This document shows, piece after piece, positions 1 through 64,000 of a stretch of DNA of 64,000 bases. The notes below the pieces were generated by a model. It saw only the letters and a program-made list of their open reading frames with translations. It made no database searches and was not told the DNA's origin. The stretch is taken from NCBI GenBank assembly GCA_002697535.1, contig NZWE01000008.1, positions 5,796 through 69,795 of the forward strand. Reading direction: 5' to 3'. A program made the position numbers and the translations under genes. Source of the DNA: Actinomycetota bacterium (GTDB taxonomy: Bacteria > Margulisbacteria > Marinamargulisbacteria > GCA-2716485 > GCA-002719695). The number at the start of each line of letters is the position of its first letter. The first letter of the stretch is position 1.

Positions 1-264
1 CTTGATAGTGTCATGCTCTTTTCTACCTGGGAAGTTGAACAACATAAATTGTTACATAAATTATTATCTCAAAAGAAATTACTGATCATTCAACACTGCA
101 TTTCTAACTGCGAGGATCCTCAGGGTGTTACTAAAGCTTATATTGAATCTTTGTATGGAGCCAGCTTAAGCTCATTTAAACAGGATCTATCCTCATTAAT
201 TGGGATTGAATCTATTTCATTATCAGCGTTATCAGTGGTAATTAACAAATTAACATTACTATAA
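1..264 (+). CDS. hypothetical protein; 3' end of an ORF open to the left window edge
   Basis: Frame 1 has no stop from nt 1 to the TAA at 262-264. The listed ORF (13..264) merely starts at an internal Met. No recognisable motif. Confidence 0.3.
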   Translation, partial: LDSVMLFSTWEVEQHKLLHKLLSQKKLLIIQHCISNCEDPQGVTKAYIESLYGASLSSFKQDLSSLIGIESISLSALSVVINKLTLL

Positions 265-478
265 AACTATAACGATACGCATTGCTCCTGACCAACTATC
301 TAAATTAGTAGAAGTGTAATCCAGTGTAACTGGATGTCGACAACCGTTCTCCATACTTTCTTCACTATATCTACCTCTTTTTCTATGTGCACATTTGCTG
401 TCATTCACTTTATAGATTGATCTGGCCTATCTTTGATTTCTAATTTTGTGTTCGGTTTTTTATAATATCTTTGTATGA

Positions 479-631
479 TTAGTTTTTAGAAATAAACTCA
501 TTCATATCTTTTAAGGCTTCTTTGGCTATTTCGGTCTTATTTTTTATAGCAGATGCACGAACAAAGAAGACACCTTCTAAAATGATGATATCATTTGATG
601 ATTCTAATTTATCTTCTTTACTAGATTGCAT
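479..631 (-). CDS. small hypothetical protein (50 aa), below the ORF-track size cutoff
   Basis: Hand translation gives MQSSKEDKLESSNDIIILEGVFFVRASAIKNKTEIAKEALKDMNEFISKN. On the minus strand the ATG is preceded by TATAGT-AAGGAG-TTGCAAG, a strong Shine-Dalgarno with a 7-nt spacer. Divergent from miaA. Confidence 0.4.
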   Translation of the reverse strand: MQSSKEDKLESSNDIIILEGVFFVRASAIKNKTEIAKEALKDMNEFISKN

Positions 632-693
632 CTTGCAACTCCTTACTATAAAACTGTATAGTTATTGATTGTCTTATTAAAAAAGTACCGAAA

Positions 694-1593
694 ATGAGCC
701 ATTTTAAAACATTGAATTTTTTTGATATAAATTTCGACAAACCAATAATTTATATTATTGGACCTACGGCAATTGGCAAATCTGAACTTGCGTTATCGCT
801 TGCTCAACACCTTAAAACTGAGATTATTTCGGCTGATTCATATCAAGTTTATCAAGGTATGGATATTGGCACTGCAAAAGTATCTAAGAATGACCGCTTA
901 TTAGTACCTCATCACCTTATTGATACCCACTTACCAGATCAACCTTATAATGTTACTGATTTTTTACGCTATTGTAATGACTACCTTCAATCCAATAAAC
1001 AAGTCATTATATGTGGGGGAAATGGCTTATTCTTACGATCATTTCTCTATCGTTATGAATTTCCTAAAGCAAAAAGTGACCCTAATATACGTCAATCGCT
1101 TATGCATGATTATGATAAAGGCCTTAAGCAATCCTTATGGGACAAGCTACATTCCGCTGATCCTAAAGCAGCGGCTAATATCCATATTAATAACAAACAT
1201 CAATTAATTAGAGCTTTAGAAATTTATCATATTACTCAACAACCTCCATCTTCTATTAAGCTCCAAAATGCTACCCCTCGCGATGATGTTACCGTTTTAG
1301 GTTTAACATGTGATAGAAATGTGGTAACTCAACGTATAGATGAACGAGTTGATATTATGATTAATAATGGTCTTATTGATGAAGTTAAACACTTACTTGA
1401 TGTTGGTTATACACCAAGTCTTCCTGCACTCAACTGTATTGGATATAAAGAAACCATTCAGTATTTACATGGTAGTATTACTCGAGATGAAATGATAAGA
1501 TTAATTAAAATTCATACTCATCAATTCTCAAAACGTCAAATGACATGGTTTAAAAAAATAGATAATGTTTTCTGGAATGTTTCATCTAAATAA
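694..1593 (+). CDS. miaA: tRNA dimethylallyltransferase
   Basis: P-loop IIGPTAIGKSELAL followed by ISADSYQVYQGMDIGTAK and HHLID, the typical MiaA N-terminal signature. Length 299 aa. Confidence 0.9.
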   Translation: MSHFKTLNFFDINFDKPIIYIIGPTAIGKSELALSLAQHLKTEIISADSYQVYQGMDIGTAKVSKNDRLLVPHHLIDTHLPDQPYNVTDFLRYCNDYLQSNKQVIICGGNGLFLRSFLYRYEFPKAKSDPNIRQSLMHDYDKGLKQSLWDKLHSADPKAAANIHINNKHQLIRALEIYHITQQPPSSIKLQNATPRDDVTVLGLTCDRNVVTQRIDERVDIMINNGLIDEVKHLLDVGYTPSLPALNCIGYKETIQYLHGSITRDEMIRLIKIHTHQFSKRQMTWFKKIDNVFWNVSSK

Positions 1594-3685
1594 AGATCAA
1601 TTAAAGCAATATATAATATATGCTGTCTTAGCATTGGCAGTGCTTATCAACACGGCTATTATCTACAGTCCTTTTATCCCCAAAAATATTAATTTAGAAG
1701 TCAATGATACAGCACTTAGCACCATTACCGCTCCTCGTTATATAGAATTTGAATCTCGCCAAGATAAAATAGCAAATAAAAAAACCCAAAATCATATTAA
1801 AAACACCATCCCTCCCGTTTATTCAATTAATCAAACGATTAATAGCGCTATCATTGAAAATATAGCTTTATTTTTTGATGATATTGCATCTAACCCTATG
1901 GATAAATTAAGTATCTATATTTCTCAAATTTTATCATCAGAGGATACATTTTATTTAAAATCCATTTCCAATGATATGTTTCAGCAATTAAAAAGTGATA
2001 CTCTTTCTATAACAAACACCTTATTATCTAGCGGAATTAAAGAAATTAATCATGCCGTTGTCAAAACATCTGTTTCTGAATCATTGCAATCTTACGATCC
2101 TAATCTACAAAATATTGCTTATCATATTATTACGCATTACTTACAACCTAATCTTACTATTGATCAAGAGCAAACCAATCTTATTATTAAACAAGCATTA
2201 TCATCTCAAATAAAACAAACATCCATTTATAAAAAAGGACAACCGATTATTTATCAAGGAGAGCGTATAAATGGAGCTCAAATTGAAGTCTTTAAAGCAC
2301 TGAATATGTACCATAGCAAAGCTAGTTATATTGAACTTTTTGGTATCTTTATTTTTACCCTAATTGGCATTCTTATACTGGATCGATTTATTTATTATTT
2401 TTATAAACGAGCTTACTTTCTAAAATATATCTGCTTAAGTTTATTGGTTTTAACCCTTCTCGTTTTAATTGGGCGTTTAAGCTTACTTCCTACTTATCTT
2501 CCTTCTGATGTACTTATTTATCTACTTATCCCCATATCTATCTCTTCTATGCTATTAACCTTTCTTGTTTCATCTAATATTGCTCTAATTACAGGAACTT
2601 TAATTAGTATTTTTATTAGTCTTTTATTTAATATGAGTTTTGACGTCTTTATATTTTTATTTCTTAGTACTTGTTTTACGACCTTTACCGTTTTAAAAGC
2701 CTATAAACGATCTGACTTAATTTTATCTGGATACTTCATTGGCGCATTTAATATTTTTTGTATAATTGGGATTGGCCTTCTATCTAAAGAAACCAGTTAT
2801 TCTTGGTATGGTATTAATGCTCTTTTTGCCTTTGGAAATGGTGTTTTCTCAGCAATGGTTACGCTTGCAATTTTACCTTATTTTGAACTTTTATTTAAAA
2901 TTACAACGAACCAAACATTACTTGAACTTGCTAATTTAAATCATCCTTTACTAAAACGCCTGATGATGGATGCCCCTGGTACCTATCAACATAGCTTGAT
3001 GGTTGCTAATCTTTCGGAAGCAGCAGCCGAATCTATTGGTGCTAATAATATTTTGTGTCGTGTTGGTAGTTATTTTCATGATATTGGTAAATTAAAACGA
3101 CCTGTGTTTTTTTCTGAAAATCAATTTTCAGAAGATAATCCTCATGAAACAATAGCTCCTCGTATTAGTAAAATGATTATTCTATCTCACGTTAAAGAAG
3201 GTGCTGATTTAGCTATTAAACATAAACTGCCTACTGTACTTAAAGATCTTATTGAACAACATCATGGCACCTCATTGTTGTCGGTATTTTATACTCAAGC
3301 TATATCAAAAGAAGGTCAAGTCCCTACAACTGATGATGAATTTAGATATTCAGGGCCAAAACCACAAACCAAAGAAGCAGGCATTCTTATGTTGGCTGAT
3401 TCTGTAGAAGCGGCTACTCGTTCTATTGAAAAAATAACACCTCAAAAAATCGAAAATATGATTAACAAAATTTTTAAAGATAAAATGGATGATTTACAAC
3501 TATCTGAATGCCCTCTTAGTTTAAATGAAATTTTTACGATTAAATCTAGCTTTTTATATTTATTTAGAGGCATTCAACATAATCGAGTTGATTATGTTAA
3601 AGAAGTCGAAAAACTTAATTCTCAAGATAATTCTCAAAAAAATTCTGATGATGATATTACATCTACTGACATTAAAAAATCATAA
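1565..3685 (+). CDS. pgpH: 7TM-receptor/HD-domain membrane phosphohydrolase (PgpH/YqfF family, cyclic-di-AMP phosphodiesterase-like)
   Basis: Extracytoplasmic N-domain, multi-pass hydrophobic core, then an HD domain with YQHSLMVANL, YFHDIGKLKRP and EQHHGTS. Sits in the conserved pgpH-ybeY-dgkA-corC arrangement. Confidence 0.8.
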   Translation: MFSGMFHLNKDQLKQYIIYAVLALAVLINTAIIYSPFIPKNINLEVNDTALSTITAPRYIEFESRQDKIANKKTQNHIKNTIPPVYSINQTINSAIIENIALFFDDIASNPMDKLSIYISQILSSEDTFYLKSISNDMFQQLKSDTLSITNTLLSSGIKEINHAVVKTSVSESLQSYDPNLQNIAYHIITHYLQPNLTIDQEQTNLIIKQALSSQIKQTSIYKKGQPIIYQGERINGAQIEVFKALNMYHSKASYIELFGIFIFTLIGILILDRFIYYFYKRAYFLKYICLSLLVLTLLVLIGRLSLLPTYLPSDVLIYLLIPISISSMLLTFLVSSNIALITGTLISIFISLLFNMSFDVFIFLFLSTCFTTFTVLKAYKRSDLILSGYFIGAFNIFCIIGIGLLSKETSYSWYGINALFAFGNGVFSAMVTLAILPYFELLFKITTNQTLLELANLNHPLLKRLMMDAPGTYQHSLMVANLSEAAAESIGANNILCRVGSYFHDIGKLKRPVFFSENQFSEDNPHETIAPRISKMIILSHVKEGADLAIKHKLPTVLKDLIEQHHGTSLLSVFYTQAISKEGQVPTTDDEFRYSGPKPQTKEAGILMLADSVEAATRSIEKITPQKIENMINKIFKDKMDDLQLSECPLSLNEIFTIKSSFLYLFRGIQHNRVDYVKEVEKLNSQDNSQKNSDDDITSTDIKKS

Positions 3686-4107
3686 TGGCTGTTTCCTATT
3701 CTGTTCATTACCAAACACCTTTTTCTCATACCTTTAATGCCGATTTATTTATTAAGACAGCATTTAACTTAAAACATATCTGTGACGGTTCTATAGAATT
3801 TACTTTTGTTGATGATGACTTTATGGTTTCACTTCATAAATCTTACTTAAATGATACATCTAAAACAGATATTATGACGTTTAATTTAAACTCATTAATC
3901 AATCCTATTGGAGACATTTATATTTGTATTAACGAAGCTGAACGTAATTCACATCAATATCACACATCATTAGATTATGAAATTCAATTTCTTATCTTAC
4001 ATGGCATTTTACATCTTATTGGCTATACCGATGAAACTGATTTTGAAAAAAACTATATGCTTGATGAACAAAATCGTTTATTAAATCTTATCCACCCCCT
4101 CATTTAA
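3685..4107 (+). CDS. ybeY: rRNA maturation endoribonuclease YbeY
   Basis: Motif HGILHLIGYTDE matches the YbeY metal-binding signature HGxLHLxGYDH (third His position differs). 140 aa. ATG overlaps the pgpH stop. Confidence 0.85.
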   Translation: MAVSYSVHYQTPFSHTFNADLFIKTAFNLKHICDGSIEFTFVDDDFMVSLHKSYLNDTSKTDIMTFNLNSLINPIGDIYICINEAERNSHQYHTSLDYEIQFLILHGILHLIGYTDETDFEKNYMLDEQNRLLNLIHPLI

Positions 4108-4110
4108 GTT

Positions 4111-4497
4111 ATGAAACTTCATTCTTTTTTATACTCACTTAAGATGGCTATTAATGGATTGCGAACAGCCTTACATAGAGAAAATAACTTTCAAATTCAG
4201 GTTATGATAATGATTACTGTTCTATTACTTAGCTTTCTTCTGTCTTTGTCTATTATTGAATGGTGTATTATACTTTTTTGTATTGGAATGGTATTATGTA
4301 TTGAATTAATGAATACATCAATTGAATATTTAGCTAATCTATATAATTCTCATTATGATTTAAGAATAAAACGAATTAAGGATATATCTGCTGCTAGTGT
4401 CTTATTGGTTAGTCTTATTTCAGGTATTATAGGAGGGCTTATTCTAATCCCAAAATGTTTAAACTTTGCTAAAAGTTGGAAGGTTCTACTATATTGA
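4111..4497 (+). CDS. dgkA: diacylglycerol kinase (prokaryotic DgkA family)
   Basis: RENNFQIQV, three TM helices and IELMNTSIEYLAN ... IKDISAASVL match the DAGK_prokar pattern (E-x-x-NT-x-IE ... KD-x-x-A-x-x-V). Confidence 0.8.
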   Translation: MKLHSFLYSLKMAINGLRTALHRENNFQIQVMIMITVLLLSFLLSLSIIEWCIILFCIGMVLCIELMNTSIEYLANLYNSHYDLRIKRIKDISAASVLLVSLISGIIGGLILIPKCLNFAKSWKVLLY

Positions 4498-5780
4498 TTG
4501 ATATACTTTTTGTTAAAACCATAATATTTGTACTTTTTATTTTCTTGTCAGCCTTTTTTTCTGCTGCAGAAACAGCCTTTACTGCTATCAATAGAATTAA
4601 ACTTCGTTCAATAATCCAAGCACAAAAAAAACAAGCACATCATATTGAATTTTTACTTCAACATCCTAAAAAACTATTAACGGCTATCCTGATTGGCAAT
4701 AATCTTGCCAACATTGCAGCAACTACTTTTGCTACTGCCTTTTTTATTGACCTATTACGTTCTATCGGGTTTACCAATATAGCAGCCATGCTAGGTATTA
4801 TTACTGTTTTAGTCACCTTTATTTTATTAGTTTTTGGAGAAATCACCCCTAAAACACTAGCTATGAAAAACCCGTCTAAGTGGGCCTTTAATATTTCCTC
4901 TATTATTTATTATATCTATTTTATCGAATATCCATTTATTTGGCTGTTTTACTCTATTACCAAATTACTTAGTTCTATTTTTGGGATTCAAACTACGGGT
5001 TCATCTCAACTTTCTGAAGAAGAAATTAAACTCCTTATTCAACTAGGCCAAGAAGAAGGCATTTTAGAAAAAGAAGAACAAAAAATGCTTCATGGTGTTA
5101 TTAATGTTTTTGATAAGGTTGTTCGAGAAATTATGACACCTCGTACTGATATGATCTGTTTAGAACGATCGAGTTCCATTGCCGAAGCTATTGATATTAT
5201 CCGCTCAAAGGGGCATTCTAGAATCCCTATTTATGAAGAAAAAATTGATAATATTATTGGGTTTGTTTACGCAAAGGATCTTCTTTATGCCAATCATTCT
5301 AATCAAGCTAATCTACTTCATAATTTTATGAGAGAAGCTGTCTTTATTCCTGAAACAAAACAAATTCAATCTTTATTACAACAAATGCGTAAAAAAAAGT
5401 TTCATTTATCAATTGTTGTTGATGAACACGGTGGTGTTGCTGGACTTGTTACAATGGAAGATATTATTGAAGAAATTGTTGGAGAAATACAAGATGAATA
5501 TGATAATGAAAAACTATCTATTAAAAAATTAACATCATCTCGTTATATCATTGATGCCGCTGTTCGTATTGAAGAACTTTCTGAAACATTAGGATATCAA
5601 TTTCCAGAAGATGAAGATTATGATACGGTTGCTGGTTTTATTCTTGCTCAAATTGGATCTTTTCCTAAAAAAAATGATAAAATTTCTTATAAACATTTTG
5701 ATTTTATTGTAAGAGACATTAAGAATAGACGTATCATTGCTTTTGATGTCATTATTCATAAAGAAAAATCTAGTTCGTAA
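4476..5780 (+). CDS. DUF21/CBS-pair/CorC_HlyC transporter-associated protein (hemolysin C / CorC family)
   Basis: N-terminal DUF21 TM region (FFSAAETAF, GEITPKT), a CBS pair (VREIMTPRTDM ... HSRIPIY) and a C-terminal CorC_HlyC domain. The track start is a TTG, so the start is uncertain. Confidence 0.85.
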   Translation: MEGSTILIDILFVKTIIFVLFIFLSAFFSAAETAFTAINRIKLRSIIQAQKKQAHHIEFLLQHPKKLLTAILIGNNLANIAATTFATAFFIDLLRSIGFTNIAAMLGIITVLVTFILLVFGEITPKTLAMKNPSKWAFNISSIIYYIYFIEYPFIWLFYSITKLLSSIFGIQTTGSSQLSEEEIKLLIQLGQEEGILEKEEQKMLHGVINVFDKVVREIMTPRTDMICLERSSSIAEAIDIIRSKGHSRIPIYEEKIDNIIGFVYAKDLLYANHSNQANLLHNFMREAVFIPETKQIQSLLQQMRKKKFHLSIVVDEHGGVAGLVTMEDIIEEIVGEIQDEYDNEKLSIKKLTSSRYIIDAAVRIEELSETLGYQFPEDEDYDTVAGFILAQIGSFPKKNDKISYKHFDFIVRDIKNRRIIAFDVIIHKEKSSS

Positions 5781-5821
5781 ACCGTTGCTCAATTAGGTCT
5801 TAACATTGTATCCTTTACCAC

Positions 5822-8146
5822 ATGAAGGATTCGTCTAAATTAAATTTATCATTATCACGTTTTTTAAAAAAACAGTATCCTGATAGCTTTAAATTTAATC
5901 AAATGATTGTCCAAAAAGGAATTGCTAATGCTTCTATTATTTCTGAACATATGTACCGATCATGGCCTTTTTGGATTTCAAAACAATTAAAACCTGATCA
6001 AACTCCTCATATCAGTGATACGAACCTACTAGGTCTTATCAATACAAAACATAGAAACTGGACCTATATCAGTAGCCCTAACTCTGATAATGCCGCCATT
6101 ATAGATCCTGCTGGACTCATTTATGTAAAAGGAAAATCATACTCAATAGATTTTTGGATTAGTAACTCTAATTCACTTTTTATCCCTTCTCATAAAGATG
6201 ATATTCGCCAGCAATATATCCCAGAATCAAATAGCGTTTTAACATCATTTTCTTTGTCTCAACTTGATATAGAATCTCATGTTATGTTTAACCAATTGCC
6301 CAGTAATCTTGATTTTGTATTTTGCAACTATAAACTTACAAATAATACCAAGAAAAACATTAAATTTTCTTTTTATATCGCTATTCGTCCTTTTGATTTT
6401 GAAGGTGTCACTGATATTCAATCGATACAATACCTACAAGATGGTATTTTTATGGTTGATAAACAATTAGGAATCGTTTTAGATAAACAACCCGATAATA
6501 TTGTTTGCCTGGCTCATCACGAAGGTGATGTTAGTGAGCATTTTAATAAATTAGAAATGATTTTTAATGCCTCTTGCCCACTTAAAAAGGTGTCTGCGTT
6601 TGCTGAATATCGTCTAGTCATTGCGCCTAACAAAGATATCTCTTTAACATTTAAAATTCCGTGTATGACACGTCTCTTTCCTCAACTAAAAATACCTTTT
6701 TTAAATCAACAATCACCTTCAGATTTAGTTCAAAAAACATATCAATCGTTTACATTTGATAAATCACTTAAAGAATTATCATTTTATAACTCTGATTTAC
6801 GTAATCAAGATATGTCATTTTCATTTCCGGATGCTCACTTAACACAATTTATTCATTCTCAATTTTCATTTTTAATTTCCTCTCTTCATACGAACTCCTT
6901 TAAACATGGTTATTATCAAGAATTAAATCATTGTCCATTTGATCACCTTTTCTTTATGAATTCACTTTATCTTGCAGGATACAAACCATCCTTATATTCT
7001 CATATTTTTTCAGTAAAATATCTTAATAAGGTTTATTCACATTTAAAATCTAAACAACTTTCTTTTACTGACTGCTCTTCTTGGTTTGAAAATTTATTAG
7101 GCTTATTCAATAGTAATGTTATTACTATTACTCATGATATGTATAAAGTATTATTTAAAATTATCATGCTGGGCTTAAATCAATTTAAATTTTATGATGA
7201 TCTTGAATTTAAAACGCTGCCTGCTCGCTCTAGCTCTAAGCATCCACCCTCTTTTTTCTTATCTGATGTTATAGGGTTATTTGGTTGCTTACATTTTTTC
7301 AAACTACTATCTCAAAAATTACCTTATGGGAATTTAGACATTATTAATAACGCTAATTTAAATCATTATAGTGCCTTATTAGAGGATTCTATCGAAACGT
7401 TTTGCAGTGCTGTTTCTAGTAAAATTGCTTTAAATAATGTTGTTCCTGTTTCTTCTACCCAATATATTTCCTTAGATTTAATTAAAACACTTTCTTTATA
7501 TGTTACATTTTTTCCAAACAAAAATAACTATATCAAAAATACAATTTTAAATATTCAAAAGCATTTAGCTTATAACCAATTAATCTTTTCCATGATTAAC
7601 CCTTCTGGATTTCCATTATCTTACAATTTAGATTATATACAATTACTGATTAAACTAGATCCTAAAAATGTATTTAATATCATCACTAAGCTTTTATCCT
7701 ACGCAACCTCTACCTTTACATTTCCAGATACTATCCATCCAATTACAAAAGGTGGGAGTGAAGGTGATGGCCATACTATCAAACATGGTGTTTTACTTAC
7801 GCAGTATATCTTTGATACGATTCTTTCTCAAAATGATAAAAACCTTATCTTGTTTCCTGCAATACCAGCTGAATGGTTAGCTAACCATTCTTGGCATATT
7901 AATAACTATAAAATAGGTAAAGAAACTATATCCTTATCTATTAAACAATCCCCTACTGAAACAACACTTGATATTACGTTTTCAAACAAAAAATTATTTA
8001 GTTTTTTTATAATTCATACCCATTCTCACTATAAGTCTTTTATACTTAATGATACTGAAATTGCTATCAAATCTCCTACGATTAAAATACCTGGATCTGA
8101 AACATGTATCCGTCTCATTAAACATGATGTCAAATCAACCTTCTAG
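5822..8146 (+). CDS. hypothetical protein (774 aa orphan)
   Basis: Long uninterrupted ORF with no signal peptide and no motif I can name. The C-terminal pattern (LILFPAIPAEWL ...) vaguely recalls (alpha/alpha)6 glycoside-hydrolase tails, but this is not supported further. Confidence 0.55.
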   Translation: MKDSSKLNLSLSRFLKKQYPDSFKFNQMIVQKGIANASIISEHMYRSWPFWISKQLKPDQTPHISDTNLLGLINTKHRNWTYISSPNSDNAAIIDPAGLIYVKGKSYSIDFWISNSNSLFIPSHKDDIRQQYIPESNSVLTSFSLSQLDIESHVMFNQLPSNLDFVFCNYKLTNNTKKNIKFSFYIAIRPFDFEGVTDIQSIQYLQDGIFMVDKQLGIVLDKQPDNIVCLAHHEGDVSEHFNKLEMIFNASCPLKKVSAFAEYRLVIAPNKDISLTFKIPCMTRLFPQLKIPFLNQQSPSDLVQKTYQSFTFDKSLKELSFYNSDLRNQDMSFSFPDAHLTQFIHSQFSFLISSLHTNSFKHGYYQELNHCPFDHLFFMNSLYLAGYKPSLYSHIFSVKYLNKVYSHLKSKQLSFTDCSSWFENLLGLFNSNVITITHDMYKVLFKIIMLGLNQFKFYDDLEFKTLPARSSSKHPPSFFLSDVIGLFGCLHFFKLLSQKLPYGNLDIINNANLNHYSALLEDSIETFCSAVSSKIALNNVVPVSSTQYISLDLIKTLSLYVTFFPNKNNYIKNTILNIQKHLAYNQLIFSMINPSGFPLSYNLDYIQLLIKLDPKNVFNIITKLLSYATSTFTFPDTIHPITKGGSEGDGHTIKHGVLLTQYIFDTILSQNDKNLILFPAIPAEWLANHSWHINNYKIGKETISLSIKQSPTETTLDITFSNKKLFSFFIIHTHSHYKSFILNDTEIAIKSPTIKIPGSETCIRLIKHDVKSTF

Positions 8147-9470
8147 TGAATCAATAGAAGTTACCAAGCTTGTCAATGGCGGTTATGGGTTAGCTTATTA
8201 TCATAAAAGACCATTGTTTATTCCTAAAACTGTTCCGGGTGATCATGTCCAGGTTTTGTTAACTCGCAAAAAAAAATATTACTCGTTTGCAAAAGTTATT
8301 CGTTATATAAAAAAATCTCCTTTAAGACAACTCGATACATGTATCCACTCTAATGAATGTGGTGGATGCCAATTTCAAGATATTGACTATTCAAACCAAC
8401 TTAATCTAAAACAAGATTGTCTTCATGACACAATTACGCATGATGCCCCATTTTTATTACCTTATTTAAAGCCAATTATTCCTTGTAAAACAACTCATTA
8501 TCATCGAAATAAAATGGAATTTGCTTTTTATCAATCGGAAAGCTTAGAGCTAGGGCTTAAAGAACAACTAAACCCTACTTCGGTTATTCCTGTTTCACAA
8601 TGTCTCTTAATGTCAGAAACCTCTAATGATATTCTTAACTTTACACGAAACTTCTTTGAAAAATCTAAATTAAGTGTTTGGAATTCTCGCAAACAAATGG
8701 GCTGCTTAAGTCACTTAATGATTAGGCATTCAAAAGCATTTGATACTTACATGGTTAATATTTTAGCAAGTTCCTATGAACCCTTATTTTCTGATTATGC
8801 ACTTTCTTTAAGTCAACAATTTCCTCAGATAAAATCTATTAATTTGTTAAAATTCATACAAAAGAAAGGTATTCCATCCTCTACATCTTGCCATCACTTA
8901 CATGGTGATTCCTTCATTTTTGAAACTATTAATAATCTTACCTTCCGTATTTCTCCACTATCTTTTTTTCAAACAAACAGTCTTCAAGTTGGAACCTTAT
9001 ATGACATTATTAAGGATTCATGTTCTTTAGAACCCGGCCAAACGCTACTGGATTTATATTGTGGAACCGGCACAATTGGTCAATATGTTAGTCAAGGTAA
9101 GTATAACTTAATAGGGATCGATGAAATCTCTGAAGCGATTGAGGATGCAAAAGAAAATGCTCGTTTTAATAATATTGATAATACTACCTACTTTTCTGGT
9201 AGAGTGAAAAATATCTTAAAGTTTAACTCGTTCTCTCCTGATTGTGTTATTATCGATCCTCCCCGATCTGGGATGGTTCCAAAGGCACTTAAGCGTGTTT
9301 GTGAACTTAATTGCAAGCAATTAGTTTATGTTTCTTGTAACCCAGTTAGCCTTGTACGCGATCTTAAATTGCTAAGAGACTATGGGTATCATGTTACTAA
9401 TTTTACTCCTGTTGATATGTTCCCTCATACTTATCATCTTGAATGTGTGGTTTCTCTTACACTAAATTAA
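8124..9470 (+). CDS. rlmD: 23S rRNA (uracil-C5)-methyltransferase, RlmD/RumA family
   Basis: N-terminal TRAM-like domain, Fe-S Cys cluster CIHSNECGGCQFQ, SAM motif DLYCGTGTIG, DPPRSG and VYVSCNP. Start moved to the ATGATG at 8124 (MMSNQPSS); the track start at 8049 lies inside the upstream gene. Confidence 0.8.
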   Translation: MMSNQPSSESIEVTKLVNGGYGLAYYHKRPLFIPKTVPGDHVQVLLTRKKKYYSFAKVIRYIKKSPLRQLDTCIHSNECGGCQFQDIDYSNQLNLKQDCLHDTITHDAPFLLPYLKPIIPCKTTHYHRNKMEFAFYQSESLELGLKEQLNPTSVIPVSQCLLMSETSNDILNFTRNFFEKSKLSVWNSRKQMGCLSHLMIRHSKAFDTYMVNILASSYEPLFSDYALSLSQQFPQIKSINLLKFIQKKGIPSSTSCHHLHGDSFIFETINNLTFRISPLSFFQTNSLQVGTLYDIIKDSCSLEPGQTLLDLYCGTGTIGQYVSQGKYNLIGIDEISEAIEDAKENARFNNIDNTTYFSGRVKNILKFNSFSPDCVIIDPPRSGMVPKALKRVCELNCKQLVYVSCNPVSLVRDLKLLRDYGYHVTNFTPVDMFPHTYHLECVVSLTLN

Positions 9471-9566
9471 AAATTCTTTACCCATATATATGCAGGATTA
9501 TGCTTATAAATCTATCGCGTATTTACTTGAACATGATAGATAAACTAAGTTACACTGAATTGACGT

Positions 9567-10370
9567 ATGAAATATAATAATGAAATTCATCAACTGGATG
9601 AACATAATGACGAATTATTAAACCTCTCAACAATGCTTAATAAAGCGATACAAACGTGTCGACGTCAAGAATTAAATTTAATTATTAAATTTTTAGAAAA
9701 CTTTTCAAACGATACAAATCAAGATCAAAGCTCTCTTTCAGAAAGTCCTGATTATATTAGTTATTCTTCAGATAAAGCTGAACATGAAAAGTTCAAAAGT
9801 ATCGTCACTGATTTAAGAACCTTATATGATACAGATCAACCAGCTGCACATCTTATCTTTTTTATGAGAAAAAATATCGATCAGCTAATGTCTCATATTC
9901 AAAATCTTGCTCTTACTACTCAAGAGTCTACAGAAATAATGGAACATAGTAATCCTCATGAGATATTTGAGGCTTATCTTAAAAACAATGATAGTCGTTA
10001 TACCAAAACTAAGCGCTTTATTACTGAAGAAATTTTTAATCTAACAGATCATTTTGAAGTTGAAAATTTTATTGATCACTTACGTTCTCAAACAAAAGAT
10101 ATTTCTCGTGCTACAGTCTACCGAACTATAAAACAATTATTAGATGCCAATCTATTACAAAAGATTACTACCTTAGATGGAAAAGTATTTTACGAGCATT
10201 CTAAAGCTCAACTTCAACATGCTCATATTATTTGTAATCAATGTGGAAAAATTACTGAAATGCATGATGATAACCTTCAGGATTTAATTACTAAGTATTG
10301 TGATACGATTGATTTTACAATGTCATATCAGTCTATCCATATTTATGGAACTTGCAAGAATTGCTCTTAA
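9567..10370 (+). CDS. Fur-family metalloregulator with a 124-aa N-terminal extension (or a canonical 143-aa Fur if translation starts at 9939)
   Basis: The C-terminal 140 aa are canonical Fur: wHTH ISRATVYRTIKQLLDANLL, HAHIICNQCGKI and a terminal CKNC (two CxxC pairs). The upstream 124 aa are in the same ORF and have no recognisable domain. Confidence 0.75.
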   Translation: MKYNNEIHQLDEHNDELLNLSTMLNKAIQTCRRQELNLIIKFLENFSNDTNQDQSSLSESPDYISYSSDKAEHEKFKSIVTDLRTLYDTDQPAAHLIFFMRKNIDQLMSHIQNLALTTQESTEIMEHSNPHEIFEAYLKNNDSRYTKTKRFITEEIFNLTDHFEVENFIDHLRSQTKDISRATVYRTIKQLLDANLLQKITTLDGKVFYEHSKAQLQHAHIICNQCGKITEMHDDNLQDLITKYCDTIDFTMSYQSIHIYGTCKNCS

Positions 10371-10444
10371 GCTAGGTCATTATATCCTACATACTATATG
10401 TAGCCCTCTGTTTATATGCGATATGTTTGTGGTATAAATAAACT

Positions 10445-10672
10445 ATGGAAACACTTATTGGTACGTTTATTATTATGTGCTTAGCTTTTTTAGGCTTTGG
10501 TGTTGGTGTTTTATTTTTTGGTAAAACAGCAAGCCATGATGCCTGTGGTAAGGTTCCTGAAATTGATCCTGAAGAGTGCTTATCTCAAAAAGCTGGTTTA
10601 TGTCCTTTTGAAGATGAATCAGGGGGTCTCAAAATGCAGCGTAAAGCGCGTGTTAATTACCCTTCATCATAA
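10445..10672 (+). CDS. small single-pass membrane protein with a Cys-containing tail, NqrM (DUF539)-like candidate
   Basis: 75 aa: one N-terminal TM helix (IGTFIIMCLAFLGFGVGVLFFG) followed by ACGK..10 aa..C..7 aa..C and a basic tail. This is the architecture of the Na+-NQR maturation factor NqrM. The Cys spacing is not the classical CxC. Confidence 0.35.
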   Translation: METLIGTFIIMCLAFLGFGVGVLFFGKTASHDACGKVPEIDPEECLSQKAGLCPFEDESGGLKMQRKARVNYPSS

Positions 10673-10765
10673 ATGTTATAAAGTTGGCATGTAGTATGTA
10701 GTTGATTTGGCGATACACCACTAGCATAATCGTTCCTATTTTATTATACCCTTTTTTATAAAAAC

Positions 10766-10999
10766 TTATCTAGGGTATGGTGTAGGGGCGTATGTAGGAA
10801 TAGGAATAGGGTTAGGATTAGGATCATGAAGGTTAGGAATAGGGTTAGGAATTGGTGTAGGCTTGTATGTAGGAGTATAATTAGGTTCTAATCCTCTTAT
10901 TTCTGCCTTTAATGCTTGCCGTCTTCTAACATTTTTCTGAATTATTGTTGCTGCTTTATTTCTCTTAGCTGCTTCATTATCTATATTTATATTCATCAT
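10766..10999 (-). CDS. small proline-rich protein with an IQ-like motif
   Basis: 77 aa. AATIIQKNVRRRQALK resembles the calmodulin-binding IQ motif (IQxxxRGxxxR). The C-terminal half is made of PNPIP/TPxP repeats. On the minus strand the ATG is preceded by TATAAT...AAAGGA. Confidence 0.5.
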   Translation of the reverse strand: MMNINIDNEAAKRNKAATIIQKNVRRRQALKAEIRGLEPNYTPTYKPTPIPNPIPNLHDPNPNPIPIPTYAPTPYPR

Positions 11000-11113
11000 T
11001 TTAATTTTTCCTTTCTTATTTATTATACCCTTTTTATGTAAAGGCTTTATCTAGTTATCGTGTTTTAGAGATAAAAAATTTTAGTTATTTTTTAAGCCCC
11101 CCTTTTTTTGTGT

Positions 11114-11131
11114 CATAAACGATCGTTTATG
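11114..11131. promoter_or_regulatory. perfect 18-bp palindrome CATAAACGATCGTTTATG in a divergent intergenic region (candidate operator)
   Basis: Read directly: cataaacga/tcgtttatg are exact reverse complements. Lies 88 bp upstream of the LMF-like gene ATG and 115 bp upstream of the IQ-motif ORF. Confidence 0.3.
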
Positions 11132-11218
11132 TTATAAAAATATGACAAACTTATTTTAGATATCGTCGCATATTATGAGCTAAATGGGAGAAAAACGTTT
11201 CTCAGGCTATAATAAAGT

Positions 11219-12706
11219 ATGTCTTGGCGTTATGTATTTTCTTTCTTTTCGTATCAACAAACCTCTCTTACTCATTTCTTATTTTTACGTTGTTTAGGCC
11301 TTATCTATTGTTTTGGATTTTTAGTTTTTGTTAACCAATGGGAAGGTTTACTTGGCTCTAATGGGCTTTCTCCTGCTTATTTATTTCTTGAATCTGTTAA
11401 AGAATCCATTTCTTTTTGGGATCTTCCTAGCATTTTTTGGCTTTATATATCGGATTCATTTTTATTTTGGTCAGGTTGTTTTGGGTTAGTCTTATCCGTT
11501 CTTGTTGTGTGTGGTCTCACCAATGCTATTGCCATGTTTATTTTATGGGCTCTCTATATGTCCATTATTCATATCGGCCAACAGTTTTATGGTTTTGGTT
11601 GGGAAACATTACTTTTAGAAACTGGATTTTTAGCTATTTTTTTGTGTCCTGTTTTTGACTGGAAACCTTTTTCTCCAAAAATTCCTCGCCCTACCCTTAT
11701 TTTTATTCTTATTTTATGGCTTTTATTTCGTAATATGTTTGGTGCTGGTTTAATTAAAATACGTGGAGATGCTGTTTGGAGCGACTTCACAGCGTTGATT
11801 TATCACTTTGAAACACAGCCCATTCCAAATCCACTCAGTTGGTTCTTTCATCATCTACCCATTCCTATTTTAAAATTTGGCGTTTTATTTAATCATTTTG
11901 CCGAACTAATTGTTCCTTTTTTCTTGTTTGGACCTCGTTTATGCCGTCATCTAGCTGCTCTTATTATTATTGTATTTCAATTCACCCTAATTTTAAGTGG
12001 TAATCTCTCTTGGTTAAATTGGCTTACCATTGTTCAATGTATTCCCGCTTTTGATGATAGCCGATTCTTTCTCTTACAAAAATTATCATTATTTAAAATA
12101 ATATCCTCATTGAAACGAACTAAATTACAGCTGATATCTCAGCTTAGCTTATGTGTGCTTATTGCAGGTTTAAGCATATTTCCTATTCATAATATGCTCA
12201 ATCCTCATCAAAAAATGAATGCCTCCTTTAATTCCCTTCATTTAGTGAATACCTATGGCGCCTTTGGCTCTGTTGGAAAAACACGATATCAACTTGTTTT
12301 TTATGGAACAACCGATACAACGATTACAGATACTACCATTTGGATCCCTTATCAATTTAAAGGACAACCTAGCTTAATCAATGATAGGCCTCCCTTTTTT
12401 TCACCCTATCATTACCGTCTGGATTGGCATCTTTGGTTTGCAGCTATGTCTGATTACCGTTATCACCCCTGGCTAGTTCATCTCGTTTATAAATTACTTC
12501 ATAATGACCCTATCATCAGTAATTTGATTAAACATAACCCTTTTTCATCATCACCCCCCACCTTTATTAAGGTTGATCGTTATGATTATCAGTTTACAGA
12601 CTCATTATCTAATGGCTGGTGGTCATCTACGTTTTTAAATAATTATTTACCGCCACTATCAAAAGATAATCCATCTTTGTTACGATTTGTAGAGCAATTG
12701 CAATAA
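11219..12706 (+). CDS. lipase maturation factor (LMF1/DUF1222) family membrane protein
   Basis: Polytopic protein with GWETLLLETGFLAIFL, YHFETQPIPNPLSWFFH, NTYGAFGSVGKTRYQ and YHYRLDWHLWFAAM, blocks I recognise as typical of the LMF family. Confidence 0.65.
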   Translation: MSWRYVFSFFSYQQTSLTHFLFLRCLGLIYCFGFLVFVNQWEGLLGSNGLSPAYLFLESVKESISFWDLPSIFWLYISDSFLFWSGCFGLVLSVLVVCGLTNAIAMFILWALYMSIIHIGQQFYGFGWETLLLETGFLAIFLCPVFDWKPFSPKIPRPTLIFILILWLLFRNMFGAGLIKIRGDAVWSDFTALIYHFETQPIPNPLSWFFHHLPIPILKFGVLFNHFAELIVPFFLFGPRLCRHLAALIIIVFQFTLILSGNLSWLNWLTIVQCIPAFDDSRFFLLQKLSLFKIISSLKRTKLQLISQLSLCVLIAGLSIFPIHNMLNPHQKMNASFNSLHLVNTYGAFGSVGKTRYQLVFYGTTDTTITDTTIWIPYQFKGQPSLINDRPPFFSPYHYRLDWHLWFAAMSDYRYHPWLVHLVYKLLHNDPIISNLIKHNPFSSSPPTFIKVDRYDYQFTDSLSNGWWSSTFLNNYLPPLSKDNPSLLRFVEQLQ

Positions 12707-12789
12707 CTTCTATTTAATCTTATACCGTTTCATCGCTAGCTAACTTTATTCCTTTTTACATACTTCTTTCATTTCTATCTTATTCATTT

Positions 12790-12806
12790 AATGATTATGA
12801 TATAAT
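12790..12806 (+). promoter_or_regulatory. Fur-box-like AT-rich element overlapping a TATAAT -10 hexamer upstream of the FTR1 permease gene
   Basis: AATGATTATGATATAAT resembles the GATAATGATAATCATTATC consensus. TATAAT (12801-12806) ends 6 nt before the ATG at 12813. Shares the core GATTATnATA with the element upstream of the P19-like gene. Confidence 0.35.
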
Positions 12807-12812
12807 TTTTTT

Positions 12813-13718
12813 ATGAGTGAATTTATCATTGTTTTTAGAGAAACATTAGAAGCTACACTAATCGTTGGTATTATCTACATGGTATTGATTAAAAATAGTT
12901 TGAATAATGTTCTTAAAAAAGTATGGCTTGGTGTTGTCAGTGCTATTTTTGCAAGTATCGGTATTGCTTTCTTAGTTTTAAACTTAAAAAATACGTTTGG
13001 AAATAATTCCTATCAATCATTATTCGAAGGTATTTTTATTTATTTAACCGCTATTTTTATTTATTATGTTATTTTCTGGTTATCTCAACATATTAGTGAT
13101 ACTAAGGAATTGGAACAGAAAACGGTTCATTCCTTATCGATATCATCCTGGGGTATATTTTTACTTGTCTTTTTTGCTATTCTTAGAGAAGGTTTTGAAA
13201 CTGTTATTTTTTTAATCTCTAGTTTTTCAATGCATGGTTCATTTTCTTATACTGGATTTATCCTTGGTATGGTTTTAGCAATTATTATTGGTTATGGGAT
13301 TGTTATTCAAGGGAAAAAAGTCCCTTTAAAACGTTTATTTCAAGTTACGACTTTATGTTTAGTATTTATTGCGTCAGGGATGCTTGCTTATGGTACTCAC
13401 GAAATTGAAGAATATTTAGTTAAATCTAATAAAATTCAAGAATCTCAAATTATGAGACCTTGGAATATTTTAAAACCACAAGATACTATTCATCACAATC
13501 AGTTTAAATTTATCTATAGTTATAATGAACAAAAAAATAAGTACATTCATTTTTTACATGATAAAGGTAATGTAGGCGTCTTTCTTAAGGGATTTTTAGG
13601 ATATAATAGTAACCCCAACTATCTTGAATTTATCATATGGCTCGTATCATTATTATTTGGCTTTAATCTATGGCGACGTGTTTATTATCCAAAACAGAAA
13701 CCAGTAATGGCTACTTAA
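12813..13718 (+). CDS. high-affinity iron permease, FTR1/EfeU family
   Basis: Two REXXE iron-binding motifs in TM helices (RETLEATLIV and REGFETVIF); polytopic topology. Confidence 0.85.
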   Translation: MSEFIIVFRETLEATLIVGIIYMVLIKNSLNNVLKKVWLGVVSAIFASIGIAFLVLNLKNTFGNNSYQSLFEGIFIYLTAIFIYYVIFWLSQHISDTKELEQKTVHSLSISSWGIFLLVFFAILREGFETVIFLISSFSMHGSFSYTGFILGMVLAIIIGYGIVIQGKKVPLKRLFQVTTLCLVFIASGMLAYGTHEIEEYLVKSNKIQESQIMRPWNILKPQDTIHHNQFKFIYSYNEQKNKYIHFLHDKGNVGVFLKGFLGYNSNPNYLEFIIWLVSLLFGFNLWRRVYYPKQKPVMAT

Positions 13719-13719
13719 G

Positions 13720-14991
13720 TTATAATTGATTCTTAGATCTATAGACGTTAATTAATCTTACTGATCGTTTGTGGGTAAAGTAACTTGTAACCCAGTCTAG
13801 CAAAACTAGTATTTTATTTCTCATATTTACTAAAAATAAAATATGAATAATGCCCCATAATACCCATGCGAAAAACCCCCTTATTTTGAACCCGGAAATA
13901 TAAGCAATGGCTCGTGATCTACCAATTGTAGCCATCATACCTTTATCTTTATATATAAAGGCATCTCTACCTTTATTTTTTTGATCATTCATTATCTGCT
14001 TTGCAACAAACTTTCCAGCTTGAATTGCTCCCTGAGCTACCGCTGGGACGATACCCCCCTTTGCATCTTCTAAATAGGCACAATCTCCAATACAAAATAC
14101 GGTGCTATCTTCCTGAATACTAAAATCTAACTTAACATTAGCCTGCCCTACTTTATTAGTATGTTTTGTAATTTTTTTTATAAAAGGTGATGCCGTATTA
14201 CCCGCTGCCCAAATTATATTTTCAGTTTCAATAATGTTGTCTCCAATATAAACTCCATCTTGTGTAATGTTACTAACCATAGAATTTAATTTTATTTCTA
14301 CTCCCATCTGTTCTAAATCTTCTTGTGCCTTGATAGATAGTTCTTCTGGATATTGACTTAAAACTCTATTACTAGCTTCAATTAAAATTATTTGAGATGT
14401 TTGTGATTGAAATTCTGTAAAATCAGACACAATAGACTTTTTTGTTACTTCGGCAATCGCTCCTGCCATTTCAACTCCAGTTGGTCCAGCTCCTATGATA
14501 ACAAATGTACTAAATTTTTTTCGCTTGCTTTGATATCGCGTTCTCTCAGCTTTTTCAAAGCTATATAACATTCTCTCTCGAATTTTCAAGGCATCTTTTG
14601 TCGTTTTTAACCCCCAAGCCAATTTCTCCCATTCTGGTTTACCAAAATAAGAATGTCTTGCTCCTGCCGCAATTATTAAATAGTCATATTCAAATTTTTG
14701 TGAAGATCTTTTTAACGTTATATATCTCTTCTCTACATTAACATCATTTACATTTCCAATTAATACTCTTACATTGTTTAATTTTCTAAACATTGATCGT
14801 ATAGGATATGCTATTTGTGCTGGAGATAACATGGCTGTTGCAACTTGATAAAGTAAAGGCTGAAAAACATGATGATTCCTTTTATCAAACAAAACTATTT
14901 CAAAATCTTGCTTTGCTAAATGTTTGGCTGCCATGCATCCACCAAAACCACCACCAATAATAATAATTTTTTTCTTAACCTTCTTTTCCAT
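13720..14991 (-). CDS. ndh: type II NADH dehydrogenase (NDH-2)
   Basis: Two Rossmann dinucleotide motifs, IIIIGGGFGGCMAA and FVIIGAGPTGVEMAG, plus CIGDCA and a C-terminal amphipathic membrane anchor. Confidence 0.9.
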   Translation of the reverse strand: MEKKVKKKIIIIGGGFGGCMAAKHLAKQDFEIVLFDKRNHHVFQPLLYQVATAMLSPAQIAYPIRSMFRKLNNVRVLIGNVNDVNVEKRYITLKRSSQKFEYDYLIIAAGARHSYFGKPEWEKLAWGLKTTKDALKIRERMLYSFEKAERTRYQSKRKKFSTFVIIGAGPTGVEMAGAIAEVTKKSIVSDFTEFQSQTSQIILIEASNRVLSQYPEELSIKAQEDLEQMGVEIKLNSMVSNITQDGVYIGDNIIETENIIWAAGNTASPFIKKITKHTNKVGQANVKLDFSIQEDSTVFCIGDCAYLEDAKGGIVPAVAQGAIQAGKFVAKQIMNDQKNKGRDAFIYKDKGMMATIGRSRAIAYISGFKIRGFFAWVLWGIIHILFLVNMRNKILVLLDWVTSYFTHKRSVRLINVYRSKNQL

Positions 14992-15085
14992 AAAGATAGG
15001 ATATAGTAGTTTACTTTTTCTGTTAATTGATCTTGGCTAATCTTTATACTTAATGTTGCTTAATTTATAAGTTAAACCTTACTTT

Positions 15086-15634
15086 TTAATTTCTACTCGC
15101 GTTTGCAATCTCTTCAAAATCAACATTTTTATAAGTAAAAATGGTCTCATCAAGCAGTTTTTTCTCATATTGCTTAGCCCAATCTTTATGATAGGATAAC
15201 TCCAAACGTTGTGGTGGTAAAATAGTAAAAATGACTGTATATCTATCTGTAATCTTTCCGGGCAAAGTCATATTTCTAGCATAATGAAAATTATCTATTA
15301 AATTTAAATGTGGTAATAAATCAATAAAACTACTTAATCCTGTCCGCTCATTGATAACCTTTCCTGTAATATGCAAATATGGAATAAACCCACCTTCTAC
15401 ACTTCCTTTAGGAATATTACGTGTATCCCAATTTACACGAGCTTCTATATGTACATGTGTATTATTTTCAGCTAAATGTAAGCTTTCAGGAAATACTTGG
15501 TCTTTTATTGCTCCTTCAAAAATAAATATAATTCCTGGTTCCACTCTTTCTTCACCAATTACCAATTCTAATGCATTAAGTTGAGTTCCGATTATTATCA
15601 AACAGATTAAACTTGCTATTACTTTTGAAATCAT
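15086..15634 (-). CDS. periplasmic iron-transport protein, P19/Tpd (COG3470)-like
   Basis: Signal peptide, then GIIFIFEGA ... HVHIEARVNW ... GGFIPYL ... FHYARNMTLPG. This resembles the P19/Tp34-type partner of FTR1 permeases. Confidence 0.6.
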   Translation of the reverse strand: MISKVIASLICLIIIGTQLNALELVIGEERVEPGIIFIFEGAIKDQVFPESLHLAENNTHVHIEARVNWDTRNIPKGSVEGGFIPYLHITGKVINERTGLSSFIDLLPHLNLIDNFHYARNMTLPGKITDRYTVIFTILPPQRLELSYHKDWAKQYEKKLLDETIFTYKNVDFEEIANASRN

Positions 15635-15677
15635 ATTTAGGCCCCTTGCTTTACTATTGATTGATGCTTCCTAAGAA

Positions 15678-15699
15678 AAAGATTATTATAACAATCTTT
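15678..15699. promoter_or_regulatory. Fur-box-like palindrome overlapping the -10 region of the P19-like gene
   Basis: The plus strand reads AAAGATTATTATAACAATCTTT. The arms AAAGATT/AATCTTT are exact inverted repeats. On the minus strand the spacer contains TATAAT. The site lies about 45 nt upstream of the ATG at 15634. Confidence 0.4.
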
Positions 15700-15803
15700 G
15701 TTATTTTTGCTTAGTAATTTCTCATAAGCTATAGCCTTACCGGCTTATCATACCTATAACCTATTACTATGTTTTCAAGTCGTATTACGTCCTGTATATA
15801 TTT

Positions 15804-16979
15804 TTAAAAATCAAGCGCTACAGATAGATATAACGCTTCTGCACTAAAATTATTTAATGGTTGATCATAATCTTCTAGTTGATACTCACACTTATAAACG
15901 ATAGATTTTATGGGTCTAAAATTAAAGCCAATCATGGCACGATGTGTAACATAATGAGTGTCTTTATCTGTGTTGACAGTTCCAATTCTTACAAAGGCTT
16001 TAATACTAGGAGATTCTAACATTGGTAAAAACCGTATTAATTCTTTTTGTAATACATCGGCTCTTACTTCTAAATAACTTCCACTCATCTTATTAGGAAC
16101 ATCTTCTATTCCATCTAAATTAACCATTGCAACTTCCGCTACTACTTCATACTGATCATATTTGTAGAAAACGTCCGCACCCAACATGAACATTCCATTT
16201 CTACCATTATCATCAAAATTTCCGTTATACATACTTGTCCCCACTTCTAAACCTTTCATTGGAGATGCCCATAACCTTGTAACAACTGCCTTATCTCCAT
16301 TATTATCTTGTTGAAAGCCAGGCCTGGCATTCCTTAAGCCATTTCTTGCATCTATCGATGAATCTAACCCATTAATTATATAAGCTTGATAATAAATCTC
16401 CATATTAGCGTATTCACTTGTCCCAATTAAGCCTTTGCCACTTTTAAACCAATTAGCATAGCGAGTTACACCATGTATACCAATACCACTATCTACCCAT
16501 GTAGAGGGGACAATATAGGTTAAATATAAAGGTCTTTGAGTTGTATCTCGATGGTTAGAATTATAGATACTGCTTGTACGACCAAATGGAACCATAAAAA
16601 TCCCTGTACGCTGTGTTAAACCATCATTAATTTTAAAATCAAACCAAGCTTGTTGCATTGTAATCTCACCGGTATTATTATTGTTTCCACCATTTACTTT
16701 ACCGCCATAATCTAAAGCAATTTCAGAATTTATCAGCAATCTTTTAGATAACCGTGATGACATTCCTAATACAAAATGATGCGCTATAAATGATGAGTCT
16801 AAAAGTTCTCTACCAAAAAACTCCGAATCAAAATAACCACTAATTACCCTACTTCCGCTACTACTATTATTTCTTATATCATTTTCTGCTGGCTGTGCAT
16901 AAGAGATTAAACTAATATTGATTAATATTGCTAGTATCCATACTATTTTTTTCCTACTTCTTATTACATATTCTATCAT
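15804..16979 (-). CDS. outer-membrane beta-barrel protein (porin-like)
   Basis: Signal peptide (ILAILINISLISYA/QP), alternating amphipathic strands rich in G/Y/N, and a C-terminal aromatic residue (...LSVALDF). Directly upstream of the P19-like gene. Confidence 0.45.
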   Translation of the reverse strand: MIEYVIRSRKKIVWILAILINISLISYAQPAENDIRNNSSSGSRVISGYFDSEFFGRELLDSSFIAHHFVLGMSSRLSKRLLINSEIALDYGGKVNGGNNNNTGEITMQQAWFDFKINDGLTQRTGIFMVPFGRTSSIYNSNHRDTTQRPLYLTYIVPSTWVDSGIGIHGVTRYANWFKSGKGLIGTSEYANMEIYYQAYIINGLDSSIDARNGLRNARPGFQQDNNGDKAVVTRLWASPMKGLEVGTSMYNGNFDDNGRNGMFMLGADVFYKYDQYEVVAEVAMVNLDGIEDVPNKMSGSYLEVRADVLQKELIRFLPMLESPSIKAFVRIGTVNTDKDTHYVTHRAMIGFNFRPIKSIVYKCEYQLEDYDQPLNNFSAEALYLSVALDF

Positions 16980-17060
16980 TATATATCTCTAATTATTTTA
17001 CTAGCTTATTTAATACTCACTTATTTTTAATAGGCTTGTCAAGTTTTACAAAATTTTATT

Positions 17061-18098
17061 TTATAAAGATGTATAGGATTGATAATTTACTTTTTGTAAG
17101 CCAGATGACTGATACATTTCTAATGAGTTATCATTATTACGAACAATTATTAATCCCTCCACATCAGAGTAAGACTCAATTAAGCTTAGCCCTCTATTAA
17201 CACCCATTACCATAATAGACGTTGCTAAGCCATCTGCTAAAATACAATTCGGAGCGATAATGGATACCGATGTAATTTTTGATTGTGAAGGACTTCCTTT
17301 TTTTGAATTTATAATATGTGAATAAATAACACCGTTTTTCTCAAAGAAGTTTTGATAATCTCCACTCGTTGCTAAAGAAGAGTTGGTTAAATCAACTGAT
17401 CCTAGTAAACTTTGTTCAATATCATGGTACTTTGGTTTATTAATGCCAATTTTCCATGGCTTATTTTTCTTTGTTAAAACTCTTACTTCTCCACCAATTT
17501 CTACCATATATTTTTTTGAACCAACACTTTCTAAGAGTAAGGCTATTTGATCAACAGCATATCCTTTTACTATAGCAGAAAGATCTAACTCTACATCAGG
17601 ATTTAATTTTCTAAGCTTATTATCAGCTAAAACAATTTTATCTAACCCAATATTTTTAGCTATGCGATCAAGCTCCCTTTGATTTGGAATAGAAAAAAAT
17701 GACTTATCTGAACCAAATCCCCATATATCTGATAATGTTTTTATTGTGGGATCAAAATAACCGGTTGTATCACGATTTAATTTATATGATAATTCTACCA
17801 ATTTTTTAAAATCATCGGATATCTCTACATTCTCTAAACTTTTCAACTGATTGAAGGTACTAATCTCAGATTGAGTATCCCATGTTGAAAAAATAGCACT
17901 AATTCTATTAAGTTCATTTTCTATTTTTGATTTAATATTATTTTTTGTAATCCATTTTGGGCTATAACACTTAATGGTATAGCTTGTTCCCATGGTTTCT
18001 CCATTAATAACCATATATTTTTTCTGAAATGTCCATACCAGTAACAATGGAACTATTACTACACATACAAATATCAATAATCTTTTTTTAATACTCAT
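17061..18098 (-). CDS. apbE: FAD:protein FMN transferase (flavin transferase ApbE)
   Basis: MGTSYTIK, DPTIKTLSDIWGFG, DLSAIVKGYAVDQ, ATSGDYQNFF and ADGLATSIMVMG. Immediately downstream of nqrF. Confidence 0.9.
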   Translation of the reverse strand: MSIKKRLLIFVCVVIVPLLLVWTFQKKYMVINGETMGTSYTIKCYSPKWITKNNIKSKIENELNRISAIFSTWDTQSEISTFNQLKSLENVEISDDFKKLVELSYKLNRDTTGYFDPTIKTLSDIWGFGSDKSFFSIPNQRELDRIAKNIGLDKIVLADNKLRKLNPDVELDLSAIVKGYAVDQIALLLESVGSKKYMVEIGGEVRVLTKKNKPWKIGINKPKYHDIEQSLLGSVDLTNSSLATSGDYQNFFEKNGVIYSHIINSKKGSPSQSKITSVSIIAPNCILADGLATSIMVMGVNRGLSLIESYSDVEGLIIVRNNDNSLEMYQSSGLQKVNYQSYTSL

Positions 18099-18135
18099 CT
18101 TATCTCTACCGCAACGTCACCTTTATTAATCTATT

Positions 18136-19356
18136 CTATCCAAAATCATCAAAATCTATCATTTCTTTTTCAACACCTATATTATCTAACATCTCCATGA
18201 CACATTTTAACATCATAGGCGGTCCACATAAATAATATTCTACTTCGGTAGGATCTTCATGAGTGTTCAAATAATTATCTAGTAAGGCTTGATGAATAAA
18301 ACCTGTCATCCCAGCCCAATTATCTTCGGGTAATGCATCAGATAAAGCTACATGATAGGAAAAACTAGGGTTTTCTTTTTCTAATTGCTTAAATTCATCA
18401 TCATAAAACATCTCTCTGGCTGATCGAGCCCCATACCAAAATGTTATTTTTCGTTTTGATTTAATTCTCTTCAATTGATCAAAAATATGACTCCTCATAG
18501 GTGCCATACCCGCTCCCCCTCCAATAAAGCACATCTCTCTCTCTGTTTCTTTCGCATAAAACTCTCCAAAGGGACCACTGGCTGTAATTTTGTCACCAGG
18601 CTTTAAATTAAAAATGTAAGTTGATCCAATTCCAGGAGGTACATCTAAACCAGGAGGTGGTGTTGCAATTCTAACGTTTAAATAGATCACACCTTTTTCT
18701 TCTGGATAATTTGCCATTGAATACGCTCTAAAAATTTCTTCATCATTTGATCCTTTAATATCCCATAATTTAAATTTATCCCAATCTTCACAGAATTCTT
18801 TCTCAACATCAAAATCTTTAAATGTACAATTAAATGGAGGAATATAAAGTTGAGCATATCCTCCTGCTCGAAAATCAACATCTACACCTTCTGGCAATTT
18901 TAATCGTAATTCTTTTATAAACGTCGCTACATTATGATTTGAAACTACCTCACATTCAAACTTCTTAATACTAAATATTTCATCAGGAATTTTTATTTTC
19001 ATATCATTTTTCACTTTTACCTGACATCCTAACCTAACATTTTCTTTTCGTTCACCTAATGTTAAATGAGGTAACTCTGTTGGCAAAATATCGCCACCAC
19101 CATCCTCTATTTGCAACTTACACATTGCACAGGTTCCACCCCCACCACATGCTGAAGGCAAAAACAAACCATTATTAGATAAGGCTGATAATAAGGTTGT
19201 TCCAGAGCTAACTGTAGGGCTCTTTTCTTCATCCCCATTTATGACTACCTTGCAATCACTACTACCAATAACATTTTTTTCCACAAGATATAAAAGTGTC
19301 ACTAACGACATAATAATTAATAACACAGTTAAGACACTTATAATGTAAATCATCAT
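18136..19356 (-). CDS. nqrF: Na+-translocating NADH:quinone oxidoreductase subunit F
   Basis: N-terminal TM helix, 2Fe-2S ferredoxin motif SACGGGGTCAMCK ... LGCQV, and FAD/NAD domain RAYSMANYP, GGGAGMAPMRS. Confidence 0.95.
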   Translation of the reverse strand: MMIYIISVLTVLLIIMSLVTLLYLVEKNVIGSSDCKVVINGDEEKSPTVSSGTTLLSALSNNGLFLPSACGGGGTCAMCKLQIEDGGGDILPTELPHLTLGERKENVRLGCQVKVKNDMKIKIPDEIFSIKKFECEVVSNHNVATFIKELRLKLPEGVDVDFRAGGYAQLYIPPFNCTFKDFDVEKEFCEDWDKFKLWDIKGSNDEEIFRAYSMANYPEEKGVIYLNVRIATPPPGLDVPPGIGSTYIFNLKPGDKITASGPFGEFYAKETEREMCFIGGGAGMAPMRSHIFDQLKRIKSKRKITFWYGARSAREMFYDDEFKQLEKENPSFSYHVALSDALPEDNWAGMTGFIHQALLDNYLNTHEDPTEVEYYLCGPPMMLKCVMEMLDNIGVEKEMIDFDDFG

Positions 19357-19967
19357 GTTAGTTTTATCCCTGCAAAAGCCATAAATGCCATGGCTATCAA
19401 CCCTGTAACCACCATATTAACGGCAAATCCATCTAAACCTTTTGGTAAATGAGCATACTTTAATTTTTGTAATACAGCTGAGAAACAAACAATCGCTAAA
19501 AACCAGCCAATCCCAGAACTAAAGCCAAAGACTACAGACTCTATAAATGTATAGGCTCTTTGTTCCATAAAAAGAGACGTTCCCAAAATTGCGCAGTTTA
19601 CAGCAATTAACGGTAAAAATATCCCTAATGATGTATATAATCCAGGACTAAACTTTTCCATAAGCATTTCAACTAACTGAACCTGAGATGCAATAACGGC
19701 TATAAATGCTATAAATACCAAAAAGCTTAAATCAGCTTCAGGAAACCCTAACCAAGCTAAGGCCCCAGGTCTTAAGAAAAAATGATTAATTGCCCAATTA
19801 ACAGGTGTTGTAATCGTTAATACAAAAATAACAGCAATACCTAGTCCAGTAGCTGTTTTAATATTTTTTGCACACCCAAGAAAAGAACACATTCCTAAAA
19901 ATAAGGCTAATAAAATATTATTAATAAAGATTGATTCAAGCGCTAAACTTGCTAAATGTGCTACCAT
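19353..19967 (-). CDS. nqrE: Na+-NQR subunit E
   Basis: 204-aa polytopic protein of the NqrDE/RnfAE family, in operon position between nqrD and nqrF. Confidence 0.95.
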   Translation of the reverse strand: MVAHLASLALESIFINNILLALFLGMCSFLGCAKNIKTATGLGIAVIFVLTITTPVNWAINHFFLRPGALAWLGFPEADLSFLVFIAFIAVIASQVQLVEMLMEKFSPGLYTSLGIFLPLIAVNCAILGTSLFMEQRAYTFIESVVFGFSSGIGWFLAIVCFSAVLQKLKYAHLPKGLDGFAVNMVVTGLIAMAFMAFAGIKLT

Positions 19968-19968
19968 C

Positions 19969-20598
19969 TTAATGCTCTACTCCTTGACCGGTAAATATAT
20001 TTTGTATCCATACCAATATACCAATTAATATAAAAGCTCCTGGTGCTAATAACATAAGTCCCATATCTACATAGCCTATTTGATATAAAAAATCAGGCAC
20101 AACTTTTATTCCAAACAAACTACCTGCTCCAAATAATTCTCTAAAAAAACCAACTACAATTAAGATATACCCATAGCCTAACCCATTTCCTAACCCATCC
20201 CAAAATGATAGCCAAGGTCCATTTGCTAAGGCAAAGGCTTCTGCTCTACCCATAATAATACAGTTTGTAATTATCAATCCGACAAAAACACTTAATTGTT
20301 TACTAACATCAAATAAAAATGCTTTTAATAACTGGTCCGCTAAAATAACTAATGATGAAACAACAACTAACTCTACAATAATTCGAATATTTTTAGGAAT
20401 AACATGCCTTAATATAGAAATAGTAATATTGGAAAATGTCAAAACAAATGTCATGGCTAAAACCATAATAATTGATGGAAAAATCTGTGTTGTAACAGCT
20501 AATGATGAACAAATTCCTAATATCGCAATTGATATTGGGTTCGCTTCAATTAAAGGCTTTTTAAATGTCTTATAAGCTTTTGATTTTAAAAAACTCAT
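19969..20598 (-). CDS. nqrD: Na+-NQR subunit D
   Basis: 209-aa polytopic protein of the NqrDE/RnfAE family (GLIITNCIIMGRAEAFA), in the expected operon position. Confidence 0.95.
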   Translation of the reverse strand: MSFLKSKAYKTFKKPLIEANPISIAILGICSSLAVTTQIFPSIIMVLAMTFVLTFSNITISILRHVIPKNIRIIVELVVVSSLVILADQLLKAFLFDVSKQLSVFVGLIITNCIIMGRAEAFALANGPWLSFWDGLGNGLGYGYILIVVGFFRELFGAGSLFGIKVVPDFLYQIGYVDMGLMLLAPGAFILIGILVWIQNIFTGQGVEH

Positions 20599-21284
20599 TA
20601 TCCTTTTCTCCTTAATCGTTTTGCAAATGTTTCATAAGCTGATAAATCTTTACGTAAATAATCTTCTATTCCTTTACTTGTTATAGTCGCTCCACTCATC
20701 CCGTCTACATAATTTTTCTCTTTAATCTTACTAAAACCTTTATCAGCTACTTTTCCTTTAACGACACCAATTGAAACAAATTTTCCATTTATGTCTGTTA
20801 TTTTTTTACCAATAAATTGATCTTGAAACCATGGTTTTTCACATTCGCCTCCAAGCCCCGGTGTCTCTCCATGACTATACACCGTAAACCCCACAATTGA
20901 ATCTCCATCTCCATTAAAAGCAATATATCCATACATCCAACTCCATAATCCATAGGCTTTAAATGGTACCGCATATGTCTTTATGTTACTTGCATCTCCA
21001 ACTAAAAAAAGCGCTCTAGCTGTTTCTTCTTCTGTTAAATTCCCCTCACTATCTAAATAAAATTCTTTTACATTACCATTATAGTTCTCTTTAATTTCAT
21101 CACCCGTATATTTCTTATCTTTACTAATTAAATTTAGGGCTTTTAATATATTTTTTTGTCTATCAATTAATTTATTTTCATCTTGCCTTTCTTTTAATCC
21201 AACAGAGGCTGCTGTTAACGCAATGCTACAACAGACACACATAATAATCGCAAATCGAAATGTTTTTTGAGCTTCAGACAACAT
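20598..21284 (-). CDS. nqrC: Na+-NQR subunit C
   Basis: Single TM helix plus the FMN attachment motif VDGMSGATITS. Confidence 0.9.
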   Translation of the reverse strand: MLSEAQKTFRFAIIMCVCCSIALTAASVGLKERQDENKLIDRQKNILKALNLISKDKKYTGDEIKENYNGNVKEFYLDSEGNLTEEETARALFLVGDASNIKTYAVPFKAYGLWSWMYGYIAFNGDGDSIVGFTVYSHGETPGLGGECEKPWFQDQFIGKKITDINGKFVSIGVVKGKVADKGFSKIKEKNYVDGMSGATITSKGIEDYLRKDLSAYETFAKRLRRKG

Positions 21285-22461
21285 TAGGAATCCTTTTCTT
21301 TATCTTCATAGAAATCACAACATGATCAATTAAAGGTGCAAATACATTCATTAATAAAATTGCTAACATCCAACCTTCTGGATAAGCCGGATTAATAACT
21401 CGAATAATAATGCCCAATATTCCTATTAAAAACCCATAAATAAATCGTGATATTTCTAAACTTGGTGATGATACTGGATCGGTTGCCATAAAGACCGTGG
21501 CAAAAGCAAAACTTCCAATCGACATTTGCCAAATGGGTGATAAACCTAAAAATGGATTACTTGATGGGCCTGCTATCAGATTAAATATCAATGTCATTAA
21601 GGTTGCACCAAGCACACTCCCAATCATTGTTCGCCAACTTCCTACCCCTGTAATAATTAAAAATATCGCTCCAAATAAAATTAAGGGAACACTTGTCTCC
21701 CCTATACTTCCAGGAATTAATCCAATAAAACTTTTTTCTAAACTAAATCCCGCATTAGTTAATACTTCACTTGCTTTCATGGGAGCTTCTGTCGCTGCGG
21801 CTACAGCTAACGCTGTGGCTCCACTCCATCCATCAACTATTTGATCTTTACTTTTTAAAATTGATGTCCATACTTCACCACTAATATAAGCAGGGTATGT
21901 AAAAAACACAAAAGCTCTTGCTGTTAAAGCTGGATTTAAAAAATTTCGTCCAGATCCCCCAAATACTTCTTTTCCAACAATCACACCAAAGGCTATCCCA
22001 ACCCCAGCCTGCCATAAAGGCAAGGTTGCAGGCAATGTTAATGGATACAAAATACCGGTCACTAAAAAACCTTCATTAATTTCATGTTTTCTTATAATTG
22101 CAAATAATAGCTCAATCGTTCCTCCAACAGCATACGACACCAAAATTAATGGTAAAACAAGCTTTGAACCTGTTAATAAAACAGGTATTAAATCCAATGA
22201 TAAACCAACAGCTTTATGTGCTTGATATCCTGAATTATAAATACCAAAAAGAATACAAGGTGTTAATGCCGCCATTACCATACTCATAAATCGTTTTGTA
22301 TCTAATGAATCTCTAATATGAACACTTGACTGTGTCGTTTCTTTAACACTAAATAAAAAACTTGCTCCTGCTTCATACAAAGGATAAAGTTTTTCAAACT
22401 TACCACCTTTCACAAAGTGTTTTTCTTGCTCATTTAAGAAATCTGCTAATTTTTTTATCAT
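21274..22461 (-). CDS. nqrB: Na+-NQR subunit B
   Basis: Polytopic protein with the FMN attachment motif DGWSGATAL. Follows nqrA. Confidence 0.95.
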   Translation of the reverse strand: MIKKLADFLNEQEKHFVKGGKFEKLYPLYEAGASFLFSVKETTQSSVHIRDSLDTKRFMSMVMAALTPCILFGIYNSGYQAHKAVGLSLDLIPVLLTGSKLVLPLILVSYAVGGTIELLFAIIRKHEINEGFLVTGILYPLTLPATLPLWQAGVGIAFGVIVGKEVFGGSGRNFLNPALTARAFVFFTYPAYISGEVWTSILKSKDQIVDGWSGATALAVAAATEAPMKASEVLTNAGFSLEKSFIGLIPGSIGETSVPLILFGAIFLIITGVGSWRTMIGSVLGATLMTLIFNLIAGPSSNPFLGLSPIWQMSIGSFAFATVFMATDPVSSPSLEISRFIYGFLIGILGIIIRVINPAYPEGWMLAILLMNVFAPLIDHVVISMKIKKRIPNVV

Positions 22462-23810
22462 TATTTTCCAACTTCCTTTGCAATTATATTTTTTGCATTG
22501 GTTACAATCTCATCTAATTCAATTTTGGATGGACATACATAGGTACATAATCCGCACTCTACACAATCTAATACCCCTTGCTCCATCGCAGTCTCAATAT
22601 CATTTACATTTAAATTTTTCATTGTTACTTGAGGATACGTTTCTACAGGGCATACTGCTACACAAGATCCACATGATATACACGCTCGGTGTCCTCCATT
22701 AAGCGATGTATTCATTTCCCATTCTTTATCTTTTAATAAGGCAGACATATAGGTTCTAGAAACCGTTGGTCTATGAAATCCGGGTTTAAAAAAATGTAAA
22801 AATTCCTGTTCTCTTCCTTCTGGTAATACTTGCAATGCAAAATCTCTATAGCTAACGTAATCTTCCTTGTCTATTTTCTGTCCTGTTAATGCGCCTCCGG
22901 CAATAATTCTAATCTTGCTAAAATCGTCTATTCCCTTTAATACAGCTTCTACCGGTATTCCATCTTGAACCCAAGCATAGCAAGCATCTTTTAAGATATT
23001 ACCCGAAACGGTTATCAATCGCTTATTTGGATAAACCCCAGACTCTAACAACATCCCTATACGAATAACATCTTGAGCTTTAATTCCCCATGATTTATTT
23101 TCATCTGATGATGTTTTATTGTAATAAAGTAAAACACCTGGATCATTAGCAGGATAATCCCCCACTAATTGATGCGTCGCTTCTTTCCTGACGGAAGGAT
23201 CATTGACTTTACAATTAACTGACATTCCTAAATATGTTTTTTTACAAATACGCTTAATTGCACTTAAACCTGTTAAAAACTCAGATTCATGCCCTTTTAT
23301 AAACATATGCGATTCGGGTAAAAAAGGTTCATCATTATCTAACCCAACATAAATCGAAGGCGGGATTTCATCTTTATCAGGAGCTCTATTAAATGGATAT
23401 TCAAGAAATGAAGACCATAATCCTCCTTTCTGAATTATTGATCTAATATCTGCTACTGATTTTTCTTTAATATCATTGATTGAAAGTGGATCACATATTT
23501 TTTCTTTTTCGTCTTTATTATCTGACGTAATAACAATGGCTTTAATAATGCGTTTATCCCCATAAATTATCTCTTTAATAGTCCCACTTACAGGTGATAA
23601 AAACTCATTAACTTCATTTTTTTTATCAAAAAATAAACGCGATCCTATTTTTACGGCATCTCCAATTTTAACAACTACTTTAGGTTTTATATATTTAACT
23701 CGTGAAGGGGCTACTCCATACTCTTCTGATTGTGTAATATCAACAATCTTTTCTTCAGGACTACCTGCTATTTTTAATTTATATGTATTCTTTACGTTAA
23801 TTTTTTTCAT
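22461..23810 (-). CDS. nqrA: Na+-NQR subunit A
   Basis: 449-aa soluble-type subunit at the head of nqrABCDEF. N-terminal barrel-sandwich-like region and a C-terminal Cys-rich segment. Confidence 0.9.
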   Translation of the reverse strand: MKKINVKNTYKLKIAGSPEEKIVDITQSEEYGVAPSRVKYIKPKVVVKIGDAVKIGSRLFFDKKNEVNEFLSPVSGTIKEIIYGDKRIIKAIVITSDNKDEKEKICDPLSINDIKEKSVADIRSIIQKGGLWSSFLEYPFNRAPDKDEIPPSIYVGLDNDEPFLPESHMFIKGHESEFLTGLSAIKRICKKTYLGMSVNCKVNDPSVRKEATHQLVGDYPANDPGVLLYYNKTSSDENKSWGIKAQDVIRIGMLLESGVYPNKRLITVSGNILKDACYAWVQDGIPVEAVLKGIDDFSKIRIIAGGALTGQKIDKEDYVSYRDFALQVLPEGREQEFLHFFKPGFHRPTVSRTYMSALLKDKEWEMNTSLNGGHRACISCGSCVAVCPVETYPQVTMKNLNVNDIETAMEQGVLDCVECGLCTYVCPSKIELDEIVTNAKNIIAKEVGK

Positions 23811-23901
23811 ATTTTTTTTTGACTATAATTAGGTTTAATTTTTAAATTAGCTATTAATAATATTCGATTTATCTTTGTGCGTAAATATTATTTTTTTTCA
23901 C

Positions 23902-24189
23902 TTACTTTTCTAGCTCTACCTCATAATTCAAAATAAAGGCAAAACTAGCACAAAAACCAATTAATCCTGGAGCAAATAATAAAAATATAAATCCTACATT
24001 TAATGGGAATGTCGCTATAATTTTTCCATTACTATTTTTTATATTAATTTGAATTGCATTACTTTTTTTTAAAAACTTCTTGATCTGTTCTTTGCGAAAT
24101 GACAGTCTCTTATCTAAATTTAGTTTATTTAAATTAATTTCATCAGACATTACAAATTCATTATATGATCTGTCTATATCATGTGACAA
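23902..24189 (-). CDS. hypothetical small membrane protein
   Basis: 95 aa with one C-terminal hydrophobic stretch (FIFLLFAPGLIGFCASFAFIL). Located between rlmN and nqrA. Confidence 0.4.
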   Translation of the reverse strand: MSHDIDRSYNEFVMSDEINLNKLNLDKRLSFRKEQIKKFLKKSNAIQINIKNSNGKIIATFPLNVGFIFLLFAPGLIGFCASFAFILNYEVELEK

Positions 24190-24198
24190 TAGATAATT

Positions 24199-25233
24199 TT
24201 AGTTCAAATAACTTTCACCTAATTGACCACAAGCAGCTGTAATATCCTGTCCTTTTTTGTATCGAATTGTTACAGCACATTTTTGCTTTTTTATCACGGA
24301 CTGAATAGCATGTATTTTATCGATACTCACCGGTTTATAAGGTATTTTTTTATGAGGGTTTAAGTTAATTAAGTTTATTTTTGCATTTAAATATTTGGCT
24401 AAATTTATCAGTGATTTAATATCATAATCGGTATCATTAACCCCTTCTAGCAAGGTATATTCCAGTGTTAATTTGCGATTGTGTTGTGATTGATATTCTT
24501 TTAAGACTTTTACAAAGTCTACAATGGGATTTCTTTTTTCAACAGGCATTATCCGTTCACGCTTTATGGGATCTGCGGACCCAACCGAAAATGCTAAATT
24601 AACAACTCTATCGTGCTTCTTTAAATATTCAATTCCTTTAATAAATCCCGAGGTTGATACGGTAATATTTCTCTTTGAGATATTATATAGTTTTGGATGG
24701 GTAAGCATATCAATTGCTTTAAATACCTGATCTGCATTTAACAAAGGTTCTCCCATTCCCATAAACACAATATTAGTGATGGGTTGATTAATTGAAAACG
24801 CATAAACAACTTGCTTCACAATCTCAGAAGCTGTTAATTGCCTCTTAAATCCAACAACTCCCGTTAAACAAAACTTACAATCAACCGGACATCCACACTG
24901 AGATGATATGCATAACGTATTATAGTTTTTTTCTTTTAAGACAACACATTCTAAAAAGTTTCCATCCTCTAATACACAACTGCTTTTAATAGCATTTTCT
25001 TCTTCTGATGTTACCGATTGAACATTCTTAAATATGTTAAAATCAATATGCTCAGCTAAAACAGCCTGATTTTTTTTGGAAATATTTTTCATCTTATCTA
25101 TGCTTAGTTGATGTTTTTTATATACCCAATCTAATACCTGATCTGCGATGTATTTAGGTAGCCCTAAACCAACACAGTATTCCTTTAACTCATCTATATC
25201 CATTTCAAAAATAGATTTTTTTTGCTTGTTCAT
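24199..25233 (-). CDS. rlmN: 23S rRNA/tRNA adenine-C2 methyltransferase, radical SAM
   Basis: Radical-SAM cluster motif CPVDCKFCLTG, plus GMGEPLLN and the C-terminal catalytic Cys in AACGQL. Confidence 0.9.
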   Translation of the reverse strand: MNKQKKSIFEMDIDELKEYCVGLGLPKYIADQVLDWVYKKHQLSIDKMKNISKKNQAVLAEHIDFNIFKNVQSVTSEEENAIKSSCVLEDGNFLECVVLKEKNYNTLCISSQCGCPVDCKFCLTGVVGFKRQLTASEIVKQVVYAFSINQPITNIVFMGMGEPLLNADQVFKAIDMLTHPKLYNISKRNITVSTSGFIKGIEYLKKHDRVVNLAFSVGSADPIKRERIMPVEKRNPIVDFVKVLKEYQSQHNRKLTLEYTLLEGVNDTDYDIKSLINLAKYLNAKINLINLNPHKKIPYKPVSIDKIHAIQSVIKKQKCAVTIRYKKGQDITAACGQLGESYLN

Positions 25234-25292
25234 ACTTACTTCCTTGCTAGGCAGTGTATGTTAAATATTACTATCTGACTAGAGGATTACGC

Positions 25293-25520
25293 TTATCCTG
25301 GAGATTGAATAAATGGCTCTGGCTCCCCTTGGTCACTATCAGCTGTTTGATTATCCTCCTGCGATACTTCCACAGACTGTCTATTTTGGTTTGATTGAGT
25401 GGTGGCCTTTTCAAAAGCTTCACTGGGCTCTGATACATAGTCTTCTTTCTTCTTCGACTGCCCGAATAAAGCAGCAATCAGTGAGGATGCAAATATTAGC
25501 TTAATTAATTTTGAAAACAT
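25293..25520 (-). CDS. hypothetical small secreted acidic protein
   Basis: Signal-peptide-like N-terminus (MFSKLIKLIFASSLIAALFG) followed by an acidic, Q/E/S-rich tail. Chosen over two overlapping ORFs in this locally stop-poor patch. Confidence 0.35.
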   Translation of the reverse strand: MFSKLIKLIFASSLIAALFGQSKKKEDYVSEPSEAFEKATTQSNQNRQSVEVSQEDNQTADSDQGEPEPFIQSPG

Positions 25521-25719
25521 AATTACTATGTAATTGTATCATACATTTTAGGTTTTGATCTATTTTCAACTACTGTCATCTAATTTTTTACATGTCACAG
25601 TTCATTATTAACTCTTGGATATGCTTTCATAATTTATTTTAAAACTTTACTATTGGTTTGCTACTGTTTTCTATATTATAATGTTTTTTGCAAAATTTTT
25701 TATATTCAAAGGAATTATT

Positions 25720-26757
25720 ATGACAGCTACCCACTATAACCAGTCTGAACTTGAAGATTCTATTAATAATCTTTCTACTAATCTTTGTAACATTAGTACG
25801 GATGAGCAATTAAATTTTTTACAAAACAGTCTGACCAGCTTAACTAATCTTCAAGCGGGTGATCCTGAATTAAGTGATATGAACTTGATTCAAAAAGCAA
25901 TTGATGAACTTGTTCAATCTTTTCTTTTATTCAAAGATTATCGTGACACAAGAAAAGTAACTATTTTTGGCTCTTCTCGTACAGAACCAAAAAACCCAAA
26001 TTATACACTAACAGAAGAAACGGCTAAACAACTTGTTGAATCAGGCATGCTAGTTATTACGGGTGCCGGTCCAGGCATTATGGAAGCTGGTAACAAAGGA
26101 GCCGGTGAAGGAAATAGCTTTGGCCTTCATATTATTCTTCCTTTTGAACAAAAACCTAATGAGTATATCTATAATTCTGAAAAAATGATTCCTTATAATT
26201 ATTTTTTTACTAGGAAATTAATTTTTGTTAAAGAATCGGATGCCTTTGTTTTATTTCCTGGAGGATTTGGTACTCAGGATGAAGCATTTGAAGTTCTGAC
26301 ACTTATGCAAACAGGGAGATGTTCTCCTAGACCGTTTATTATTATTAACCATGATAATAGTACCTACTGGGAAGAATGGAAAACATATGTTCATACACAC
26401 CTTTTAGATAAAAATTATATCTCTCCTGAAGATATGAATCTTATCAAAATTTTAAAATCGTCTACTGAAGTAGCCAGTTGTATTAATCACTTTTATTCTA
26501 CTTATCATTCTATTCGATATATCGATAAAACCACATGTATTCGACTTAACAGCCCTCTTTCAGAAGCAACTGTGAATCAGTTAAATGATACATTTCCACA
26601 TTTATTAGATTCCGGACGGTTTGAACTTTCTGATAATACCTGTTTTCCCAAAGAGGAATCTCTTTATCCTGATAAACAACGATTACTATTTAATTTTAAC
26701 CATAAAAGTTATGGCGGTTTAATATCCTTAATTGATTATATTAATGATAACGCGTAA
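25720..26757 (+). CDS. LOG family (TIGR00730) nucleotide phosphoribohydrolase-like protein
   Basis: TGAGPGIMEAGNKGA and the PGGFGTQDEAFE motif (PGGxGTxxE). Start moved to the ATG at 25720, preceded by AAAGGA with a 6-nt spacer. Has extra N- and C-terminal regions compared with minimal LOG proteins. Confidence 0.75.
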   Translation: MTATHYNQSELEDSINNLSTNLCNISTDEQLNFLQNSLTSLTNLQAGDPELSDMNLIQKAIDELVQSFLLFKDYRDTRKVTIFGSSRTEPKNPNYTLTEETAKQLVESGMLVITGAGPGIMEAGNKGAGEGNSFGLHIILPFEQKPNEYIYNSEKMIPYNYFFTRKLIFVKESDAFVLFPGGFGTQDEAFEVLTLMQTGRCSPRPFIIINHDNSTYWEEWKTYVHTHLLDKNYISPEDMNLIKILKSSTEVASCINHFYSTYHSIRYIDKTTCIRLNSPLSEATVNQLNDTFPHLLDSGRFELSDNTCFPKEESLYPDKQRLLFNFNHKSYGGLISLIDYINDNA

Positions 26758-26777
26758 TTATATTTAAAGGAGTATTT

Positions 26778-27395
26778 ATGTCACAATTATTATCTCAAGG
26801 TGGGCCTATTGTTATTTTGTTACTTGCTTGCTCAATTACAGGGGTTTATATTATTGCTCAAAAAATTTTATTTTTTAAATTCCATTTTTTTCAATTTAAT
26901 AAAACCATTCAAATTGTTAAAGATAGACTGATTTCTTTTGGAACAAAAGAAACCTTGCTATATTTTAGATCTGACAGGACGATTCCTGTAAATATTTTAA
27001 TATCCTCCATTAAATTACATAATCGTAATCGTGATGAAATTCAAGATGGTATTCGAGAATCTCTTTATAACCAAATTCCAAAACTTGAGTTTATGATGCC
27101 AATTTTATCAAGTATTATTACAGCGGCTCCTATTTTAGGTCTTACAGGAACAGTGTTAGGTCTAATGGATATTTTTAATGTTATATCAGGAGGATCTATA
27201 GGTGACTCTCAAGCATTATCTGCCGGTATTGCTAAAGCACTAGTTACCACCGTTATGGGTTTAATCATCACACTTCCGTTTGTATTCTTTTATCAATATT
27301 TTTCACAAAAAATTGAACATAGCTTGCTAGAACTTGAACGTATTAGTTATGAAATCATCCATTTTTGCCAGTCTAATGAGTCGATCAAACATTAA
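26778..27395 (+). CDS. MotA/TolQ/ExbB proton-channel family protein
   Basis: Three TM helices with the C-terminal conserved block PILGLTGTVLGLMDIF ... AKALVTTVMGLIITLP. AAGGAG Shine-Dalgarno upstream. Confidence 0.85.
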   Translation: MSQLLSQGGPIVILLLACSITGVYIIAQKILFFKFHFFQFNKTIQIVKDRLISFGTKETLLYFRSDRTIPVNILISSIKLHNRNRDEIQDGIRESLYNQIPKLEFMMPILSSIITAAPILGLTGTVLGLMDIFNVISGGSIGDSQALSAGIAKALVTTVMGLIITLPFVFFYQYFSQKIEHSLLELERISYEIIHFCQSNESIKH

Positions 27396-27398
27396 CCA

Positions 27399-27806
27399 AT
27401 GTTAATAAAGTACAGAAAAAAAAATATTACTAATGTTGAGTTAGCGCCATTAATTGATATTGTATTTATCCTGCTCATCTTTTTTGCCGTTAGCTCTAGT
27501 TTAATTTCAAATAACCAATCTATTCCCCTTGATCTTCCCACAGCATCTAGTAGTGAAACTAATGCTCCTGATATTATTATTTCTGTCAAAAAAAATCGAG
27601 ACATTTATATTGATTCTCAAAAAATTAGTTTTGCACAAATCCCCCCACTCATTATTCAAGCTATGTCTCAAAACCCAACTACTCAAATTATTATTAATGC
27701 TGATAAAAAGTTAGATTATGGATTTATTATATCGTTACTGGATAAAATTAGATTATCAGGATGCTCTAATATAGCGCTACAGGTTGAAAAAAAGATCTAT
27801 AAATAA
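27399..27806 (+). CDS. ExbD/TolR biopolymer transport protein
   Basis: 135 aa. The N-terminal TM helix carries the conserved Asp (LAPLIDIVFILLIFF), followed by a periplasmic domain. Confidence 0.85.
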   Translation: MLIKYRKKNITNVELAPLIDIVFILLIFFAVSSSLISNNQSIPLDLPTASSSETNAPDIIISVKKNRDIYIDSQKISFAQIPPLIIQAMSQNPTTQIIINADKKLDYGFIISLLDKIRLSGCSNIALQVEKKIYK

Positions 27807-27814
27807 TATCTAGT

Positions 27815-28333
27815 ATGCTAAATGACCATAAAATAAATCGTATTTCTTTATTTTTTAGTATTATTATCCATGTTGGCTTAGTGATCTTTTCTTTAATTAT
27901 GCTTTCTAATCCTATTGAAATTTCCCATGATCTACCTCCTGTTCCCATTGAATTTTCAATAAAAGAAATCATTATTCAAAAAACGATATCAAAACCTACT
28001 ATACAAAAACCGCCACCCATCACCAAACCATCTAAAGCGCCTCCCGCTAAATCGAACGATGATCGCCAAAAACCTTTGCTAGAATCACATAAAGATCCTT
28101 ATTATCCTAAAGAAGCTATTAACTTCTCTTTGGAAGGTACTGTTGTTGTTAATGTACTAGTAAATACCCAAGGACGTGTATCTGATGTTACGATTGTTAA
28201 GAGTTCTGGCCATACTATCCTTGATGAATCTTTTATATCAACGATAAAATCTACTTATATATTTAAACCTAAACACATTGATGGAGTTAATGTGATTGAT
28301 ACCGTTACTCTATCACATACATTTAGCTTATGA
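27815..28333 (+). CDS. TonB/TolA-like energy transducer (TonB_C domain)
   Basis: N-terminal TM helix, proline/lysine-rich spacer (KPPPITKPSKAPPAK), and a C-terminal domain YPKEAINFSLEGTVVVNVLVNTQGRVSDVTIVKSSGHTILDES. Confidence 0.75.
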   Translation: MLNDHKINRISLFFSIIIHVGLVIFSLIMLSNPIEISHDLPPVPIEFSIKEIIIQKTISKPTIQKPPPITKPSKAPPAKSNDDRQKPLLESHKDPYYPKEAINFSLEGTVVVNVLVNTQGRVSDVTIVKSSGHTILDESFISTIKSTYIFKPKHIDGVNVIDTVTLSHTFSL

Positions 28334-30288
28334 AATTAAAATACTTTATTATATTTTTTATCACGCTATTTTCAACGTCCTCTTTAGGAGATATATCAAC
28401 GTTATCGATTCATAATGAATTTATTAAAGCTGTTGTTAATAATAAGGATGCAAAAGGTCGTTTTTCACTTGAAACAACATTAGGAAATCCTGATAATAAT
28501 AATGATGATTATAAAGATCTTATTTATGGCAAACCTGTTCCTTGGACATCTTATACAACACTGTTAATTGATAACAATCCTTTTATTTTTGGTAATACTG
28601 ATAAACGACTTCAAAAACGTACTAAAACTAATTTTAATTACGCGCCCTTATATGAACAATTTGTTTCAAATAACAGTATTATCTCCTCTTCTATAATTAA
28701 AGATTTTGATATATCTCAAAAAATAGGATTTTATCGTAATCCTAATACTAATATTAGTGATTCAATATTTATTGAGTACCATGTTACTAATACATCTGAA
28801 GAAACTCACTATTTTGGTTTACGAATTATGCTTGATACGAAACTAGGTAAAAATGATGGAGCTCCATTTCGTATGGGTCGTGATCAGATTCAAAGTGAAA
28901 TACAATTATCTAAAAAAGACTTATATGCCTATTGGCAAGCGTTTGATAGTTTATCCAATCCTAATATTATTTCTCAAGGTTTATTAACTGACTCTTCTAA
29001 ATCATTAACACCCCCTGACTCAATCCATCTTGCAAATTGGGGTTCTCTAGTCGATCAACCATGGAATGCAGCTTATGAACAAGACCGCTCTTTCATTCGT
29101 AAAGGTGAAGATCAAAAAGATACAGCACTGGCACTCACCTTTAATTCAAAACCCATCAAACCTAATCAAACTAAAATTTTTAAAACGGTTTACGGGCTTG
29201 GTGGCATTGCTATTTCTTCAGGTGAGCTTAGTTTAGGTCTTACAGCCCCAAAATCATTACTACAAACACATGATTCTCCTATTCTAATTATTGCCTACCT
29301 ACTTAATACAGGAGGCTATGATGCCTATAATGTATCCGCTTCATTTACATTGCCCAAAGATGCTGAAATTGTTAAAGGTAATCTCAATGAATCGCTTCCT
29401 ATCTTGCAAAAAGGACACCAAAAACAATTCCCATTATTAATAAAATTCAAAAAAAGACTTACGTCTGATGTCTCACTTTCATTTTCAGTTAAATCTAGCA
29501 CCTTTAAATCTAATTCGATTCGTCATTTAATTGATATTATTGATCCGCCCAAACTAACGCTTACCATGCCCAAAAAAATTATAATCCCACCTAATAATCC
29601 TTATATCACTATCTCTCCTACGATTCACAACCATACATCTATTCCTATTAACACTATCAATGCGTTTATATCAGACGTTTCAGAATCAGCTCTCCCAGCT
29701 TTTGAATACCCTGCTAAGATGATCCAGGAATTATCTCCCTACTCTTCCACATCTTTATCATGGTCTATTGATACATCCAAGCTACAATTCCCTTTTTCTT
29801 TTTACATATCAGCTACGTCTGAACATGCTGTTAATGCGTCCCAACCTATTTTTCTTTATCAAAGCTCGTCTGAATCATCGGAGCCTTTGAGTGTTCACTC
29901 TAAATCTCAAGCAGAGGTCCCTTATTACCTAACTCTTAAACTTGAGAATATATCTCCTAAAGATACTCATCAATTTATTATTAATCATCCAAAAAAATCA
30001 GCTACATTTATTCATTATGCGTCTTCCAATCAAGTTAATATGCCTCTTCGTTATAAAAAGTCTGCTGGGGATGTTCTCTTTCAACCCTCGATATTAATGG
30101 ATGATTATATATATTTTAACTACTATGTTACGGATGATAGTACATTAAACTTTATTTTATCTGAGACAACGATGCAGTCAAAGAATGAGGCTACTGAATT
30201 ACCCAATATACGTTCTGTCATTCAAACTTTAGATTTAACCGTTCCATCAAAAAATGCTATAGTTAGTGCTAACTATCGAAAGGAGTAA
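28330..30288 (+). CDS. hypothetical secreted protein (652 aa)
   Basis: Signal peptide (FIIFFITLFSTSSLG), beta-rich S/T/N-rich sequence, no named motif. ATG overlaps the tonB-like stop (ATGA). Confidence 0.6.
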   Translation: MKLKYFIIFFITLFSTSSLGDISTLSIHNEFIKAVVNNKDAKGRFSLETTLGNPDNNNDDYKDLIYGKPVPWTSYTTLLIDNNPFIFGNTDKRLQKRTKTNFNYAPLYEQFVSNNSIISSSIIKDFDISQKIGFYRNPNTNISDSIFIEYHVTNTSEETHYFGLRIMLDTKLGKNDGAPFRMGRDQIQSEIQLSKKDLYAYWQAFDSLSNPNIISQGLLTDSSKSLTPPDSIHLANWGSLVDQPWNAAYEQDRSFIRKGEDQKDTALALTFNSKPIKPNQTKIFKTVYGLGGIAISSGELSLGLTAPKSLLQTHDSPILIIAYLLNTGGYDAYNVSASFTLPKDAEIVKGNLNESLPILQKGHQKQFPLLIKFKKRLTSDVSLSFSVKSSTFKSNSIRHLIDIIDPPKLTLTMPKKIIIPPNNPYITISPTIHNHTSIPINTINAFISDVSESALPAFEYPAKMIQELSPYSSTSLSWSIDTSKLQFPFSFYISATSEHAVNASQPIFLYQSSSESSEPLSVHSKSQAEVPYYLTLKLENISPKDTHQFIINHPKKSATFIHYASSNQVNMPLRYKKSAGDVLFQPSILMDDYIYFNYYVTDDSTLNFILSETTMQSKNEATELPNIRSVIQTLDLTVPSKNAIVSANYRKE

Positions 30289-30291
30289 TCT

Positions 30292-30780
30292 ATGAAAGTG
30301 CATCAGTTTGTATCGTTAATCTTATTACTCGTTTACCCCTCCCTCCTTATAGCGCAACCGATACAAGATATTAGTAGTGATGATCCTCATCATAGTATTA
30401 TTAAACAAGCTATTAATAATGGTTATTTATCTCTTTATAATGATAATTCTTTTAAACCTAACACCCCCTTATCAAGACGTGATGCCGTTATGATTATTCA
30501 TGAACTTGACAAAAAATTGTCAAATAATGTTAATCACTTAAAGGCTAATGATTTTCAAGAACTTACTGCCTTATCAAAATCATTTAAACAGCTCTATAAT
30601 TCAACTAACAACTCTTTAATATCGGTTCAAAATGATAATAAAATGTTGCGATATGAACACAAATTACTACTACATCAAATAACGGCACTACAACAATCTC
30701 AAAATAAGTACAAAAAAGAACGAAAGTTGCTTTTTGGGCTTATTGCCTTTTCGACACTTATTGGATTTCTATATCCATGA
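30292..30780 (+). CDS. SLH-domain / coiled-coil protein with a C-terminal hydrophobic anchor
   Basis: Signal peptide, then DDPHHSIIKQAINNGYLSLYNDNSFKPNTPLSRRDAVMIIHEL, which fits the S-layer-homology consensus (D..HWA...I.....G.....DG.F.P...ITR.E.A). A heptad-like region follows, and the protein ends in LLFGLIAFSTLIGFLYP. Confidence 0.6.
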   Translation: MKVHQFVSLILLLVYPSLLIAQPIQDISSDDPHHSIIKQAINNGYLSLYNDNSFKPNTPLSRRDAVMIIHELDKKLSNNVNHLKANDFQELTALSKSFKQLYNSTNNSLISVQNDNKMLRYEHKLLLHQITALQQSQNKYKKERKLLFGLIAFSTLIGFLYP

Positions 30781-31508
30781 TTGCACAATCCATACAATCT
30801 CAATTTTCTAACACGATATCTCAAAATTTATTTGCACACTCCTATTTATTTTATGGTATTAACGCTCTTGATTTAACTGATCTTTGTATTGGATTAATCA
30901 AAGATTATCTCAATCATCATCATGACTTCTCTTTACAGCCTGATGCCCCCCTCCCTCTTCATCCTGATATTCTCTTTCTAGAAACTGAATCATCTATCAA
31001 AATTGATCATATTAAACAGATACAAGATAAAATTAAATATGGCCCTTACCAACTGAACTATTTTTTTGTCGTTATTCCTAACTGCGACCTCTGTAGTCTT
31101 CAAGCGGCCAATGCTTTCTTAAAGACACTTGAGGAACCTATTGATAAGGTTGTTTTCTTTCTTACATCAGCTCATTTTCAATCTATTCTACCAACCATTC
31201 GCTCTCGATCGCTATGTGTTTATACACCCACTAGCTCCACTCATCATCTTGATGATGAGTTTCTCTCCTTTCATTCATTTCAATCTATGGATCTTAATAC
31301 TCGACTTAATTCCTGTATGGATCTGGCTAGTAATAAAACGCAACTTATTACTCAACTTCATAACTGGCTAACTGAATTAAATGATTATTCCATCGCTAAA
31401 AACACATCCAATCATATCTTAATTTTTAATCTACTAGAAACTCTTCAATATAACGTTAATGTTCGCTTGCAACTAGAAAATTTTAGTATTCAGCTACCTT
31501 TTGATTAG
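30777..31508 (+). CDS. holB: DNA polymerase III delta' subunit (short form)
   Basis: AHSYLFYG and the clamp-loader box ANAFLKTLEEP, plus the SRC-type motif TIRSRS. At 243 aa it is shorter than typical HolB. Confidence 0.7.
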   Translation: MIAQSIQSQFSNTISQNLFAHSYLFYGINALDLTDLCIGLIKDYLNHHHDFSLQPDAPLPLHPDILFLETESSIKIDHIKQIQDKIKYGPYQLNYFFVVIPNCDLCSLQAANAFLKTLEEPIDKVVFFLTSAHFQSILPTIRSRSLCVYTPTSSTHHLDDEFLSFHSFQSMDLNTRLNSCMDLASNKTQLITQLHNWLTELNDYSIAKNTSNHILIFNLLETLQYNVNVRLQLENFSIQLPFD

Positions 31509-31585
31509 ATCTCTTAGCTTTTATGTTAATCAATGTTACACTATTGAGATTAATGATAAAATAAACATCATTTGGAGTGTGTATT

Positions 31586-31783
31586 ATGGTTTTACAAGAA
31601 AGACGTGATGGGGAAACAATCGATTCCTTACTAAAAAAATTCAAGCGTGGTGTTAAACGTGAAGGCATCTTACCACGATTAAGAGAGAAGGAGTTTTTTG
31701 AAAAGCCTTCTGATAAAAAGAAACGTGATAAAAAAGCAGCTTCTAGACGTAATAAAATACAACAAAAGGCTGATGAACTTTAG
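31586..31783 (+). CDS. rpsU: 30S ribosomal protein S21
   Basis: ETIDSLLKKFKRGVKREGIL ... EKPSDKKKR, typical of S21. Start set at the ATG at 31586, which has GGAG 8 nt upstream (the track start is a GTG at 31577). Confidence 0.85.
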   Translation: MVLQERRDGETIDSLLKKFKRGVKREGILPRLREKEFFEKPSDKKKRDKKAASRRNKIQQKADEL

Positions 31784-31803
31784 TTTCTTTTTTCTATGAT
31801 TTT

Positions 31804-32919
31804 ATGCTTAAAAAAGGGGTTTTAAAATTCATCCATTTACGAATATTAGATAAATATCTAATTCGGGAATTTTTTTACCCTTTTTTATTAGCTCTTTTTG
31901 GCTTTGCGATTATTGGTATTGTTGACATTTTATTTTATGTTGTTGAACTCTCTGTGTTATCGGGTGTTTCGCTTATAACTACGATTAAATTACTTCTTTA
32001 TAAACTTCCGGCTGTTATGGTTTTATTTTTTCCTATGGCTACCCTATTTGCTTGTATGCTTTTATTTGTTCGTATGGCAAAAGATAATGAATTAAGTGTT
32101 CTTAGAACATCAGGTATTCATGCGGCTCGTATTATTTTTCCTGTGATTATCATTGGTATTATCATTAGTTATTTTTCATATATGTTTAATGAAGCTATTG
32201 TACCGATGTCAAATCAAGCCGCTGATACTTTAATTAAGCGTGAGTTACGCCGATCTCCACCTCCTAATATTGCTGAAAATACGGTTTTTAATGATTCTGA
32301 TCGATTTTTTTATATAAAAACCATTCGTAATGATTCGATGGAAAATATTATGGTTATAGAAAAAACATTTCAAAACCCACGCTTAATTATTGCTAAGGAA
32401 GGATCATGGAAAGATTTTAAATGGACACTATTTGATGGAACCCTTCAAGAATTTGATGAAAATGGCCATTTAAAATATTCAAACAAATTTGACGAAATGA
32501 GAATTCATGTTCAACAAAATATTCGATCTTATTATTCACGTCAAAAAAAGGCCAAAGAAATGGATTCTAATGAATTAAAAGAAAAAATTGATCGGTTAGA
32601 TGAAAGTGGTTTAAGTTCAAACTATTATCAAATTGAATATCATCTTAAAAAAAGTTTGCCAACCACATGTTTAATCTTTGTATTACTGGGGATTGCCTAT
32701 TGTTTTAGTTTTGTACGTACAGGAAAAGACTGGTGGGGTGTTATAATTGCTATATGTGTTTCTGTTTTAACGGTTGGTTTATATTTTGTTTTGTTAGCTA
32801 TATCCCGAGCTTTTGCAAAAGGTGGGTTCATTTCCCCCATTGTTGGCGCGTGGTCTCCTAATCTTATTTATGGCACAATTGCAAGCTATCTAATTTATTA
32901 TCAATGCAAGTACAGGTAA
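31804..32919 (+). CDS. LPS export ABC permease, LptF/LptG (YjgP/YjgQ) family
   Basis: ILDKYLIREFFYPFLLALFGFAIIGIVD at the N-terminus, a central periplasmic beta-jellyroll region and C-terminal TM helices. Confidence 0.8.
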   Translation: MLKKGVLKFIHLRILDKYLIREFFYPFLLALFGFAIIGIVDILFYVVELSVLSGVSLITTIKLLLYKLPAVMVLFFPMATLFACMLLFVRMAKDNELSVLRTSGIHAARIIFPVIIIGIIISYFSYMFNEAIVPMSNQAADTLIKRELRRSPPPNIAENTVFNDSDRFFYIKTIRNDSMENIMVIEKTFQNPRLIIAKEGSWKDFKWTLFDGTLQEFDENGHLKYSNKFDEMRIHVQQNIRSYYSRQKKAKEMDSNELKEKIDRLDESGLSSNYYQIEYHLKKSLPTTCLIFVLLGIAYCFSFVRTGKDWWGVIIAICVSVLTVGLYFVLLAISRAFAKGGFISPIVGAWSPNLIYGTIASYLIYYQCKYR

Positions 32920-35273
32920 GAAAGGAATCTACACTACCGTTTATCCTTAACCTTGTAAAACGCAAGCAATATTTAGAAGCTCTTGATCGCTATAAAGCAT
33001 ACTTAACTCATCATCCTGATCATTTAGCACTCATTTTAATTGATCTATATAAAACACTTTATCAAGATCTTAACGATATTAATATTAGGCTCATTATTTC
33101 AGAATTATATATTAAATATCATTATTTTTCTGATGCTTGTATTGAGCTTGAAGAAATGTTTGAAATTAATCCCAATTTTTCTCAAACTTACTTTTTGTTA
33201 AGTAAAGTTTATACTCAAAATATGGAAATAGATACTGTTTGTCGCTTATTTGAAGAAGCCTTTCAATCTGGTATTCGTGATTCTGTTATTCTTGATTTTT
33301 TACCAAAAATTTATCTTGATACAAATGATATCTTTAAAGCAATTTCATTTTATGAATCTCTTCTAGAAGAAAAGGATTGCCTTCCTCATCAAAATAAAGT
33401 TTTAGCAGAACTTTATAAACGTGTCGGTAAATATGAAAAATGTGTTTGTATTTATCAAGATCTTGTTAAATCTGACCCTCAATTTTTAAAAGATGCCTGT
33501 TTATTACTAGAAAATATTTTAGTGTCTCATGCTAACTTACATTTTGTTAGAGAAGCGCTCCTTCATTTTTATATTACTTCTTGTGAACCTGATCAAGCCA
33601 TTGAGCATCTTACTTTTTTATGTTCATCGGCTGATTTTTCTCTTCAAAAATCTCAACCTATCTTTTTGAAAGTTATTGAAATTTACCCTTCACATATTCC
33701 AACACTGTTACTTTATTGTGAATGCTTAATTAAGGAAGAATCCATTACTGATGCTATTCCTCTTTTATCTGAATTGGCTACTTATAATCAAGATACGTTT
33801 ATTGAAACCGCTATTAATCTTATTCGTGAATCAAATCCAAATCATTTTGGATTTAATTTATTTTTAATTAATCGATTTATTACTCTTAACAACTATCAAG
33901 CTGCTCTTGATATTATTTCTACTTTAATTGAATCTCATTATACTCATGATATTTTTGATGATTTAAAATCATCTTGTCTTCAAATTTGGGATTCTGAAAC
34001 ATCAACCATTAAAATTCAAGCTAGCTATAATCTCGCTTTAATCTTATTTCATGAAGAAAAGCTTATTGACTCTATTAACTACTGTAATAACTGCGGAGAT
34101 GATCATCTTGATGCGATATGCTTAAAAATCTCTATTTTAATCAAACAAGATAATCTGATTGAAGCTAAAAAACTTGCTCTTCATCATCTTAACCAACATA
34201 TCAATTCAAAAAAATTACATGAGTTAATGTACCTTATTCACCAAAAGAATACAGCCTTACAACATGCTCAAACATCTATCCATTCTTTTAATTCTATTAT
34301 CAGTGATTTATCTTTAGGTAATACACACGAGGCTATTGATACGATCCAGCAAATTGATTCTGATCATTTTGATTATAATATTGCTCAACTTCTATTAATC
34401 CGTTGCTTTTATACTGAACAAAAGATTGATCATTCGCTCAATATACTTAATCAACTATCCCCTTACCTACGTGAAAAGGTTCCTGACCTTTATATTGATT
34501 CCCTTTTCTTAACAGCCATTTGCTTATATACATTAGGCCACTTTGAAGATGCCTCTAATATGCTTAATCAAATTGAAGAAATTAATATATCTCATTCTTT
34601 TACAAAATCCATGAAACAATATTTATATCGTATACCCTTTTCACAACATAAAGGGTTTGCTATTACAGGATTAATCAATGTTTGGAATAATTCTATTACT
34701 TATACAGCCATTCAGAATCCCGAAGAAGCCTTATCATCAAAAACGACACAATCAACAATTAGTTTTGGACTTAATCATAATGAAAAAGCATGTTTATATA
34801 TGATCAGAAAAAATTATAATAGTGCGCATTCTGAATTTAATTTATCATTACAACTTGATCCCTCCTTAACTATTTCTTATTGTAATTATTCCTTATATTT
34901 TACAGAAACTAACTCTTATGAAGAGGCTTCTTCTTCTATTGATAAAGCCAAAGAATCTAATAAAAATTTGGATATTATTTTTATCAATGAAGGTCTGTTA
35001 TATTATAAACAAGGCAAGCTTCAAGATGCGCTTATTTCTTTTCAGGAAGCCATTCGACTTAATCCAAAAAATTTACATGCTCAGTTTAATTTAGCTATGA
35101 TTTACTTTTTAAATAATAATATCGAATTATGTTTTCAATACCTTAAATCGCTATTACCTTATGGCTTATTATTTATTCCTATTCATCAATTTCTACATTA
35201 TTTAGAAGATGATCCGTTTATTATATCCCATTGGATTTCTCCTCAAAAGAATTATGATGTCTCTATTTTATAA
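32904..35273 (+). CDS. TPR-repeat protein
   Basis: Repeated 34-aa TPR-like units, for example ALISFQEAIRLNPKNLHAQFNLAMIYF. Translationally overlaps both neighbours. Confidence 0.6.
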   Translation: MQVQVRKESTLPFILNLVKRKQYLEALDRYKAYLTHHPDHLALILIDLYKTLYQDLNDINIRLIISELYIKYHYFSDACIELEEMFEINPNFSQTYFLLSKVYTQNMEIDTVCRLFEEAFQSGIRDSVILDFLPKIYLDTNDIFKAISFYESLLEEKDCLPHQNKVLAELYKRVGKYEKCVCIYQDLVKSDPQFLKDACLLLENILVSHANLHFVREALLHFYITSCEPDQAIEHLTFLCSSADFSLQKSQPIFLKVIEIYPSHIPTLLLYCECLIKEESITDAIPLLSELATYNQDTFIETAINLIRESNPNHFGFNLFLINRFITLNNYQAALDIISTLIESHYTHDIFDDLKSSCLQIWDSETSTIKIQASYNLALILFHEEKLIDSINYCNNCGDDHLDAICLKISILIKQDNLIEAKKLALHHLNQHINSKKLHELMYLIHQKNTALQHAQTSIHSFNSIISDLSLGNTHEAIDTIQQIDSDHFDYNIAQLLLIRCFYTEQKIDHSLNILNQLSPYLREKVPDLYIDSLFLTAICLYTLGHFEDASNMLNQIEEINISHSFTKSMKQYLYRIPFSQHKGFAITGLINVWNNSITYTAIQNPEEALSSKTTQSTISFGLNHNEKACLYMIRKNYNSAHSEFNLSLQLDPSLTISYCNYSLYFTETNSYEEASSSIDKAKESNKNLDIIFINEGLLYYKQGKLQDALISFQEAIRLNPKNLHAQFNLAMIYFLNNNIELCFQYLKSLLPYGLLFIPIHQFLHYLEDDPFIISHWISPQKNYDVSIL

Positions 35274-37761
35274 AATTAGTATTCTTTTATTATTATGCAG
35301 CGTTTCTTGCTTAGGTCGTTCGATGACGTTAGTTAGCGACTCTCTTGTTTTTGACGATTATCTTAGACGTGTTGATGCAACTGGTAATGTTCGTTTAATT
35401 CTTGATGAGGCCACTATCATGGGTGATCATTTAATGTTTTATGTTGATGATAATATGGTTATTAGCTCAGGTAACGTATTGATTAAACGTAAGGATAATG
35501 AATTTAATTCAAGTTCTCTTATTATTAACTTAGATGAAAAAAAATTACATTTAAATGATATTAAAATTGGTATTACCCCCTTTGGACAAAAGGGGAAAAT
35601 TTATATCACTATTAAAAAACTTATTGATACCCAGCAACGTAAAAAGGGTTATTTTGCTCGTTTTACAACCTGTAATGCTATTAAACCTCATTACTACCTT
35701 TCGAGTTGGCGTTTTCTATATTACCCTGACAAAAGCATTCATTTATTTGCTTCTCATTTTCGAAATGATTTATCATTTTTTCCTTTTAATATTATTCCCT
35801 TCCCTGTTCCTTTAATAGAATGGATCCCTATTCCTTACTATTACTATCAACTAGGGAAACGAAAAATAGTATTAAATTTTCCGACTATTGGGGAGAAAAA
35901 AAATTCGGGTTGGGGTTTATTTGTTCAGAATAAACTTGATTATCGTTATCATAATGATAAAGAATCATCATTATTTTTAGATTGGTACCAGGCTAAAGGA
36001 AATCGATCAGGAGAATGGGGGTATGGTCTCCATCATTATTATGGCAATAATTCAATTAATGGCGATATATACTTCTATAATTATGATTACAAGCTGGGTA
36101 ATGATAATAAAAAAAACCTTACGTATAAACTGAATCAAGAACTTTCTTTTAAAGATACCACACTGAAAGCGAGTTATTCATTAGTTGATGTAGATGAACG
36201 TATTAATTCTACGGGATCGTCTCATTCTATTAATAAATCTGTTTCATTGGACCATTCTCCTAACTCGTTTCCTTTATCAACATCCTATAAAGAAAATCGT
36301 AATATTTCTAACCAGTTTCAATCACAAAATTTTATCTTTAAAAAAGATTCTTTGCATCAAAACTCCTCTTTCTCATTAGATAAAAAACATTACGCTAGTA
36401 CCAATCGTTATACGACTCAATCTAAGCTCTCTCATTCTATTACCTTTCCTTTTAATATTAACATCAAACAGGACTTTAATTTTAAGGAGTATGACTATCG
36501 TGATACAGAAAGCTCTCCGGAACAAACATTAACATATGCCTCTTCACTATCAACAACATTACCACATAATATTGCGATGTCTGTTCAGATGAATTATTTA
36601 TATGATTTAGATCAAGATAGTGTTACAAGTGATATTAAAAGTGGAGTTAATAACTATTTATATAAACTTCCTGAAATTAAATTTTCTCAAAATCAGACAT
36701 TCTTTAAATCAAAACCTATTTATACCTTTCAAACCAATTCTATCGCTAGTCTTGGTAACTATCGTGAAGTTCGTTATTTTGCTGATGATCCTGATTATTC
36801 CTTGCCAGAAACCCTTAATGTTCTTGAACCCAATATGTATTTTTTCCGTCAAAAGTTTTCTAAATCTGTTGCGTCCTTACCTGCATCATCTAAATTAACG
36901 TTTAGTTCAACTTATGAGCAATATATTTTTAAAAATGAACATAAATCTCTTTTTGAAGGAGATGCTCAATATAGTTTAAATTATAATATTGCCTTAACTT
37001 CAACATTTTTATCCTTTATAAAACATTCTTCATCTTATTCAAGACAACATGGGCATAAAGATAATAACTCTCCTTTTTATGCATTTAAAAAATCTTTGTC
37101 TGAAAGTAATCGTTTAACCGAAAAAATTACGTTGTTTTATAATAAGAAACGATCGATATTATTTCCTTTTACACTTGATTTTAACTGGGATCATAGCACC
37201 TCTTATAACTGGCTATTATCCTCAAATCCTTACTCTAATTATGTCTCAAAACTTACGATGTCACTTAACAAAGTTTATAAACTGACGGCACAATCATCTA
37301 AAAATCTTAATAGATCTTGGAAAAAAGATAATAATTTATTTACGCCGTTAATGCTTACATTAAGTGGTAAAACAAAAGATAAACTTAATTTTAATTATTC
37401 CTTACACTTAAACATGAATGATCTTGTTTTTGATCAAACCTATATTGTTAATAACTCTGATTTTAATTTTAATTTTCCTCTTGGTAAAAACCCTGATTTC
37501 CAATGGAAACTTAAAGGATATTTTAAATATATTGAGCCAGGAAAAGCATTGCAGCTAAAGCATTATCAATTTCAAAAATTTTCTATTATTAAGGATGAAC
37601 ATGAAAGACAAATTGAAATTGGGTATAATAAAACTATTAAAGAATTCTTTTTTAAATTTCATTTTAAAATGTTTTCAAAAGATCCATTGATTATACGTAA
37701 AACTAATAATGTTGTAAAATTTGAGGGTCGTCTTAATAAAAAATCACAAGAAAGGTTTTAA
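35254..37761 (+). CDS. LPS-assembly outer-membrane protein, LptD/OstA-like
   Basis: Signal peptide, then an OstA-like N-domain (DATGNVRLILDEATIMGDHLMFY ... SSGNVLIKRKDNEF) and a long Y/N/S-rich beta-barrel-like region. Start set at the ATGATG at 35254. Confidence 0.55.
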   Translation: MMSLFYKISILLLLCSVSCLGRSMTLVSDSLVFDDYLRRVDATGNVRLILDEATIMGDHLMFYVDDNMVISSGNVLIKRKDNEFNSSSLIINLDEKKLHLNDIKIGITPFGQKGKIYITIKKLIDTQQRKKGYFARFTTCNAIKPHYYLSSWRFLYYPDKSIHLFASHFRNDLSFFPFNIIPFPVPLIEWIPIPYYYYQLGKRKIVLNFPTIGEKKNSGWGLFVQNKLDYRYHNDKESSLFLDWYQAKGNRSGEWGYGLHHYYGNNSINGDIYFYNYDYKLGNDNKKNLTYKLNQELSFKDTTLKASYSLVDVDERINSTGSSHSINKSVSLDHSPNSFPLSTSYKENRNISNQFQSQNFIFKKDSLHQNSSFSLDKKHYASTNRYTTQSKLSHSITFPFNINIKQDFNFKEYDYRDTESSPEQTLTYASSLSTTLPHNIAMSVQMNYLYDLDQDSVTSDIKSGVNNYLYKLPEIKFSQNQTFFKSKPIYTFQTNSIASLGNYREVRYFADDPDYSLPETLNVLEPNMYFFRQKFSKSVASLPASSKLTFSSTYEQYIFKNEHKSLFEGDAQYSLNYNIALTSTFLSFIKHSSSYSRQHGHKDNNSPFYAFKKSLSESNRLTEKITLFYNKKRSILFPFTLDFNWDHSTSYNWLLSSNPYSNYVSKLTMSLNKVYKLTAQSSKNLNRSWKKDNNLFTPLMLTLSGKTKDKLNFNYSLHLNMNDLVFDQTYIVNNSDFNFNFPLGKNPDFQWKLKGYFKYIEPGKALQLKHYQFQKFSIIKDEHERQIEIGYNKTIKEFFFKFHFKMFSKDPLIIRKTNNVVKFEGRLNKKSQERF

Positions 37762-38447
37762 TGAAATACTTTATTATTGTTTTGTCTTTATTACTATTAA
37801 CAGGATGTGCTAGAACTATTTCGTCTGGTGGTGACGTTATTAATTTAGAATTTAAAATCTCCACACAAGGTCCTATCAATACTAGTAACACTATTTATCT
37901 TCTTGTTTTCTCATCAACTCAATTAATTCTTTCTGAAAAAGCAACCCTTGATGATTACTTTATCTTTCCTGGTAAATACTTTGACGATTCAAGATTAGCT
38001 ACTTTACCTGGTAAAGATATTAATTATTACTACACTTCTTATTTTAAATATTGGAAACAGTTTCTTTACCTGACTAATAATTCTATTGAACTTACTACAG
38101 CCTCTGCTAATAGTTTTGATGCTTCTATTGCCACTATTGAAGATCATCAATCTATTGAACCTTCTCAGGGCTTTGAAGGTATCCAGTCCATTCATGCAGA
38201 TACACTTACGATTACTGTTGATATTACCCAATTAGGTTACGAAGAATCTGATACCGTTTATTTTAGTATCTTAACATTTGAAAAAGATACTTCTTCAGAA
38301 GCTGGCATTATTAAAGATTTTTTAACGAATGATTCATCTCATGTGATTGATCTTACTAAAAATCAACTTAATTCTGGAAATAATTCTGAGAATACATCGC
38401 TTGATACTCACCACGACATTGTTCAATGGCAATACAGAGTTTATTAA
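37761..38447 (+). CDS. lipoprotein of unknown function (positional LptE candidate)
   Basis: Lipobox LLLTGC at residues 11-16. Its ATG overlaps the lptD-like stop (TAATG). Confidence 0.6.
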   Translation: MKYFIIVLSLLLLTGCARTISSGGDVINLEFKISTQGPINTSNTIYLLVFSSTQLILSEKATLDDYFIFPGKYFDDSRLATLPGKDINYYYTSYFKYWKQFLYLTNNSIELTTASANSFDASIATIEDHQSIEPSQGFEGIQSIHADTLTITVDITQLGYEESDTVYFSILTFEKDTSSEAGIIKDFLTNDSSHVIDLTKNQLNSGNNSENTSLDTHHDIVQWQYRVY

Positions 38448-39937
38448 TTTTAATATCAGCGAGTTTATGCTTTTTAGCATTTCCTTCGTTTGATAGTTAT
38501 TGGCTTCAATGTATTTCATTAGTCCCCTTATTATTTGTCTTTCATAAATCGTACTTAAACTGTTTTCAGCTTCCTTATTTCACACAACTTCGAAATCTTT
38601 CTTTACTTGGTTTTATTTTTGGCTTAGTTTATATGGGATTGACTAACCTCTGGGTTTTTGAACTTATTGAATTTTCTAACCTCCCTAAGATTATTAGCTT
38701 GTTTATTATCTATACCATTTATGAAGCACTCTTTTTTGGACTGATTGCCTGTTGTTATCGATTGTGTCACTGTAAAGCGTTCTTACTCCCCTTTATTTGG
38801 ATCGTATTTGAATGGCTTAAATCATATGGACCCTATGGCTCTCCTAATGGTGTTTTAGGCTATAGCCAAGCTAATAATATCCTTATCAATCATTTTGCTA
38901 GTTTAGGGGGTGTTTATGCTGTCTCTTTTATCTGTGTTTTTATTAATAGTTTACTCTTTCTAACAATCTTATCCATCACCCAAAAACATCACCGTCGTTC
39001 TTTTTTGTATTTATTTACTATTATTTTAATATTATTTTCATCACATTTTTATCACCTCCCCTCTGCATCATCACCTCAGTCTTTTAATGTTGCTAGTGTA
39101 CAAGCTAATCATCCTATGCCATATAAATTTAAACGTAAAAATAGAGCTGCTATTCGACAAGATTATATTCAGATCTCACAAGATGCTATTAAACAGCATA
39201 AACTTGATCTTATTATCTGGCCTGAAACAATTACGGCTAGTTTAAATTTAAATTTTAAATCGCTGATGAGCCCTATCCAAACTATGACACAGCATGATAC
39301 AGCTTTTATCTTTGGCTCACCTCGTAAAGAAAATGGTCATTATTATAATACAGCAGCCTTTATTACTTCTAAGAATAGAGTTACCTACGATAAAATTCAA
39401 TTGATGCCTTTTGGTGAATATTGGCCACTAAAGCGTGTATTTCAATTTTTTAAGCTAGATAATATTATTCCAGGAAGCGAATTTACCCATGGAAAAACGC
39501 CAACCTTATTTGATCTTAATGCTATTCAAATAGCACCGATTATTTGTTTAGAATCTACTAATTCATGTTTATCTCGTACTTATGCTAACCAAGGTGCTGA
39601 TATTCTTGTTTCATTGGTTAATAATGCCTGGTTTAAAGGCAGCTCTATAGCAGCTAGACAACTACAAATGTTACAGTTTCGTTCTATCGAAGTAGGCTTA
39701 CCTAGTATACAATCCGCTAATATGGGCTTTACCTGTTTTATTAATGCTTCTGGTAAAATCACAGGCATATTAGATAAATATCAACAAGATTATCTATTTC
39801 AAAGCATTGATTGTGTGAGCATTAATACTCCATTTCGAAATTGGGGTAATGGTGTTGTGTTGGTAGCCTTTATAATTACTTTGGGCTATTTATTACGTAG
39901 TTATTACTACTATCTAATGGATAGGGGTAGGTTATAG
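38426..39937 (+). CDS. lnt: apolipoprotein N-acyltransferase
   Basis: N-terminal polytopic domain plus a CN-hydrolase domain with DLIIWPET, LMPFGEYWP, ICLES and NNAWF. Confidence 0.85.
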   Translation: MAIQSLLILISASLCFLAFPSFDSYWLQCISLVPLLFVFHKSYLNCFQLPYFTQLRNLSLLGFIFGLVYMGLTNLWVFELIEFSNLPKIISLFIIYTIYEALFFGLIACCYRLCHCKAFLLPFIWIVFEWLKSYGPYGSPNGVLGYSQANNILINHFASLGGVYAVSFICVFINSLLFLTILSITQKHHRRSFLYLFTIILILFSSHFYHLPSASSPQSFNVASVQANHPMPYKFKRKNRAAIRQDYIQISQDAIKQHKLDLIIWPETITASLNLNFKSLMSPIQTMTQHDTAFIFGSPRKENGHYYNTAAFITSKNRVTYDKIQLMPFGEYWPLKRVFQFFKLDNIIPGSEFTHGKTPTLFDLNAIQIAPIICLESTNSCLSRTYANQGADILVSLVNNAWFKGSSIAARQLQMLQFRSIEVGLPSIQSANMGFTCFINASGKITGILDKYQQDYLFQSIDCVSINTPFRNWGNGVVLVAFIITLGYLLRSYYYYLMDRGRL

Positions 39938-39939
39938 AA

Positions 39940-39960
39940 CTGAAAACTAATTGTTTTCAG
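39940..39960. terminator. bidirectional hairpin terminator candidate between the convergent lnt and fliG-like genes
   Basis: CTGAAAAC-TAATT-GTTTTCAG forms a perfect 8-bp stem with a 5-nt loop, followed by TTT on the plus strand and TTCT on the minus strand. Confidence 0.5.
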
Positions 39961-39968
39961 TTTGATGA

Positions 39969-40595
39969 TTAAAAATCAAAGTTTTCAACTTCAGTTTCTT
40001 GCTCTTGATTTGTCTCTGCTTGCTTTTTTTCTTCTTCAATCTCTTCTGCTGTTTTTAATACAATCAAATCAAATAATCGTTTAAATATACGTTCAGCCAT
40101 CGGCGTAGCTTCTACTTTACATGTTTGATACGCTGCTATTTTTTCGTCTGCCATATGTTCTTGGATAGCGTTTCCCAATTCTTCTTCAACATATTTAAAG
40201 AAAAATGCAATCATCTGGTTTTCTTGAGAACTCAAATGTGATGCTATGGTTTCTAATGACCGATAATTTTCCGGAAAGAGCTTCTCTTCTGGGATCACTT
40301 CTTCTTCCTCAGGTTCTTCTTCTCTATCTTCCATTTCTTCTTCTTTTTCTTCTTCTTCTTCTGAAAATAAATCGTCTTCACCACTATCTGATATTTCAAA
40401 TTCTTTTTCGCTAACTCCTTCTAATACTAATGTTAAAAACTCTCCCATTTCTTCATCATTAATCGTTGGTACATCATCTAAAGTTGAGGTTAATATGGTA
40501 GCACTTTCCTCTGATAAATGTTTTAAAACATCCGTACTCTTTTCTTCAATTAAACTAATTAATAATTGAGATTTTTGCTTTCCTGTTAAGTTCAT
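39969..40595 (-). CDS. FliG-like protein, truncated (N-terminal domain plus an acidic insert; no C-terminal torque domain)
   Basis: LTGKQKSQLLISLIEEKSTDVLKHLSEE matches the FliG N-domain signature (LTGxEKAAILLxxLGEExAAxVxKxL). Followed by an E-rich tract (EEEEEKEEEMEDREEEPEEEE). Total 208 aa, compared with about 330 for FliG. Start overlaps the fliF stop. Confidence 0.6.
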   Translation of the reverse strand: MNLTGKQKSQLLISLIEEKSTDVLKHLSEESATILTSTLDDVPTINDEEMGEFLTLVLEGVSEKEFEISDSGEDDLFSEEEEEKEEEMEDREEEPEEEEVIPEEKLFPENYRSLETIASHLSSQENQMIAFFFKYVEEELGNAIQEHMADEKIAAYQTCKVEATPMAERIFKRLFDLIVLKTAEEIEEEKKQAETNQEQETEVENFDF

Positions 40596-42220
40596 GATGC
40601 AACCTCTTCTAGCACAAAATCTTCTTCTAATTCAGTTTGAGCTTCTTCAGTTTGCTCATTGCTATCGTCCTCTTTTTCCTTTAACCAATCTTCCATAATA
40701 GCCGCTAATTTTTCTGGAAATTCGACTGCTAATTCTCTTAATTTCTCTAATTTTGTATCATTATCAAGATCTTCGTCTTCTTCTAAATCACCATCATCCA
40801 GATTATCAAATTCATCTTCATTGATATTTTCAACAACTTTATTTTCTTCACGTCGTGCTTTTCGTATAAATCGTATTACAAATATAATGATGGCAATACC
40901 CACTATAATGCTTGCTGCTAACAAAAGATAATCTAATAATCCTTGTCTAGTATGCTTGGCTATTAATGCTTTTTTCTCGCTCTCTGTATAAATAGGAAAC
41001 TCAGCAATACTTAATTGTATGGAATCTCTACCTCTGATATACCCTACTGATCCAGCTACTGTTTGAAATACCTGCTGCTTAAAGGCTTTATCTACAAAAA
41101 TATCATCATTTAATCCATCAATTACAATACTTATGGTTTGTCTTTTTATATCAACTATATTTCCATTTTCAAGTGGTCCTAAATCTGATGTTACCTCAAC
41201 TTTAAACGATGCAATTGGCATAATTCCAAATAATTGTTTTTCTACTTTTTGTTTTAACGTATTCTCAAAATTCCACTTTATTTCAAACCATTCTTGTATA
41301 CGATCATAATTAGGGATTATAGGACTTCCCATTGCCTCTTCTCGACTAATGGCTGCTAAAATAGGGGCTCGGCTTTTTTCTTCTGCTACATATGTTCCGG
41401 CTCGTTTTGATGCTAATCTTTCAAAAAGACTATCCGATAATAGATTTCCCTCTGTATCAATAACGGATACATTTTCTACTTGCAAATTTTCAACTGCATT
41501 TGACACTAATTGAATAATACTAAAGACAATTTCATCCGTTATCTCACTTCCTTGAATAATTCGTATAATAATCGATGATGTCACAGGCGGTTGAGTTACT
41601 GTAAATAAACGCTGTTCTGGTAATACAATTTGTACTTTTGCTGATTCAATAATATCTAATTGTGTAATTGCTTTTTCTAATTCGCCTGACAAGGCTCTTA
41701 AAAACCGAATCCGTTTATCAAATTCTGTTACGCCTAAGGTTTGAGCATCATCTAATAATTCATACCCACTCTTTGCTTTTCCTGATGGAATTCCTTTAAT
41801 GGCCAACAAATTTCTTGCTAGTTCCGCTTCATCTTCTGCTACTAAAATTGTAAATTTTTGACCATTTTGTTCGGTTTTAAATTGTATTTCTGCTAAACTA
41901 ATTTCTTTTAAAATTTTGCTCGTATCGCCACCATCTAACTGACTAAATAATTTTACATACTTTATTTTTTTTCTACTTTTCTTACTTTTATCTACTTTAT
42001 TTTTTGATACCATTATATTTTTGTTACTATGCTTACTAACGGATTTATTTGACTCATTACCTCTTCCTAACATTGTTAGCAATATCACAATAATAATAAC
42101 GCCTGCTATTAATCCCCCAATAATGAATTGTCTATTTGACTGTTTTGGAGGCAATGGCTCTGGTTGGGAAACTGGTTCCTCTAATGTGGGTTCTTCTTGA
42201 ATTATTTCTTCTTCAGCCAT
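40592..42220 (-). CDS. fliF: flagellar MS-ring protein FliF
   Basis: N-terminal TM helix, YscJ/FliF-type periplasmic domains (YVKLFSQLDGGDTSKILKEIS ... ILVAEDEAELARNLLAIKGIP), a second TM helix and an acidic C-terminal FliG-binding tail. Confidence 0.9.
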   Translation of the reverse strand: MAEEEIIQEEPTLEEPVSQPEPLPPKQSNRQFIIGGLIAGVIIIVILLTMLGRGNESNKSVSKHSNKNIMVSKNKVDKSKKSRKKIKYVKLFSQLDGGDTSKILKEISLAEIQFKTEQNGQKFTILVAEDEAELARNLLAIKGIPSGKAKSGYELLDDAQTLGVTEFDKRIRFLRALSGELEKAITQLDIIESAKVQIVLPEQRLFTVTQPPVTSSIIIRIIQGSEITDEIVFSIIQLVSNAVENLQVENVSVIDTEGNLLSDSLFERLASKRAGTYVAEEKSRAPILAAISREEAMGSPIIPNYDRIQEWFEIKWNFENTLKQKVEKQLFGIMPIASFKVEVTSDLGPLENGNIVDIKRQTISIVIDGLNDDIFVDKAFKQQVFQTVAGSVGYIRGRDSIQLSIAEFPIYTESEKKALIAKHTRQGLLDYLLLAASIIVGIAIIIFVIRFIRKARREENKVVENINEDEFDNLDDGDLEEDEDLDNDTKLEKLRELAVEFPEKLAAIMEDWLKEKEDDSNEQTEEAQTELEEDFVLEEVAS

Positions 42221-42309
42221 ATTTAATAATTGTTATATGATATATATGTTTATTTTACATTAGACTTACTACATAAGTCACGTAAATAGACTGATTTATT
42301 ATTAATTTT

Positions 42310-42873
42310 TTAAATAGCTAACTGCGTTATTTCTTTAAATGTTTGCGTAGCAGATGATAAAACGGTTGTTGCAAATGATACGGCTAAATTTAACTTCATT
42401 GTCTCAACACTCACTTCATCTAACGAAACTTTTCCTTCAATATATTGCTCTGTTAAATCATTTACTCGATATTCCATTGTACTAATACTTTCTAGCACCT
42501 CTATTGATTTATCTAATAACATTTGAAATGGTGTTACTTCTACACGATTCGTACTCAGATAAACATTTTCATCATCTTGTCCTTGAACATTTTGACGTCT
42601 ATTTTGATTATTTTGAACTTCACGAAATATGTTTTCTATTTCTTCCGGTGCTAATGCCTGCGCTAACAGCTCTCTATTTTCTTCTTCTGATACAATTCTT
42701 GGTTTTTGATTAAAGTTATAATCAATTCCATCGACATCATTTGGATTAACCCCATTTAATGCTTCATCAAAAAAGTTTTGAAATGGTACCTTTGGCATCA
42801 TTTCTTTATTAACAGCATTTGCCTTTTGAGGTTTCATTTGCATCATATCCAAAGGGTCTAATTTCTTATTCAT
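42310..42873 (-). CDS. fliE: FliE-like basal-body protein with a long N-terminal extension
   Basis: The C-terminal 75 aa (…FQMLLDKSIEVL…VSVETMKLNLAVSFATTVLSSATQTFKEITQLAI) align to the FliE pattern. At 187 aa it is much longer than the usual ~100. Canonical position after flgC. Confidence 0.65.
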   Translation of the reverse strand: MNKKLDPLDMMQMKPQKANAVNKEMMPKVPFQNFFDEALNGVNPNDVDGIDYNFNQKPRIVSEEENRELLAQALAPEEIENIFREVQNNQNRRQNVQGQDDENVYLSTNRVEVTPFQMLLDKSIEVLESISTMEYRVNDLTEQYIEGKVSLDEVSVETMKLNLAVSFATTVLSSATQTFKEITQLAI

Positions 42874-43319
42874 TTTAATAATTCCATTGTAGACTGGTAC
42901 ATCGCTTTTGTCAGTTTAAATGCATTAATATTTGCTTCATACATAGCCTCTGTGTGCTTTAGTGTTACCATTTCATTTGGCATATTAACATTCGGCAAAT
43001 AAAAATATCCATCTTCATCGGACTGTGGCGCCGCTGGATCAAAGTATCGACTAAATGGCTCTGTACTTCGTTCAATATCAACTACCTTTACACCAATATC
43101 GGAGGCTTCTAATACTAAATATTTTTTTTGGTAGGGCAATCCTGTTTCTTCATCTTTTAAAGTCATTAAGTTGGCAACATTTTCTGCCGTCATTGTCATT
43201 TTCATCCGCTGAGAAACAATACCACTCATATTGATCTGGAATGCATCTTCTAATGTACTTAACTGTGCGGCTATTGGTGATAGTAATATTAAACTGATAA
43301 TGATTACTTTAATCAACAT
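42870..43319 (-). CDS. flgC: flagellar proximal rod protein FlgC (with a hydrophobic N-terminal extension)
   Basis: QINMSGIVSQRMKMTMTAENVANLMT (rod N-motif) and C-terminal VNMPNEMVTLKHTEAMYEANINAFK. ATG at 43319, 2 nt after the flgB TAG (the track start is a GTG at 43322). Confidence 0.85.
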   Translation of the reverse strand: MLIKVIIISLILLSPIAAQLSTLEDAFQINMSGIVSQRMKMTMTAENVANLMTLKDEETGLPYQKKYLVLEASDIGVKVVDIERSTEPFSRYFDPAAPQSDEDGYFYLPNVNMPNEMVTLKHTEAMYEANINAFKLTKAMYQSTMELLK

Positions 43320-43321
43320 CA

Positions 43322-43708
43322 CTAGCGTTTTCCCATTGTAGCTATCTGCCGATAGGTATCAAACCGTTTTTTATATAACGTCAAGTAACTTGCTTGTAAA
43401 TTTCTGTTTTTTGCCATGCTCGCTGACATATGCTCTAATAATACTTTTTTTCTTAACTCACTATTATTTGGAATAATTTGATTTAATTCTTCCTGGTCTT
43501 CTGGATACAGAACCGGCTCAAAGCCAGGAGTGGTAATATTAGCAATATTATACGAAAAAAGCGCATGCTTTTTTGTTGCTTTATAAATTGCTTTTTCTAA
43601 TTTTTGATCAGCTGGATACAATGCCAATTTACCTTCATTTTGCTGTGCCCATATCGATCCACTTAAATATATAAGTATACTTATGGCTATTAATTGATAT
43701 TTATTCAT
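43322..43708 (-). CDS. flgB: flagellar proximal rod protein FlgB (with a hydrophobic N-terminal extension)
   Basis: Rod motif SYNIANITTPGFEP. Position upstream of flgC. ATG overlaps the fliA stop by 8 nt. Confidence 0.8.
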   Translation of the reverse strand: MNKYQLIAISILIYLSGSIWAQQNEGKLALYPADQKLEKAIYKATKKHALFSYNIANITTPGFEPVLYPEDQEELNQIIPNNSELRKKVLLEHMSASMAKNRNLQASYLTLYKKRFDTYRQIATMGKR

Positions 43709-44423
43709 TCTGTTTCAATCCTTCTAATCGATGTTTTAATCTATCTAAAACATTCATATGAATACGACATATTCGACTTTTAGATAACTTTAAATGCTTA
43801 GCAATTTCTACTTGCTTAAGTCCATGTATATAAAATAATTCTATAACATCTTTGTCGGGATGTTCTAGATCATAAATCTCTTTCCATAAAAAATCATAAT
43901 TTTCATCCACAACTTCTATCTCAGGGTCTTTTGTTCCTTTACTTTCAGATATATTTTGCTTCATATCGCCTGATATATAATGAACAAACGTCGCTGATTC
44001 AACTGCCTCATTAACCTTTTCTTTAGGCTTACTATTAGACTCATTTATAGTATCTTCGATAAACTCTGATAATGTTTCTTGTAATTTTTTTCTTCTGTCA
44101 CGGTACTCTTGAGGAATTCGTGAATTCCATTCATTACGAATTGAATCCAATATTTCACCTCTAATACGATAATAAGCATAGGTTTGAAATTTAGTTTTCA
44201 AGTCTTTCTTAAACCCTTTTTTAGCTTTTAATAATCCTTCAACTCCCCAACTAATTAAATCTCCATAATCAATACAACTAGGAACTTTCCCTGCATGTAA
44301 AATTTTTGATGCAATGTTTTTTATTAATGGCATATGCTCATTAATAAACTCTTCAGAATGCCCTCTATCTTTTCGAGCATCATTATATTGTAGTTTAGTT
44401 ATATCAACGTTTTTCTTTGACAT
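43701..44423 (-). CDS. fliA: RNA polymerase sigma factor, FliA/sigma-28 family
   Basis: Region 2 FQTYAYYRIRGEILDSIR and region 4 HTH LKQVEIAKHLKLSKSRICRIHMNVLDRLK. Embedded in the flagellar operon. Confidence 0.8.
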   Translation of the reverse strand: MSKKNVDITKLQYNDARKDRGHSEEFINEHMPLIKNIASKILHAGKVPSCIDYGDLISWGVEGLLKAKKGFKKDLKTKFQTYAYYRIRGEILDSIRNEWNSRIPQEYRDRRKKLQETLSEFIEDTINESNSKPKEKVNEAVESATFVHYISGDMKQNISESKGTKDPEIEVVDENYDFLWKEIYDLEHPDKDVIELFYIHGLKQVEIAKHLKLSKSRICRIHMNVLDRLKHRLEGLKQNE

Positions 44424-44426
44424 TTT

Positions 44427-44759
44427 TTATTCCCTAAAATATTCATCTAAGTTTAATAAATCTTGATCTGCTAAATATTTAGATAGTTGCCTTGCATAAA
44501 TTACATTCATTAATTCATTTGATTGTTTTGTATCATAAATGGCATCCTCTTCAATTTCAATAACACTTGTTGATTTAAATAACGGTTGTACAAATATTTG
44601 TTGAATAAATAATGCTTGCATTTTTTTCATAGCATCTTCCTCACTGCCAATTTCATAATTTGGATTTAATAACTGATAATAACTCATATCAGGCATCTGT
44701 CCTACTACACTAGCTGTGAATATTAACATCAAACTTATTATATAAAAAATTGTCTTCAT
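44427..44759 (-). CDS. rod-binding protein (FlgJ N-terminal-domain-like)
   Basis: 110 aa located directly after flgI. AMKKMQALFIQQIFVQPLFK ... MNVIYARQLSKYLA resembles the Rod_binding domain. There is no muramidase domain. Confidence 0.45.
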   Translation of the reverse strand: MKTIFYIISLMLIFTASVVGQMPDMSYYQLLNPNYEIGSEEDAMKKMQALFIQQIFVQPLFKSTSVIEIEEDAIYDTKQSNELMNVIYARQLSKYLADQDLLNLDEYFRE

Positions 44760-45826
44760 AATATTTCTAAATCAGCTACAAGAGCTCCTGACTCTTTTAA
44801 TGCTTGGATAATATTAATTAATTCTTTAGGTGTTACACCTATTTGGTTTAATGAATTCACTAAATTTGATAAGGTATCAGCTGCCTCTAAATAAACTAAC
44901 GGTTTTTTTGATTCATTTATTGTAATAGGATCTTCTTGTGCCCCAAATAACCCTCCGGCATCATTATTAATTTTTATTGAAACGCCTCCATGAGTAATTG
45001 CAACAGGAAATAATTTAACATTTTCTCCAATAATGATCGTTCCTGTTTTTGAATTCACAACAATTCGTGATGATACATCAGGTGTAATTTCTATATTCTC
45101 AATTTCAGATATAGCTGTTATTAAATCGGAAGACTTTAAATCTTCTAATGGAATTTTAATGGTATTGCCATCTATTGCTTTGGCGCCCTTATAGCCTTTC
45201 TCTTGTAATGCTTTCATCGCTTTTGCTACTGTAAAGAAATTTGGTCTATCTAAAACCATTGTAATATTATGTTGATCTGTAAACGTTACTGGCACCTCAG
45301 CTTCTACTATAGCTCCATTTGGTATTGAGCCTACCGTTGCTTGATTTCTATAAAGCTGTGTTGTCGCAGATACTTCACTTGCTCCATCAATGACTATATT
45401 TCCTTGCGCTACAGCATATGTTTTCATGTCAGGTCCCATCATTGGGGTCATAATTAATGTTCCCCCAATCAAAGAACTTGCATCTCCTAATGCTGATACC
45501 GTTACTGATATACGTTGACCCTTTTTTAAAAATGATGGTAAATTGGCTGTTACTAAAACAGAGGCTGCATTTCTAGCATTTAAATTTACGCCACTTATTG
45601 AAACTCCCATTTTTGATAATAAGTTTCTTAAAGCATTATTTGTTAAACCGGCAGCTCTAGAATCACCACTTCCTCTTAGCCCCACAACAATCCCATACCC
45701 TGCCAATTGATTGTCTCTTGATTCAATTAATTTCCCAATATCTTTTAATCGTACAGTATTAGACTGAGAATAAGATAGACTCCCTAACAAACTTAACATT
45801 ATTAAAATAGATGTTAAAATTTTCAT
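44756..45826 (-). CDS. flgI: flagellar P-ring protein FlgI
   Basis: Signal peptide followed by RLKDIGKLIESRDNQLAGYGIVVGLRGSGDS, with FlgI-like sequence conserved along the full length. Confidence 0.95.
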   Translation of the reverse strand: MKILTSILIMLSLLGSLSYSQSNTVRLKDIGKLIESRDNQLAGYGIVVGLRGSGDSRAAGLTNNALRNLLSKMGVSISGVNLNARNAASVLVTANLPSFLKKGQRISVTVSALGDASSLIGGTLIMTPMMGPDMKTYAVAQGNIVIDGASEVSATTQLYRNQATVGSIPNGAIVEAEVPVTFTDQHNITMVLDRPNFFTVAKAMKALQEKGYKGAKAIDGNTIKIPLEDLKSSDLITAISEIENIEITPDVSSRIVVNSKTGTIIIGENVKLFPVAITHGGVSIKINNDAGGLFGAQEDPITINESKKPLVYLEAADTLSNLVNSLNQIGVTPKELINIIQALKESGALVADLEIL

Positions 45827-45827
45827 A

Positions 45828-46436
45828 CTAAAACAACCAATTAAATACTTTCGTCATAATACCAGGAGATTGCTTTGAAGCTACTACCCCACTTCCATGT
45901 ACTGAAATTTCAGCTTTAGCAACTTGATATGAATAGACTGAATTCTTTGGAGAAATATCTTGAGGCCGAATAACACCTGCTACTCGAATTGTCTCCAACT
46001 CATCATTGACTTTTACTTTATGAATTCCTTCAACATATAAATTTCCATTATCTAATATTTCAGTGACTACTGATGAAACGACCGCCTTAACCTGACTTCT
46101 ACGCGAGGTTTGTCCCGATCCTTCATACTTATCATCACCATTTAACCCATATTGTCTTTTTTGATTTAACGTTTCATTTCCTAATAAATTTCCTACTTGC
46201 TCCCAATTATTTTGAATTGAAGCGCCTAACCGCGATTCTCTTTCTGTACTGGTTGATGCTTGCTGTGCCGCTGATGTTGATTCTGACACATAAATCGTAA
46301 TGATATCACCAACTCGGATTAGCCGTCTGTTAACACCATAAAACGGTGTTTTCGCATTATCAAATAACGAATCTGCGACAACCTCCATAGGCCATAGCAA
46401 ACTAATTAGAACTAATAAGAATATGTTTTTTATCAA
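45828..46436 (-). CDS. flgH: flagellar L-ring protein FlgH
   Basis: SLFDN ... RVGDIITIYVSESTSA ... LYVEGIHKVKVNDELETIRVAGVIRPQDI, typical FlgH. The signal peptide has no lipobox Cys. Confidence 0.9.
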   Translation of the reverse strand: MIKNIFLLVLISLLWPMEVVADSLFDNAKTPFYGVNRRLIRVGDIITIYVSESTSAAQQASTSTERESRLGASIQNNWEQVGNLLGNETLNQKRQYGLNGDDKYEGSGQTSRRSQVKAVVSSVVTEILDNGNLYVEGIHKVKVNDELETIRVAGVIRPQDISPKNSVYSYQVAKAEISVHGSGVVASKQSPGIMTKVFNWLF

Positions 46437-47121
46437 TTACTTTTCCTCTTAATATTTTTTTTGTTTCTGTCTTCATTCGAATCATATCACCTATCATCCC
46501 TGAATCTAATGCTGTAACATCCGATTTAATCTCAAAGCCTGATGATTTGATAACTAATTTTACATGTTCTCCTTTTTGCACATCAGGAACAAGTTCAATC
46601 CATCGATCTGAAAATGCAATTCCTTTTATCATCGATCGTTTTGTTTGCTTTCCTATAATAATATCTTTATTAAAAATATAATCTTCGGATCGTGATGTTA
46701 ACTTAATTCTTTTTTGAGTAATATCATTATTAGAAATAATATCATTTGTTTTTATTTTTCTATTAGATACATAAACATCTCCATAGACGCTGGTTTCTAA
46801 AGCACATTTTTCTGTTTTAATAATTGTATTTTCTTCTGATAAAAATGCCGTATCTAATATAATCTTTCCCATTAAGGTTTGTGGTTTTGCTAAATCTACA
46901 AAGATATAAAAGACATCTTTAGAAATATCATTAAAAATTTCTGAGTTTTTTATCTCGACATTCACGTCTGGATTTTTTACATCTCCCATTTGTCCTAGTA
47001 TTTGATTTTCAATTTCAGTCTCTAATATTGTACTAGAAAAATTAGCAACACTATATTGCTTTGCAGATAGATTAACTGAAAAAAATACTGCTAATAAAAT
47101 TACCCAAAACACTCTCAACAT
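46402..47121 (-). CDS. flgA: flagellar P-ring assembly chaperone FlgA
   Basis: Signal peptide and a C-terminal SAF/FlgA pattern GEHVKLVIKSSGFEIKSDVTALDSGMIGDMIRMK. Position between flgG and flgH. Confidence 0.75.
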   Translation of the reverse strand: MLRVFWVILLAVFFSVNLSAKQYSVANFSSTILETEIENQILGQMGDVKNPDVNVEIKNSEIFNDISKDVFYIFVDLAKPQTLMGKIILDTAFLSEENTIIKTEKCALETSVYGDVYVSNRKIKTNDIISNNDITQKRIKLTSRSEDYIFNKDIIIGKQTKRSMIKGIAFSDRWIELVPDVQKGEHVKLVIKSSGFEIKSDVTALDSGMIGDMIRMKTETKKILRGKVIDKKHILISSN

Positions 47122-47124
47122 TAT

Positions 47125-47928
47125 TTATTTTCCTATATCACTCGCTGCCTTTAACATTGCATCTGCTGATTTAATGGTCGAGTTTACTAACTCAAATGTT
47201 CGCTGACATAACAACATATTCATCATTTCTTCAATGATATTAACATTTGAAAACTCTAATGCTCTTTGCTTTACCATCCCAACACCATTTTCACCAGGAA
47301 TTGTTAACTCTGGATCGCCTGATGCAGCTGTTGCTCTAAATAAATTTTGACCAACGTCTTTTAATCCTCCTGCATTTGGAAAATTCACTAAATAAACCTG
47401 ACCTATTTCTGTTGGCTGGACAGTATTTGCTGTTTGAGCAAACACCTCACCTGCTTCATTAATAATAATTTCAGTCGTATTAGCTGGTATTGTAATAGCT
47501 GGATCAAGTGGATGCCCATTTGGATTTAATACATTACCTTCTGCATCTGCATGCAGGTTTCCAGCCCTACTAAACCCATAGGTTCCATCTGGCATTAAAA
47601 ATTGTAAAAATCCTTTTCCTTCTATAGCAACATCCAGTTGTTGATTTGTCATTTCAATTGATCCGGTTGTAAAGTCTTTTGTTACATCAACAATACGTAT
47701 TCCTTGACCATACTCTAAGTATTTCTTACGTTTTCGTCCTGCACCCGGTGATACCTCATCAAACTCTGAATAGGCTCTTTCTAATACTAATGGAAATAAA
47801 CTCTCCATTTCCATACGCTTCTTTTTATATCCAACCGTTTGCGCATTCGCAATATTGTTTGCAATAACCTGCATTTTTCTTTCATAAGAAAAATATGCTG
47901 ATTTTGCCATAAATAACTGTGATAACAT
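47125..47928 (-). CDS. flgG: flagellar distal rod protein FlgG
   Basis: N-terminus MQVIANNIANAQTVGYKK and C-terminus LEFSNVNIIEEMMNMLLCQRTFELVNSTIKSAD. The N-terminus is canonical, with no hydrophobic extension. Confidence 0.9.
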   Translation of the reverse strand: MLSQLFMAKSAYFSYERKMQVIANNIANAQTVGYKKKRMEMESLFPLVLERAYSEFDEVSPGAGRKRKKYLEYGQGIRIVDVTKDFTTGSIEMTNQQLDVAIEGKGFLQFLMPDGTYGFSRAGNLHADAEGNVLNPNGHPLDPAITIPANTTEIIINEAGEVFAQTANTVQPTEIGQVYLVNFPNAGGLKDVGQNLFRATAASGDPELTIPGENGVGMVKQRALEFSNVNIIEEMMNMLLCQRTFELVNSTIKSADAMLKAASDIGK

Positions 47929-47951
47929 GTTGCTTTCCTCCTTTTATGTTT

Positions 47952-48773
47952 TTATGGACTCGATAATGTTGCCGCTGTATTTAACGCTCTATTCATTAAA
48001 TGAGCTGTTTTAACACTGGCATCATATGCATTTTTTGCCATTAATATATCCCCAGTAATCCCCTTTAAGACATTATTTTGCTCTAAAGCTCCCTGAACAA
48101 CCGCATAATGCTCTGGGCCTTCTTCTACGGGAACATCTTTTGTCAAAATAAAATAAGATCCATTTAATGATTCAAAGGACTGCATTGCCGCAAATGTTTT
48201 GAATACTACAATTTTCATACTTGAAACAGGCTGTCCATCAACATAAATAAGCCCTGATCGTGATACTAATATATCTTCACCTTCCGGCAAAATTATTTCA
48301 CCTTCTTCTCCTAATACTGGATAATTACCTGATAATGTTACCAATCTTCTCTTTGAATCTAATAAAAAACGGCCATCTCTTGTAAATGCAATCGTACCTG
48401 GTAACTGCACCACAAAAAAACCTCTACTATTAGCATCAATATAAAAATCTAGCTCTTTATTGGTTTCAATCATCGGACCAGCTCTCCATCTAAAAAAAGG
48501 CAAATAATCTAAATCATAGCCGTCTTCTGTCTTTTTTCTAGAATTATAAACACCTGTCTCAATAAATCCTGGCGTTCCAACATTTATCGTATAAAACATA
48601 AAGTTTGTATAATGCACCTGAAACATTCTCATAGCTTCCAATGTTGTTGACACTCCTTCATCTTGCACCTCACCAAAATTGGTATATCCATATAATGATG
48701 ATGTAACACTTAAAATCATTAGTAATATACCCATCGTGACATTTCTATAAACATTAAGTTGTTTTTTTATCAT
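47952..48773 (-). CDS. flgF: flagellar rod protein, FlgF-like (with a hydrophobic N-terminal extension)
   Basis: Rod motif TINVGTPGF and C-terminus VVQGALEQNNV ... AKNAYDASVKTAHLMN. Upstream of flgG. Confidence 0.7.
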   Translation of the reverse strand: MIKKQLNVYRNVTMGILLMILSVTSSLYGYTNFGEVQDEGVSTTLEAMRMFQVHYTNFMFYTINVGTPGFIETGVYNSRKKTEDGYDLDYLPFFRWRAGPMIETNKELDFYIDANSRGFFVVQLPGTIAFTRDGRFLLDSKRRLVTLSGNYPVLGEEGEIILPEGEDILVSRSGLIYVDGQPVSSMKIVVFKTFAAMQSFESLNGSYFILTKDVPVEEGPEHYAVVQGALEQNNVLKGITGDILMAKNAYDASVKTAHLMNRALNTAATLSSP

Positions 48774-49135
48774 TTTCTCTTCTTTCTTTTTAATTTTTTC
48801 TTTTTTGCCAGTCTATCTAATCGATACACAAACGATAATACTTCTGCCACCATATTATATAAATTAGGCGGTATTTCAGAATTTATAGCTAACTTTGATA
48901 ACAACTCCACTAAAGAAGAATCTTCATAAAATGGAACCTTATTATCTTCGGCAACCTTAAGTATCTTTTCCGCAATTTGACCTTTTCCAAACCCTGTAAT
49001 TTTTGGTGCCTTACTATTTTTCGAATCATACTTTAAAGCAATAGCTTTTAAATTATGCTTATTTTTAACATCAAGTTGATGTATATTTCGTTTTAATTTT
49101 ATATTTTTTGGCTTATCACTTTTTTTTGCATTCAT
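48770..49135 (-). CDS. stand-alone FlhB C-terminal-domain protein (YlqH / EscU-YscU-HrcU family fragment)
   Basis: AIALKYDSKNSKAPKITGFGKGQIAEKILKVAEDNKVPFYEDSSLVELL ... VAEVLSFVYRL aligns to the part of FlhB_C after the NPTH cleavage site. No TM domain. Confidence 0.75.
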   Translation of the reverse strand: MNAKKSDKPKNIKLKRNIHQLDVKNKHNLKAIALKYDSKNSKAPKITGFGKGQIAEKILKVAEDNKVPFYEDSSLVELLSKLAINSEIPPNLYNMVAEVLSFVYRLDRLAKKKKLKRKKRK

Positions 49136-49138
49136 AGT

Positions 49139-50326
49139 TTATACTTCCGTACTAATTCGTTTCATATTATTTAAATTAAATGTTGGTAATAATAACTTTT
49201 CGATATTGATGATCTTTTTTAATGATTGCACTTGAGTTACTTCATAATTTAATTCTTCCATAGATTTTTTTAGTTCAGGAACTTCATCTAAAACAAATTT
49301 TTGAGTCAATTCATTACTGCTATAAATCTTATATGCCATTTTTTTATCATTAATTTCAATAATGATCGTTAAGTCCCCTAAATCTGATGTTTCACACTTA
49401 ATCACAATTGTTGTGTTATTAGGATTTACTTTTCTCTTATTCTTAGGATCCTTACTTACCATAACCTCAATATCTTTCAATGCTTTTGCCATAGGATTTG
49501 GAATCATCCAATAATGAAAAAACTCCTCCGAAATTTGTTGATTTGAAGGACTTTTAGATAAAATTAATTGTGTCAATAAAACATCATGAAAGGCTGACGA
49601 ATCTTTTTCAACACTTTTAATTATTTTTTTTAAATTATCGGCTATTAAGTTATTAGATGATGATAACTTTTTATTAATCCCTTTTAAAAAATCTTGTAAA
49701 TATCTTAAATCTTGCACTAAGTCAGATTGCTTGTTGATCAACCCCTTAATATCTAAATTATCAGCATGCTTTTTCATGGTCTTTGTATCTTCTAAAAAGT
49801 CATCTAAAAACCCCGCAACCCCAGCGATCAATGACGGATCTAAAAATGCGCTAAAACCAGGCAATCCATTTTTTAATCCCTGCAACCCCTGAGACAATCT
49901 TGATAAACTTCCTGATAACTGAACATTATGCGATAAAAACTTTGAAATCAAATCCACAGCCTTAGCATTACCATCAAGTCCTTTTGAATAAGCAACGACA
50001 CTTGCCTCCAACTTGTTCCCCTTCTTACTCCCCTTAACCGCCTGCTCTATTAAATCAAAGGCTTCTGGAGATGCTTCGACTCCATACAATAACATAGTTG
50101 TTAAAATCTGCTTATTTTCAGGTGTAACCGCTTTTTGCAAATTTAATAAGGCCTGACTAATATCTTGTGAATTTAATATACGAACATACTCTGGTGTTTT
50201 TTGTAACGGCTGATCAGCACTCTTAATATTTGATTGATCACTATTTATATCCTGAATACTTTTAGGTAACGATTTTGAGTCGGTTGTCTGCTGAGGCTTA
50301 TTAACATCTCCACGTATATTTTGCAT
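49139..50326 (-). CDS. FliK-like hook-length-control-type protein (tentative)
   Basis: The C-terminal block IKCETSDLGDLTIIIEINDKKMAYKIYSSNELTQKFV...LKKSMEELNYEV resembles the Flg_hook domain (LxPxxLGxVxVxL...). Pairing with a FlhB_C-only gene is common in other genomes. Confidence 0.45.
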   Translation of the reverse strand: MQNIRGDVNKPQQTTDSKSLPKSIQDINSDQSNIKSADQPLQKTPEYVRILNSQDISQALLNLQKAVTPENKQILTTMLLYGVEASPEAFDLIEQAVKGSKKGNKLEASVVAYSKGLDGNAKAVDLISKFLSHNVQLSGSLSRLSQGLQGLKNGLPGFSAFLDPSLIAGVAGFLDDFLEDTKTMKKHADNLDIKGLINKQSDLVQDLRYLQDFLKGINKKLSSSNNLIADNLKKIIKSVEKDSSAFHDVLLTQLILSKSPSNQQISEEFFHYWMIPNPMAKALKDIEVMVSKDPKNKRKVNPNNTTIVIKCETSDLGDLTIIIEINDKKMAYKIYSSNELTQKFVLDEVPELKKSMEELNYEVTQVQSLKKIINIEKLLLPTFNLNNMKRISTEV

Positions 50327-50441
50327 CCAGCTCCCTTTTCTTAACTCAATAAAGCTTGCAAAATTATATCAAAAAGTTTCTTAAATTTGAATAGATAGCT
50401 CTTTTGAATTACTTTTTTAAAAGGTGGTAATTTTCATTAAA

Positions 50442-51293
50442 TTAAATAAAAACTTTGCTTTTTTTAAATATTTCCACTACCTTTTCTTGAATAATCAATG
50501 TTTGATCTTGAGACCGTAATGTTAATTCAAACCCACAGGATTCTACCAAAATAATGCCACGTAATGAATTTGTTAGAAACATTTCATCAAATTCTTCCAT
50601 CTCGGTTACCAATACCTCTCTTACATCACAATCATACCCAAACTCATTAGCATTCTTAATCACTAAATCCCTAACCGTGCCTTTTAAAATCACATTAGAA
50701 TCTGGCACAATTAATGTTTTTCCTTTGATAAAAATAATATTAGATCGCGATGTTTCAAGCAAAACTTGGTCTTCATCATATAACACCACATCATCAAAAT
50801 CGTTGCTTAATCGATTTTCTAGCATATTCTTCATCCAAGATAAGGATTTAAATTGATCTAATTGTATTTTTTGAAAGGATTGCTGCCTTAAATCTAATCG
50901 TAATCGCTGATCCAGTTTATATCCTGGCCATTTTCTTAATACACATAAAAAAAATGGCTGCGTAACAATACTTTTAGTAGGATCTTCTGTTCTATTACCT
51001 GGTGTTAAATAGATATTTAAAATACCTTCATCGCTATCATTTTTTTGAATTAATTCTTGAATTGTATTCGTAATCTCCTCATCTGAATAGTCTAAGGGAA
51101 TATCCAGTATAATAGCTCCCGATCGTATCCGATTAATATGCTCTTGCAATAAGATTGGACTTTTATTTTCTACACGTATTGTCTCAAACAATCCATATCC
51201 ATACAAAAATCCATAATCCATGAACGGAAACTCAAGATCTTGTTTTTGTTTAATTGCTAAATTTTCGGAAATATAATTAAAAATGCTGTCCAT
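50442..51293 (-). CDS. pabC: aminodeoxychorismate lyase / class IV aminotransferase
   Basis: Class IV fold signature (GYGLFETIR). Located immediately downstream of pabB. Confidence 0.7.
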   Translation of the reverse strand: MDSIFNYISENLAIKQKQDLEFPFMDYGFLYGYGLFETIRVENKSPILLQEHINRIRSGAIILDIPLDYSDEEITNTIQELIQKNDSDEGILNIYLTPGNRTEDPTKSIVTQPFFLCVLRKWPGYKLDQRLRLDLRQQSFQKIQLDQFKSLSWMKNMLENRLSNDFDDVVLYDEDQVLLETSRSNIIFIKGKTLIVPDSNVILKGTVRDLVIKNANEFGYDCDVREVLVTEMEEFDEMFLTNSLRGIILVESCGFELTLRSQDQTLIIQEKVVEIFKKSKVFI

Positions 51294-51320
51294 ATAATTA
51301 TAAGTGTAATCAATAACCCC

Positions 51321-52679
51321 TTACTTCGACAAGTACCGCCTTCCCTCTGACTGCATCAAACTTTCCAACATACCTTTCGCTTTTATCTTACATTCATGCC
51401 ACTCAACAGCTACATCTGAATCAGCAACAATCCCTCCCCCCGTATGAAAAAACAAAGTATTTTTCTTGGAATACAAGGTTCGTATGGCAATATTAAACGT
51501 CATATTTCCATTTCCAGATATATATCCTATACATCCCGTATATGGCCCTCTCTCACTTAATTCACATTCTTGAATAATTTCCATAGCTCTTTTCTTTGGT
51601 GCGCCTGTAATAGACCCACCTGGGAATAAGGCTTTCATAATCGTAGAAAAACTAACGTTTTCTTTCAAACACCCCTCTATTGTTGCTACCCCATGATGCA
51701 CATATTGATAGGATTCAATATCTCGTAACTGCTTTACTTTAACCGTATCTGTTTGACAAATTTTATTTAAATCATTTCTTTCTAAATCAACTATCATTAA
51801 CAACTCAGCTTTATCTTTAGCAGATTGACTCAATACTTTTTTTTGATACTGATCCTCTTCCTGATTATTGCCTCGCTTAATTGTTCCTTTTATAGGTTTT
51901 GTTACAATATCATCGCCTACCTTGGTAAAAAACAATTCTGGAGAAGAACTTAATACACTGTAATCGTCATAGTTTATATAGGCACTATAGGGAGCGGGTG
52001 AAACTTTTCTTAATGTTTGATAAACCATACTTAAATCTCCCTCAAATTCTACCGAATAAGGCATGGATAGATTTACTTGATATACATCTCCCTGCCTAAT
52101 ATAGGCTAATACTTGTTTAATTGCTTTTTTATATACATCATTATCTGGCTCGATGACAGCTGACTTGATCTCAAACTCTTTTTCTTCATACTGCAACGTA
52201 TCTAATATTGACTGAAATGTTACATGATCACGGCCATATAATTTACTAGATATAAAGTATGCCTGTTTAACTTGATGATCAATGATAATATAACGATCAT
52301 AAATCCCTCCCAATACTTCTGGATACCACCCTCTGTTTAACCACTTAAAATCATCTAAATATCTAGCGGATTCATATGTAAACATCCCAATAAAACCCGA
52401 TGAAAACCCTTGCTTATCACACGCTTCATCTTCAACAACATACGACTGAATAACATCATAAATATTCTTATGATCATGACATACTGTCTTTTCTTTTGAT
52501 TTTACTACAACCTGACTTTCGTCACTTAAAAAAATATACCTAGGATCTACCCCTATGACTGACTGCTCCAATTCTCCTTCTTGGACACTATTACAATCTA
52601 AAAAGGCTGTCTCTTTTTTTCTCAACAAAGCATTTAATAAGGCCTCTGTTACCGTTATTGGCTCTGATACAAACATCAC
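51321..52679 (-). CDS. pabB: aminodeoxychorismate synthase component I (chorismate-binding enzyme)
   Basis: SPELFF, DRNDL-type block ERNDLNK, PGGSITGAPKKRAMEII and RGPYTGCIGY. Confidence 0.8.
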   Translation of the reverse strand: MMFVSEPITVTEALLNALLRKKETAFLDCNSVQEGELEQSVIGVDPRYIFLSDESQVVVKSKEKTVCHDHKNIYDVIQSYVVEDEACDKQGFSSGFIGMFTYESARYLDDFKWLNRGWYPEVLGGIYDRYIIIDHQVKQAYFISSKLYGRDHVTFQSILDTLQYEEKEFEIKSAVIEPDNDVYKKAIKQVLAYIRQGDVYQVNLSMPYSVEFEGDLSMVYQTLRKVSPAPYSAYINYDDYSVLSSSPELFFTKVGDDIVTKPIKGTIKRGNNQEEDQYQKKVLSQSAKDKAELLMIVDLERNDLNKICQTDTVKVKQLRDIESYQYVHHGVATIEGCLKENVSFSTIMKALFPGGSITGAPKKRAMEIIQECELSERGPYTGCIGYISGNGNMTFNIAIRTLYSKKNTLFFHTGGGIVADSDVAVEWHECKIKAKGMLESLMQSEGRRYLSK

Positions 52680-52682
52680 TAA

Positions 52683-54476
52683 CTAGTCACTTGCTTTTAA
52701 TACGCTCAAAAAAGCCTCTTTTGGGATCTGAACACTACCAATTTGTTTCATTTTTTTCTTACCAGCTTTTTGCTTTTCTAATAATTTTCTCTTTCTTGAA
52801 ATATCGCCCCCATAACATTTTGCTGTTACATTTTTTCGCATCGCTTTAATTGTTTCTCGTGAAATCACTTTTGCACCGATTGATCCCTGTACCGCCACTT
52901 CAAACATTTGTCTGGGAATAATATCTTTTAATTTTATCGCTAAATTACGTGCTAAAGGACTTGCCTTTTTTCGATGCGCAATAAAGGATAAGGCATCGAC
53001 AATATCACCATTAATCAACATATCTACTTTTACCAAATCAGCTGGTTTATGATCCTTATACCAATAGTCCATACTGGCATATCCTTTGGTTCGTGACTTT
53101 AATTTATCAAAAAATTGCGTTATGAGTTCATTTAAAGGGATTTCAAATGTTAATACCTGTCTATTACTATCAATAATCTCTGAATTTTCAAACTCACCTC
53201 GTGACTCTTTAACCAACTCGATAATAACACTTATGTACTCATTAGGAGCAATGATCGATAATCCCATACAGGGTTCAAAAATAGTATCAATATGCGTTAC
53301 TTCAGGGTATTGATTTGGGTTCTCCATCTCAAATGCGTCACCATTGTTTAACGCAACCTTATAAGTCACATTTGGCGCGGTTACAACAATCTCGATATTA
53401 AATTCTCGCTGAATACGCTCTTGAATTATCTCCATATGCAACAACCCCAAAAATCCACACCGATACCCAAATCCTAAAGCTTGTGATGATTCAGTTTCAA
53501 AGGTCAACGAAGCATCATTTAACTGTAATTTTTCCAACGCTTCACCTAACATCTTATACTCATCGGTATCTACAGGATACAAGCCACAAAATACCATAGG
53601 CTTGGCAATCTGATACCCTTCCAAAGCTTCTTCAATCGGATTATCCTCTTCTGTTATCGTATCTCCAACACGAGCATCTTTGATCGATTTTAAGCCTGTA
53701 ATAATATAACCAACCCCTCCCCTATGAATGGATTCGGCTGGTGTCATATTAGGTTTAAAATAACCACACTCTAAAATATCTACTTTTTTCTTCGATGCCA
53801 TAAGCCGTATCTTTTGTCCTTTTTTAATTGAACCATCAAACACACGCACATAATTAATAACACCACGATAATCATCATAACTAGCATCATAAATTAAGGC
53901 TTTTAATTGATCACTTCCACTCTCTTTCGGTCTTGGAATTTTAGCAATCACAGCCTCTAAAATTTCTTCTATACCCTGCCCTGTTTTGGCACTACATAAC
54001 AAACATTCCTCTTTTGGAATCCCAAATGACTGCTCAATTTCAGCTAAAATACGATCCGGATCTGCTGCTGGCAAGTCAATTTTATTTACTACCGGAATTA
54101 TCTCTAAATCATGTTCTAGTGCTAAATAAAAATTAGCCATACTTTGAGCCTCAATTCCCTGCGCGGCATCAACAAGCAACAACGCCCCTTCGCAGGCAGC
54201 GAGAGATCGCGATACTTCATAACTAAAATCGACATGACCTGGCGTATCAATTAAATTTAAAACATAATCATTACCATCTTTAGCCTGGTAATCCATTCTT
54301 ACCGCTTGCATTTTAATGGTAATTCCACGCTCTCTTTCAATATCCATGGAATCTAATAATTGATCCCTCATATCACGATCTGCCACCGTCTTGGTAGCTT
54401 GAATAAGCCGATCTGATAAGGTGGATTTACCATGATCAATATGTGCAATAATACAAAAGTTTCGATTTTGTTTCAT
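52683..54476 (-). CDS. lepA: translation elongation factor 4
   Basis: RNFCIIAHIDHGKSTLSDRL, DTPGHVDF, NKIDL and the LepA-specific C-terminal domain. Conserved over the full length. Confidence 0.97.
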   Translation of the reverse strand: MKQNRNFCIIAHIDHGKSTLSDRLIQATKTVADRDMRDQLLDSMDIERERGITIKMQAVRMDYQAKDGNDYVLNLIDTPGHVDFSYEVSRSLAACEGALLLVDAAQGIEAQSMANFYLALEHDLEIIPVVNKIDLPAADPDRILAEIEQSFGIPKEECLLCSAKTGQGIEEILEAVIAKIPRPKESGSDQLKALIYDASYDDYRGVINYVRVFDGSIKKGQKIRLMASKKKVDILECGYFKPNMTPAESIHRGGVGYIITGLKSIKDARVGDTITEEDNPIEEALEGYQIAKPMVFCGLYPVDTDEYKMLGEALEKLQLNDASLTFETESSQALGFGYRCGFLGLLHMEIIQERIQREFNIEIVVTAPNVTYKVALNNGDAFEMENPNQYPEVTHIDTIFEPCMGLSIIAPNEYISVIIELVKESRGEFENSEIIDSNRQVLTFEIPLNELITQFFDKLKSRTKGYASMDYWYKDHKPADLVKVDMLINGDIVDALSFIAHRKKASPLARNLAIKLKDIIPRQMFEVAVQGSIGAKVISRETIKAMRKNVTAKCYGGDISRKRKLLEKQKAGKKKMKQIGSVQIPKEAFLSVLKASD

Positions 54477-54674
54477 TCTGCCTGATAGGATAGCATATTT
54501 GCACTATCTCATCATAGATCTTACTAGAACTAGTATTCTATTTTGATATAGCTTACTCTTAATCAACTTCCATTTATCAATACTTTTCATGCATATGGAT
54601 AAGTACCAATCGATCGGTAAAAACAACTTATTTTGTGACTTAATTTTTGTCTTGATTTTTTAATAATATATAAA

Positions 54675-54703
54675 TTGCAAGTTTATAGTTAAAACGGTAT
54701 TAT
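54675..54703 (+). promoter_or_regulatory. sigma-70-type promoter candidate for hldA
   Basis: TTGCAA (54675-54680), a 17-nt spacer, then TATTAT (54698-54703), 13 nt upstream of the ATG at 54717. Confidence 0.3.
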
Positions 54704-54716
54704 TTTTGGAAATCTT

Positions 54717-55712
54717 ATGAGCCATTCATTATTACCTATCTTAACTCAATTACAATCGTTATCATCGTTACGTATTCTTGTGGTAGGCGATATTATGCTT
54801 GATGAATTTCATTGGTGCCATGTGAATCGAATCTCTCCAGAAGCGCCTGTCCCTGTTTGTAATATCCAAAATACAACACTTGCTCCTGGAGGTGCCGCTA
54901 ATGTAGCTGCGAATTTAGCCTCGTTAAATGTCGCTGTTGATTTAGTTGGCTTCTTGGGATCTGATAGCTCCGGTGATAAGCTTATCAAAACGCTTCATGA
55001 TCATCATATTAATACTGATAATCTCATCAAAACTAATCAACCCACGATCTTAAAATCGAGAGTTATTGCTCATCAACAACATGTTGCACGTATTGATCGT
55101 GATCCCCCTAGTCATTACTCAGATCATGATTCTCAAAGTTTACTCAAACAGATTCAACATTCTATCAAAGACTATGATGCAGTTATTATTTCGGATTATT
55201 TAAAAGGCTTATTAACGCCAGCTATAACACAAGCGATTATTCAATCTGCTAAAGAAGCAGGATGCCTTGTTGTTGTTGATCCAAAAGGTGATTCTTATGA
55301 TAAATATCAAAATAGTGACTACCTTACCCCTAATTATAAAGAATTTTGCCTTGCTACTAAATCATCCTACACCAATGATGATCAGATTAAAGCTGCAGCG
55401 CAGTCTCTTCGTGACCAACTTAAGCTGGATACTTTAATTATTACTCGTAGTGAAAAAGGAATGAGTATTGTTACATCCGATTCATTTGATACAATTCCTA
55501 CTCAAGCTCAAGAAGTTTTCGATATTACGGGTGCTGGGGATACAGCGATTGCTTGCTTGGCCATAGGTTTATGCTTAAATCTTTCGGCACACAATGCAGC
55601 AACATTAGCCAACTATGCAGCTGGGATTGTTGTTAGTAAAGTTGGAACGGCCTTTGTAACCCCTGATGAGCTATGCTCGGTTATTAATCATGACTCAGCT
55701 ACAAAATCCTAA
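54717..55712 (+). CDS. hldA: D-glycero-beta-D-manno-heptose-7-phosphate kinase (RfaE domain I, pfkB family)
   Basis: ILVVGDIMLDEFHWCHVNRISPEAPVPV at the N-terminus and DITGAGDT near the C-terminus. Confidence 0.85.
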   Translation: MSHSLLPILTQLQSLSSLRILVVGDIMLDEFHWCHVNRISPEAPVPVCNIQNTTLAPGGAANVAANLASLNVAVDLVGFLGSDSSGDKLIKTLHDHHINTDNLIKTNQPTILKSRVIAHQQHVARIDRDPPSHYSDHDSQSLLKQIQHSIKDYDAVIISDYLKGLLTPAITQAIIQSAKEAGCLVVVDPKGDSYDKYQNSDYLTPNYKEFCLATKSSYTNDDQIKAAAQSLRDQLKLDTLIITRSEKGMSIVTSDSFDTIPTQAQEVFDITGAGDTAIACLAIGLCLNLSAHNAATLANYAAGIVVSKVGTAFVTPDELCSVINHDSATKS

Positions 55713-56175
55713 ATTAATTAGCTCTAATAAGAGTTTAGATCAGGCTAACTCTATCCGTGCTAACAACAAGTCTATTGTCTTTACTAATGGCTGTTTTGAT
55801 GTTTTACATGCAGGGCATGCTTATTATTTAGCAGCAGCTAAAGCACATGGAGATTATCTATGGATTGGTCTTAATTCAGATTCCTCGGTATCTACGCTAA
55901 AAGGTTCTTCACGCCCTATCCATGATCAAGAAGCAAGAGCCTTTCTTTTATCTAACCTAGAATGTGTTGATTATATTACCATCTTTGATGAAGAAACCCC
56001 GATTTCATTACTGAGTCAAATTCAGCCTAATATTCATATTAAGGGAGGCGATTATACTAAAGAAGAGCTTCCTGAATACCCTGTTGTTAAAGAGTATGGG
56101 GGAGACGTCATTATCAAACCATTTTTACCAGGCTATTCAACAACAGCTATTTTAGCTAAACTACAATCCTCATGA
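55690..56175 (+). CDS. hldC: D-glycero-beta-D-manno-heptose-1-phosphate adenylyltransferase (RfaE domain II)
   Basis: Cytidylyltransferase motif FTNGCFDVLHAGH. Start set at the ATG at 55690, overlapping the hldA 3' end. Confidence 0.85.
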   Translation: MTQLQNPKLISSNKSLDQANSIRANNKSIVFTNGCFDVLHAGHAYYLAAAKAHGDYLWIGLNSDSSVSTLKGSSRPIHDQEARAFLLSNLECVDYITIFDEETPISLLSQIQPNIHIKGGDYTKEELPEYPVVKEYGGDVIIKPFLPGYSTTAILAKLQSS

Positions 56176-56870
56176 GTATTCAGATTATTACGAAACGAGT
56201 TAGTCACTTTGAGCAAAATGCTCGTCTTATCATTGATACAAACACAAACCAGTCGATGCTAGTTGATCCAGGGGCTGATGCAGAGATATTATTTAATCTT
56301 CTTGGTGATTCAACGCTTACAACAATTTTTTTAACTCATTGCCACATTGACCATGCAGGAGGTGTACAAGCGTTACTTTCTTTAATTGAGCATCATAAGC
56401 TTCCAAAACCAACGTTGTTATATCATTCCAATGAAATTATTATTGGAGAACATATTGACGTATTTGCAACTCAATATGGCTTTTCAGCTGCTGATTATCA
56501 AAACCCTCCTAAACCTGATCAATTAGCCGATGATCTTACAGAACTTACGTTAGGTTCATCAACGTTTAAGATTTTATTTACACCAGGACATGCCCCTGGA
56601 CATTTAGCCCTTTATTATGATCAGGATGATTTTAGTTTATCGGGAGATTATCCAGAAACATTACACTGTAATCGTTTATTAATTGCGGGTGACACCCTTT
56701 TTCAAGGATCAATTGGCCGAACTGATTTACCGATGGCTAATCATGATCAATTAATTGATAGTATTAAAACACAATTATTAACACTGCCTGAAACAACGTT
56801 GGTGTGTCCAGGACATGGTGCTAACACTACGATTGCAACAGAATCTCAGACCAATCCTTTTTTACATTAA
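56172..56870 (+). CDS. MBL-fold metallo-hydrolase (glyoxalase II-like)
   Basis: THCHIDHAGG metal motif, TPGHAPGH, and GDTLFQGSIGRTD. Confidence 0.8.
   Translation: MSIQIITKRVSHFEQNARLIIDTNTNQSMLVDPGADAEILFNLLGDSTLTTIFLTHCHIDHAGGVQALLSLIEHHKLPKPTLLYHSNEIIIGEHIDVFATQYGFSAADYQNPPKPDQLADDLTELTLGSSTFKILFTPGHAPGHLALYYDQDDFSLSGDYPETLHCNRLLIAGDTLFQGSIGRTDLPMANHDQLIDSIKTQLLTLPETTLVCPGHGANTTIATESQTNPFLH

Positions 56871-64000: not shown

Follow-up and report, generated by a model that had tools for sequence, protein, structure and literature searches.

A conserved 14-gene flagellar operon in Candidatus Marinamargulisbacteria that may encode a reduced, envelope-spanning apparatus

Gene content and surroundings of the operon

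The 64 kb stretch of DNA analysed here (the window) lies on a contig of a Tara Oceans MAG of Candidatus Marinamargulisbacteria and holds 14 consecutive ORFs on the minus strand (39969-50326), arranged as one compact operon. Its genes overlap by 1-35 nt or are separated by 1-23 nt, the sole larger gap being 89 nt ahead of fliF. The products, identified by Pfam and NCBIfam profile searches, run in the order FliK-like, FlhB-C-only, FlgF, FlgG, FlgA, FlgH, FlgI, FlgJ-N-like, FliA/WhiG-like sigma factor, FlgB, FlgC, FliE, FliF and short FliG. The ORF map and these identities confirmed the contiguous minus-strand flagellar block of 14 genes that an earlier note on this DNA had described. Together they account for the MS ring (FliF), a complete rod (FliE, FlgB, FlgC, FlgF and FlgG) with a protein resembling the rod cap, and both outer rings (P and L) plus their chaperone. 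The operon further encodes a FliK-like protein, an FlhB C-domain as a protein of its own and a sigma-28-like factor. The weakest family matches are those of the FliG N domain (E 1.5e-5), FliE, FliK and FlgB (E 0.0025).

The first gene (49139-50326; all genes of the block are on the minus strand) encodes a FliK-like protein of 395 aa without a signal peptide, of which residues 297-367 match Pfam Flg_hook (E 3.7e-6, under the Pfam cutoff); its orthologues at the related loci L005 and L007 give stronger Flg_hook matches. It is followed by a 121-aa stand-alone FlhB C-terminal (post-NPTH) domain protein (48770-49135; TIGR00789 flhB_rel, E 1.9e-25) covering only positions 262-335 of the Pfam Bac_export_2 profile. 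TIGR00789, which we take to be the same as KEGG K04061, describes stand-alone FlhB C-domain proteins such as H. pylori FlhX and B. subtilis YlqH. Those proteins are likewise ~90-120 aa long, correspond to the post-cleavage FlhB C-subdomain and often adjoin fliK, but their hosts are fully flagellated and carry full-length FlhB alongside, whereas here the neighbour is a divergent FliK and no hook was detected.

Next come a FlgF-like proximal rod protein with a Sec-type signal peptide (47952-48773; TIGR02490 flgF, E 1.1e-19, aligned from residue 64) and the distal rod protein FlgG (47125-47928), which has three Pfam rod domains, a canonical N-terminus without signal peptide and a score of 172 bits against E. 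coli FlgG. The periplasmic P-ring chaperone FlgA (46402-47121; Pfam ChapFlgA, E 4.9e-23) and the L-ring protein FlgH (45828-46436; Pfam FlgH, E 6.6e-46) have Sec signal peptides. FlgH is missing the lipobox cysteine in the window genome, and only 14 of 34 orthologues have a Cys within the first 35 aa. Homologues of the P-ring protein FlgI (44756-45826; Pfam FlgI, E 2.5e-101) with 52-98% identity belong to Marinamargulisbacteria and Margulisiibacteriota, the nearest named ones to Marinamargulisbacteria. The FlgJ-N-like rod-binding (rod-cap) protein (44427-44759; 110 aa, Sec-type signal peptide) was assigned from orthologues and synteny; the window's ORF itself has no Pfam or NCBIfam match, while 10 of 26 orthologues match PF10135 Rod-binding (best E 9e-6), which bears out the identity that the earlier note had proposed. 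The Saganbacteria ORF at this position carries a Rod-binding annotation.

The FliA/WhiG-family (sigma-28-like) sigma factor (43701-44423) matches Pfam Sigma70_r2 and r4, and TIGR02479 at E 4.4e-35, below the trusted cutoff. The FlgB-like proximal rod protein (43322-43708) was identified by TIGR01396 and synteny; it keeps the rod motif YN(I/V)AN..TPGF and, like the proximal rod protein FlgC (42870-43322; TIGR01395, E 6.7e-28), bears a Sec-type signal peptide. The FliE-like protein (42310-42873) matches Pfam FliE over residues 112-187 (E 1.2e-4) behind an N-terminal extension of ~90 aa, without a signal peptide. In the MS-ring protein FliF (40592-42220; YscJ_FliF, E 2.2e-45) the RBM region is invariant, the tail ...P..LA.LME.WL is conserved and the C-terminal FliG-binding helix is kept. 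The short FliG (39969-40595) ends the operon. The Salmonella/E. coli basal body shares the MS ring, the five rod proteins, both outer rings (P and L) with FlgA, FliK and sigma-28; it differs in that fliHIJ come after fliF-fliG, FlgH is made as a lipoprotein and FliE is ~100 aa long.

A Pfam scan of the remaining ORFs of at least 110 aa found no further flagellar genes in the window, as the earlier note had claimed for hook, filament, switch, stator and export-gate genes, nor did 9.6 kb of upstream contig sequence contain flagellar or chemotaxis genes. At 44 related loci, none of those five gene classes occurred within ~10 kb of the block, and neither there nor in the window did that distance hold any other flagellar or chemotaxis gene. 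The window's only MotA/ExbB-family gene (26778-27395) is part of an ExbB-ExbD-TonB cluster; a Na+-NQR operon is also present.

The 115-bp gap 5' of the first gene holds a promoter candidate (50363-50391, minus strand; TTCAAA-17-TATAAT, extended -10 TG), the best sigma-70-like match; it is a consensus match only, and the count of such matches in the region was not above that in shuffles. At the other end, an AT-rich hairpin (39940-39960; CTGAAAAC-taatt-GTTTTCAG, 8-bp stem, 5-nt loop), read directly from the sequence, separates the stop codons of lnt and the fliG-like gene, which converge on it. The earlier note had described a hairpin terminator facing lnt; the hairpin is there, but it went uncalled in the consensus terminator scan, and it is a possible bidirectional terminator.

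Conservation of the block

Comparison with close relatives, which the earlier note had suggested as a check, returned the same block in the same order in 41 species-representative genomes, and deeper relatives with 30-49% GC also keep it; the operon was present in all relatives examined. dN/dS values of 0.03-0.25 show purifying selection on every one of the 14 genes, compared with values of 0.10 for the flanking gene pabC and 0.22 for lnt. FlgG was lowest (0.026), and FlgG, FlgH and FlgC lay at ~0.03-0.04; such strong conservation would be expected equally of a working bushing and drive shaft. The identical order and the low dN/dS argue that the block is neither decaying nor a random fragment. 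A non-functional relic, left over from an ancestral flagellar regulon that is decaying towards loss, would fit the many missing flagellar genes and the several proteins that fall below curated family cutoffs. However, all 14 reading frames are intact, their order holds from 30 to 49% GC, dN/dS is at or below that of the housekeeping neighbours, and 10 kb of junk is not expected in small streamlined marine genomes (0.5-2.0 Mb drafts). We regard this explanation as very improbable, and intact frames, conserved order and dN/dS effectively refute it. Of the reduced or repurposed basal body that the earlier note had envisaged, a reduced but retained unit thus stands, and the relic does not.

We also compared three Saganbacteria/WOR-1 loci, L066 (GCA_001771695.1) and the Logan contigs L064 and L065. 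Their 17-gene block, set between housekeeping flanks, has the same 14 genes in the same order and runs on into fliH-fliI-fliJ, which are absent from the Marinamargulis operon. Their FliG is also short (165-168 aa, N and M domains only) but without the acidic linker described below. FliE is canonical in length (106-112 aa), and FlgB, FlgF and the cap protein are canonical and have no signal peptide, whereas FlgC has one in two of the three loci.

The short FliG and the signal peptides of rod proteins

The FliG of the window consists of an N domain, an acidic linker of ~40 aa and one ARM (middle) domain, unlike the canonical protein of ~330 aa with its torque helix. Its profile match spans only residues 4-159 of Salmonella FliG (E 2e-7), its AlphaFold model has helical domains at 1-63 and 112-195 with a disordered linker between them, and Foldseek matched FliG-N (5tdy_D) and FliG-M (4qrm_D). 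All 29 homologues in the database are 118-299 aa long. By all four lines of evidence the torque-generating C-terminal domain is absent, so the truncated FliG of the earlier note was correctly recognized. The short FliG is predicted still to dock on FliF, without the domain that faces the stator.

Signal peptides were scored by hydropathy and a -3/-1 heuristic for a tripartite pattern, a procedure other than SignalP that may also admit uncleaved anchors. The pattern occurred in 34/36 orthologues of FlgB, 38/39 of FlgC, 33/37 of FlgF and 29/34 of the cap protein (~90% of species), and a hydrophobic N-terminus in 35/36 of FlgF. The known Sec substrates FlgA, FlgH and FlgI, which are exported through Sec in the canonical flagellum as well, had it in 32-33 of 34. 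It was near-absent from FlgG (0/40), FliK (0/28, none of these with a hydrophobic N-terminus) and FliE (1/39). In the canonical system all rod proteins and FlgJ lack signal peptides and leave by type III export, and the E. coli rod proteins scored negative as controls, in contrast to the four Marinamargulis counterparts. The TIGR01395 alignment of FlgC begins only at residue 27, which leaves residues 1-26 as an additional N-terminal stretch. An artefact of AT-rich DNA was considered and rejected, because a relative with 49% GC (locus L005) has the signal peptides too and the long-form starts show translational coupling to the stop that precedes them: there, as in the window, flgC starts with a 1-nt overlap of the flgB stop. 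Signal-peptide-bearing rod proteins, another claim of the earlier note, were therefore substantiated for FlgB, FlgC and FlgF by this heuristic scoring across orthologues and controls. Together, a FliG without its torque part and four rod parts with secretion signals indicate that the machine is probably non-spinning rather than a propeller.

Could the whole structure then be built in the periplasm without type III secretion, as a Sec-exported rod and ring conduit or strut on a FliF ring? Seven of the proteins (the four rod-associated ones, FlgA, FlgH and FlgI) are Sec substrates judging by their sequences, the 44 loci have no gate gene close to the block, and canonical secretion systems are reportedly missing from the near-complete genome of Ruthmannia eludens, a Marinamargulis symbiont. 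On the other hand, the scan that yielded the 41 block loci returned no record named Ruthmannia, and FlgG, the bulk of the rod, has no signal peptide, nor do FliE and FliK; with no other known route through the inner membrane, these three still need a type III gate. In established basal-body structures, moreover, FliPQR and FliE template the rod. Gate genes are also reported for two independent SAGs (below), against one SAG with the block and none. A gate-less structure is accordingly quite improbable in our view.

Genes elsewhere and the proposed apparatus

The KO table published as Supplementary Data 2 of PMC6349859 covers three Marinamargulis SAGs that are 65-82% complete. It gives FlhA, FlhB, FliO, FliP, FliQ, FliR and FliN as reliable hits in AAA071-K20 and lists FliP and FliN in AG-343-D04, so the absence of an export gate that the earlier note had claimed holds for the window only; AG-410-N11 (74.5% complete) has the block and no gate gene in the table. 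FliG is marked as of wrong length or absent, and none of the three SAGs has FliH/I/J, FliM, FlgD/K/L, FliD, FlgM/N, FliL or FlhF/G in the table (PMC6349859). FliM, FlgK, FlgL and FliD are also absent from ~26 Saganbacteria, although the same pipeline finds them in Riflemargulis and Melainabacteria (PMC6349859). That pipeline missed FliE, FlgB and FliK, which are present in the block yet divergent, it scored flagellin as absent from all genomes, fully flagellated ones included, and MotA and MotB are not among its entries (PMC6349859). Because of its false negatives, the genomes could still encode hook, junction, cap, filament or FliM proteins of divergent sequence, and the pattern of a gate without ATPase, switch or filament depends on KO assignments from three single-cell genomes, none of them complete.

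These calls bear on a further explanation, an ordinary locus of a complete, rotating, filament-bearing flagellum whose missing genes lie at other loci, some too divergent for KO or Pfam detection. The gate genes and FliN reported elsewhere, the pipeline's misses and its uninformative flagellin score, and the type III-style N-termini of FlgG, FliE and FliK would all agree with it. So would the FliK, FlhB C-domain and sigma-28-like genes of the block, which normally serve hook-length control and late-gene expression. Flagellins of 'Ca. Margulisbacteria' are present in public data, and the window's Na+-NQR operon would suit a sodium-driven motor. Yet the sole fliG adjoining fliF is without a torque domain in every species and the table finds none of proper length, the operon end is without the fliHIJ still there in Saganbacteria, and FliM, FlgK, FlgL and FliD, which the pipeline does find in other lineages, are missing from all three SAGs and from ~26 Saganbacteria. 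The highly conserved FliI is missing in 3/3 SAGs, for which incompleteness alone would give ~0.18 × 0.25 × 0.35, or ~0.02. A working type III pathway would, finally, give no reason for Sec signal peptides on four rod-associated proteins. We consider an ordinary flagellum unlikely.

We lean towards reading the block as the core structural operon of a reduced, flagellum-derived, envelope-spanning and probably non-rotary apparatus that has been partly re-routed to Sec export. The system would be reduced but neither gate-less nor a relic, given the gate genes in the table and the need of FlgG, FliE and FliK for a gate. The apparatus is best explained as characteristic of Candidatus Marinamargulisbacteria, with an older form common to Saganbacteria/WOR-1. 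FliF and the short FliG would assemble round a type III export gate that, going by the table, is encoded elsewhere in the genome, through which FliE, FlgG and FliK would exit, powered by ion-motive force with no ATPase. FlgB, FlgC, FlgF and the cap protein would cross into the periplasm by the Sec route that FlgA, FlgH and FlgI use and would be added to the rod from there, a mode of assembly for which we know of no precedent. Once complete, the rod and its P and L rings would span the envelope; a canonical stator could not turn this rod, and the apparatus may therefore act as a conduit for secretion or as a scaffold across the envelope rather than a propeller. Relative to Saganbacteria, the Marinamargulis lineage would have lost fliHIJ from the operon end. 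This deletion, and the signal peptides of FlgB, FlgF and the cap protein that the Saganbacteria/WOR-1 loci do not have, suggest that a shift toward Sec export accompanied loss of the type III ATPase.

Filament-less basal bodies have reportedly been seen in Buchnera aphidicola and other endosymbionts. Their flagellar sets have shrunk to basal body and export apparatus, lack flagellin and are proposed to be protein exporters, not motors. In Buchnera, however, FliG/M/N, FliHIJ and hook genes are retained and the rod proteins leave by type III export as usual, whereas in the free-living, planktonic rather than host-restricted Marinamargulisbacteria no ATPase or switch was detected and rod proteins would be re-routed to Sec. 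P- and L-ring subcomplexes are likewise said to persist as relics after flagellar ejection or disassembly. These outer-membrane FlgH/FlgI rings resemble the present case in lasting without hook or filament, but they are disassembly products of complete flagella with full gene sets, whereas the Marinamargulis system would be a genetically reduced one.

Gene content, setting and conservation of the block

The flagellar block consists of 14 minus-strand ORFs at 39969-50326, which overlap by 1-35 nt or are spaced by 1-23 nt, with a lone larger gap of 89 nt before fliF. We assigned identities with Pfam and NCBIfam profiles. In transcription order, the block begins with a FliK-like protein (Flg_hook E-value 3.7e-6, below cutoff) and the C-terminal subdomain of FlhB on its own (121 aa; TIGR00789, 1.9e-25), followed by clear FlgF (NCBIfam, 1.1e-19) and FlgG (three rod domains), the chaperone FlgA (Pfam, 4.9e-23), the L-ring protein FlgH (45828-46436; Pfam, 6.6e-46) and the P-ring protein FlgI (Pfam, 2.5e-101). 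The eighth gene is a 110-aa ORF of the rod-binding family, whose own copy had no match. It precedes a FliA/WhiG-family sigma factor (4.4e-35), FlgB (weak, 0.0025; supported by a rod motif and synteny), FlgC (clear, 6.7e-28), FliE with an N-terminal extension of ~90 aa (42310-42873; weak, yet syntenic and carrying the family motif), the MS-ring protein FliF (YscJ_FliF, 2.2e-45) and a FliG-like protein of 208 aa (39969-40595), in which only the FliG N domain was matched. This is the composition that an earlier note had read from the sequence.

The identities of FlgB and the 110-aa ORF derive from NCBIfam, synteny and family-wide Pfam scanning; a PDB profile search of the two was marginal or negative. 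PF10135 was matched by 10 of 26 orthologues of the 110-aa ORF (best 9e-6), and in Saganbacteria the ORF at the corresponding position is annotated as rod-binding. We conclude that the ORF encodes a predicted FlgJ-N-type rod-binding protein. The sigma factor scored 121 bits with TIGR02479 (cutoff 189.6), and E. coli FliA matched its orthologues at 2.8e-22. The sigma-28 promoter consensus occurred once in the window, with 0.74 matches expected by chance.

Housekeeping genes flank the block, with lepA-pabB-pabC upstream and, convergent to it, lnt downstream; a hairpin at 39940-39960 lies between the stops at which lnt and the fliG-like gene converge. The best promoter-like site lies immediately upstream of the fliK-like gene, and the GC content is ~31%. 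A Pfam scan of the other window ORFs of at least 110 aa revealed no flagellar genes, and the contig has none in the 9.6 kb upstream of the window. Beyond lnt, and like it convergent to the block, the plus strand carries two ORFs of 850 and 228 aa with no Pfam match (35209-38447) and a 789-aa TPR protein (32904-35273), with LptF/G next door. This arrangement is kept in several Marinamargulis species (loci L001, L006 and L007 and a JGI contig); the set may be tied either to the apparatus or to the biogenesis of the outer membrane.

An identical FlgI is encoded on the 76-kb contig PAVJ01000013.1 of the Tara Oceans MAG GCA_002713025.1, and near-identical contigs occur in several Tara, ENA and JGI assemblies. 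The closest named FlgI homologues belong to Candidatus Marinamargulisbacteria single-cell genomes. Some public MAGs with the block are labelled Rickettsiales or Actinomycetota (L020, L021, L040 and L043), and one FlgI homologue is labelled a Thermoproteota archaeon; these are likely mislabelled or mis-binned. We also considered a non-flagellar type III secretion system and ruled it out: the injectisome families (secretin SctC, needle SctF, SctD ring) had no Pfam match in the window, and with NCBIfam profiles FliF scored better as FliF than as SctJ.

The earlier note had allowed that the block might be a relic. In relatives whose FlgI is 53-60% identical and whose GC content ranges from 30 to 49%, the gene order is identical and the block ends directly after the short fliG. 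A scan with two FliF peptide patterns, covering one genome per GTDB species, yielded 41 loci, all from Marinamargulis or Margulisiibacteriota. In every one of them the order was invariant (jackhmmer map), usually with convergent lnt next, although some lineages have an extra FlgF/G paralogue in the block. In a comparison of the window with the species in L019, dN/dS was 0.03-0.25 for all 14 genes, with 0.026 for FlgG, 0.035 for FlgC and 0.039 for FlgH; the flanking genes pabC and lnt gave 0.10 and 0.22. These values and the invariant order exclude a relic under decay, a reading that we find hardly credible, and point to a block maintained as a conserved unit. Tandem duplicates of FlgG, without signal peptide, were present in the blocks of L033, L034, L035, L046, L048 and L050, and of FlgF, with signal peptide, in L005 and L027. 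In L050 the two copies are identical in sequence and might reflect an artefact of assembly.

Predicted Sec-type signal peptides on rod-associated proteins

In textbook accounts, the proteins of the flagellar rod are exported by type III secretion. In the block, however, FlgB, FlgC, FlgF and the rod-binding protein start with a basic residue and a hydrophobic stretch that leads to an A/G/S-x-A/G/S-type site, after which the canonical D0 helix begins; the NCBIfam FlgC profile aligns from residue 27 only. We scored orthologues for a Sec (type I) pattern with a basic n-region, an h-region of at least 9 hydrophobic residues and small residues at -3 and -1, which is a heuristic and not SignalP. The pattern was present in FlgB (34/36 orthologues), FlgC (38/39), FlgF (33/37) and the rod-binding protein (29/34). 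By this measure they were indistinguishable from FlgA (32/34), FlgH (32/34) and FlgI (33/34), which are undisputed Sec substrates. It was absent from FlgG (0 of 40) and FliK (0 of 28) and occurred in a single FliE (1 of 39), and FlgB, FlgC, FlgF, FlgG, FliE and FlgJ of E. coli were all negative. We conclude that FlgB, FlgC, FlgF and the rod-binding protein carry predicted Sec signal peptides, which bears out the earlier description of these rod proteins.

An ORF-extension artefact of AT-rich DNA was rejected as the source of these N-termini. They persist in the 49%-GC relative (L005), the extension frame is open in 34-38 of 36-39 species, and the long-form starts overlap the upstream stop, as for flgB/flgC in the window and in L005.

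Among the 150 best cluster representatives of a FlgC search, 27 had such N-termini, concentrated among the closest matches. In an alphaproteobacterial-style FlgC, P0252, encoded in a flgB-flgC-fliE-fliQ operon on a JGI 3300045994 contig (L063), a hydrophobic extension of 27 aa precedes the canonical 'MDPL...' start. Either its start codon was miscalled, or P0252 is a separate instance of a signal-peptide-bearing FlgC, encoded beside a type III gate gene. In the window genome and in 20 of 34 species, the first 35 residues of FlgH include a signal peptide without any Cys, and in these it is apparently not a lipoprotein, unlike enterobacterial FlgH.

Short FliG and the comparison with Saganbacteria

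The earlier note had also called FliG truncated, and profile alignment, structural modelling and homologue lengths agreed with this. A profile of four orthologues aligned to Salmonella FliG residues 4-159 and to the middle domain of H. pylori FliG, and to nothing beyond. A database search returned 29 homologues, mostly annotated as hypothetical and all of 118-299 aa; fliG is short in all loci, with stop-to-stop frames that span 165-384 codons, though a C-terminal domain is conceivable in the longest of these. AlphaFold, run on the alignment of these homologues, predicted two helical domains (residues 1-63 and 112-195; mean pLDDT 67.6) joined by a disordered, strongly acidic linker (69-104). 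With this model, almost all Foldseek matches were FliG entries, among them 5tdy_D (rmsd 2.1 Å), a FliG N domain bound to the C-terminus of FliF, and 4qrm_D (rmsd 2.3 Å), a FliG middle ARM domain; the E-values were weak because the model is made of two small domains. The C-terminal helix of FliF, which binds the FliG N domain, is conserved in the alignment. The stator-facing torque domain of FliG, which contacts MotA, is absent from the fliG of the block, and a second fliG elsewhere in the genome is possible.

Three loci of the sister lineage Saganbacteria/WOR-1 (L064, L065 and L066) were reached from two FlgC representatives and a Saganbacterial FliI match; the FliI homologues of these contigs are named WOR-1 or Saganbacteria. 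They contain the same block in the same order, but with 17 genes, since it continues with fliH-fliI-fliJ after FliG, where the Marinamargulis block ends. FliG has 165-168 aa there and comprises the N and M domains without the acidic linker inserted in Marinamargulis. FlgB, FlgF and the rod-binding protein are canonical in all three loci and lack the signal peptides of their Marinamargulis counterparts. The FlgC of L064 and L065 does carry one, as in Marinamargulis, but that of L066 does not. FliE is canonical as well (106-112 aa), in contrast to the extended Marinamargulis form. The sequence comparison suggests that Saganbacteria represent an earlier state of the Marinamargulis system and that fliHIJ was lost from the 3' end of the Marinamargulis block. 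Relative to Saganbacteria, the non-hydrophobic FliE extension of ~90 aa, the poly-acidic FliG linker (35-75 aa) and the very acidic FliF tail are specific to Marinamargulis.

Other flagellar components and the nature of the apparatus

In the window, the earlier note had found no export gate, ATPase, switch, stator, hook or filament gene. Searches with phmmer, in which E. coli K-12 flagellar and Che proteins were compared with every ORF of the window and of 44 related loci (~10 kb around the block), recovered block components only. In these sequences there were no matches to FlhA, FliH/I/J, FliM/N, FliO/P/Q/R, MotA/B, FliC/D/S, FlgD/K/L/M/N or any Che protein. Among the FlgF/G paralogues, where a hook gene might be hidden, none best-matched FlgE. 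We also searched metagenome contigs for the FlhA motif MPGKQM(A/S)IDAD as an AT-biased DNA pattern; no Marinamargulis locus was among the 80 loci listed, which by operon layout appeared to come from other taxa and whose similarity to Marinamargulis genes was not above ~55%. A search with Saganbacterial FliI returned 120 database clusters, all of Saganbacteria/WOR-1 type and at least 75% identical, and thus has no bearing on Marinamargulis; such conservation of FliI is unusual.

Our whole-genome data on Marinamargulis come from the KO table of Matheus Carnevali et al. 2019 (PMC6349859, Supplementary Data 2), which covers three single-cell genomes: AAA071-K20 (82% complete), AG-410-N11 (74.5%) and AG-343-D04 (65%). 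In AAA071-K20, FlhA, FlhB, FliO, FliP, FliQ, FliR and FliN are listed as 'reliable', FliP and FliN occur also in AG-343-D04, and FliG is flagged 'check_length' in the Marinamargulis genomes. None of the three yielded FliH, FliI, FliJ, FliM, FliL, FlhF, FlhG, FlgD, FlgK, FlgL, FliD, FlgM, FlgN or FliW. A 'reliable' FlgE is listed for a single genome, and this call may be the FlgG of the block, which scores 80 bits to E. coli FlgE. The table misses FliE, FlgB and FliK although they are present in divergent form; it scores FliC as absent in all genomes, so the flagellin row is uninformative, and it has no MotAB rows. It lists a full flagellar set for Riflemargulisbacteria. In Saganbacteria it finds the gate, ATPase, FliN, rod, rings and FlgE, with FliG, FliM, FlgK/L and FliD missing; for FliM, FlgK/L and FliD this holds across ~26 genomes. 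These bacteria, too, may have a filament-less, switch-less system. The near-complete genome of Ruthmannia eludens, a Marinamargulis symbiont, is described as lacking canonical secretion systems; the 41-locus FliF scan contained no record under the name Ruthmannia.

The gate genes listed in the KO table tell against a strict reading of the earlier note, with no export gate anywhere in the genome. A fully gate-less structure built via Sec would accommodate the four signal-peptide-bearing proteins, but it is improbable, because the gate is reported elsewhere in the genome and because FlgG, FliE and FliK retain the appearance of type III substrates.

On balance, sequence comparisons make it probable that the block encodes a reduced, conserved, non-rotary flagellum-derived apparatus whose proximal rod is partly supplied via Sec, much as the earlier note had supposed in describing a reduced or repurposed basal body. 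A non-rotary, filament-less machine is suggested because the torque domain is missing from FliG in all species, the sister lineage included, because FliM is undetected, because the ATPase tail of the operon is deleted, and because the pipeline that finds hook-associated and cap proteins in Riflemargulis detects none in two lineages. Supply of the proximal rod via Sec is suggested because four rod-associated proteins have apparently moved to that pathway. The alternative of a complete motile flagellum, with its genes dispersed or divergent, draws on the gate and FliN reported outside the block and on the divergent proteins that the KO table misses; set against the short FliG and the undetected FliM, we regard it as unlikely. 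There are precedents for reduced flagellar systems, such as that of Buchnera, a host-restricted organism whose exporter keeps the gate, ATPase, C ring and hook. We rejected this type here, given that ATPase and FliM were undetected and that the organisms with the block are known from planktonic marine and freshwater MAGs and are not host-restricted.

As a tentative but possible scheme for the non-rotary apparatus, FlgB, FlgC, FlgF and the cap protein would be exported by Sec, cleaved and joined to the rod from the periplasmic side, and only FliE, FlgG and FliK would pass through an ATPase-less type III gate. The product would be a non-rotating conduit or scaffold of MS ring, rod and P/L rings, with Saganbacteria at an earlier stage that kept the ATPase and has no signal peptide or one on FlgC only. 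The finished complex might serve as a secretion conduit, as an envelope tether or in another role. In principle, type III export can proceed without FliHIJ; Salmonella mutants lacking the ATPase reportedly still export on proton-motive force (Minamino and Namba 2008; Paul et al. 2008).

In the literature searched we found no account of Sec signal peptides on FlgB, FlgC, FlgF or FlgJ, of a conserved torque-domain-less FliG or of the block itself, and the main texts contained no discussion of flagella in Marinamargulisbacteria or Saganbacteria. The FlgV paper supplements held no Margulis sequences. For a partial basal-body set in Fibrobacter, the literature searched gave no support. The only treatment found, the supplementary note and KO table of PMC6349859, reads the genes as ordinary polar flagella; if our reading holds, its view of these abundant marine bacteria as swimming with them would be corrected. 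The rod proteins would then be the first flagellar axial proteins to switch export pathway, and the apparatus would be a flagellum turned to other use in free-living bacteria. Sec signals on three of five rod proteins and the rod cap throughout a bacterial class would mean that axial assembly is not locked to the central channel. The series from WOR-1 through the L064/L065 lineage to Marinamargulis would offer natural intermediates, in which the assembly route changed alongside loss of the ATPase. A torque-less FliG, conserved in two candidate lineages that neighbour the Cyanobacteria, suggests that a non-rotary descendant of the flagellum is widespread in free-living bacteria, which would bear on flagellar co-option, as in injectisomes.

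Elsewhere in the window, a complete operon for a Na+-translocating NADH:quinone reductase (nqrA-F and apbE; 17061-23810, minus strand) implies a sodium-motive force, which is relevant if a stator or ion-driven export is involved. At 26778-30780 (plus strand), an ExbB-ExbD-TonB cluster precedes a 652-aa ORF without Pfam match and a small SLH-domain protein; its ExbB is the only MotA/ExbB-family channel of the window. Two further large plus-strand ORFs, of 1188 aa (57124-60690) and 774 aa (5822-8146), had no Pfam match at E <= 0.001. The 495-aa protein at 11219-12706 (plus strand) matches the lipase maturation factor family (LMF1) in each of its two domains (4e-60 and 1e-40); this family is known mainly from eukaryotes.

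What the first reader, a model, noticed from the sequence alone, without database searches (positions are those of the whole stretch)
39969..40595. FliG-like protein lacks the torque-generating C-terminal domain and carries a poly-Glu insert
The gene after fliF starts with a clear FliG N-domain signature (LTGKQKSQLLISLIEEKSTDVLKHL). This is the part that docks onto the FliF C-terminus. The protein is only 208 aa, whereas FliG is typically about 330 aa. After residue ~70 comes an acidic tract (SGEDDLFSEEEEEKEEEMEDREEEPEEEE). A short helical region follows that may correspond to part of the FliG middle domain (SQENQMIAFFFKYVEEELGNAIQEHM). I see nothing resembling the C-terminal charged-ridge domain that contacts MotA. 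Such a protein could cap FliF without supporting rotation.
Basis: partly seen in the sequence, partly recalled or inferred. Interest (0 to 1): 0.6.

Follow-up and report, generated by a model that had tools for sequence, protein, structure and literature searches.

The report
FliG rotor protein without torque domain
The gene after fliF encodes a conserved, shortened version of the flagellar rotor protein FliG: it keeps the part that docks onto the membrane ring and the middle domain but has lost the part that the stator pushes on, so this flagellum-like machine may not turn by the usual route.

Summary
ORF 39969-40595 (-) encodes 208 aa and overlaps the fliF stop codon (ATGA). It is a real, selected FliG homologue. 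Residues 1-70 are FliG_N, 71-107 a disordered acidic linker, 108-181 FliG_M, and 182-208 an acidic helix. No FliG_C was detected by Pfam, NCBIfam, hhalign, a local HMM or Foldseek.

It is not a one-off truncation. At least 157 clusters (50% identity) of mostly 160-230 aa proteins share this N+M architecture. In every long locus read, the gene follows fliF in the same basal-body operon. In three lineages it sits in the canonical slot, fliF-fliG'-fliH-fliI-fliJ. Two relatives fuse FliF to the M block and drop both the FliF tail and the N block.

The organism is probably a Marinamargulisbacterium. Published gene tables for that class report no FliM, chemotaxis, hook-junction or cap genes.

Best reading: an adaptor tethered to the MS ring that cannot itself receive torque. 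The main rival is a two-piece FliG. RAST annotation of the relative Ruthmannia eludens lists a FliG beside MotA/MotB, and I could not search this genome for it.

Verdict: new variant of a known kind, interest about 0.7.

The parts
39969..40595 (-). fliG' gene: 208-aa FliG homologue with N and M domains only (FliG-NM). Last gene of the flagellar basal-body operon.
   Evidence: ORF; Pfam FliG_N; hhalign against canonical FliG, 98.7%; AF2 model with mean pLDDT 86; Foldseek top hits are all FliG; dN/dS 0.19 against L004.
40386..40595 (-). N block, residues 1-70: FliG_N-like three-helix unit. Inferred docking site for the FliF C-terminal tail.
   Evidence: Pfam FliG_N covers residues 2-65. Helices at 5-24, 29-37 and 47-70 with pLDDT >93. 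Superposes on 5tdy_B/D (FliFc:FliGn) over 62-67 columns, rmsd 1.6-2.0 A, 26-27% identity. dN/dS 0.18. This block is absent from the natural FliF fusions.
40275..40385 (-). Acidic linker, residues 71-107 (poly-Glu/Asp), predicted disordered. It replaces the distal FliG_N helices and the N-M helix of canonical FliG.
   Evidence: pLDDT 45-53. Length and sequence vary among relatives while the acidic character is kept. dN/dS 1.15. Relatives of the L019 type have a shorter, non-acidic linker.
40053..40274 (-). M block, residues 108-181: FliG middle (ARM_M) domain. Q-E-N-Q stands in place of the EHPQ motif.
   Evidence: hhalign aligns it to canonical FliG residues ~115-187. The Aquifex FliG alignment falls on the EHPQ region. 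Pfam FliG_M exceeds its cutoff in relatives P0060, P0062 and P0108. Foldseek gives rmsd 2.2-2.5 A to FliG_M in FliG-FliM complexes 4qrm, 4fq0 and 3soh. pLDDT 94-97. dN/dS 0.05.
39969..40052 (-). C-terminal acidic helix, residues 182-208, ending in FDF, plus the stop codon. It lies where canonical FliG has the helix leading into the C domain.
   Evidence: Helix 183-204, pLDDT 76-94. The hhalign match ends at canonical residue 187. The tail varies across the family and is absent in some members.
40592..42220 (-). fliF (MS-ring protein, 542 aa), translationally coupled to fliG'.
   Evidence: Pfam YscJ_FliF 155 bits; TIGR00206 127 bits; ATGA overlap.
40676..40753 (-). FliF C-terminal amphipathic helix motif, residues 490-515 (KLEKLRELAVEFPEKLAAIMEDWLKE). 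Inferred FliG'-binding tail.
   Evidence: The motif ...PE.(i/l)A.(i/l)(m/l).(e/k)WL is conserved in FliF of 10 of the 13 loci read that have a separate fliG' (not recognisable in L006; degenerate in L011/L014). It is missing in the FliF::M-block fusions. A direct PDB sequence search with the tail was uninformative.
39940..39960 (.). Perfect 8-bp inverted repeat (CTGAAAAC-aatta-GTTTTCAG) in the 31-nt gap between the convergent fliG' and lnt genes. Possible bidirectional terminator.
   Evidence: Read directly from the sequence. The consensus terminator scan did not flag it because it is AT-rich.
42310..50326 (-). Upstream part of the same operon: fliK-like 49139-50326, FlhB-C-domain-only 48770-49135, flgF-like 47952-48773, flgG 47125-47928, flgA 46402-47121, flgH 45828-46436, flgI 44756-45826, orf110 44427-44759, fliA-type sigma 43701-44423, flgB 43322-43708, flgC 42870-43322, fliE 42310-42873.
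   Evidence: Pfam and NCBIfam hits. The same gene order occurs in L001-L005, L008, L009, L011, L016, L017, L019 and L022-L025.

Best explanation
The gene encodes the lineage's FliG orthologue, reduced to two modules. Shown: it has a FliG_N module and a FliG_M (ARM_M) module, joined by a disordered acidic linker, and it lacks FliG_C, the domain that carries the charged torque helix contacted by MotA. It is conserved, under purifying selection, and co-translated with FliF. Inferred: the N module co-folds with the conserved C-terminal helix of FliF, one copy per FliF subunit, as canonical FliG_N does. This hangs a ring of M modules under the MS ring on flexible tethers. The M module is the working end. 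It most likely serves as a docking platform for cytoplasmic parts of the export machinery (FliN, and FliH/FliI where present) or for another ARM-type partner. The protein itself cannot receive torque from a stator. The floppy N-M link also looks poorly suited to passing torque to the MS ring. Taken together, the operon would build a flagellum-derived basal body that does not rotate through this protein. Published gene tables suggest the apparatus also has no switch and possibly no filament.
For: Architecture: Pfam FliG_N; hhalign colinear with canonical FliG residues 6-187 only, probability 98.7%; AF2 mean pLDDT 86 with a disordered 71-105 segment; Foldseek places the N block on 5tdy and the M block on FliG_M of FliG-FliM complexes; no FliG_C by Pfam, NCBIfam or a local HMM. 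Not an accident: 157 clusters at 50% identity, mostly 160-230 aa; dN/dS 0.19 overall and 0.05 in the M block. Orthology by position: the gene follows fliF in every long locus read; in L019, L022-L025 the order is fliF-fliG'(166-184 aa)-fliH-fliI-fliJ, with fliH abutting or overlapping fliG' or starting at most 10 nt after it. Role of the N block: fusions P0141 and P0166 join FliF TM2, through a low-complexity linker, directly to the M block, and lack both the FliF tail helix and the N block. The FliF tail motif is kept in 10 of the 13 loci read with separate genes. Context: Marinamargulisbacteria genomes are reported without FliM, CheW/R/B/C/D, MCPs, FlgK/L, FliD and FlgM/N, but with FlhA/B, FliOPQR, FliN, FliF, P/L rings and FlgE. 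In the same tables 26 Saganbacteria genomes have no FliG or FliM KO hit at all (PMC6349859 Supplementary Data 2 and 4). The EHPQR FliM-binding motif is degenerate here (Q-E-N-Q, no conserved Arg).
Against: Absence of a second FliG, MotA/B, FliM or flagellin in this organism was not tested, because only 64 kb of the genome is in hand. RAST annotation of Ruthmannia eludens (Marinamargulisbacteria) lists FliG-MotA-MotB as neighbours (pegs 420-422), FliM/FliN (1251-1252), and FliF (514) elsewhere beside a hypothetical protein. Two Marinamargulisbacteria SAGs have a K02410 hit flagged 'check_length'. Relatives of the L019 type with stronger FliG similarity apparently escaped that KO, if they are Saganbacteria as inferred, so those flagged hits may be a different, C-domain-bearing protein. 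KO-based absences in incomplete SAGs and MAGs are weak evidence. The flagellin KO is blank for every genome in that table, so it says nothing. FliF binding and the partner of the M block are inferences. The assignment to Marinamargulisbacteria is itself inferred (GC 31%, Nqr, KO fingerprint, one truncated 'Candidatus ...' cluster mate).
Confidence: 0.5

Rival explanations
1. Two-piece FliG. The rotor protein is divided between two genes. FliG' supplies the FliF anchor and ARM_M. A second protein, encoded next to motA/motB, supplies ARM_C and the torque helix. It stacks on the M block of FliG' non-covalently, as ARM_M and ARM_C of neighbouring subunits do in canonical C rings. The motor still rotates.
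For: In R. eludens, RAST calls FliG (peg.420) adjacent to MotA (421) and MotB (422), while FliF (514) lies elsewhere next to a hypothetical protein. K02410 is flagged 'check_length' in the Marinamargulisbacteria SAGs AA1A and AG3B. The M block is the most constrained part of FliG' (dN/dS 0.05). Intermolecular ARM_M-ARM_C stacking is established for FliG rings (my own knowledge of the domain-swap polymerisation model; not checked here).
Against: No FliG_C-bearing ORF lies within 10 kb of any of the 16 loci scanned or in the 64-kb window. In L019, L022 and L024, fliH abuts or overlaps fliG' or starts at most 10 nt downstream, so this is not an in-place gene fission. 26 Saganbacteria genomes have no K02410 hit of any length. 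A 35-100 residue disordered tether between the FliF anchor and the M block looks ill-suited to transmitting torque. The R. eludens protein's sequence and domain content were not available to me.
Confidence: 0.3
2. Accessory paralogue. A normal full-length FliG exists elsewhere in the genome. FliG' competes with it for FliF tails or for FliM/FliN, acting as an assembly factor, spacer or brake.
For: The same R. eludens and 'check_length' hints apply. Full-length FliG paralogues away from fliF do exist in other bacteria, for example P0149 beside a STAS/SpoIIE module.
Against: FliG' occupies the canonical fliG slot after fliF, with translational coupling, in every lineage seen. This is the position of the primary orthologue, not of an add-on. 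The FliF::M-block fusions imply a 1:1, permanent partnership that leaves no free FliF tail for another FliG.
Confidence: 0.12
3. Decaying gene or assembly artefact. A recently truncated fliG in a lineage that is losing its flagellum.
For: The lineage has a small genome and a reduced flagellar gene set.
Against: The length and two-block architecture are conserved across 157 clusters down to about 20% identity. There is purifying selection. The identical gene occurs on independent assemblies from ENA, JGI, NCBI and Logan. The AF2 model is confident.
Confidence: 0.02

Closest known systems
Canonical FliG (Pfam FliG_N + FliG_M + FliG_C; TIGR00207; e.g. Salmonella 8umd, Aquifex 3hjl, T. maritima)
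   Same: It is homologous and colinear over the N and M domains. The gene directly follows fliF. FliF keeps a C-terminal helix motif with a Trp at the position of the FliG-binding tail.
   Different: The whole C-terminal half is absent (ARM_C plus the six-helix domain with the torque helix). The distal part of FliG_N and the N-M helix are replaced by a disordered acidic linker. EHPQR is degenerate (QENQ, no conserved Arg). The protein scores 23.6 bits against the 226.7-bit TIGR00207 cutoff.
Laboratory FliF-FliG fusion and deletion-fusion mutants of Salmonella (Francis et al. 1992; Thomas et al. 2001; recalled from memory, not checked here)
   Same: The natural fusions P0141 and P0166 join FliF directly to the FliG middle domain and drop the FliF tail and FliG_N. 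This mirrors the deletion-fusion and supports a 1:1 FliF:FliG' relation.
   Different: The laboratory fusions keep FliG_C and still rotate. The natural ones end after the M domain.
Filament-less flagellar basal bodies of Buchnera aphidicola (Maezawa et al. 2006; Toft and Fares 2008; recalled from memory)
   Same: This is a possible functional analogue. A retained hook-basal body and export apparatus exist without filament, chemotaxis or stator genes, and are thought to act in protein export.
   Different: As far as I recall, Buchnera keeps a full-length fliG. Here the reduction is within FliG itself, and the organisms are mostly free-living and aquatic.
Non-flagellar type III secretion systems (injectisomes; Abby and Rocha 2012, PMC3459982)
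   Same: The injectisome is a flagellum-derived machine that has given up torque generation and keeps a FliF-like ring (SctJ), a FliN-like sorting platform and the export gate.
   Different: Injectisomes have no FliG homologue at all, have secretins instead of P/L rings, and have needles instead of rod and hook. This operon keeps FlgH/FlgI, rod proteins and a FliG remnant.
Full-length FliG paralogues (e.g. P0149 here; spirochaete FliG1/FliG2, recalled from memory)
   Same: More than one FliG-type gene can exist per genome.
   Different: Those paralogues have all three domains and usually lie away from fliF. FliG' is truncated and lies in the primary slot.

Membership tests
FliG (flagellar rotor/switch protein) | FliG_N domain (PF14842) | tested here: met
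   26.0 bits against a cutoff of 25, covering residues 2-65 of the protein and positions 1-65 of the 104-position model. Foldseek to 5tdy gives rmsd 1.6-2.0 A, probability 1.00. Only the proximal two thirds of the domain are present.
FliG (flagellar rotor/switch protein) | FliG_M domain (PF14841, ARM_M fold) | tested here: met
   The window protein itself gets no Pfam hit. hhalign aligns residues 108-184 to canonical FliG ~115-187. Relatives pass the Pfam cutoff. Foldseek gives rmsd 2.2-2.5 A to FliG_M. The fold also resembles FliG_C/MgtE_N repeats (1qc7, 2.8 A), so the assignment to M rests on colinearity.
FliG (flagellar rotor/switch protein) | EHPQR motif of FliG_M (FliM contact) | tested here: not met
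   The window protein has Q-E-N-Q. The family consensus is Q-K-P-Q with no conserved Arg at the R position. Relatives of the L019 type keep E-R-P-Q.
FliG (flagellar rotor/switch protein) | FliG_C domain (PF01706) with the charged torque helix that contacts MotA | tested here: not met
   No hit in Pfam or NCBIfam. The hhalign match ends at canonical residue 187. A local FliG_C HMM finds nothing in the window or the 16 loci scanned. Only 27 residues follow the M block.
FliG (flagellar rotor/switch protein) | Equivalog-level full-length score (TIGR00207, at least 226.7 bits) | tested here: not met
   23.6 bits. Relatives P0161 and P0156 score 58 and 55 bits, covering model positions 8/9-188 only.
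FliG (flagellar rotor/switch protein) | Gene immediately downstream of fliF in a flagellar operon | tested here: met
   ATGA overlap with fliF. The same position is seen in all related loci. In L019 and L022-L025, fliH-fliI-fliJ follow.
FliG (flagellar rotor/switch protein) | Binds the FliF C-terminal tail; forms the top of the C ring; transmits torque | not testable with these tools
   There is indirect evidence only: the conserved FliF tail motif, and fusions in which the tail and the N block are lost together. A chimeric or multimer structure prediction was not possible with the tools.
   No FliH hit. In related loci a separate FliH gene follows fliG'.
Two-piece (split) FliG | A second gene in the same genome encoding ARM_C plus the torque domain | not testable with these tools
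   The genome beyond the 64-kb window could not be searched. The only hints are the RAST annotation of R. eludens and the 'check_length' K02410 hits.

The most novel reading that the evidence does not exclude
Marinamargulisbacteria and related uncultured lineages (the L019 type, possibly Saganbacteria) carry a flagellum-derived, envelope-spanning apparatus that no longer rotates. FliG has been cut down to an MS-ring adaptor. FliM, chemotaxis, hook-junction and cap genes are gone. In the marine clade the proximal-rod proteins FlgB, FlgC and FlgF have acquired Sec signal peptides, which implies a re-routed assembly pathway. This would be an independent second example, besides the injectisome, of a flagellum converted into a non-motility machine, caught at an intermediate stage that still has P/L rings and a FliG remnant.
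Probability: 0.3. Interest if true: 0.85.

Novelty: new variant of a known kind. Interest (0 to 1): 0.7.

Why it matters
FliG_C is the part of the rotor on which the stator acts, and every studied flagellar motor has it. [quoted passage not shown] Two consequences are possible. Either these bacteria build a flagellar basal body for something other than swimming, or the rotor can be assembled from separate polypeptides. The first would bear on how the injectisome-type transition from motility to secretion can begin. The second would be a natural test of the ARM_M-ARM_C domain-swap model of C-ring assembly. There is also a practical point. [quoted passage not shown] For the marine clade that inference is not supported by the gene content.

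Tried and rejected
1. FliH identity was rejected.
2. Pseudogene or assembly artefact was rejected on conservation, dN/dS and independent assemblies.
3. I looked for a second fliG in several ways.
- Pfam annotation of the ORFs of at least 100 aa in the window, apart from two small ORFs nested antisense inside nqrB and the aminotransferase gene, found none. The MotA_ExbB-family gene at 26778-27395 belongs to an ExbB-ExbD-TonB cluster, not a stator.
- A local FliG_C HMM over the window and 16 related loci found none.
- P0149, the canonical FliG nearest to the family profile, turned out to be an unrelated stand-alone paralogue.
- Walking along the 142-kb parent contig failed, because the last complete window protein is not on record.
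4. The second homologous-protein search (whole family alignment) was swamped by Bacilli FliGs. The third (M block only) returned nothing. Neither gave taxon names.
5. The listing of cluster members gave only inconsistent MAG labels (Actinobacteria, Rickettsiales, 'bacterium') and one truncated 'Candidatus ...' name.
6. The first AF2 run with 12 close sequences was poor (pLDDT 57). It was superseded by the 129-sequence run.
8. A PDB sequence search with the FliF tail was uninformative.
9. One literature search was wasted because 'flig' matched 'flight'. Other searches found no prior description of a C-domain-less FliG or of Sec-signal rod proteins.
Full report
**Observation**

The ORF 39969-40595 on the minus strand encodes 208 aa. 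Its ATG overlaps the stop codon of the preceding gene in the sequence ATGA. That preceding gene is fliF (Pfam YscJ_FliF 155 bits, TIGR00206 127 bits). Pfam finds FliG_N over residues 2-65 at 26.0 bits (cutoff 25) and finds neither FliG_M nor FliG_C. TIGR00207 (fliG equivalog) gives 23.6 bits against a cutoff of 226.7.

**Surroundings**

The gene is the last member of a minus-strand operon:
- fliK-like
- FlhB-C-domain-only
- flgF-like
- flgG
- flgA
- flgH
- flgI
- orf110
- fliA-type sigma factor
- flgB
- flgC
- fliE
- fliF
- fliG'

The operon is followed by a convergent lnt gene. An 8-bp perfect hairpin lies in the 31-nt gap between the two. The ORFs of at least 100 aa in the rest of the window are housekeeping genes or have no Pfam hit: Nqr, LepA, LptF/G, an ExbB-ExbD-TonB cluster and others. 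The window holds no other flagellar gene and no stator.

**What the protein is**

Twenty close homologues of 178-226 aa were found, all from marine metagenomes or MAGs. They show two conserved blocks, residues 1-65 and 108-181, separated by an acidic stretch of variable length and followed by an acidic tail.
- A profile of these sequences searched against PDB sequences hits only FliG (E 1.2e-5). The second block falls on the EHPQ start of the Aquifex FliG middle domain.
- An exhaustive HMM search of 1.84 billion cluster representatives found 157 clusters with E at most 1e-3, most of them 160-230 aa.
- Distant members pass the Pfam FliG_M cutoff.
- hhalign of 129 family members against 21 canonical FliGs gives 98.7% probability and E 3.8e-16. 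The alignment is colinear from canonical residue 6 to 187. That is the N and M domains, with nothing for residues 188-337.
- With the deep alignment, AlphaFold2 gives mean pLDDT 86. There are three helices in 5-70, a disordered segment at 71-105 (pLDDT about 45-55), five helices in 114-178, and a terminal helix at 183-204.
- The top 21 Foldseek PDB hits are FliG chains, apart from a FliF-YlxF integrative model and an MgtE cytoplasmic domain. The N block superposes on T. maritima FliG_N co-folded with the FliF tail (5tdy, rmsd 1.6-2.0 A, 26-27% identity, probability 1.00). The second block superposes on FliG_M in FliG-FliM complexes (4qrm, 4fq0, 3soh; 2.2-2.5 A).
- The second block also resembles FliG_C (1qc7, 2.8 A), as expected for homologous ARM repeats. 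Colinearity therefore decides the assignment to M.
- The FliM-contact motif EHPQR is degenerate here. The window protein has Q-E-N-Q, the family consensus is Q-K-P-Q, and no Arg is conserved at the R position.

**A selected gene in the canonical fliG slot**

Nei-Gojobori dN/dS against the 65%-identical orthologue in L004 is as follows:

| Region | dN/dS |
|---|---|
| Whole gene | 0.19 |
| N block | 0.18 |
| Acidic linker | 1.15 |
| M block | 0.05 |

The gene order of the operon is the same in every long locus recovered: L001-L005, L008, L009, L011, L016 and L017. Genes downstream of fliG' are never flagellar in those loci.

In three further lineages the operon continues fliF-fliG'-fliH-fliI-fliJ: L019, L022/L023 and L024/L025, with GC 37-41%. 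There fliG' is 166-184 aa and carries clear FliG_N and FliG_M hits. TIGR00207 covers model positions 9-188 of 338 for P0156. fliH abuts or overlaps fliG' or starts at most 10 nt downstream, so the C domain has not simply been split off as the next ORF. A FliG_C HMM built from canonical sequences finds nothing in the window or in the 16 loci scanned.

**What the N block does**

Two relatives, P0141 (732 aa) and P0166 (729 aa), are natural FliF fusions. After the second FliF transmembrane helix comes a low-complexity linker and then the M block. Both the FliF C-terminal helix and the FliG' N block are missing.

In 10 of the 13 loci read with separate genes, FliF ends with a conserved amphipathic helix...PE.(i/l)A.(i/l)(m/l).(e/k)WL. 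The motif is not recognisable in L006 and is degenerate in L011/L014. It lies at the position of the FliG-binding tail of canonical FliF. That identification is my own knowledge of the FliF-FliG literature. A direct PDB sequence search with the tail was uninformative.

The co-loss of tail and N block in covalent fusions is what one expects if the only job of the N block is to hold the M block on FliF. This step is inferred, not shown.

**Organism and gene complement**

- The window is 31% GC and carries Nqr, LptF/G, Lnt and an SLH-domain protein.
- NCBI labels for near-identical MAGs disagree: 'Actinobacteria bacterium' CL503, 'bacterium' CL647 and 'Rickettsiales bacterium' CMP21. One 90%-cluster mate of NqrB is from a 'Candidatus ...' genome whose name is truncated.
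- Matheus Carnevali et al. 2019 (PMC6349859) describe Marinamargulisbacteria with Nqr. One of their SAGs is 1.5 Mb at 31.04% GC.
- Their KO tables list, for the three Marinamargulisbacteria genomes: FlhA/B, FliOPQR, FliN, FliF, FlgC, FlgF, FlgG, FlgH, FlgI, FlgA and FlgE present. FliE, FlgB, FliH, FliJ, FliM, FlgK, FlgL, FliD, FlgM and FlgN are absent. FliG is flagged 'check_length' in two genomes. There is no CheW, CheR, CheB, CheC, CheD or MCP.
- That fingerprint matches the window, where FliE and FlgB are too divergent for the curated cutoffs.
- The 26 Saganbacteria genomes in the same tables have FliH, FliJ, FliE and FlgB but no FliG or FliM hit at all. This matches the L019-type loci.

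Both lineage assignments are inferences. [quoted passage not shown] For the marine clade the gene content does not support that.

**The unresolved point**

The RAST annotation table for Ca. Ruthmannia eludens, a Marinamargulisbacterium living in Trichoplax (PMC6784892), lists:
- FliG (peg.420), MotA (421) and MotB (422) as neighbours
- FliM/FliN (1251-1252)
- FlhA, FliI and FlgE
- FliF (514), flanked by trp genes and one hypothetical protein (515)
- no flagellin, FlgK or FliD

So at least one member of the class may carry a second, better-conserved FliG beside a stator.

If the L019-type loci are indeed Saganbacteria, their short FliGs are more FliG-like than the window protein yet apparently escaped K02410. 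The 'check_length' hits in the marine SAGs may therefore also be that second protein. I could not obtain its sequence or search this genome.

**Mechanism**

- Shown: the protein is a FliG orthologue with the FliF-docking and middle domains, a disordered linker and no torque domain.
- Inferred: one copy docks on each FliF tail and presents its M domain under the MS ring.
- Most likely (about 0.5): the protein is a non-torque adaptor that recruits FliN and the export-ATPase complex, or another partner, in an apparatus without switch, chemotaxis or (probably) filament.
- Main rival (about 0.3): a two-piece FliG, in which a separately encoded ARM_C plus torque domain stacks on the M block.
- Against that rival: the long floppy tethers, the FliF::M fusions and the absence of any K02410 hit in Saganbacteria. 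For it: the R. eludens annotation.
- An accessory-paralogue role (about 0.12) fits poorly with the canonical gene position and the 1:1 fusions.
- A decaying gene is excluded.

**Comparison with known systems, and novelty**

The protein meets the FliG criteria for the N domain, the M fold and gene position. It fails the criteria for EHPQR, FliG_C and the equivalog score. It is therefore a FliG-family variant, not a FliG in the functional sense.

The nearest precedents are:
- the laboratory FliF-FliG deletion-fusions of Salmonella (same topology, but with the C domain)
- the filament-less basal bodies of Buchnera (a possible functional analogue, with full-length FliG)
- injectisomes (torque abandoned, FliG lost entirely)

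The first two are recalled from memory. I found no paper describing a C-domain-less FliG family. The proteins are annotated as hypothetical. I rate this a new variant of a known kind, with interest about 0.7.

Noticed in passing
window 43322-43708 (flgB), 42870-43322 (flgC), 47952-48773 (flgF-like), 44427-44759 (orf110), all minus strand; also L004, L005, L008, L009, L011, L016, L017, L024: The proximal-rod homologues FlgB, FlgC and FlgF-like, and orf110, begin with classical Sec-type signal peptides, e.g. MNKYQLIAISILIYLSGSIWAQ|Q and MMLIKVIIISLILLSPIAAQ|L. NCBIfam models start 23-40 residues into the proteins. FlgG and FliE have no such peptide. Canonical rod proteins are exported by the flagellar T3SS without a Sec signal. 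L019/L022-type relatives have normal N-termini. No literature on this was found.
   Followed up: partly
L016 10001-12199 (P0141, 732 aa); P0166 (729 aa): These are natural FliF::FliG-M-domain fusion proteins. They lack both the FliF C-terminal helix and the FliG N block, and sit in an otherwise identical operon.
   Followed up: yes
window 48770-49135 (-): A 121-aa protein consisting only of the FlhB/SctU C-terminal domain (TIGR00789 flhB_rel, 89 bits) sits between the fliK-like gene and flgF. The arrangement is conserved in all related loci.
   Followed up: partly
window 31804-39937 (+): lptF/G 31804-32919, TPR protein 32904-35273, orf850 35209-37761, orf228 37761-38447, lnt 38426-39937: This block lies convergent to the flagellar operon. 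In whole or in part (at least lnt) it is syntenic with the operon in relatives whose FliG' is only about 20-30% identical (L005, L008, L009, L017, P0077). orf850 and orf228 have no Pfam match.
   Followed up: partly
whole window; NCBI proteins MAQ63767-MAQ63821: Near-identical MAGs carrying this locus are labelled 'Actinobacteria bacterium', 'Rickettsiales bacterium' and 'bacterium' in NCBI. GC content, Nqr and the flagellar KO fingerprint point instead to Marinamargulisbacteria.
   Followed up: partly
L022 4237-4599; L024 324-692: An aspartate 1-decarboxylase (panD) gene is inserted between flgA and flgH, inside the flagellar operon, in two separate lineages.
   Followed up: no
window 57124-60690 (+), 5822-8146 (+), 28330-30288 (+): Three large ORFs (1188, 774 and 652 aa) have no Pfam match. 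The 652-aa ORF directly follows the ExbB-ExbD-TonB genes.
   Followed up: no
window 30292-30780 (+): There is an SLH-domain protein in an organism that also has LPS transport (LptF/G), Lnt and flagellar P/L rings. This fits an outer membrane tethered by SLH domains, as in Cyanobacteria-related diderms.
   Followed up: no
window 39940-39960: A perfect 8-bp inverted repeat with a 5-nt loop lies between the convergent fliG' and lnt genes. It is AT-rich, and the consensus terminator scan missed it.
   Followed up: no

Follow-up and report, generated by a model that had tools for sequence, protein, structure and literature searches.

Predicted Sec-type signal peptides on FlgB, FlgC, FlgF-like and FlgJ-N-like proteins of a marine Marinamargulisbacteria flagellar gene cluster

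In Salmonella and Escherichia coli, the rod consists of FliE, FlgB, FlgC, FlgF and FlgG with FlgJ as the rod cap, all of them type III-exported. The ring and chaperone proteins FlgA, FlgH and FlgI (P and L rings), which lie around the rod, depend on Sec. To our knowledge, axial flagellar proteins do not travel via Sec. The reduced, non-motile systems of insect endosymbionts, of which only the basal body is left, retain type III-type rod proteins, and we know of no report of an export-signal change on their axial proteins; their gene set is partial, as in marine Margulisbacteria single-cell genomes. The standard view has the fT3SS as the route of rod proteins across the membrane (PMC8517470). 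SltF of Rhodobacter sphaeroides and BB0259 of Borrelia burgdorferi, Sec-exported peptidoglycan enzymes acting alongside a single-domain FlgJ, are precedents for split FlgJ functions and for a Sec-routed rod-assembly helper. BB0259 requires its own signal sequence, and in both systems the enzyme goes via Sec whereas FlgJ itself and all rod proteins go via the fT3SS (PMC8517470).

The window analyzed here, 64,000 nucleotides of a Tara Oceans Marinamargulisbacteria MAG from an uncultured marine bacterium, carries a flagellar gene cluster (Table 1). The gene families, as assigned here, and their order are those of the Salmonella and E. coli rod, as are the rod motifs (an ANNxAN..TPGF-type N-terminal helix and a C-terminal Flg_bbr_C), and FliF, FlgA, FlgH, FlgI and FliA are also common to both. 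In contrast to those systems, FliE is nearly twice as long as usual, FliG is truncated, and Sec-type leaders precede the canonical N-terminus of FlgB, FlgC, an FlgF-like protein and an FlgJ-N-like protein. The FlgJ-like protein is single-domain, as in the SltF and BB0259 systems, but here the leader sits on this protein and on three rod proteins. The layout of FliF and the truncated FliG-N-like protein is kept throughout the clade.

Table 1. Flagellar genes and predicted signal peptides in the window (a slash marks the predicted cut)
Feature	Position	Strand	Basis or remark
FliK-like protein, cluster head	49139-50326	-	weak Pfam Flg_hook
FlhB C-terminal-domain-only protein, cluster head	48770-49135	-	Bac_export_2 model positions 262-335 only
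FlgF-like proximal rod protein, 273 aa	47952-48773	-	leader-bearing
FlgF-like predicted signal peptide, aa 1-29, MIKKQLNVYRNVTMGILLMILSVTSSLYG/YT	48687-48773	-	sequence reading
FlgG distal rod protein	47125-47928	-	canonical N-terminus, no leader; NCBIfam flgG, E=2.9e-74
FlgA	46402-47121	-	Pfam ChapFlgA
FlgH	45828-46436	-	Pfam FlgH
FlgI	44756-45826	-	Pfam FlgI
FlgJ-N-like (rod-binding-like) protein, 110 aa	44427-44759	-	between flgI and fliA; leader-bearing
FlgJ-N-like predicted signal peptide, aa 1-20, MKTIFYIISLMLIFTASVVG/QM	44700-44759	-	ortholog comparison
FliA-like sigma factor within cluster	43701-44423	-	Pfam Sigma70 r2 and r4
FlgB proximal rod protein, 128 aa	43322-43708	-	weak sequence scores and flgB-flgC-fliE synteny; leader-bearing
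FlgB predicted signal peptide, aa 1-21, MNKYQLIAISILIYLSGSIWA/QQ	43646-43708	-	ortholog site comparison
FlgC proximal rod protein, 149/150 aa	42870-43322	-	NCBIfam FlgC and PDB matches; leader-bearing
FlgC predicted signal peptide, aa 1-19 (GTG form), MMLIKVIIISLILLSPIAA/QL	43266-43322	-	homolog comparison
FliE, 187 aa	42310-42873	-	long hydrophilic N-terminal extension, no leader; Pfam FliE, E=1.2e-4
FliF MS-ring protein	40592-42220	-	NCBIfam fliF, E=7.8e-37
Truncated FliG-N-like protein	39969-40595	-	fliG model covers residues 2-55 only

Re-reading of the sequence reproduced the four ORFs and N-termini given in the first-pass annotation, as well as its gene junctions for flgB, flgC and flgF-like. 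The flgB gene overlaps fliA by 8 nt (43701-43708), and the flgF-like gene shares 4 nt (48770-48773) with the FlhB-C-like gene upstream of it. The ATG of flgC lies 2 nt past the flgB stop, and a GTG overlaps this stop by 1 nt.

FlgC has the N-terminus (M)MLIKVIIISLILLSPIAA/QL and the motif AENVAN at residue 46. Its residues 27-150 aligned to positions 3-137 of NCBIfam TIGR01395 (E=6.7e-28; 97.6 bits, just below the 102.1 cut-off), PDB FlgC chains were matched over the full length at E=4e-20 and 8e-17, and profile position 26 corresponded to Salmonella FlgC residue 5. FlgB, with SYNIANITTPGF at residues 52-63, matched TIGR01396 weakly (E=0.0025, far under the cut-off). The match of its ortholog profile to Salmonella FlgB (7bin_Q; E=3e-4) was confined to the N-terminal helix, with profile positions 40-77 on residues 13-52. 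The motif SYNIANxTTPGF and the place upstream of flgC-fliE agree with this assignment. Because the model and structure alignments start right after the predicted cut, mature FlgB and FlgC are of about canonical length.

The FlgF-like protein, with TINVGTPGF at residue 62, certainly belongs to the FlgF/FlgG rod-protein family. It matched the Pfam FlgE/F/G D1 domain (E=4e-10), and flgF was its best NCBIfam match (TIGR02490, E=1.1e-19; 70.8 bits, under the 178.5 cut-off). Its ortholog profile matched FlgG in the PDB slightly better than FlgF (1e-18 and 2e-14), and the name FlgF was chosen because the gene precedes flgG. For the FlgJ-N-like protein of the window there was no Pfam match, PF10135 (Rod-binding) included, and the PDB search gave none. 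PF10135 matched 2 of 10 orthologs below threshold (E=1.7e-4 and 9.4e-3), with a faint mark on the L067 ortholog, and an hhalign comparison with the canonical FlgJ-N of outgroup loci gave E=8e-5 with a probability of 61%. The protein appears to be single-domain with the rod-binding part only, and its location after flgI fits FlgJ. That FlgB and the FlgJ-like protein are identified from weak sequence scores plus their synteny counts against the main reading set out below.

In all four N-termini, a basic residue is followed by a hydrophobic core and then by a site of small residues (A or G, then Q or Y). Lysine or arginine is present in the first 2-5 residues (10 in the FlgF-like protein), and the median charge of the n-region is +1 to +2.5. 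The core is uncharged and falls short of a typical transmembrane helix, with medians, by a crude measure, of about 16-17 residues in the four proteins and 14-17 in FlgI, FlgH and FlgA. In the c-region, A predominates at position -1, with G or S in the remaining cases, and Q predominates at +1. Position -3 holds S, L, I, V or T (some columns are blurred by alignment shifts). The frequent large aliphatic residue here (L, I or V) would be acceptable for signal peptidase I but less than ideal, which counts against the main reading. The hydrophilic, disordered type III N-terminal signal without a hydrophobic core is absent from all four proteins.

We scored leaders with H12, the maximum 12-residue Kyte-Doolittle mean within the first 40 residues (threshold at least 2.0), and with -3/-1 rules, simple heuristics that mis-scored some cases. 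In Margulis-type clusters, the threshold was reached by all FlgC (26/26) and FlgF-like (13/13) orthologs, by 16 of 17 FlgJ-like and by 17 of 22 FlgB orthologs. In the same clusters it was reached by none of 14 FlgG, 23 FliE, 8 FliK-like and 20 FliA orthologs, and a leader was never found on FlhB-C-like orthologs. FlgG, which starts MLSQLFMAKSAYFSYERKMQVIANNIAN, has no hydrophobic leader and nor does FliE, so that the ordinary N-termini earlier ascribed to these two proteins stand. FlgG served as the negative internal control, and FlgA, FlgH and FlgI, which are classical Sec-dependent proteins, as positive ones. The leaders of these three, encoded in the same operon, are of the same predicted cleavable type and match those of the four proteins in H12 (medians of 2.5-2.7, equal in both sets), leader length and site types. 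They belong to ring and chaperone proteins, unlike those of the axial FlgB, FlgC and FlgF-like proteins.

The leaders, of about 20 residues, precede otherwise full-length rod proteins. In dozens of orthologous clusters, with identities as low as about 50%, they are hypervariable in sequence yet remain hydrophobic, without acidic residues and with AxA-type ends. The conservation test that the first-pass annotation proposed showed that the leaders are kept across diverged orthologs as a physico-chemical feature. For example, mean pairwise identity in 37 diverse FlgC sequences was 20% in the leader and 72% in the mature part, and these leaders were 65% hydrophobic, 7.4% K/R and 0.3% D/E. Among the matches listed, at least 120 FlgC homologs had variable hydrophobic leaders, mostly ending A/Q; the exceptions were gene calls that were short or truncated at the N-terminus. 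In FlgB, mean identity was 0.20 in the leader and 0.43 in the mature part, with the sites SYA/QQ, TVA/QN, LLA/QK, IFG/QN, LSA/QA and VFA/QQ among orthologs. Those of the FlgF-like protein were LYG/YT, IVG/YT, LSS/YE, TWG/YD and LGA/QT. The FlgJ-N-like leader is wholly different in orthologs (for example, MTIKHSIMWMIWVGCLWLLPIQLFA/QMPDM), with QMPDM kept as the mature start. Variable sequence, fixed physico-chemistry and small -3/-1 residues support the view that these leaders evolve as signal peptides do.

In outgroup loci, canonical FlgC proteins have the MxxF.I..SG helix at their very start. Leaders at the edge of the phylum are confined to FlgC and the FlgF-like protein; acquisition was therefore stepwise. 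One otherwise canonical flgB-flgC-fliE-fliF-fliG-fliH-fliI-fliJ operon has a leader on FlgC only. Comparable leaders on FlgB and FlgC, adjoining fliE-fliQ, were found in an unrelated uncultured alphaproteobacterial clade, where they were acquired independently. We counted this recurrence, in the operon and in the clade, for the main reading set out below.

The leaders exist, are physico-chemically conserved, are built like signal peptides and extend rod proteins that are full-length without them. This comparative evidence for translated and selectively maintained leaders supports the earlier proposal that the rod proteins and FlgJ bear Sec-type signal peptides, which would imply either delivery via Sec or anchoring in the membrane. 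We think it probable that FlgB, FlgC, the FlgF-like and the FlgJ-N-like protein carry genuine, translated, cleavable Sec-type (signal peptidase I) peptides added to otherwise complete proteins, and we infer from the sequences their Sec dependence, their cleavage and the incorporation of the mature proteins into the rod. Most likely, the four proteins would cross the inner membrane via the Sec translocon, be cut after A or G at -1, so that Gln or Tyr becomes the first mature residue (+1), and be released into the periplasm. The mature proteins would then add onto the FliF/FliE base, approaching it from the periplasm. FliE, FlgG and more distal parts, with canonical N-termini, would still depend on the retained flagellar type III gate. 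This suggests that the general Sec pathway, and not the flagellum's own export channel, supplies part of the rod; we found no earlier description of such rod-protein signal peptides in the literature. Because FliE and FlgG lack leaders, the rod would need two routes. We know of no precedent for building a rod in this way, which counts against the main reading, and the ordering and capping of subunits in the periplasm would be a difficulty.

The search for export genes suggested in the first-pass annotation has a partial answer: FlhA, FlhB and FliO/P/Q/R are recorded in a sister Marinamargulisbacteria single-cell genome, and no FliH/I/J were detected among the marine ones (PMC6349859 Supplementary Data 2). 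FliM, FlgK/L and FliD were also not detected in marine Margulisbacteria single-cell genomes, and the length of FliG is odd (PMC6349859). Since the gate genes are present in the sister genome, type III export was not lost in the lineage. The retained gate may leave a type III route open to the four proteins, and this, too, counts against the main reading.

A start-codon artefact, with translation starting downstream of untranslated hydrophobic stretches, is very improbable. The start of the FlgJ-like protein differs between gene callers (100 aa versus 110 aa), and some FlgC database entries start at an internal Met inside the leader. However, over dozens of diverged orthologs of four genes the frame is open and the segment hydrophobic, basic and without acidic residues, and a non-coding stretch of 20 random codons of this base composition would be stop-free in only about 16% of cases per gene per lineage; chance does not explain the leader pattern. 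Each long-form start runs into the stop before it or directly adjoins it, as in translational coupling, and internal start codons are not conserved, including the downstream starts in FlgB and FlgC raised earlier as a possible refutation. Orthologs have M, L, T, V or I at the position of Met32 in FlgC, and no Met precedes the motif in FlgB. The FlgF-like protein had been said to lack a Met between its hydrophobic segment and the rod motif. In fact, M48, M50 and M59 lie there, and initiation at any of them would delete most of the conserved N-terminal helix.

If the leaders were uncleaved signal anchors, the four proteins would be tethered to the inner membrane as a static periplasmic scaffold instead of a free rod. 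The segments are hydrophobic enough for insertion (H12 2.3-3.1), and a non-rotating structure is conceivable from the truncated FliG without a torque domain in the cluster and from the absence of detectable FliM and FliH/I/J in marine single-cell genomes. We regard anchoring as quite unlikely; cleavage is favored by a core length about that of FlgI, FlgH and FlgA, by small-residue sites that are conserved and always equally far from the conserved mature start, and by the spacing of only about 6-10 residues between the core and the start of the conserved N-terminal helix. The order of the rod in Salmonella (FliE-FlgB-FlgC-FlgF) would place the layers of FlgC and FlgF too far above the membrane for tethered copies of these proteins to get there. 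It is also unlikely that the four proteins are still flagellar type III substrates, with the hydrophobic N-terminus as a lineage-specific signal variant or a device that concentrates substrates near the gate. The gate genes in the lineage, the fliQ adjoining leader-bearing flgB/flgC in alphaproteobacterial loci and the full fliH-fliI-fliJ set beside leader-bearing flgC in L068 would fit such a variant, and with FliH/I/J undetected in the marine genomes, delivery to the gate may differ there. Nevertheless, the leaders show the full n-h-c anatomy with a -3/-1 site, which a type III signal would not need to retain, they match those of FlgI, FlgH and FlgA, and the type III substrates FlgG, FliE and FliK-like of the same operon are unchanged.

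A/Q sites also occur on other secreted proteins in the window, SYA/QP (15804-16979) and LIA/QP (30292-30780). They may represent a local signal-peptide style, and as such we counted them for the signal-peptide reading.

The N-termini that the first-pass annotation read for the FlgF-like protein, the FlgJ-N-like protein, FlgB and FlgC were correct on re-reading of the ORFs, as were the gene junctions described with them. Its statement that no Met lies between the hydrophobic segment and the rod motif of the FlgF-like protein was wrong, as M48, M50 and M59 precede TINVGTPGF. The signal-peptide-like segments of these four proteins (here called leaders) were conserved across ortholog clusters from genome contigs (L001 and L002), from look-ups of FlgC homologs (L014, L015, L067 and L069) and from a metagenome scan (L017-L037 and L040). 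Among complete orthologs, a hydrophobic leader was present in 26/26 FlgC, 13/13 FlgF-like, 16/17 FlgJ-like and 17/22 FlgB proteins. Other proteins of the cluster had none (0/14 FlgG, 0/23 FliE, 0/8 FliK-like, 0/10 FlhB-C-like and 0/20 FliA). The hydrophobicity values of FlgI, FlgH and FlgA, which served as Sec-substrate controls, equalled those of the four rod proteins. The leaders were called by a plain hydrophobicity measure and inspection; a cleavage-site heuristic scored several clear cases wrongly and produced false positives among FliG-like proteins. A hydrophobic N-terminus was found in 28 of 54 ORFs of the window, a base rate that is unusable as a chance estimate because the region is rich in envelope proteins.

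In 120 listed FlgC homologs, all except those with N-terminally short or truncated gene calls carried a leader of about 20 residues, variable in sequence and constant in character, after which the mature start, TLEDAMxINTSG...AENVAN, was highly conserved. Mean pairwise identity in FlgC was 20% for the leader versus 72% for the mature part. Of the residues in the FlgC leader, 65% were hydrophobic, 7.4% basic and 0.3% acidic. Such a combination of variable sequence and constant character is, judged from the sequences, the signal-peptide mode of evolution.

The leaders of the four proteins show the full anatomy of a signal peptide and end mostly with A (or G/S) at -1 and with Q at +1. The predicted cut sites are A21|Q22 in FlgB, A19|Q20 in FlgC (GTG form), G29|Y30 in the FlgF-like protein and G20|Q21 in the FlgJ-like protein. 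The mature N-terminal peptides predicted from them are (pyro)QQNEGK, (pyro)QLSTLEDAFQINMSGIVSQR, YTNFGEVQDEGVSTTLEAMR and (pyro)QMPDMSYYQLLNPNYEIGSEEDAMK, respectively; the A|Q sites hint at pyroglutamate N-termini. Leader ends of the A|Q type are very common in this genome and occur in two further ORFs of the window (see the table). They recall the rule, known for Bacteroidetes, of Gln after cleavage. Neither a lipobox Cys nor a twin-arginine was present in the four window proteins, and a lipoprotein or Tat signal was therefore rejected. Enterobacterial FlgH is a lipoprotein. In FlgH of this clade the lipobox cysteine is missing and the leader ends in VVA|DSLF, so the protein looks like a plain substrate of signal peptidase I.

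The genes form one tight cluster, with all genes of the region on the minus strand. Contig PAVJ01000013.1 of a Tara Oceans MAG (GCA_002713025.1) is identical to the window. G+C content is about 31%, and FlgC has homologs in single-cell genomes that carry the name Candidatus Marinamargulisbacteria. The cluster flanks and the remaining window hold housekeeping and envelope genes (LepA, pabB, lnt, LptF/G, Na+-NQR and TonB-ExbBD) and no flagellar genes besides the cluster. The same synteny was seen in all ortholog clusters, often with the same housekeeping neighbours. The FlhB C-terminal protein, of 121 aa, corresponds to the post-cleavage portion only, without the NPTH site and the membrane domain. 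In the distant relative L015, the pair of FliK-like and FlhB C-terminal genes (together 48770-50326, minus strand, in the window) is missing upstream of the cluster. The LMF1 domains of one ORF outside the cluster are mainly familiar from eukaryotes.

Genes of the flagellar cluster in transcription order, and other ORFs of the window
Feature	Coordinates	Strand	Remark
FliK-like	49139-50326	-	first in cluster
FlhB C-terminal-domain-only protein	48770-49135	-	second
FlgF-like	47952-48773	-	directly before FlgG
FlgG	47125-47928	-	
FlgA	46402-47121	-	
FlgH	45828-46436	-	
FlgI	44756-45826	-	
FlgJ-like	44427-44759	-	110 aa, in FlgJ's place
FliA-like sigma factor	43701-44423	-	
FlgB	43322-43708	-	
FlgC	42870-43322	-	
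FliE	42310-42873	-	
FliF	40592-42220	-	
Truncated FliG-N-like	39969-40595	-	last in order
ORF of 774 aa	5822-8146	+	no Pfam or precomputed family match
Fur-family regulator	9567-10370	+	140-aa N-terminal extension
Protein with lipase maturation factor (LMF1) domains	11219-12706	+	
ORF with A|Q leader end	15804-16979	-	
ORF with A|Q leader end	30292-30780	+	
ORF of 1188 aa	57124-60690	+	no Pfam or precomputed family match

The leaders could be artefacts of gene calling. If they were untranslated DNA, stop codons would be expected: 20 random codons of this base composition are free of stops only about 16% of the time, and this origin is excluded because the four genes stay open in dozens of lineages. 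Translation would in that case begin downstream, at Leu28 of FlgB or Met32 of FlgC, as considered with the first-pass annotation, or at M48 or M50 of the FlgF-like protein. These start codons are not conserved, and starts there would cut into the conserved helix; no conserved internal start codon was found in the orthologs of the leader-bearing genes.

The alignments place the leader outside the rod protein proper. The alignment to TIGR01395, the FlgC model, starts with model position 3 at residue 27 of the window FlgC; position 26 of the FlgC profile corresponds to residue 5 of Salmonella FlgC, and position 40 of the FlgB profile to residue 13 of Salmonella FlgB. Since the alignments start just past the leader, the predicted cut would leave proteins that differ from canonical length by roughly 0-7 residues. 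In canonical FlgC of outgroup loci, the MxxF.I..SG helix lies directly at the start. The leader is, on these alignments, a clean add-on to a complete rod protein.

The identity of FlgC is secure. The FlgF-like protein belongs to the FlgF/FlgG family, with FlgF as its best NCBIfam match and a position before flgG. FlgB was identified by a weak model match, a PDB profile match to FlgB (E=3e-4), its motif and synteny. The FlgJ-like protein of the window had no Pfam match and no match in a PDB profile search; below-threshold matches to the Rod-binding model were seen in 2 of 10 orthologs, and a faint precomputed match in one ortholog. Profile-profile comparison with verified FlgJ N-terminal domains gave E=8e-5, and it is probably a single-domain FlgJ.

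On the prevailing view, every axial part of the flagellum (rod, hook, filament and caps) is exported unfolded via its own type III channel and polymerises at the distal tip. In the standard account, the fT3SS delivers FliE, FlgB, FlgC, FlgF and FlgG to the periplasm, and the known Sec-dependent parts are ring proteins and helpers, namely FlgA, FlgH and FlgI, together with SltF and BB0259, lytic enzymes that partner a single-domain FlgJ (PMC8517470). In contrast to the canonical basal body, with its rod exported by the fT3SS, part of the axial structure here appears to have switched its export signal. Full-text literature searches, with most subscription journals outside their coverage, turned up no account of axial rod proteins with Sec-type leaders.

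FliE and FlgG keep type III-style N-termini. We propose, as the most likely mechanism, that FlgB, FlgC, the FlgF-like protein and the FlgJ-N-like protein would cross the inner membrane through Sec, that signal peptidase I would cut their leaders, and that the mature proteins would join the MS-ring/FliE base from the periplasmic side, while the type III gate would carry FliE, FlgG and anything distal. Judging by the Salmonella basal-body structures, the proximal rod requires few copies of each protein, and its assembly cavity is open to the periplasm; supply by diffusion is physically plausible for these reasons. The hydrophobic segment could instead be an uncleaved anchor. This is less likely, as the hydrophobic cores are as long as is usual for signal peptides, conserved small-residue sites come after them, and the linker to the first helix is so short that a tethered FlgC or FlgF could not reach its own layer. 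That the proteins still leave by type III export, with an odd signal, is improbable in our judgement: this would leave unexplained both the -3/-1 site and the match of the leaders with those of FlgI, FlgH and FlgA.

Loss of type III export in the lineage was also considered. No flhA, flhB-TM, fliPQR or fliI was found in the whole window or within 10 kb on either side of every related locus, where all neighbours were housekeeping genes of the kinds named above. The Marinamargulisbacteria single-cell genome AA1A has FlhA, FlhB, FliO, FliP, FliQ, FliR and FliN, as well as FliF, FlgC, FlgF, FlgE, FlgH, FlgI and FlgA, and FliG carries a length flag (Matheus Carnevali et al. 2019, PMC6349859 Supplementary Data 2). 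The FlgC of AA1A (P0091) carries a leader. The export gate and leader-bearing rod proteins therefore coexist, and loss of type III export was rejected. The question of gate genes elsewhere, raised by the first-pass annotation, was thus answered in part: FlhA, FlhB and FliO/P/Q/R are recorded in AA1A, but FliI was undetected in the three incomplete marine genomes AA1A, AG2A and AG3B, together with FliH, FliJ, FliM, FlgD, FlgK, FlgL, FliD, FlgM, FlgN, FlhF, FlhG and FliL (PMC6349859 Supplementary Data 2). Absences in this table need caution, because the single-cell genomes are incomplete and because FlgB, FliE and FliK were scored absent there, yet are present here in diverged form. Standard models fail to detect FlgB and FliE in this lineage and automatic gene calls clip leaders in some cases, so published flagellar inventories for these organisms are incomplete.

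Tentatively, and with considerable doubt, marine Margulisbacteria might make no swimming flagellum but a trans-envelope machine derived from the flagellum, reduced and probably non-rotating, with the proximal rod and rod cap delivered via Sec from the periplasmic side and only FliE and FlgG via the type III gate. It may consist of an MS ring, a rod, P/L rings and a FliG without torque domain, and may lack FliM, FliH/I/J, the hook-filament junction and the cap. In the FliG-N-like protein of the window, the match to the FliG N-domain covers only the first ~55 residues; an acidic linker and a short helical part come next, and there is no FliG_C torque domain. Its orthologs (L001, L014, L015, L067 and L069) have 163-270 aa. 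Conservation of a torque-less FliG across the clade suggests that the structure may not rotate. Such a machine would combine Sec and type III assembly in a natural hybrid, and its axial structure would be built in a new way.

The trait varies within the phylum. About 25 leader-bearing FlgC were among the best 150 matches of an exhaustive profile search over 1.84 billion representatives. All four leaders are present in the marine clade and in L069. In L067, a Candidatus Margulisiibacteriota MAG of high G+C, only FlgC and the FlgF-like protein have leaders; neither its FlgB, which is short (98 aa), nor its FlgJ-like protein has one, and its FliE is of normal length. L036 has FlgC with and FlgB without a leader. 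The trait looks as if it was gained stepwise within the phylum. FliE of the marine clade has 187 aa, with a hydrophilic N-terminal extension of ~85 aa that seems to repeat the PFQxFFDEAL-type motif. FliE of normal length (102-110 aa) is found in L067 (6633-6944) and L036, both with leaderless FlgB, and also in L037; because L037 pairs it with a leader-bearing FlgB, FliE length tracks the leaders only loosely.

Outside the phylum, both FlgB and FlgC bear leaders in an uncultured, partly marine clade of Alphaproteobacteria, where their genes lie in flgB-flgC-fliE-fliQ operons (L066:5506-6434; L070:1793-2701). Of the 119 FlgC hits inspected, 28 carried a leader, and the nearest canonical relatives are FlgC of Rhodospirillales type (135 aa). 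These leaders are an independent origin of the same feature. L068:7708-8184 has a leader on FlgC only, a singleton, in an otherwise canonical operon, flgB-flgC-fliE-fliF-fliG(344 aa)-fliH-fliI-fliJ, and L064:2053-2514 encodes a FlgC with a lipobox-like LLGC. With these cases beyond the phylum, leader acquisition is, as far as the loci indicate, a recurrent innovation centred on the proximal rod. If phylum-wide Sec leaders on FlgB, FlgC, FlgF and FlgJ are real, the proximal rod could draw its subunits from a pool in the periplasm, a case strengthened by the independent recurrence of FlgB and FlgC leaders in the alphaproteobacterial clade. The question matters for the enforcement of assembly order and of type III substrate specificity, and for the evolution of flagellum-derived machines.

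In L067, secA (9002-11485) lies directly downstream of the flagellar cluster. Some relatives of the cluster come from eukaryote-derived data sets or from an assembly whose contigs number over a million: the protein homolog P0115 is from a EukProt record (COSAG01...), and L015/L032 lie in GCA_013572995.1 (contig JACCDX011185063.1). This may point to life with eukaryotic hosts in part of the lineage.

Follow-up and report, generated by a model that had tools for sequence, protein, structure and literature searches.

In Salmonella, the rod proteins of the flagellum are early type III substrates with polar, disordered N-termini. Their N-terminal D0 helices line the rod interior. Sec-dependent flagellar components exist as well, the sheath protein FlaA of spirochetes being one. 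Another is Borrelia BB0259, the lytic enzyme that partners a single-domain FlgJ (PMC8517470). The known Sec-dependent parts are rings, chaperones, enzymes or sheath, and none of them is an axial rod protein of the D0 coiled-coil type. Basal-body and export genes can be retained without a filament gene, as in Buchnera aphidicola, a reduced endosymbiont remnant in which the axial N-termini are canonical.

We analysed a 64,000-nucleotide stretch of DNA (the window) from the metagenome-assembled genome of a marine Candidatus Marinamargulisbacteria, a lineage of 31% GC. It encodes homologs of the Salmonella and E. coli proximal rod and cap, namely FlgB, FlgC (end to end), FlgF (D1 domain) and FlgJ (Rod-binding domain in orthologs), among the same neighbours (fliE, fliF, flgG, flgA, flgH and flgI). 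In contrast to their Salmonella counterparts, these proteins begin with a predicted Sec-type signal. The cluster comprises the following features:

39969..40595, minus strand: FliG N-terminal-domain-only protein, 208 aa (PF14842 FliG_N, 26 bits)
40592..42220, minus strand: fliF, MS ring (PF01514 YscJ_FliF, 155 bits)
42310..42873, minus strand: fliE, 187 aa, extended at its N-terminus by a long non-hydrophobic stretch (PF02049, 22.6 bits, residues 112-187)
42870..43319, minus strand: flgC, proximal rod, with a signal-like N-terminal extension (TIGR01395, 97.6 bits, residues 27-150)
43266..43319, minus strand: predicted FlgC signal peptide, residues 1-18, MLIKVIIISLILLSPIAA/QL, predicted cut before Q
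43322..43708, minus strand: flgB, proximal rod, with a signal-like N-terminal extension and a NIANITTPGF motif, between fliA and flgC
43646..43708, minus strand: predicted FlgB signal peptide, residues 1-21, MNKYQLIAISILIYLSGSIWA/QQ, predicted cut after SIWA
43701..44423, minus strand: fliA, sigma-28 family (TIGR02479, 121 bits; Sigma70 r2 and r4 match too)
44427..44759, minus strand: flgJ-N-like, rod-binding/cap domain only, signal-like residues 1-20, MKTIFYIISLMLIFTASVVG/QM, directly after flgI
44756..45826, minus strand: flgI, P ring, Sec substrate (PF02119, 339.5 bits)
45828..46436, minus strand: flgH, L ring, Sec substrate (PF02107, 156.5 bits)
46402..47121, minus strand: flgA, P-ring chaperone, Sec substrate (PF13144, 81.9 bits)
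47125..47928, minus strand: flgG, distal rod, canonical N-terminus (TIGR02488, 249.9 bits; PF00460 matches too)
47952..48773, minus strand: flgF-like rod protein, signal-like at about residues 1-29, upstream of flgG
48770..49135, minus strand: FlhB C-terminal-domain paralog, 121 aa (TIGR00789, 88.9 bits; PF01312, 63 bits)
49139..50326, minus strand: FliK-like protein (PF02120 Flg_hook, 27.1 bits, below cut-off)

What is encoded is a basal body of flagellar descent that comprises MS ring, rod, both the P and the L ring, and an export gate. The first-pass annotation took the rod proteins to be flagellar, but this is not an ordinary flagellum: flagellin and FlgK are missing from the system. The system is distributed phylum-wide in Margulisbacteria, where flagellin occurs almost only in genomes that carry a second, canonical flagellar set as well. 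As in Buchnera, basal-body and export genes are kept without a filament gene, but the flagellin-less state here spans free-living marine and groundwater lineages of the phylum, and stator genes are present elsewhere in this genome, outside the cluster. A search of the genome, suggested in the first-pass annotation, located FlhA, full-length FlhB, FliP and FliI, plus an ORF at the FliR position; LepB is encoded too. Since the type III gate is still encoded, its loss does not explain the hydrophobic N-termini. The 208-aa FliG_N protein gave no match to FliG_M or FliG_C in a profile search; several FliG paralogs occur in the flagellin-less system, and one protein of this genome joins FliF-C, FliG-M and FliG-C domains and has a similar hydrophobic segment at its start. 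The FlhB paralog covers profile positions 262-335, and the FliK-like gene keeps the same position in all cluster types.

FlgB, FlgC, the FlgF-like and the FlgJ-N-like protein, all encoded on the minus strand at the coordinates first assigned to them, share one N-terminal layout, in which a basic n-region leads into an uncharged hydrophobic core of 13-16 residues and on to a small-x-small site; in the rod proteins the canonical rod sequence begins straight after this segment. In the FlgF-like protein, the n-region MIKKQLNVYRNVT is followed by GILLMILSVTSSLYG/YT. The signal peptides of FlgA, FlgH and FlgI of the same operon have the same length and style. FlgG and FliE have ordinary N-termini, as was noted at the outset: FlgG starts MLSQLFMAKSAYF..., and is canonical in every relative examined.

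The body of FlgC aligns with Salmonella FlgC (7bin_V, E 2e-12), and because query residue 26 pairs with chain residue 5, the hydrophobic stretch is a pure add-on before a complete FlgC. The extension is shared by the FlgC orthologs of 38/41 class genomes, in line with the conservation that the first-pass annotation proposed to look for. In alignment A1, 24/25 sequences have A/S/G at -1, all 25 (25/25) have a small or aliphatic residue at -3 and 17/25 have Q at +1; the core (median 15 residues) is free to vary yet remains hydrophobic, and a helix-breaking Ser-Pro often stands just before the cut site. The FlgF-like protein matches PF22692 (FlgE/F/G D1) with 40 bits and TIGR02490 (FlgF) with 70.8 bits, under the cut-off of the latter; its extension is conserved within the class, and a second FlgF-like copy with extension lies at G000 C5:55164-55955, with tandem copies in relatives. 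The FlgJ-N-like protein of the window has no Pfam match, its orthologs matching PF10135 (Rod-binding) in 11/21 cases (best E 9e-6); among the orthologs listed, 21/22 have a hydrophobic N-terminus.

FlgB is more divergent, scoring only 18 bits against TIGR01396. The sole PDB match of its ortholog profile is Salmonella FlgB (E 0.025), profile position 41 pairing with residue 13. The AF2 model (pLDDT 90.6) places residues 3-26 in a separate helix with a low-confidence linker at 21-30, and its top Foldseek matches are Salmonella rod FlgB chains (probability 0.95-1.0, TM 0.55-0.69). FlhB-dependent secretion relies critically on F45 of Salmonella FlgB (PMC9307174). In FlgB without a signal peptide this Phe (F-x-x-x-L/V) is retained in 19/19 sequences, aligned in 18 and two residues earlier in L222. 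In the window a Tyr takes its place, and across the window's order the position is degenerate, with Y, L, S, E, T or P, so the type III signal of FlgB appears relaxed there, a sequence pattern that we count in favour of Sec delivery. Deep-branching FlgB with a signal peptide still has the F/Y of the recognition motif, which we count against it.

We assessed the N-termini of longest ORFs with uniform rule-based signal-peptide criteria, which on their own do not tell short membrane anchors and signal peptides apart (they also flag FliF TM1). On this test 69/75 FlgC, 40/48 FlgB, 32/35 FlgF-like and 12/13 FlgJ-like proteins pass, counts that overstate statistical support, the relatives not being independent; five of the six FlgC negatives (5/6) are canonical second-set copies. 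The Sec substrates used as positive controls pass in 19/19 (FlgA), 12/12 (FlgH) and 35/38 (FlgI) cases, and the negative controls in 4/45 (FlgG), 1/48 (FliE), 0/49 (FliA) and 0/28 (FlhB-C paralog). FlgC of other phyla passes in 0/55 cases, after reassignment of one mislabelled Margulisbacteria locus. Median core length in FlgB, FlgC, FlgF and FlgJ is 14-15 residues (IQR 13-16), against 15-16 in FlgI, FlgA and FlgH and 21-22 in FliF TM1. The pattern of the four N-termini exceeds chance; they fit Sec/SPase I signal peptides on every sequence criterion tested, and the claim that the four proteins have Sec-like N-termini is upheld by the window sequence and by its orthologs.

That translation begins downstream, the hydrophobic codons being an untranslated leader, is extremely improbable. 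There are candidate starts: Met22 and Met25 of the window FlgJ-like protein, and GTG/TTG codons as well as M48, M50 and M59 between the FlgF-like hydrophobic segment and TINVGTPGF, where the first-pass annotation wrongly saw no Met. Public gene callers give the same 147-152-aa FlgC, with some calls of 136-142 aa. However, the FlgF-like Met codons sit within the conserved N-terminal helix, part of which initiation there would remove. In none of the orthologs is the extension, about 20 codons, interrupted in frame, whereas a random frame at 31% GC would stay open with an estimated probability of about 0.2 per locus; a start codon lies upstream in nearly every locus. Several orthologs offer no alternative: ATG, GTG and TTG are all absent between core and conserved helix in 9/22 FlgC, 4/33 FlgB and 2/24 FlgF. 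Hydrophobicity and cut-site pattern are under selection, and the window starts are coupled to upstream stops. As first described, there is an 8-nt overlap between the flgB ATG and the fliA stop, the flgC ATG (with an overlapping GTG at 43322) follows the flgB stop by 2 nt, and the flgF ATG and the stop upstream of it share 4 nt; a 4-nt overlap also joins the flgJ-like ATG to the flgI stop. A contig from an RNA library covers 43502-43811, across the FlgB signal-peptide region. The N-termini are supported as translated and conserved rather than start-codon artefacts.

We consider it probable, judging from sequence, that the four N-termini act as cleavable signal peptides of the Sec/SPase I type and that Sec delivers the proximal-rod and cap subunits, with FliE and FlgG still taking the type III route. 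This applies to FlgC and the FlgF-like protein and, in Marinamargulisbacteria, to FlgB and the FlgJ-N-like protein as well. Its established parts are the signal-peptide anatomy, the conservation and single origin of that anatomy, and the fact that LepB and the type III gate are encoded; Sec targeting, cleavage and an assembly that proceeds from the periplasm are what we infer from them. The preproteins would be threaded through SecYEG into the periplasm, and LepB would cleave behind the small residue that is conserved there (...A|Q in both FlgB and FlgC), leaving a mature start within a few residues of the canonical rod-protein start. Mature subunits would then be added to the proximal rod from the periplasm, building on the FliPQR/FliE base that sits inside the MS ring, while FliE, FlgG, the FlgE/G-like protein and FliK, with ordinary N-termini, would exit via the flagellar type III gate. 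Sec signals on these inner drive-shaft proteins suggest a delivery route to the periplasm that is not described for any flagellum; as the first-pass annotation supposed, the literature searched yielded no earlier account of axial flagellar proteins with Sec-type signals. Several points count against Sec delivery. We know of no flagellum that assembles axial subunits from outside, fitting periplasmic subunits under or beside the cap is hard to reconcile with inward D0 helices, and in lineages where FlgB lacks a signal peptide and FlgC and FlgF have one, two export routes would serve one rod, which is mechanically awkward.

It is unlikely that the proteins are still type III substrates. On that reading the hydrophobic N-terminus would serve export or assembly in a modified form, for instance by binding a chaperone, by contacting the gate or by later occupying the rod channel, and a dedicated factor would keep it from Sec. 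The complete gate and ATPase are kept, the deep-branching FlgB retains its F/Y, and hydrophobic type III substrates exist, such as injectisome translocators. But the conserved small -1, the allowed -3 and cores of signal-peptide length have no rationale there, canonical early substrates start with a polar stretch, also in sister classes and in the same operon, decay of the recognition Phe is seen in the window's order, and no candidate chaperone was identified. Uncleaved signal anchors, tethering rod-like subunits to the inner membrane permanently or during assembly around the gate, are quite unlikely. The rule-based test formally leaves room for them, and the FliF-C/FliG-M/FliG-C protein starts with a similar segment. 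The first-pass annotation had offered Sec delivery or membrane anchoring; the signal-peptide anatomy stands, and anchoring is disfavoured because the cores are of signal-peptide length (13-16 residues, not the 21-22 of FliF TM1) and the small -1 is conserved, as are -3 and the +1 Gln. With no linker between segment and D0 helix, tethered FlgC or FlgF would be unable to reach a place several nanometres up the rod. We regard it as distinctly improbable that the proteins, though exported by Sec, have lost their axial role and that the FlgB-, FlgC- and FlgF-like proteins have been co-opted into another periplasmic structure. The absence of flagellin and FlgK, the multiplied FlgF-like proteins with extension and the low scores against FlgB and FlgF models would suit this. 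Against it, class genomes have one FlgB and one FlgC each, in conserved rod-gene order, conservation extends to the D0 helices at both termini and to the ANNxAN..TPGF motif, the best folds for the FlgB model are rod chains, and FlgG would still require a proximal rod beneath.

The N-termini described here recur in about 50 Marinamargulisbacteria genomes and some sister classes. Other Margulisbacteria classes (loci L247-L256) have the same cluster, likewise without flagellin, with an orthologous FlgG and the identical order (fliK, flhB-C, flgF, flgG, flgA, flgH, flgI, fliA, flgB, flgC, fliE, fliF), but their FlgB, FlgC and FlgF have canonical starts, such as MGLDQALDIS and, in FlgF, MTDRILEIG. 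The signal-peptide state has a single origin within this orthologous cluster: in the FlgG tree, one branch (SH-aLRT 100) separates the two cluster states, and one change is needed.

The window carries a flagellar-type gene cluster, delineated by open reading frames (ORFs) and Pfam/TIGRFAM matches, in which all genes are co-directional.

39969-50326, minus strand: flagellar-type cluster, in the order FliK-like, FlhB C-terminal-domain paralog (121 aa), FlgF-like, FlgG, FlgA, FlgH, FlgI, FlgJ-N-like (110 aa), FliA, FlgB, FlgC, FliE, FliF and FliG N-domain-only protein (208 aa)

The ORFs of the window agree with the first-pass annotation on three points: the hydrophobic N-termini that it quoted for FlgB, FlgC, the FlgF-like and the FlgJ-N-like protein are all present, the gene junctions that it took to support the long forms are as it gave them, and FlgG and FliE of the same cluster have ordinary N-termini. 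FliE (42310-42873, minus strand) is 187 aa long and has an N-terminal extension of its own, of about 80 residues, polar rather than hydrophobic; FliE of the sister classes of Margulisbacteria is 99-122 aa. The GC content of the window is about 31%, and the genome to which it belongs (G000, of which the window is contig C30) is a 1.57 Mb assembly in 33 contigs, 76% complete.

The four proteins differ in how readily they are identified. FlgC, whose gene lies between flgB and fliE, scores 97.6 bits against TIGR01395, just under the cut-off of 102.1, and covers model positions 3-137. Its residues 26-148 align to residues 5-132 of Salmonella FlgC (7bin_V; E 2e-12), on to the C-terminus; since residue 26 corresponds to residue 5 of the Salmonella protein, the hydrophobic stretch is an addition ahead of a complete FlgC. 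FlgB has diverged beyond the reach of curated models (18 bits against TIGR01396, far under the cut-off of 59), and a Pfam search of the window protein gave no match. Its identity is therefore drawn from three other sources: a profile of its orthologs, whose sole match in the PDB is Salmonella FlgB (E 0.025); an AlphaFold (AF2) model (pLDDT 90.6), which has a rod hairpin and, ahead of it, an N-terminal helix that stands apart and a linker modelled with low confidence; and a Foldseek search with that model, in which FlgB chains from the proximal rod of Salmonella rank highest, with probabilities of 0.95-1.0 and weak E-values (0.09-0.7). The protein also has the rod motif NIANITTPGF, and its gene lies upstream of flgC. 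The FlgF-like protein passes PF22692 (FlgE/F/G D1; 40 bits, cut-off 27) and falls under the cut-off of TIGR02490 (70.8 bits, cut-off 178.5); we call it FlgF-like because its gene lies upstream of flgG. The FlgJ-like protein of the window has no Pfam match; 11 of its 21 orthologs match the Rod-binding family PF10135 (best E 9e-6), and their profile found no match in the PDB. Away from the cluster, the genome encodes another FlgF-like protein (G000 C5:55164-55955, minus strand), again with a signal-like N-terminus (MGYISFLFWFILSSFLFSQ...); in many relatives such paralogs number two or three, and one genome, G011, has tandem copies.

One explanation of the extensions would be misassigned start codons, with translation beginning downstream of the hydrophobic segments. 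The first-pass annotation had argued against this that the FlgF-like protein has no Met between the hydrophobic segment and TINVGTPGF, which is wrong: Met48, Met50 and Met59, as well as GTG and TTG codons, lie in between. All of these fall within a conserved N-terminal helix. The extension is moreover conserved, as we observe in FlgC, FlgB, FlgF-like and FlgJ-like genes from some 40 genomes belonging to the class Marinamargulisbacteria: in nearly all, the gene can be read without interruption through an N-terminus that is variable, hydrophobic and signal-like. In several orthologs no other start codon lies between the hydrophobic core and the conserved helix; the count scored only 22 of 69 FlgC (the regular-expression anchoring lost many), so that its fractions are illustrative only. 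In independent public gene calls FlgC is 147-152 aa, i.e. the long form, among the matches listed. Contigs of two metatranscriptome libraries from one study match the cluster at at least 99% identity and run across the junction of fliA with flgB and the part of flgB that encodes the signal; being contigs with possible DNA carry-over, they cannot prove transcription, strand, transcript ends or translation starts. A third library contains contigs of a relative, and the three together cover much of the cluster; gaps in that coverage are given no weight. We consider a start-codon artefact essentially excluded.

We applied a rule-based signal test to the longest ORFs, asking for an n-region with net charge of at least 0, a hydrophobic core free of charged residues and permitted residues at positions -3 and -1. 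Known Sec substrates encoded in these clusters were positive in 19/19 (FlgA), 12/12 (FlgH) and 35/38 (FlgI) cases; so were 69/75 FlgC, 40/48 FlgB, 32/35 FlgF-like and 12/13 FlgJ-like proteins, and of the six FlgC proteins that scored negative, five are canonical copies belonging to a second gene set. Among the negative controls, 4/45 FlgG, 1/48 FliE, 0/49 FliA and 0/28 FlhB C-terminal-domain paralogs were positive. FlgC of other phyla was negative throughout (0/55, after one mislabelled Margulisbacteria locus had been reassigned) in a sample, rather than a census, gathered with one C-terminal peptide pattern. A FlgC profile search of public proteins returned 1861 matches, of which the best 120 are all close Marinamargulisbacteria relatives.

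The segments have the anatomy of a signal peptide. The n-region is positive in all four proteins (MNK in FlgB, K4 in FlgC, MK in the FlgJ-like protein, KK and R in the FlgF-like protein). In the FlgC alignment (25 sequences) the column before the conserved mature start (-1) is A, S or G in 24/25, the -3 column is A, S, T, C, V, I or L in 25/25, and +1 is Gln in 17 of the 25. There is no lipobox Cys at +1, and a lipoprotein signal was rejected; a Tat signal was likewise rejected, there being no twin-arginine (RR) motif. Judged by sequence, the most economical reading is that these N-termini would act as Sec/SPase I signal peptides.

The first-pass annotation had left Sec delivery and membrane anchoring side by side. 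The cores of the rod proteins are 13-16 residues long (median 14-15), the same as those of FlgI, FlgA and FlgH of the same loci, and FliF TM1, with a core of 21-22 residues, is clearly longer. Such short cores, unlike that of FliF TM1, favour cleavable signal peptides over membrane anchors. A further alternative is that type III export continues with a modified N-terminus. The apparatus for it is there: a search of the genome for export genes, as the first-pass annotation had suggested, found FlhA, full-length FlhB, FliP and an ORF in the FliR position, all on contig C9, together with the type III ATPase FliI, and loss of the type III system was rejected as an explanation on this account. Signal peptidase I (LepB) is encoded at G000 C18:18437-18913, and the genome thus holds both export machineries. 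Against continued type III export, the hydrophobic core starts within the first 5-15 residues, and the polar N-terminus of early type III substrates is not found. On C9, fliP and the ORF in the fliR position flank a 330-aa ORF (C9:2918-3910, plus strand), which starts with a hydrophobic segment and has no match in Pfam. The stand-alone FlhB C-terminal-domain paralog of the window (48770-49135, minus strand) is additional to the full-length FlhB on C9, and is kept between fliK and flgF in clusters with and without the extensions, the latter including L247-L256.

Type III recognition of FlgB offers a second view of the same alternative. For the secretion of Salmonella FlgB, which relies on recognition by FlhB, residue F45 is critical (PMC9307174). 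All 19 FlgB proteins without a signal peptide keep this Phe in a motif F-x-x-x-L/V, 18 of them at the aligned position and that of locus L222 two residues earlier. Deep-branching FlgB proteins with a signal peptide have F or Y, and within the order to which the window belongs the residue varies among Y, L, S, E, T and P (Tyr in the window, EPVLYPED). This variation would fit a lost dependence on the type III gate after gain of a Sec signal, and we take it as supportive only, the lineages being related and the region perhaps structural. At L028 (genome G020) and L034/L161 (genome G021), FlgB lacks a signal-like segment, and its recognition motif is retained as F-E-D-E-L; the FlgJ-like protein of G021 is also without a segment, and FlgC and the FlgF-like protein of both genomes still have one.

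A comparison within the phylum comes from loci L247-L256 of other Margulisbacteria classes, which have the same cluster gene for gene, likewise without flagellin; unlike those of the window, their FlgB, FlgC and FlgF start canonically. In a tree of FlgG the clusters with and without extensions split on one branch (SH-aLRT 100), so that one change of state is enough in this unrooted tree, and because all other bacteria sampled are canonical, gain of the signal is the parsimonious direction. Within the signal-type clade the extension is always on FlgC and the FlgF-like protein; it is on FlgB and the FlgJ-like protein in most Marinamargulisbacteria, and not in some sister classes nor in the class lineages represented by G020 and G021.

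The gene complement of the system is itself unusual. The MS ring, rod, LP rings, export gate, ATPase and stator of a flagellum are represented: FliF, FlgG, FlgH, FlgI, FlhA, FlhB, FliP, FliI and stator-type MotB-plug proteins, with MotB-plug proteins in 30/41 and FliG_C in 32/41 class genomes. Flagellin/FlgL (PF00669) has no match in the 76%-complete G000, and matches in one of the 41 class genomes, which is not among the 18 of high quality; for FlgK (TIGR02492), no genome of the class has a match above the cut-off (0/41). FlgD has no match in G000 either, an absence that says nothing at this completeness. Across the phylum FlgC is found in 132 of 146 genomes and flagellin (PF00669) in 15, and 13 of these 15 are the genomes with two FlgC genes, i.e. 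two flagellar gene sets; all four such genomes checked have two FlhA genes as well. One FlgC copy is canonical, about 141-144 aa, starts MSFF... and adjoins its own FliF, and the other has a signal-like extension and sits in a cluster of the window's gene order. The two-set genomes and the distribution of flagellin indicate that the window's cluster is a distinct system without flagellin, and in Marinamargulisbacteria it is the sole flagellar system.

FliG occurs in unusual forms (window 39969-40595, minus strand; G000 C22:21733-24666, C32:3526-5240 and C10:49754-51498). The FliG_N-only protein of 208 aa adjoins fliF; a 479-aa protein combines a hydrophobic N-terminus, a weak FliF-C match, FliG_M and FliG_C, directly upstream of a MotA/MotB-like pair; and two other FliG paralogs are full-length, each with a small ORF behind it that in one case matches FliM weakly. 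G000 has three MotB-plug ORFs.

In textbook flagellar assembly, every axial protein passes through the type III channel and joins the structure at its distal end, beneath a cap. What the sequences of the system described here show is the anatomy of the N-termini, its conservation, its single origin and the presence of both export machineries; from these we infer targeting, cleavage and outside-in assembly, a different course for part of the rod. Preproteins would cross the membrane via SecYEG and be cut by LepB, leaving mature subunits that begin where canonical rod proteins begin; these would join the proximal rod from the periplasm, while FliE, FlgG, an FlgE/G-like protein (283 aa, C15) and FliK would leave through the type III channel. 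Taken as a whole, we give slightly less than an even chance to a hybrid Sec/type III route that arose once in the otherwise orthologous cluster of a flagellin-less rotary machine, in which FlgC and FlgF, joined at a later stage by FlgB and the FlgJ cap, are Sec-exported, processed by signal peptidase and added from the periplasm, and the FliE base and distal-rod FlgG take the type III channel. The main difficulty of such outside-in assembly is structural: we know of no flagellum in which axial subunits are added from outside, and a Sec route would leave some lineages with the subunits of a single rod delivered in two ways. Co-option of the extended proteins to a non-axial role is a competing explanation, which we consider unlikely.

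Full-text literature searches, in which subscription journals were thinly covered, turned up no account of Sec signals on rod or axial flagellar proteins; in the same, incompletely covered literature we found no report on flagellar genes of Margulisbacteria (Marinamargulisbacteria, Saganbacteria). What would be new here, as far as sequence can tell, is a flagellar basal body with an altered delivery route for the proximal rod; for the flagellin-less system that houses it we likewise found no description. If Sec delivers proximal-rod and cap subunits in a natural lineage, assembly of axial proteins from outside the channel is possible, which would bear on the templating of the rod on FliPQR/FliE, on the need for a type III signal and on the evolution of flagella and related machines. 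The sister-class clusters with ordinary N-termini provide a ready-made comparison for the finding. It also brings to light a flagellar-type motor that lacks flagellin and occurs across the phylum; public annotations of the proteins concerned read FlgC or hypothetical protein.

Elsewhere in the window, an operon for an NqrA-F-type Na+-translocating NADH:quinone reductase with ApbE (17061-23810, minus strand) has an NDH-2 gene nearby (13720-14991, minus strand); in a marine lineage, this fits a sodium-based energy economy. Just downstream of the fliF/FliG_N end of the flagellar cluster, between lptF/G and lnt, lie large ORFs of 789, 850 and 228 aa (32904-38447, plus strand) with TPR repeats or no Pfam match, the last of which has a lipoprotein-like start (MKYFIIVLSLLLLTGC).
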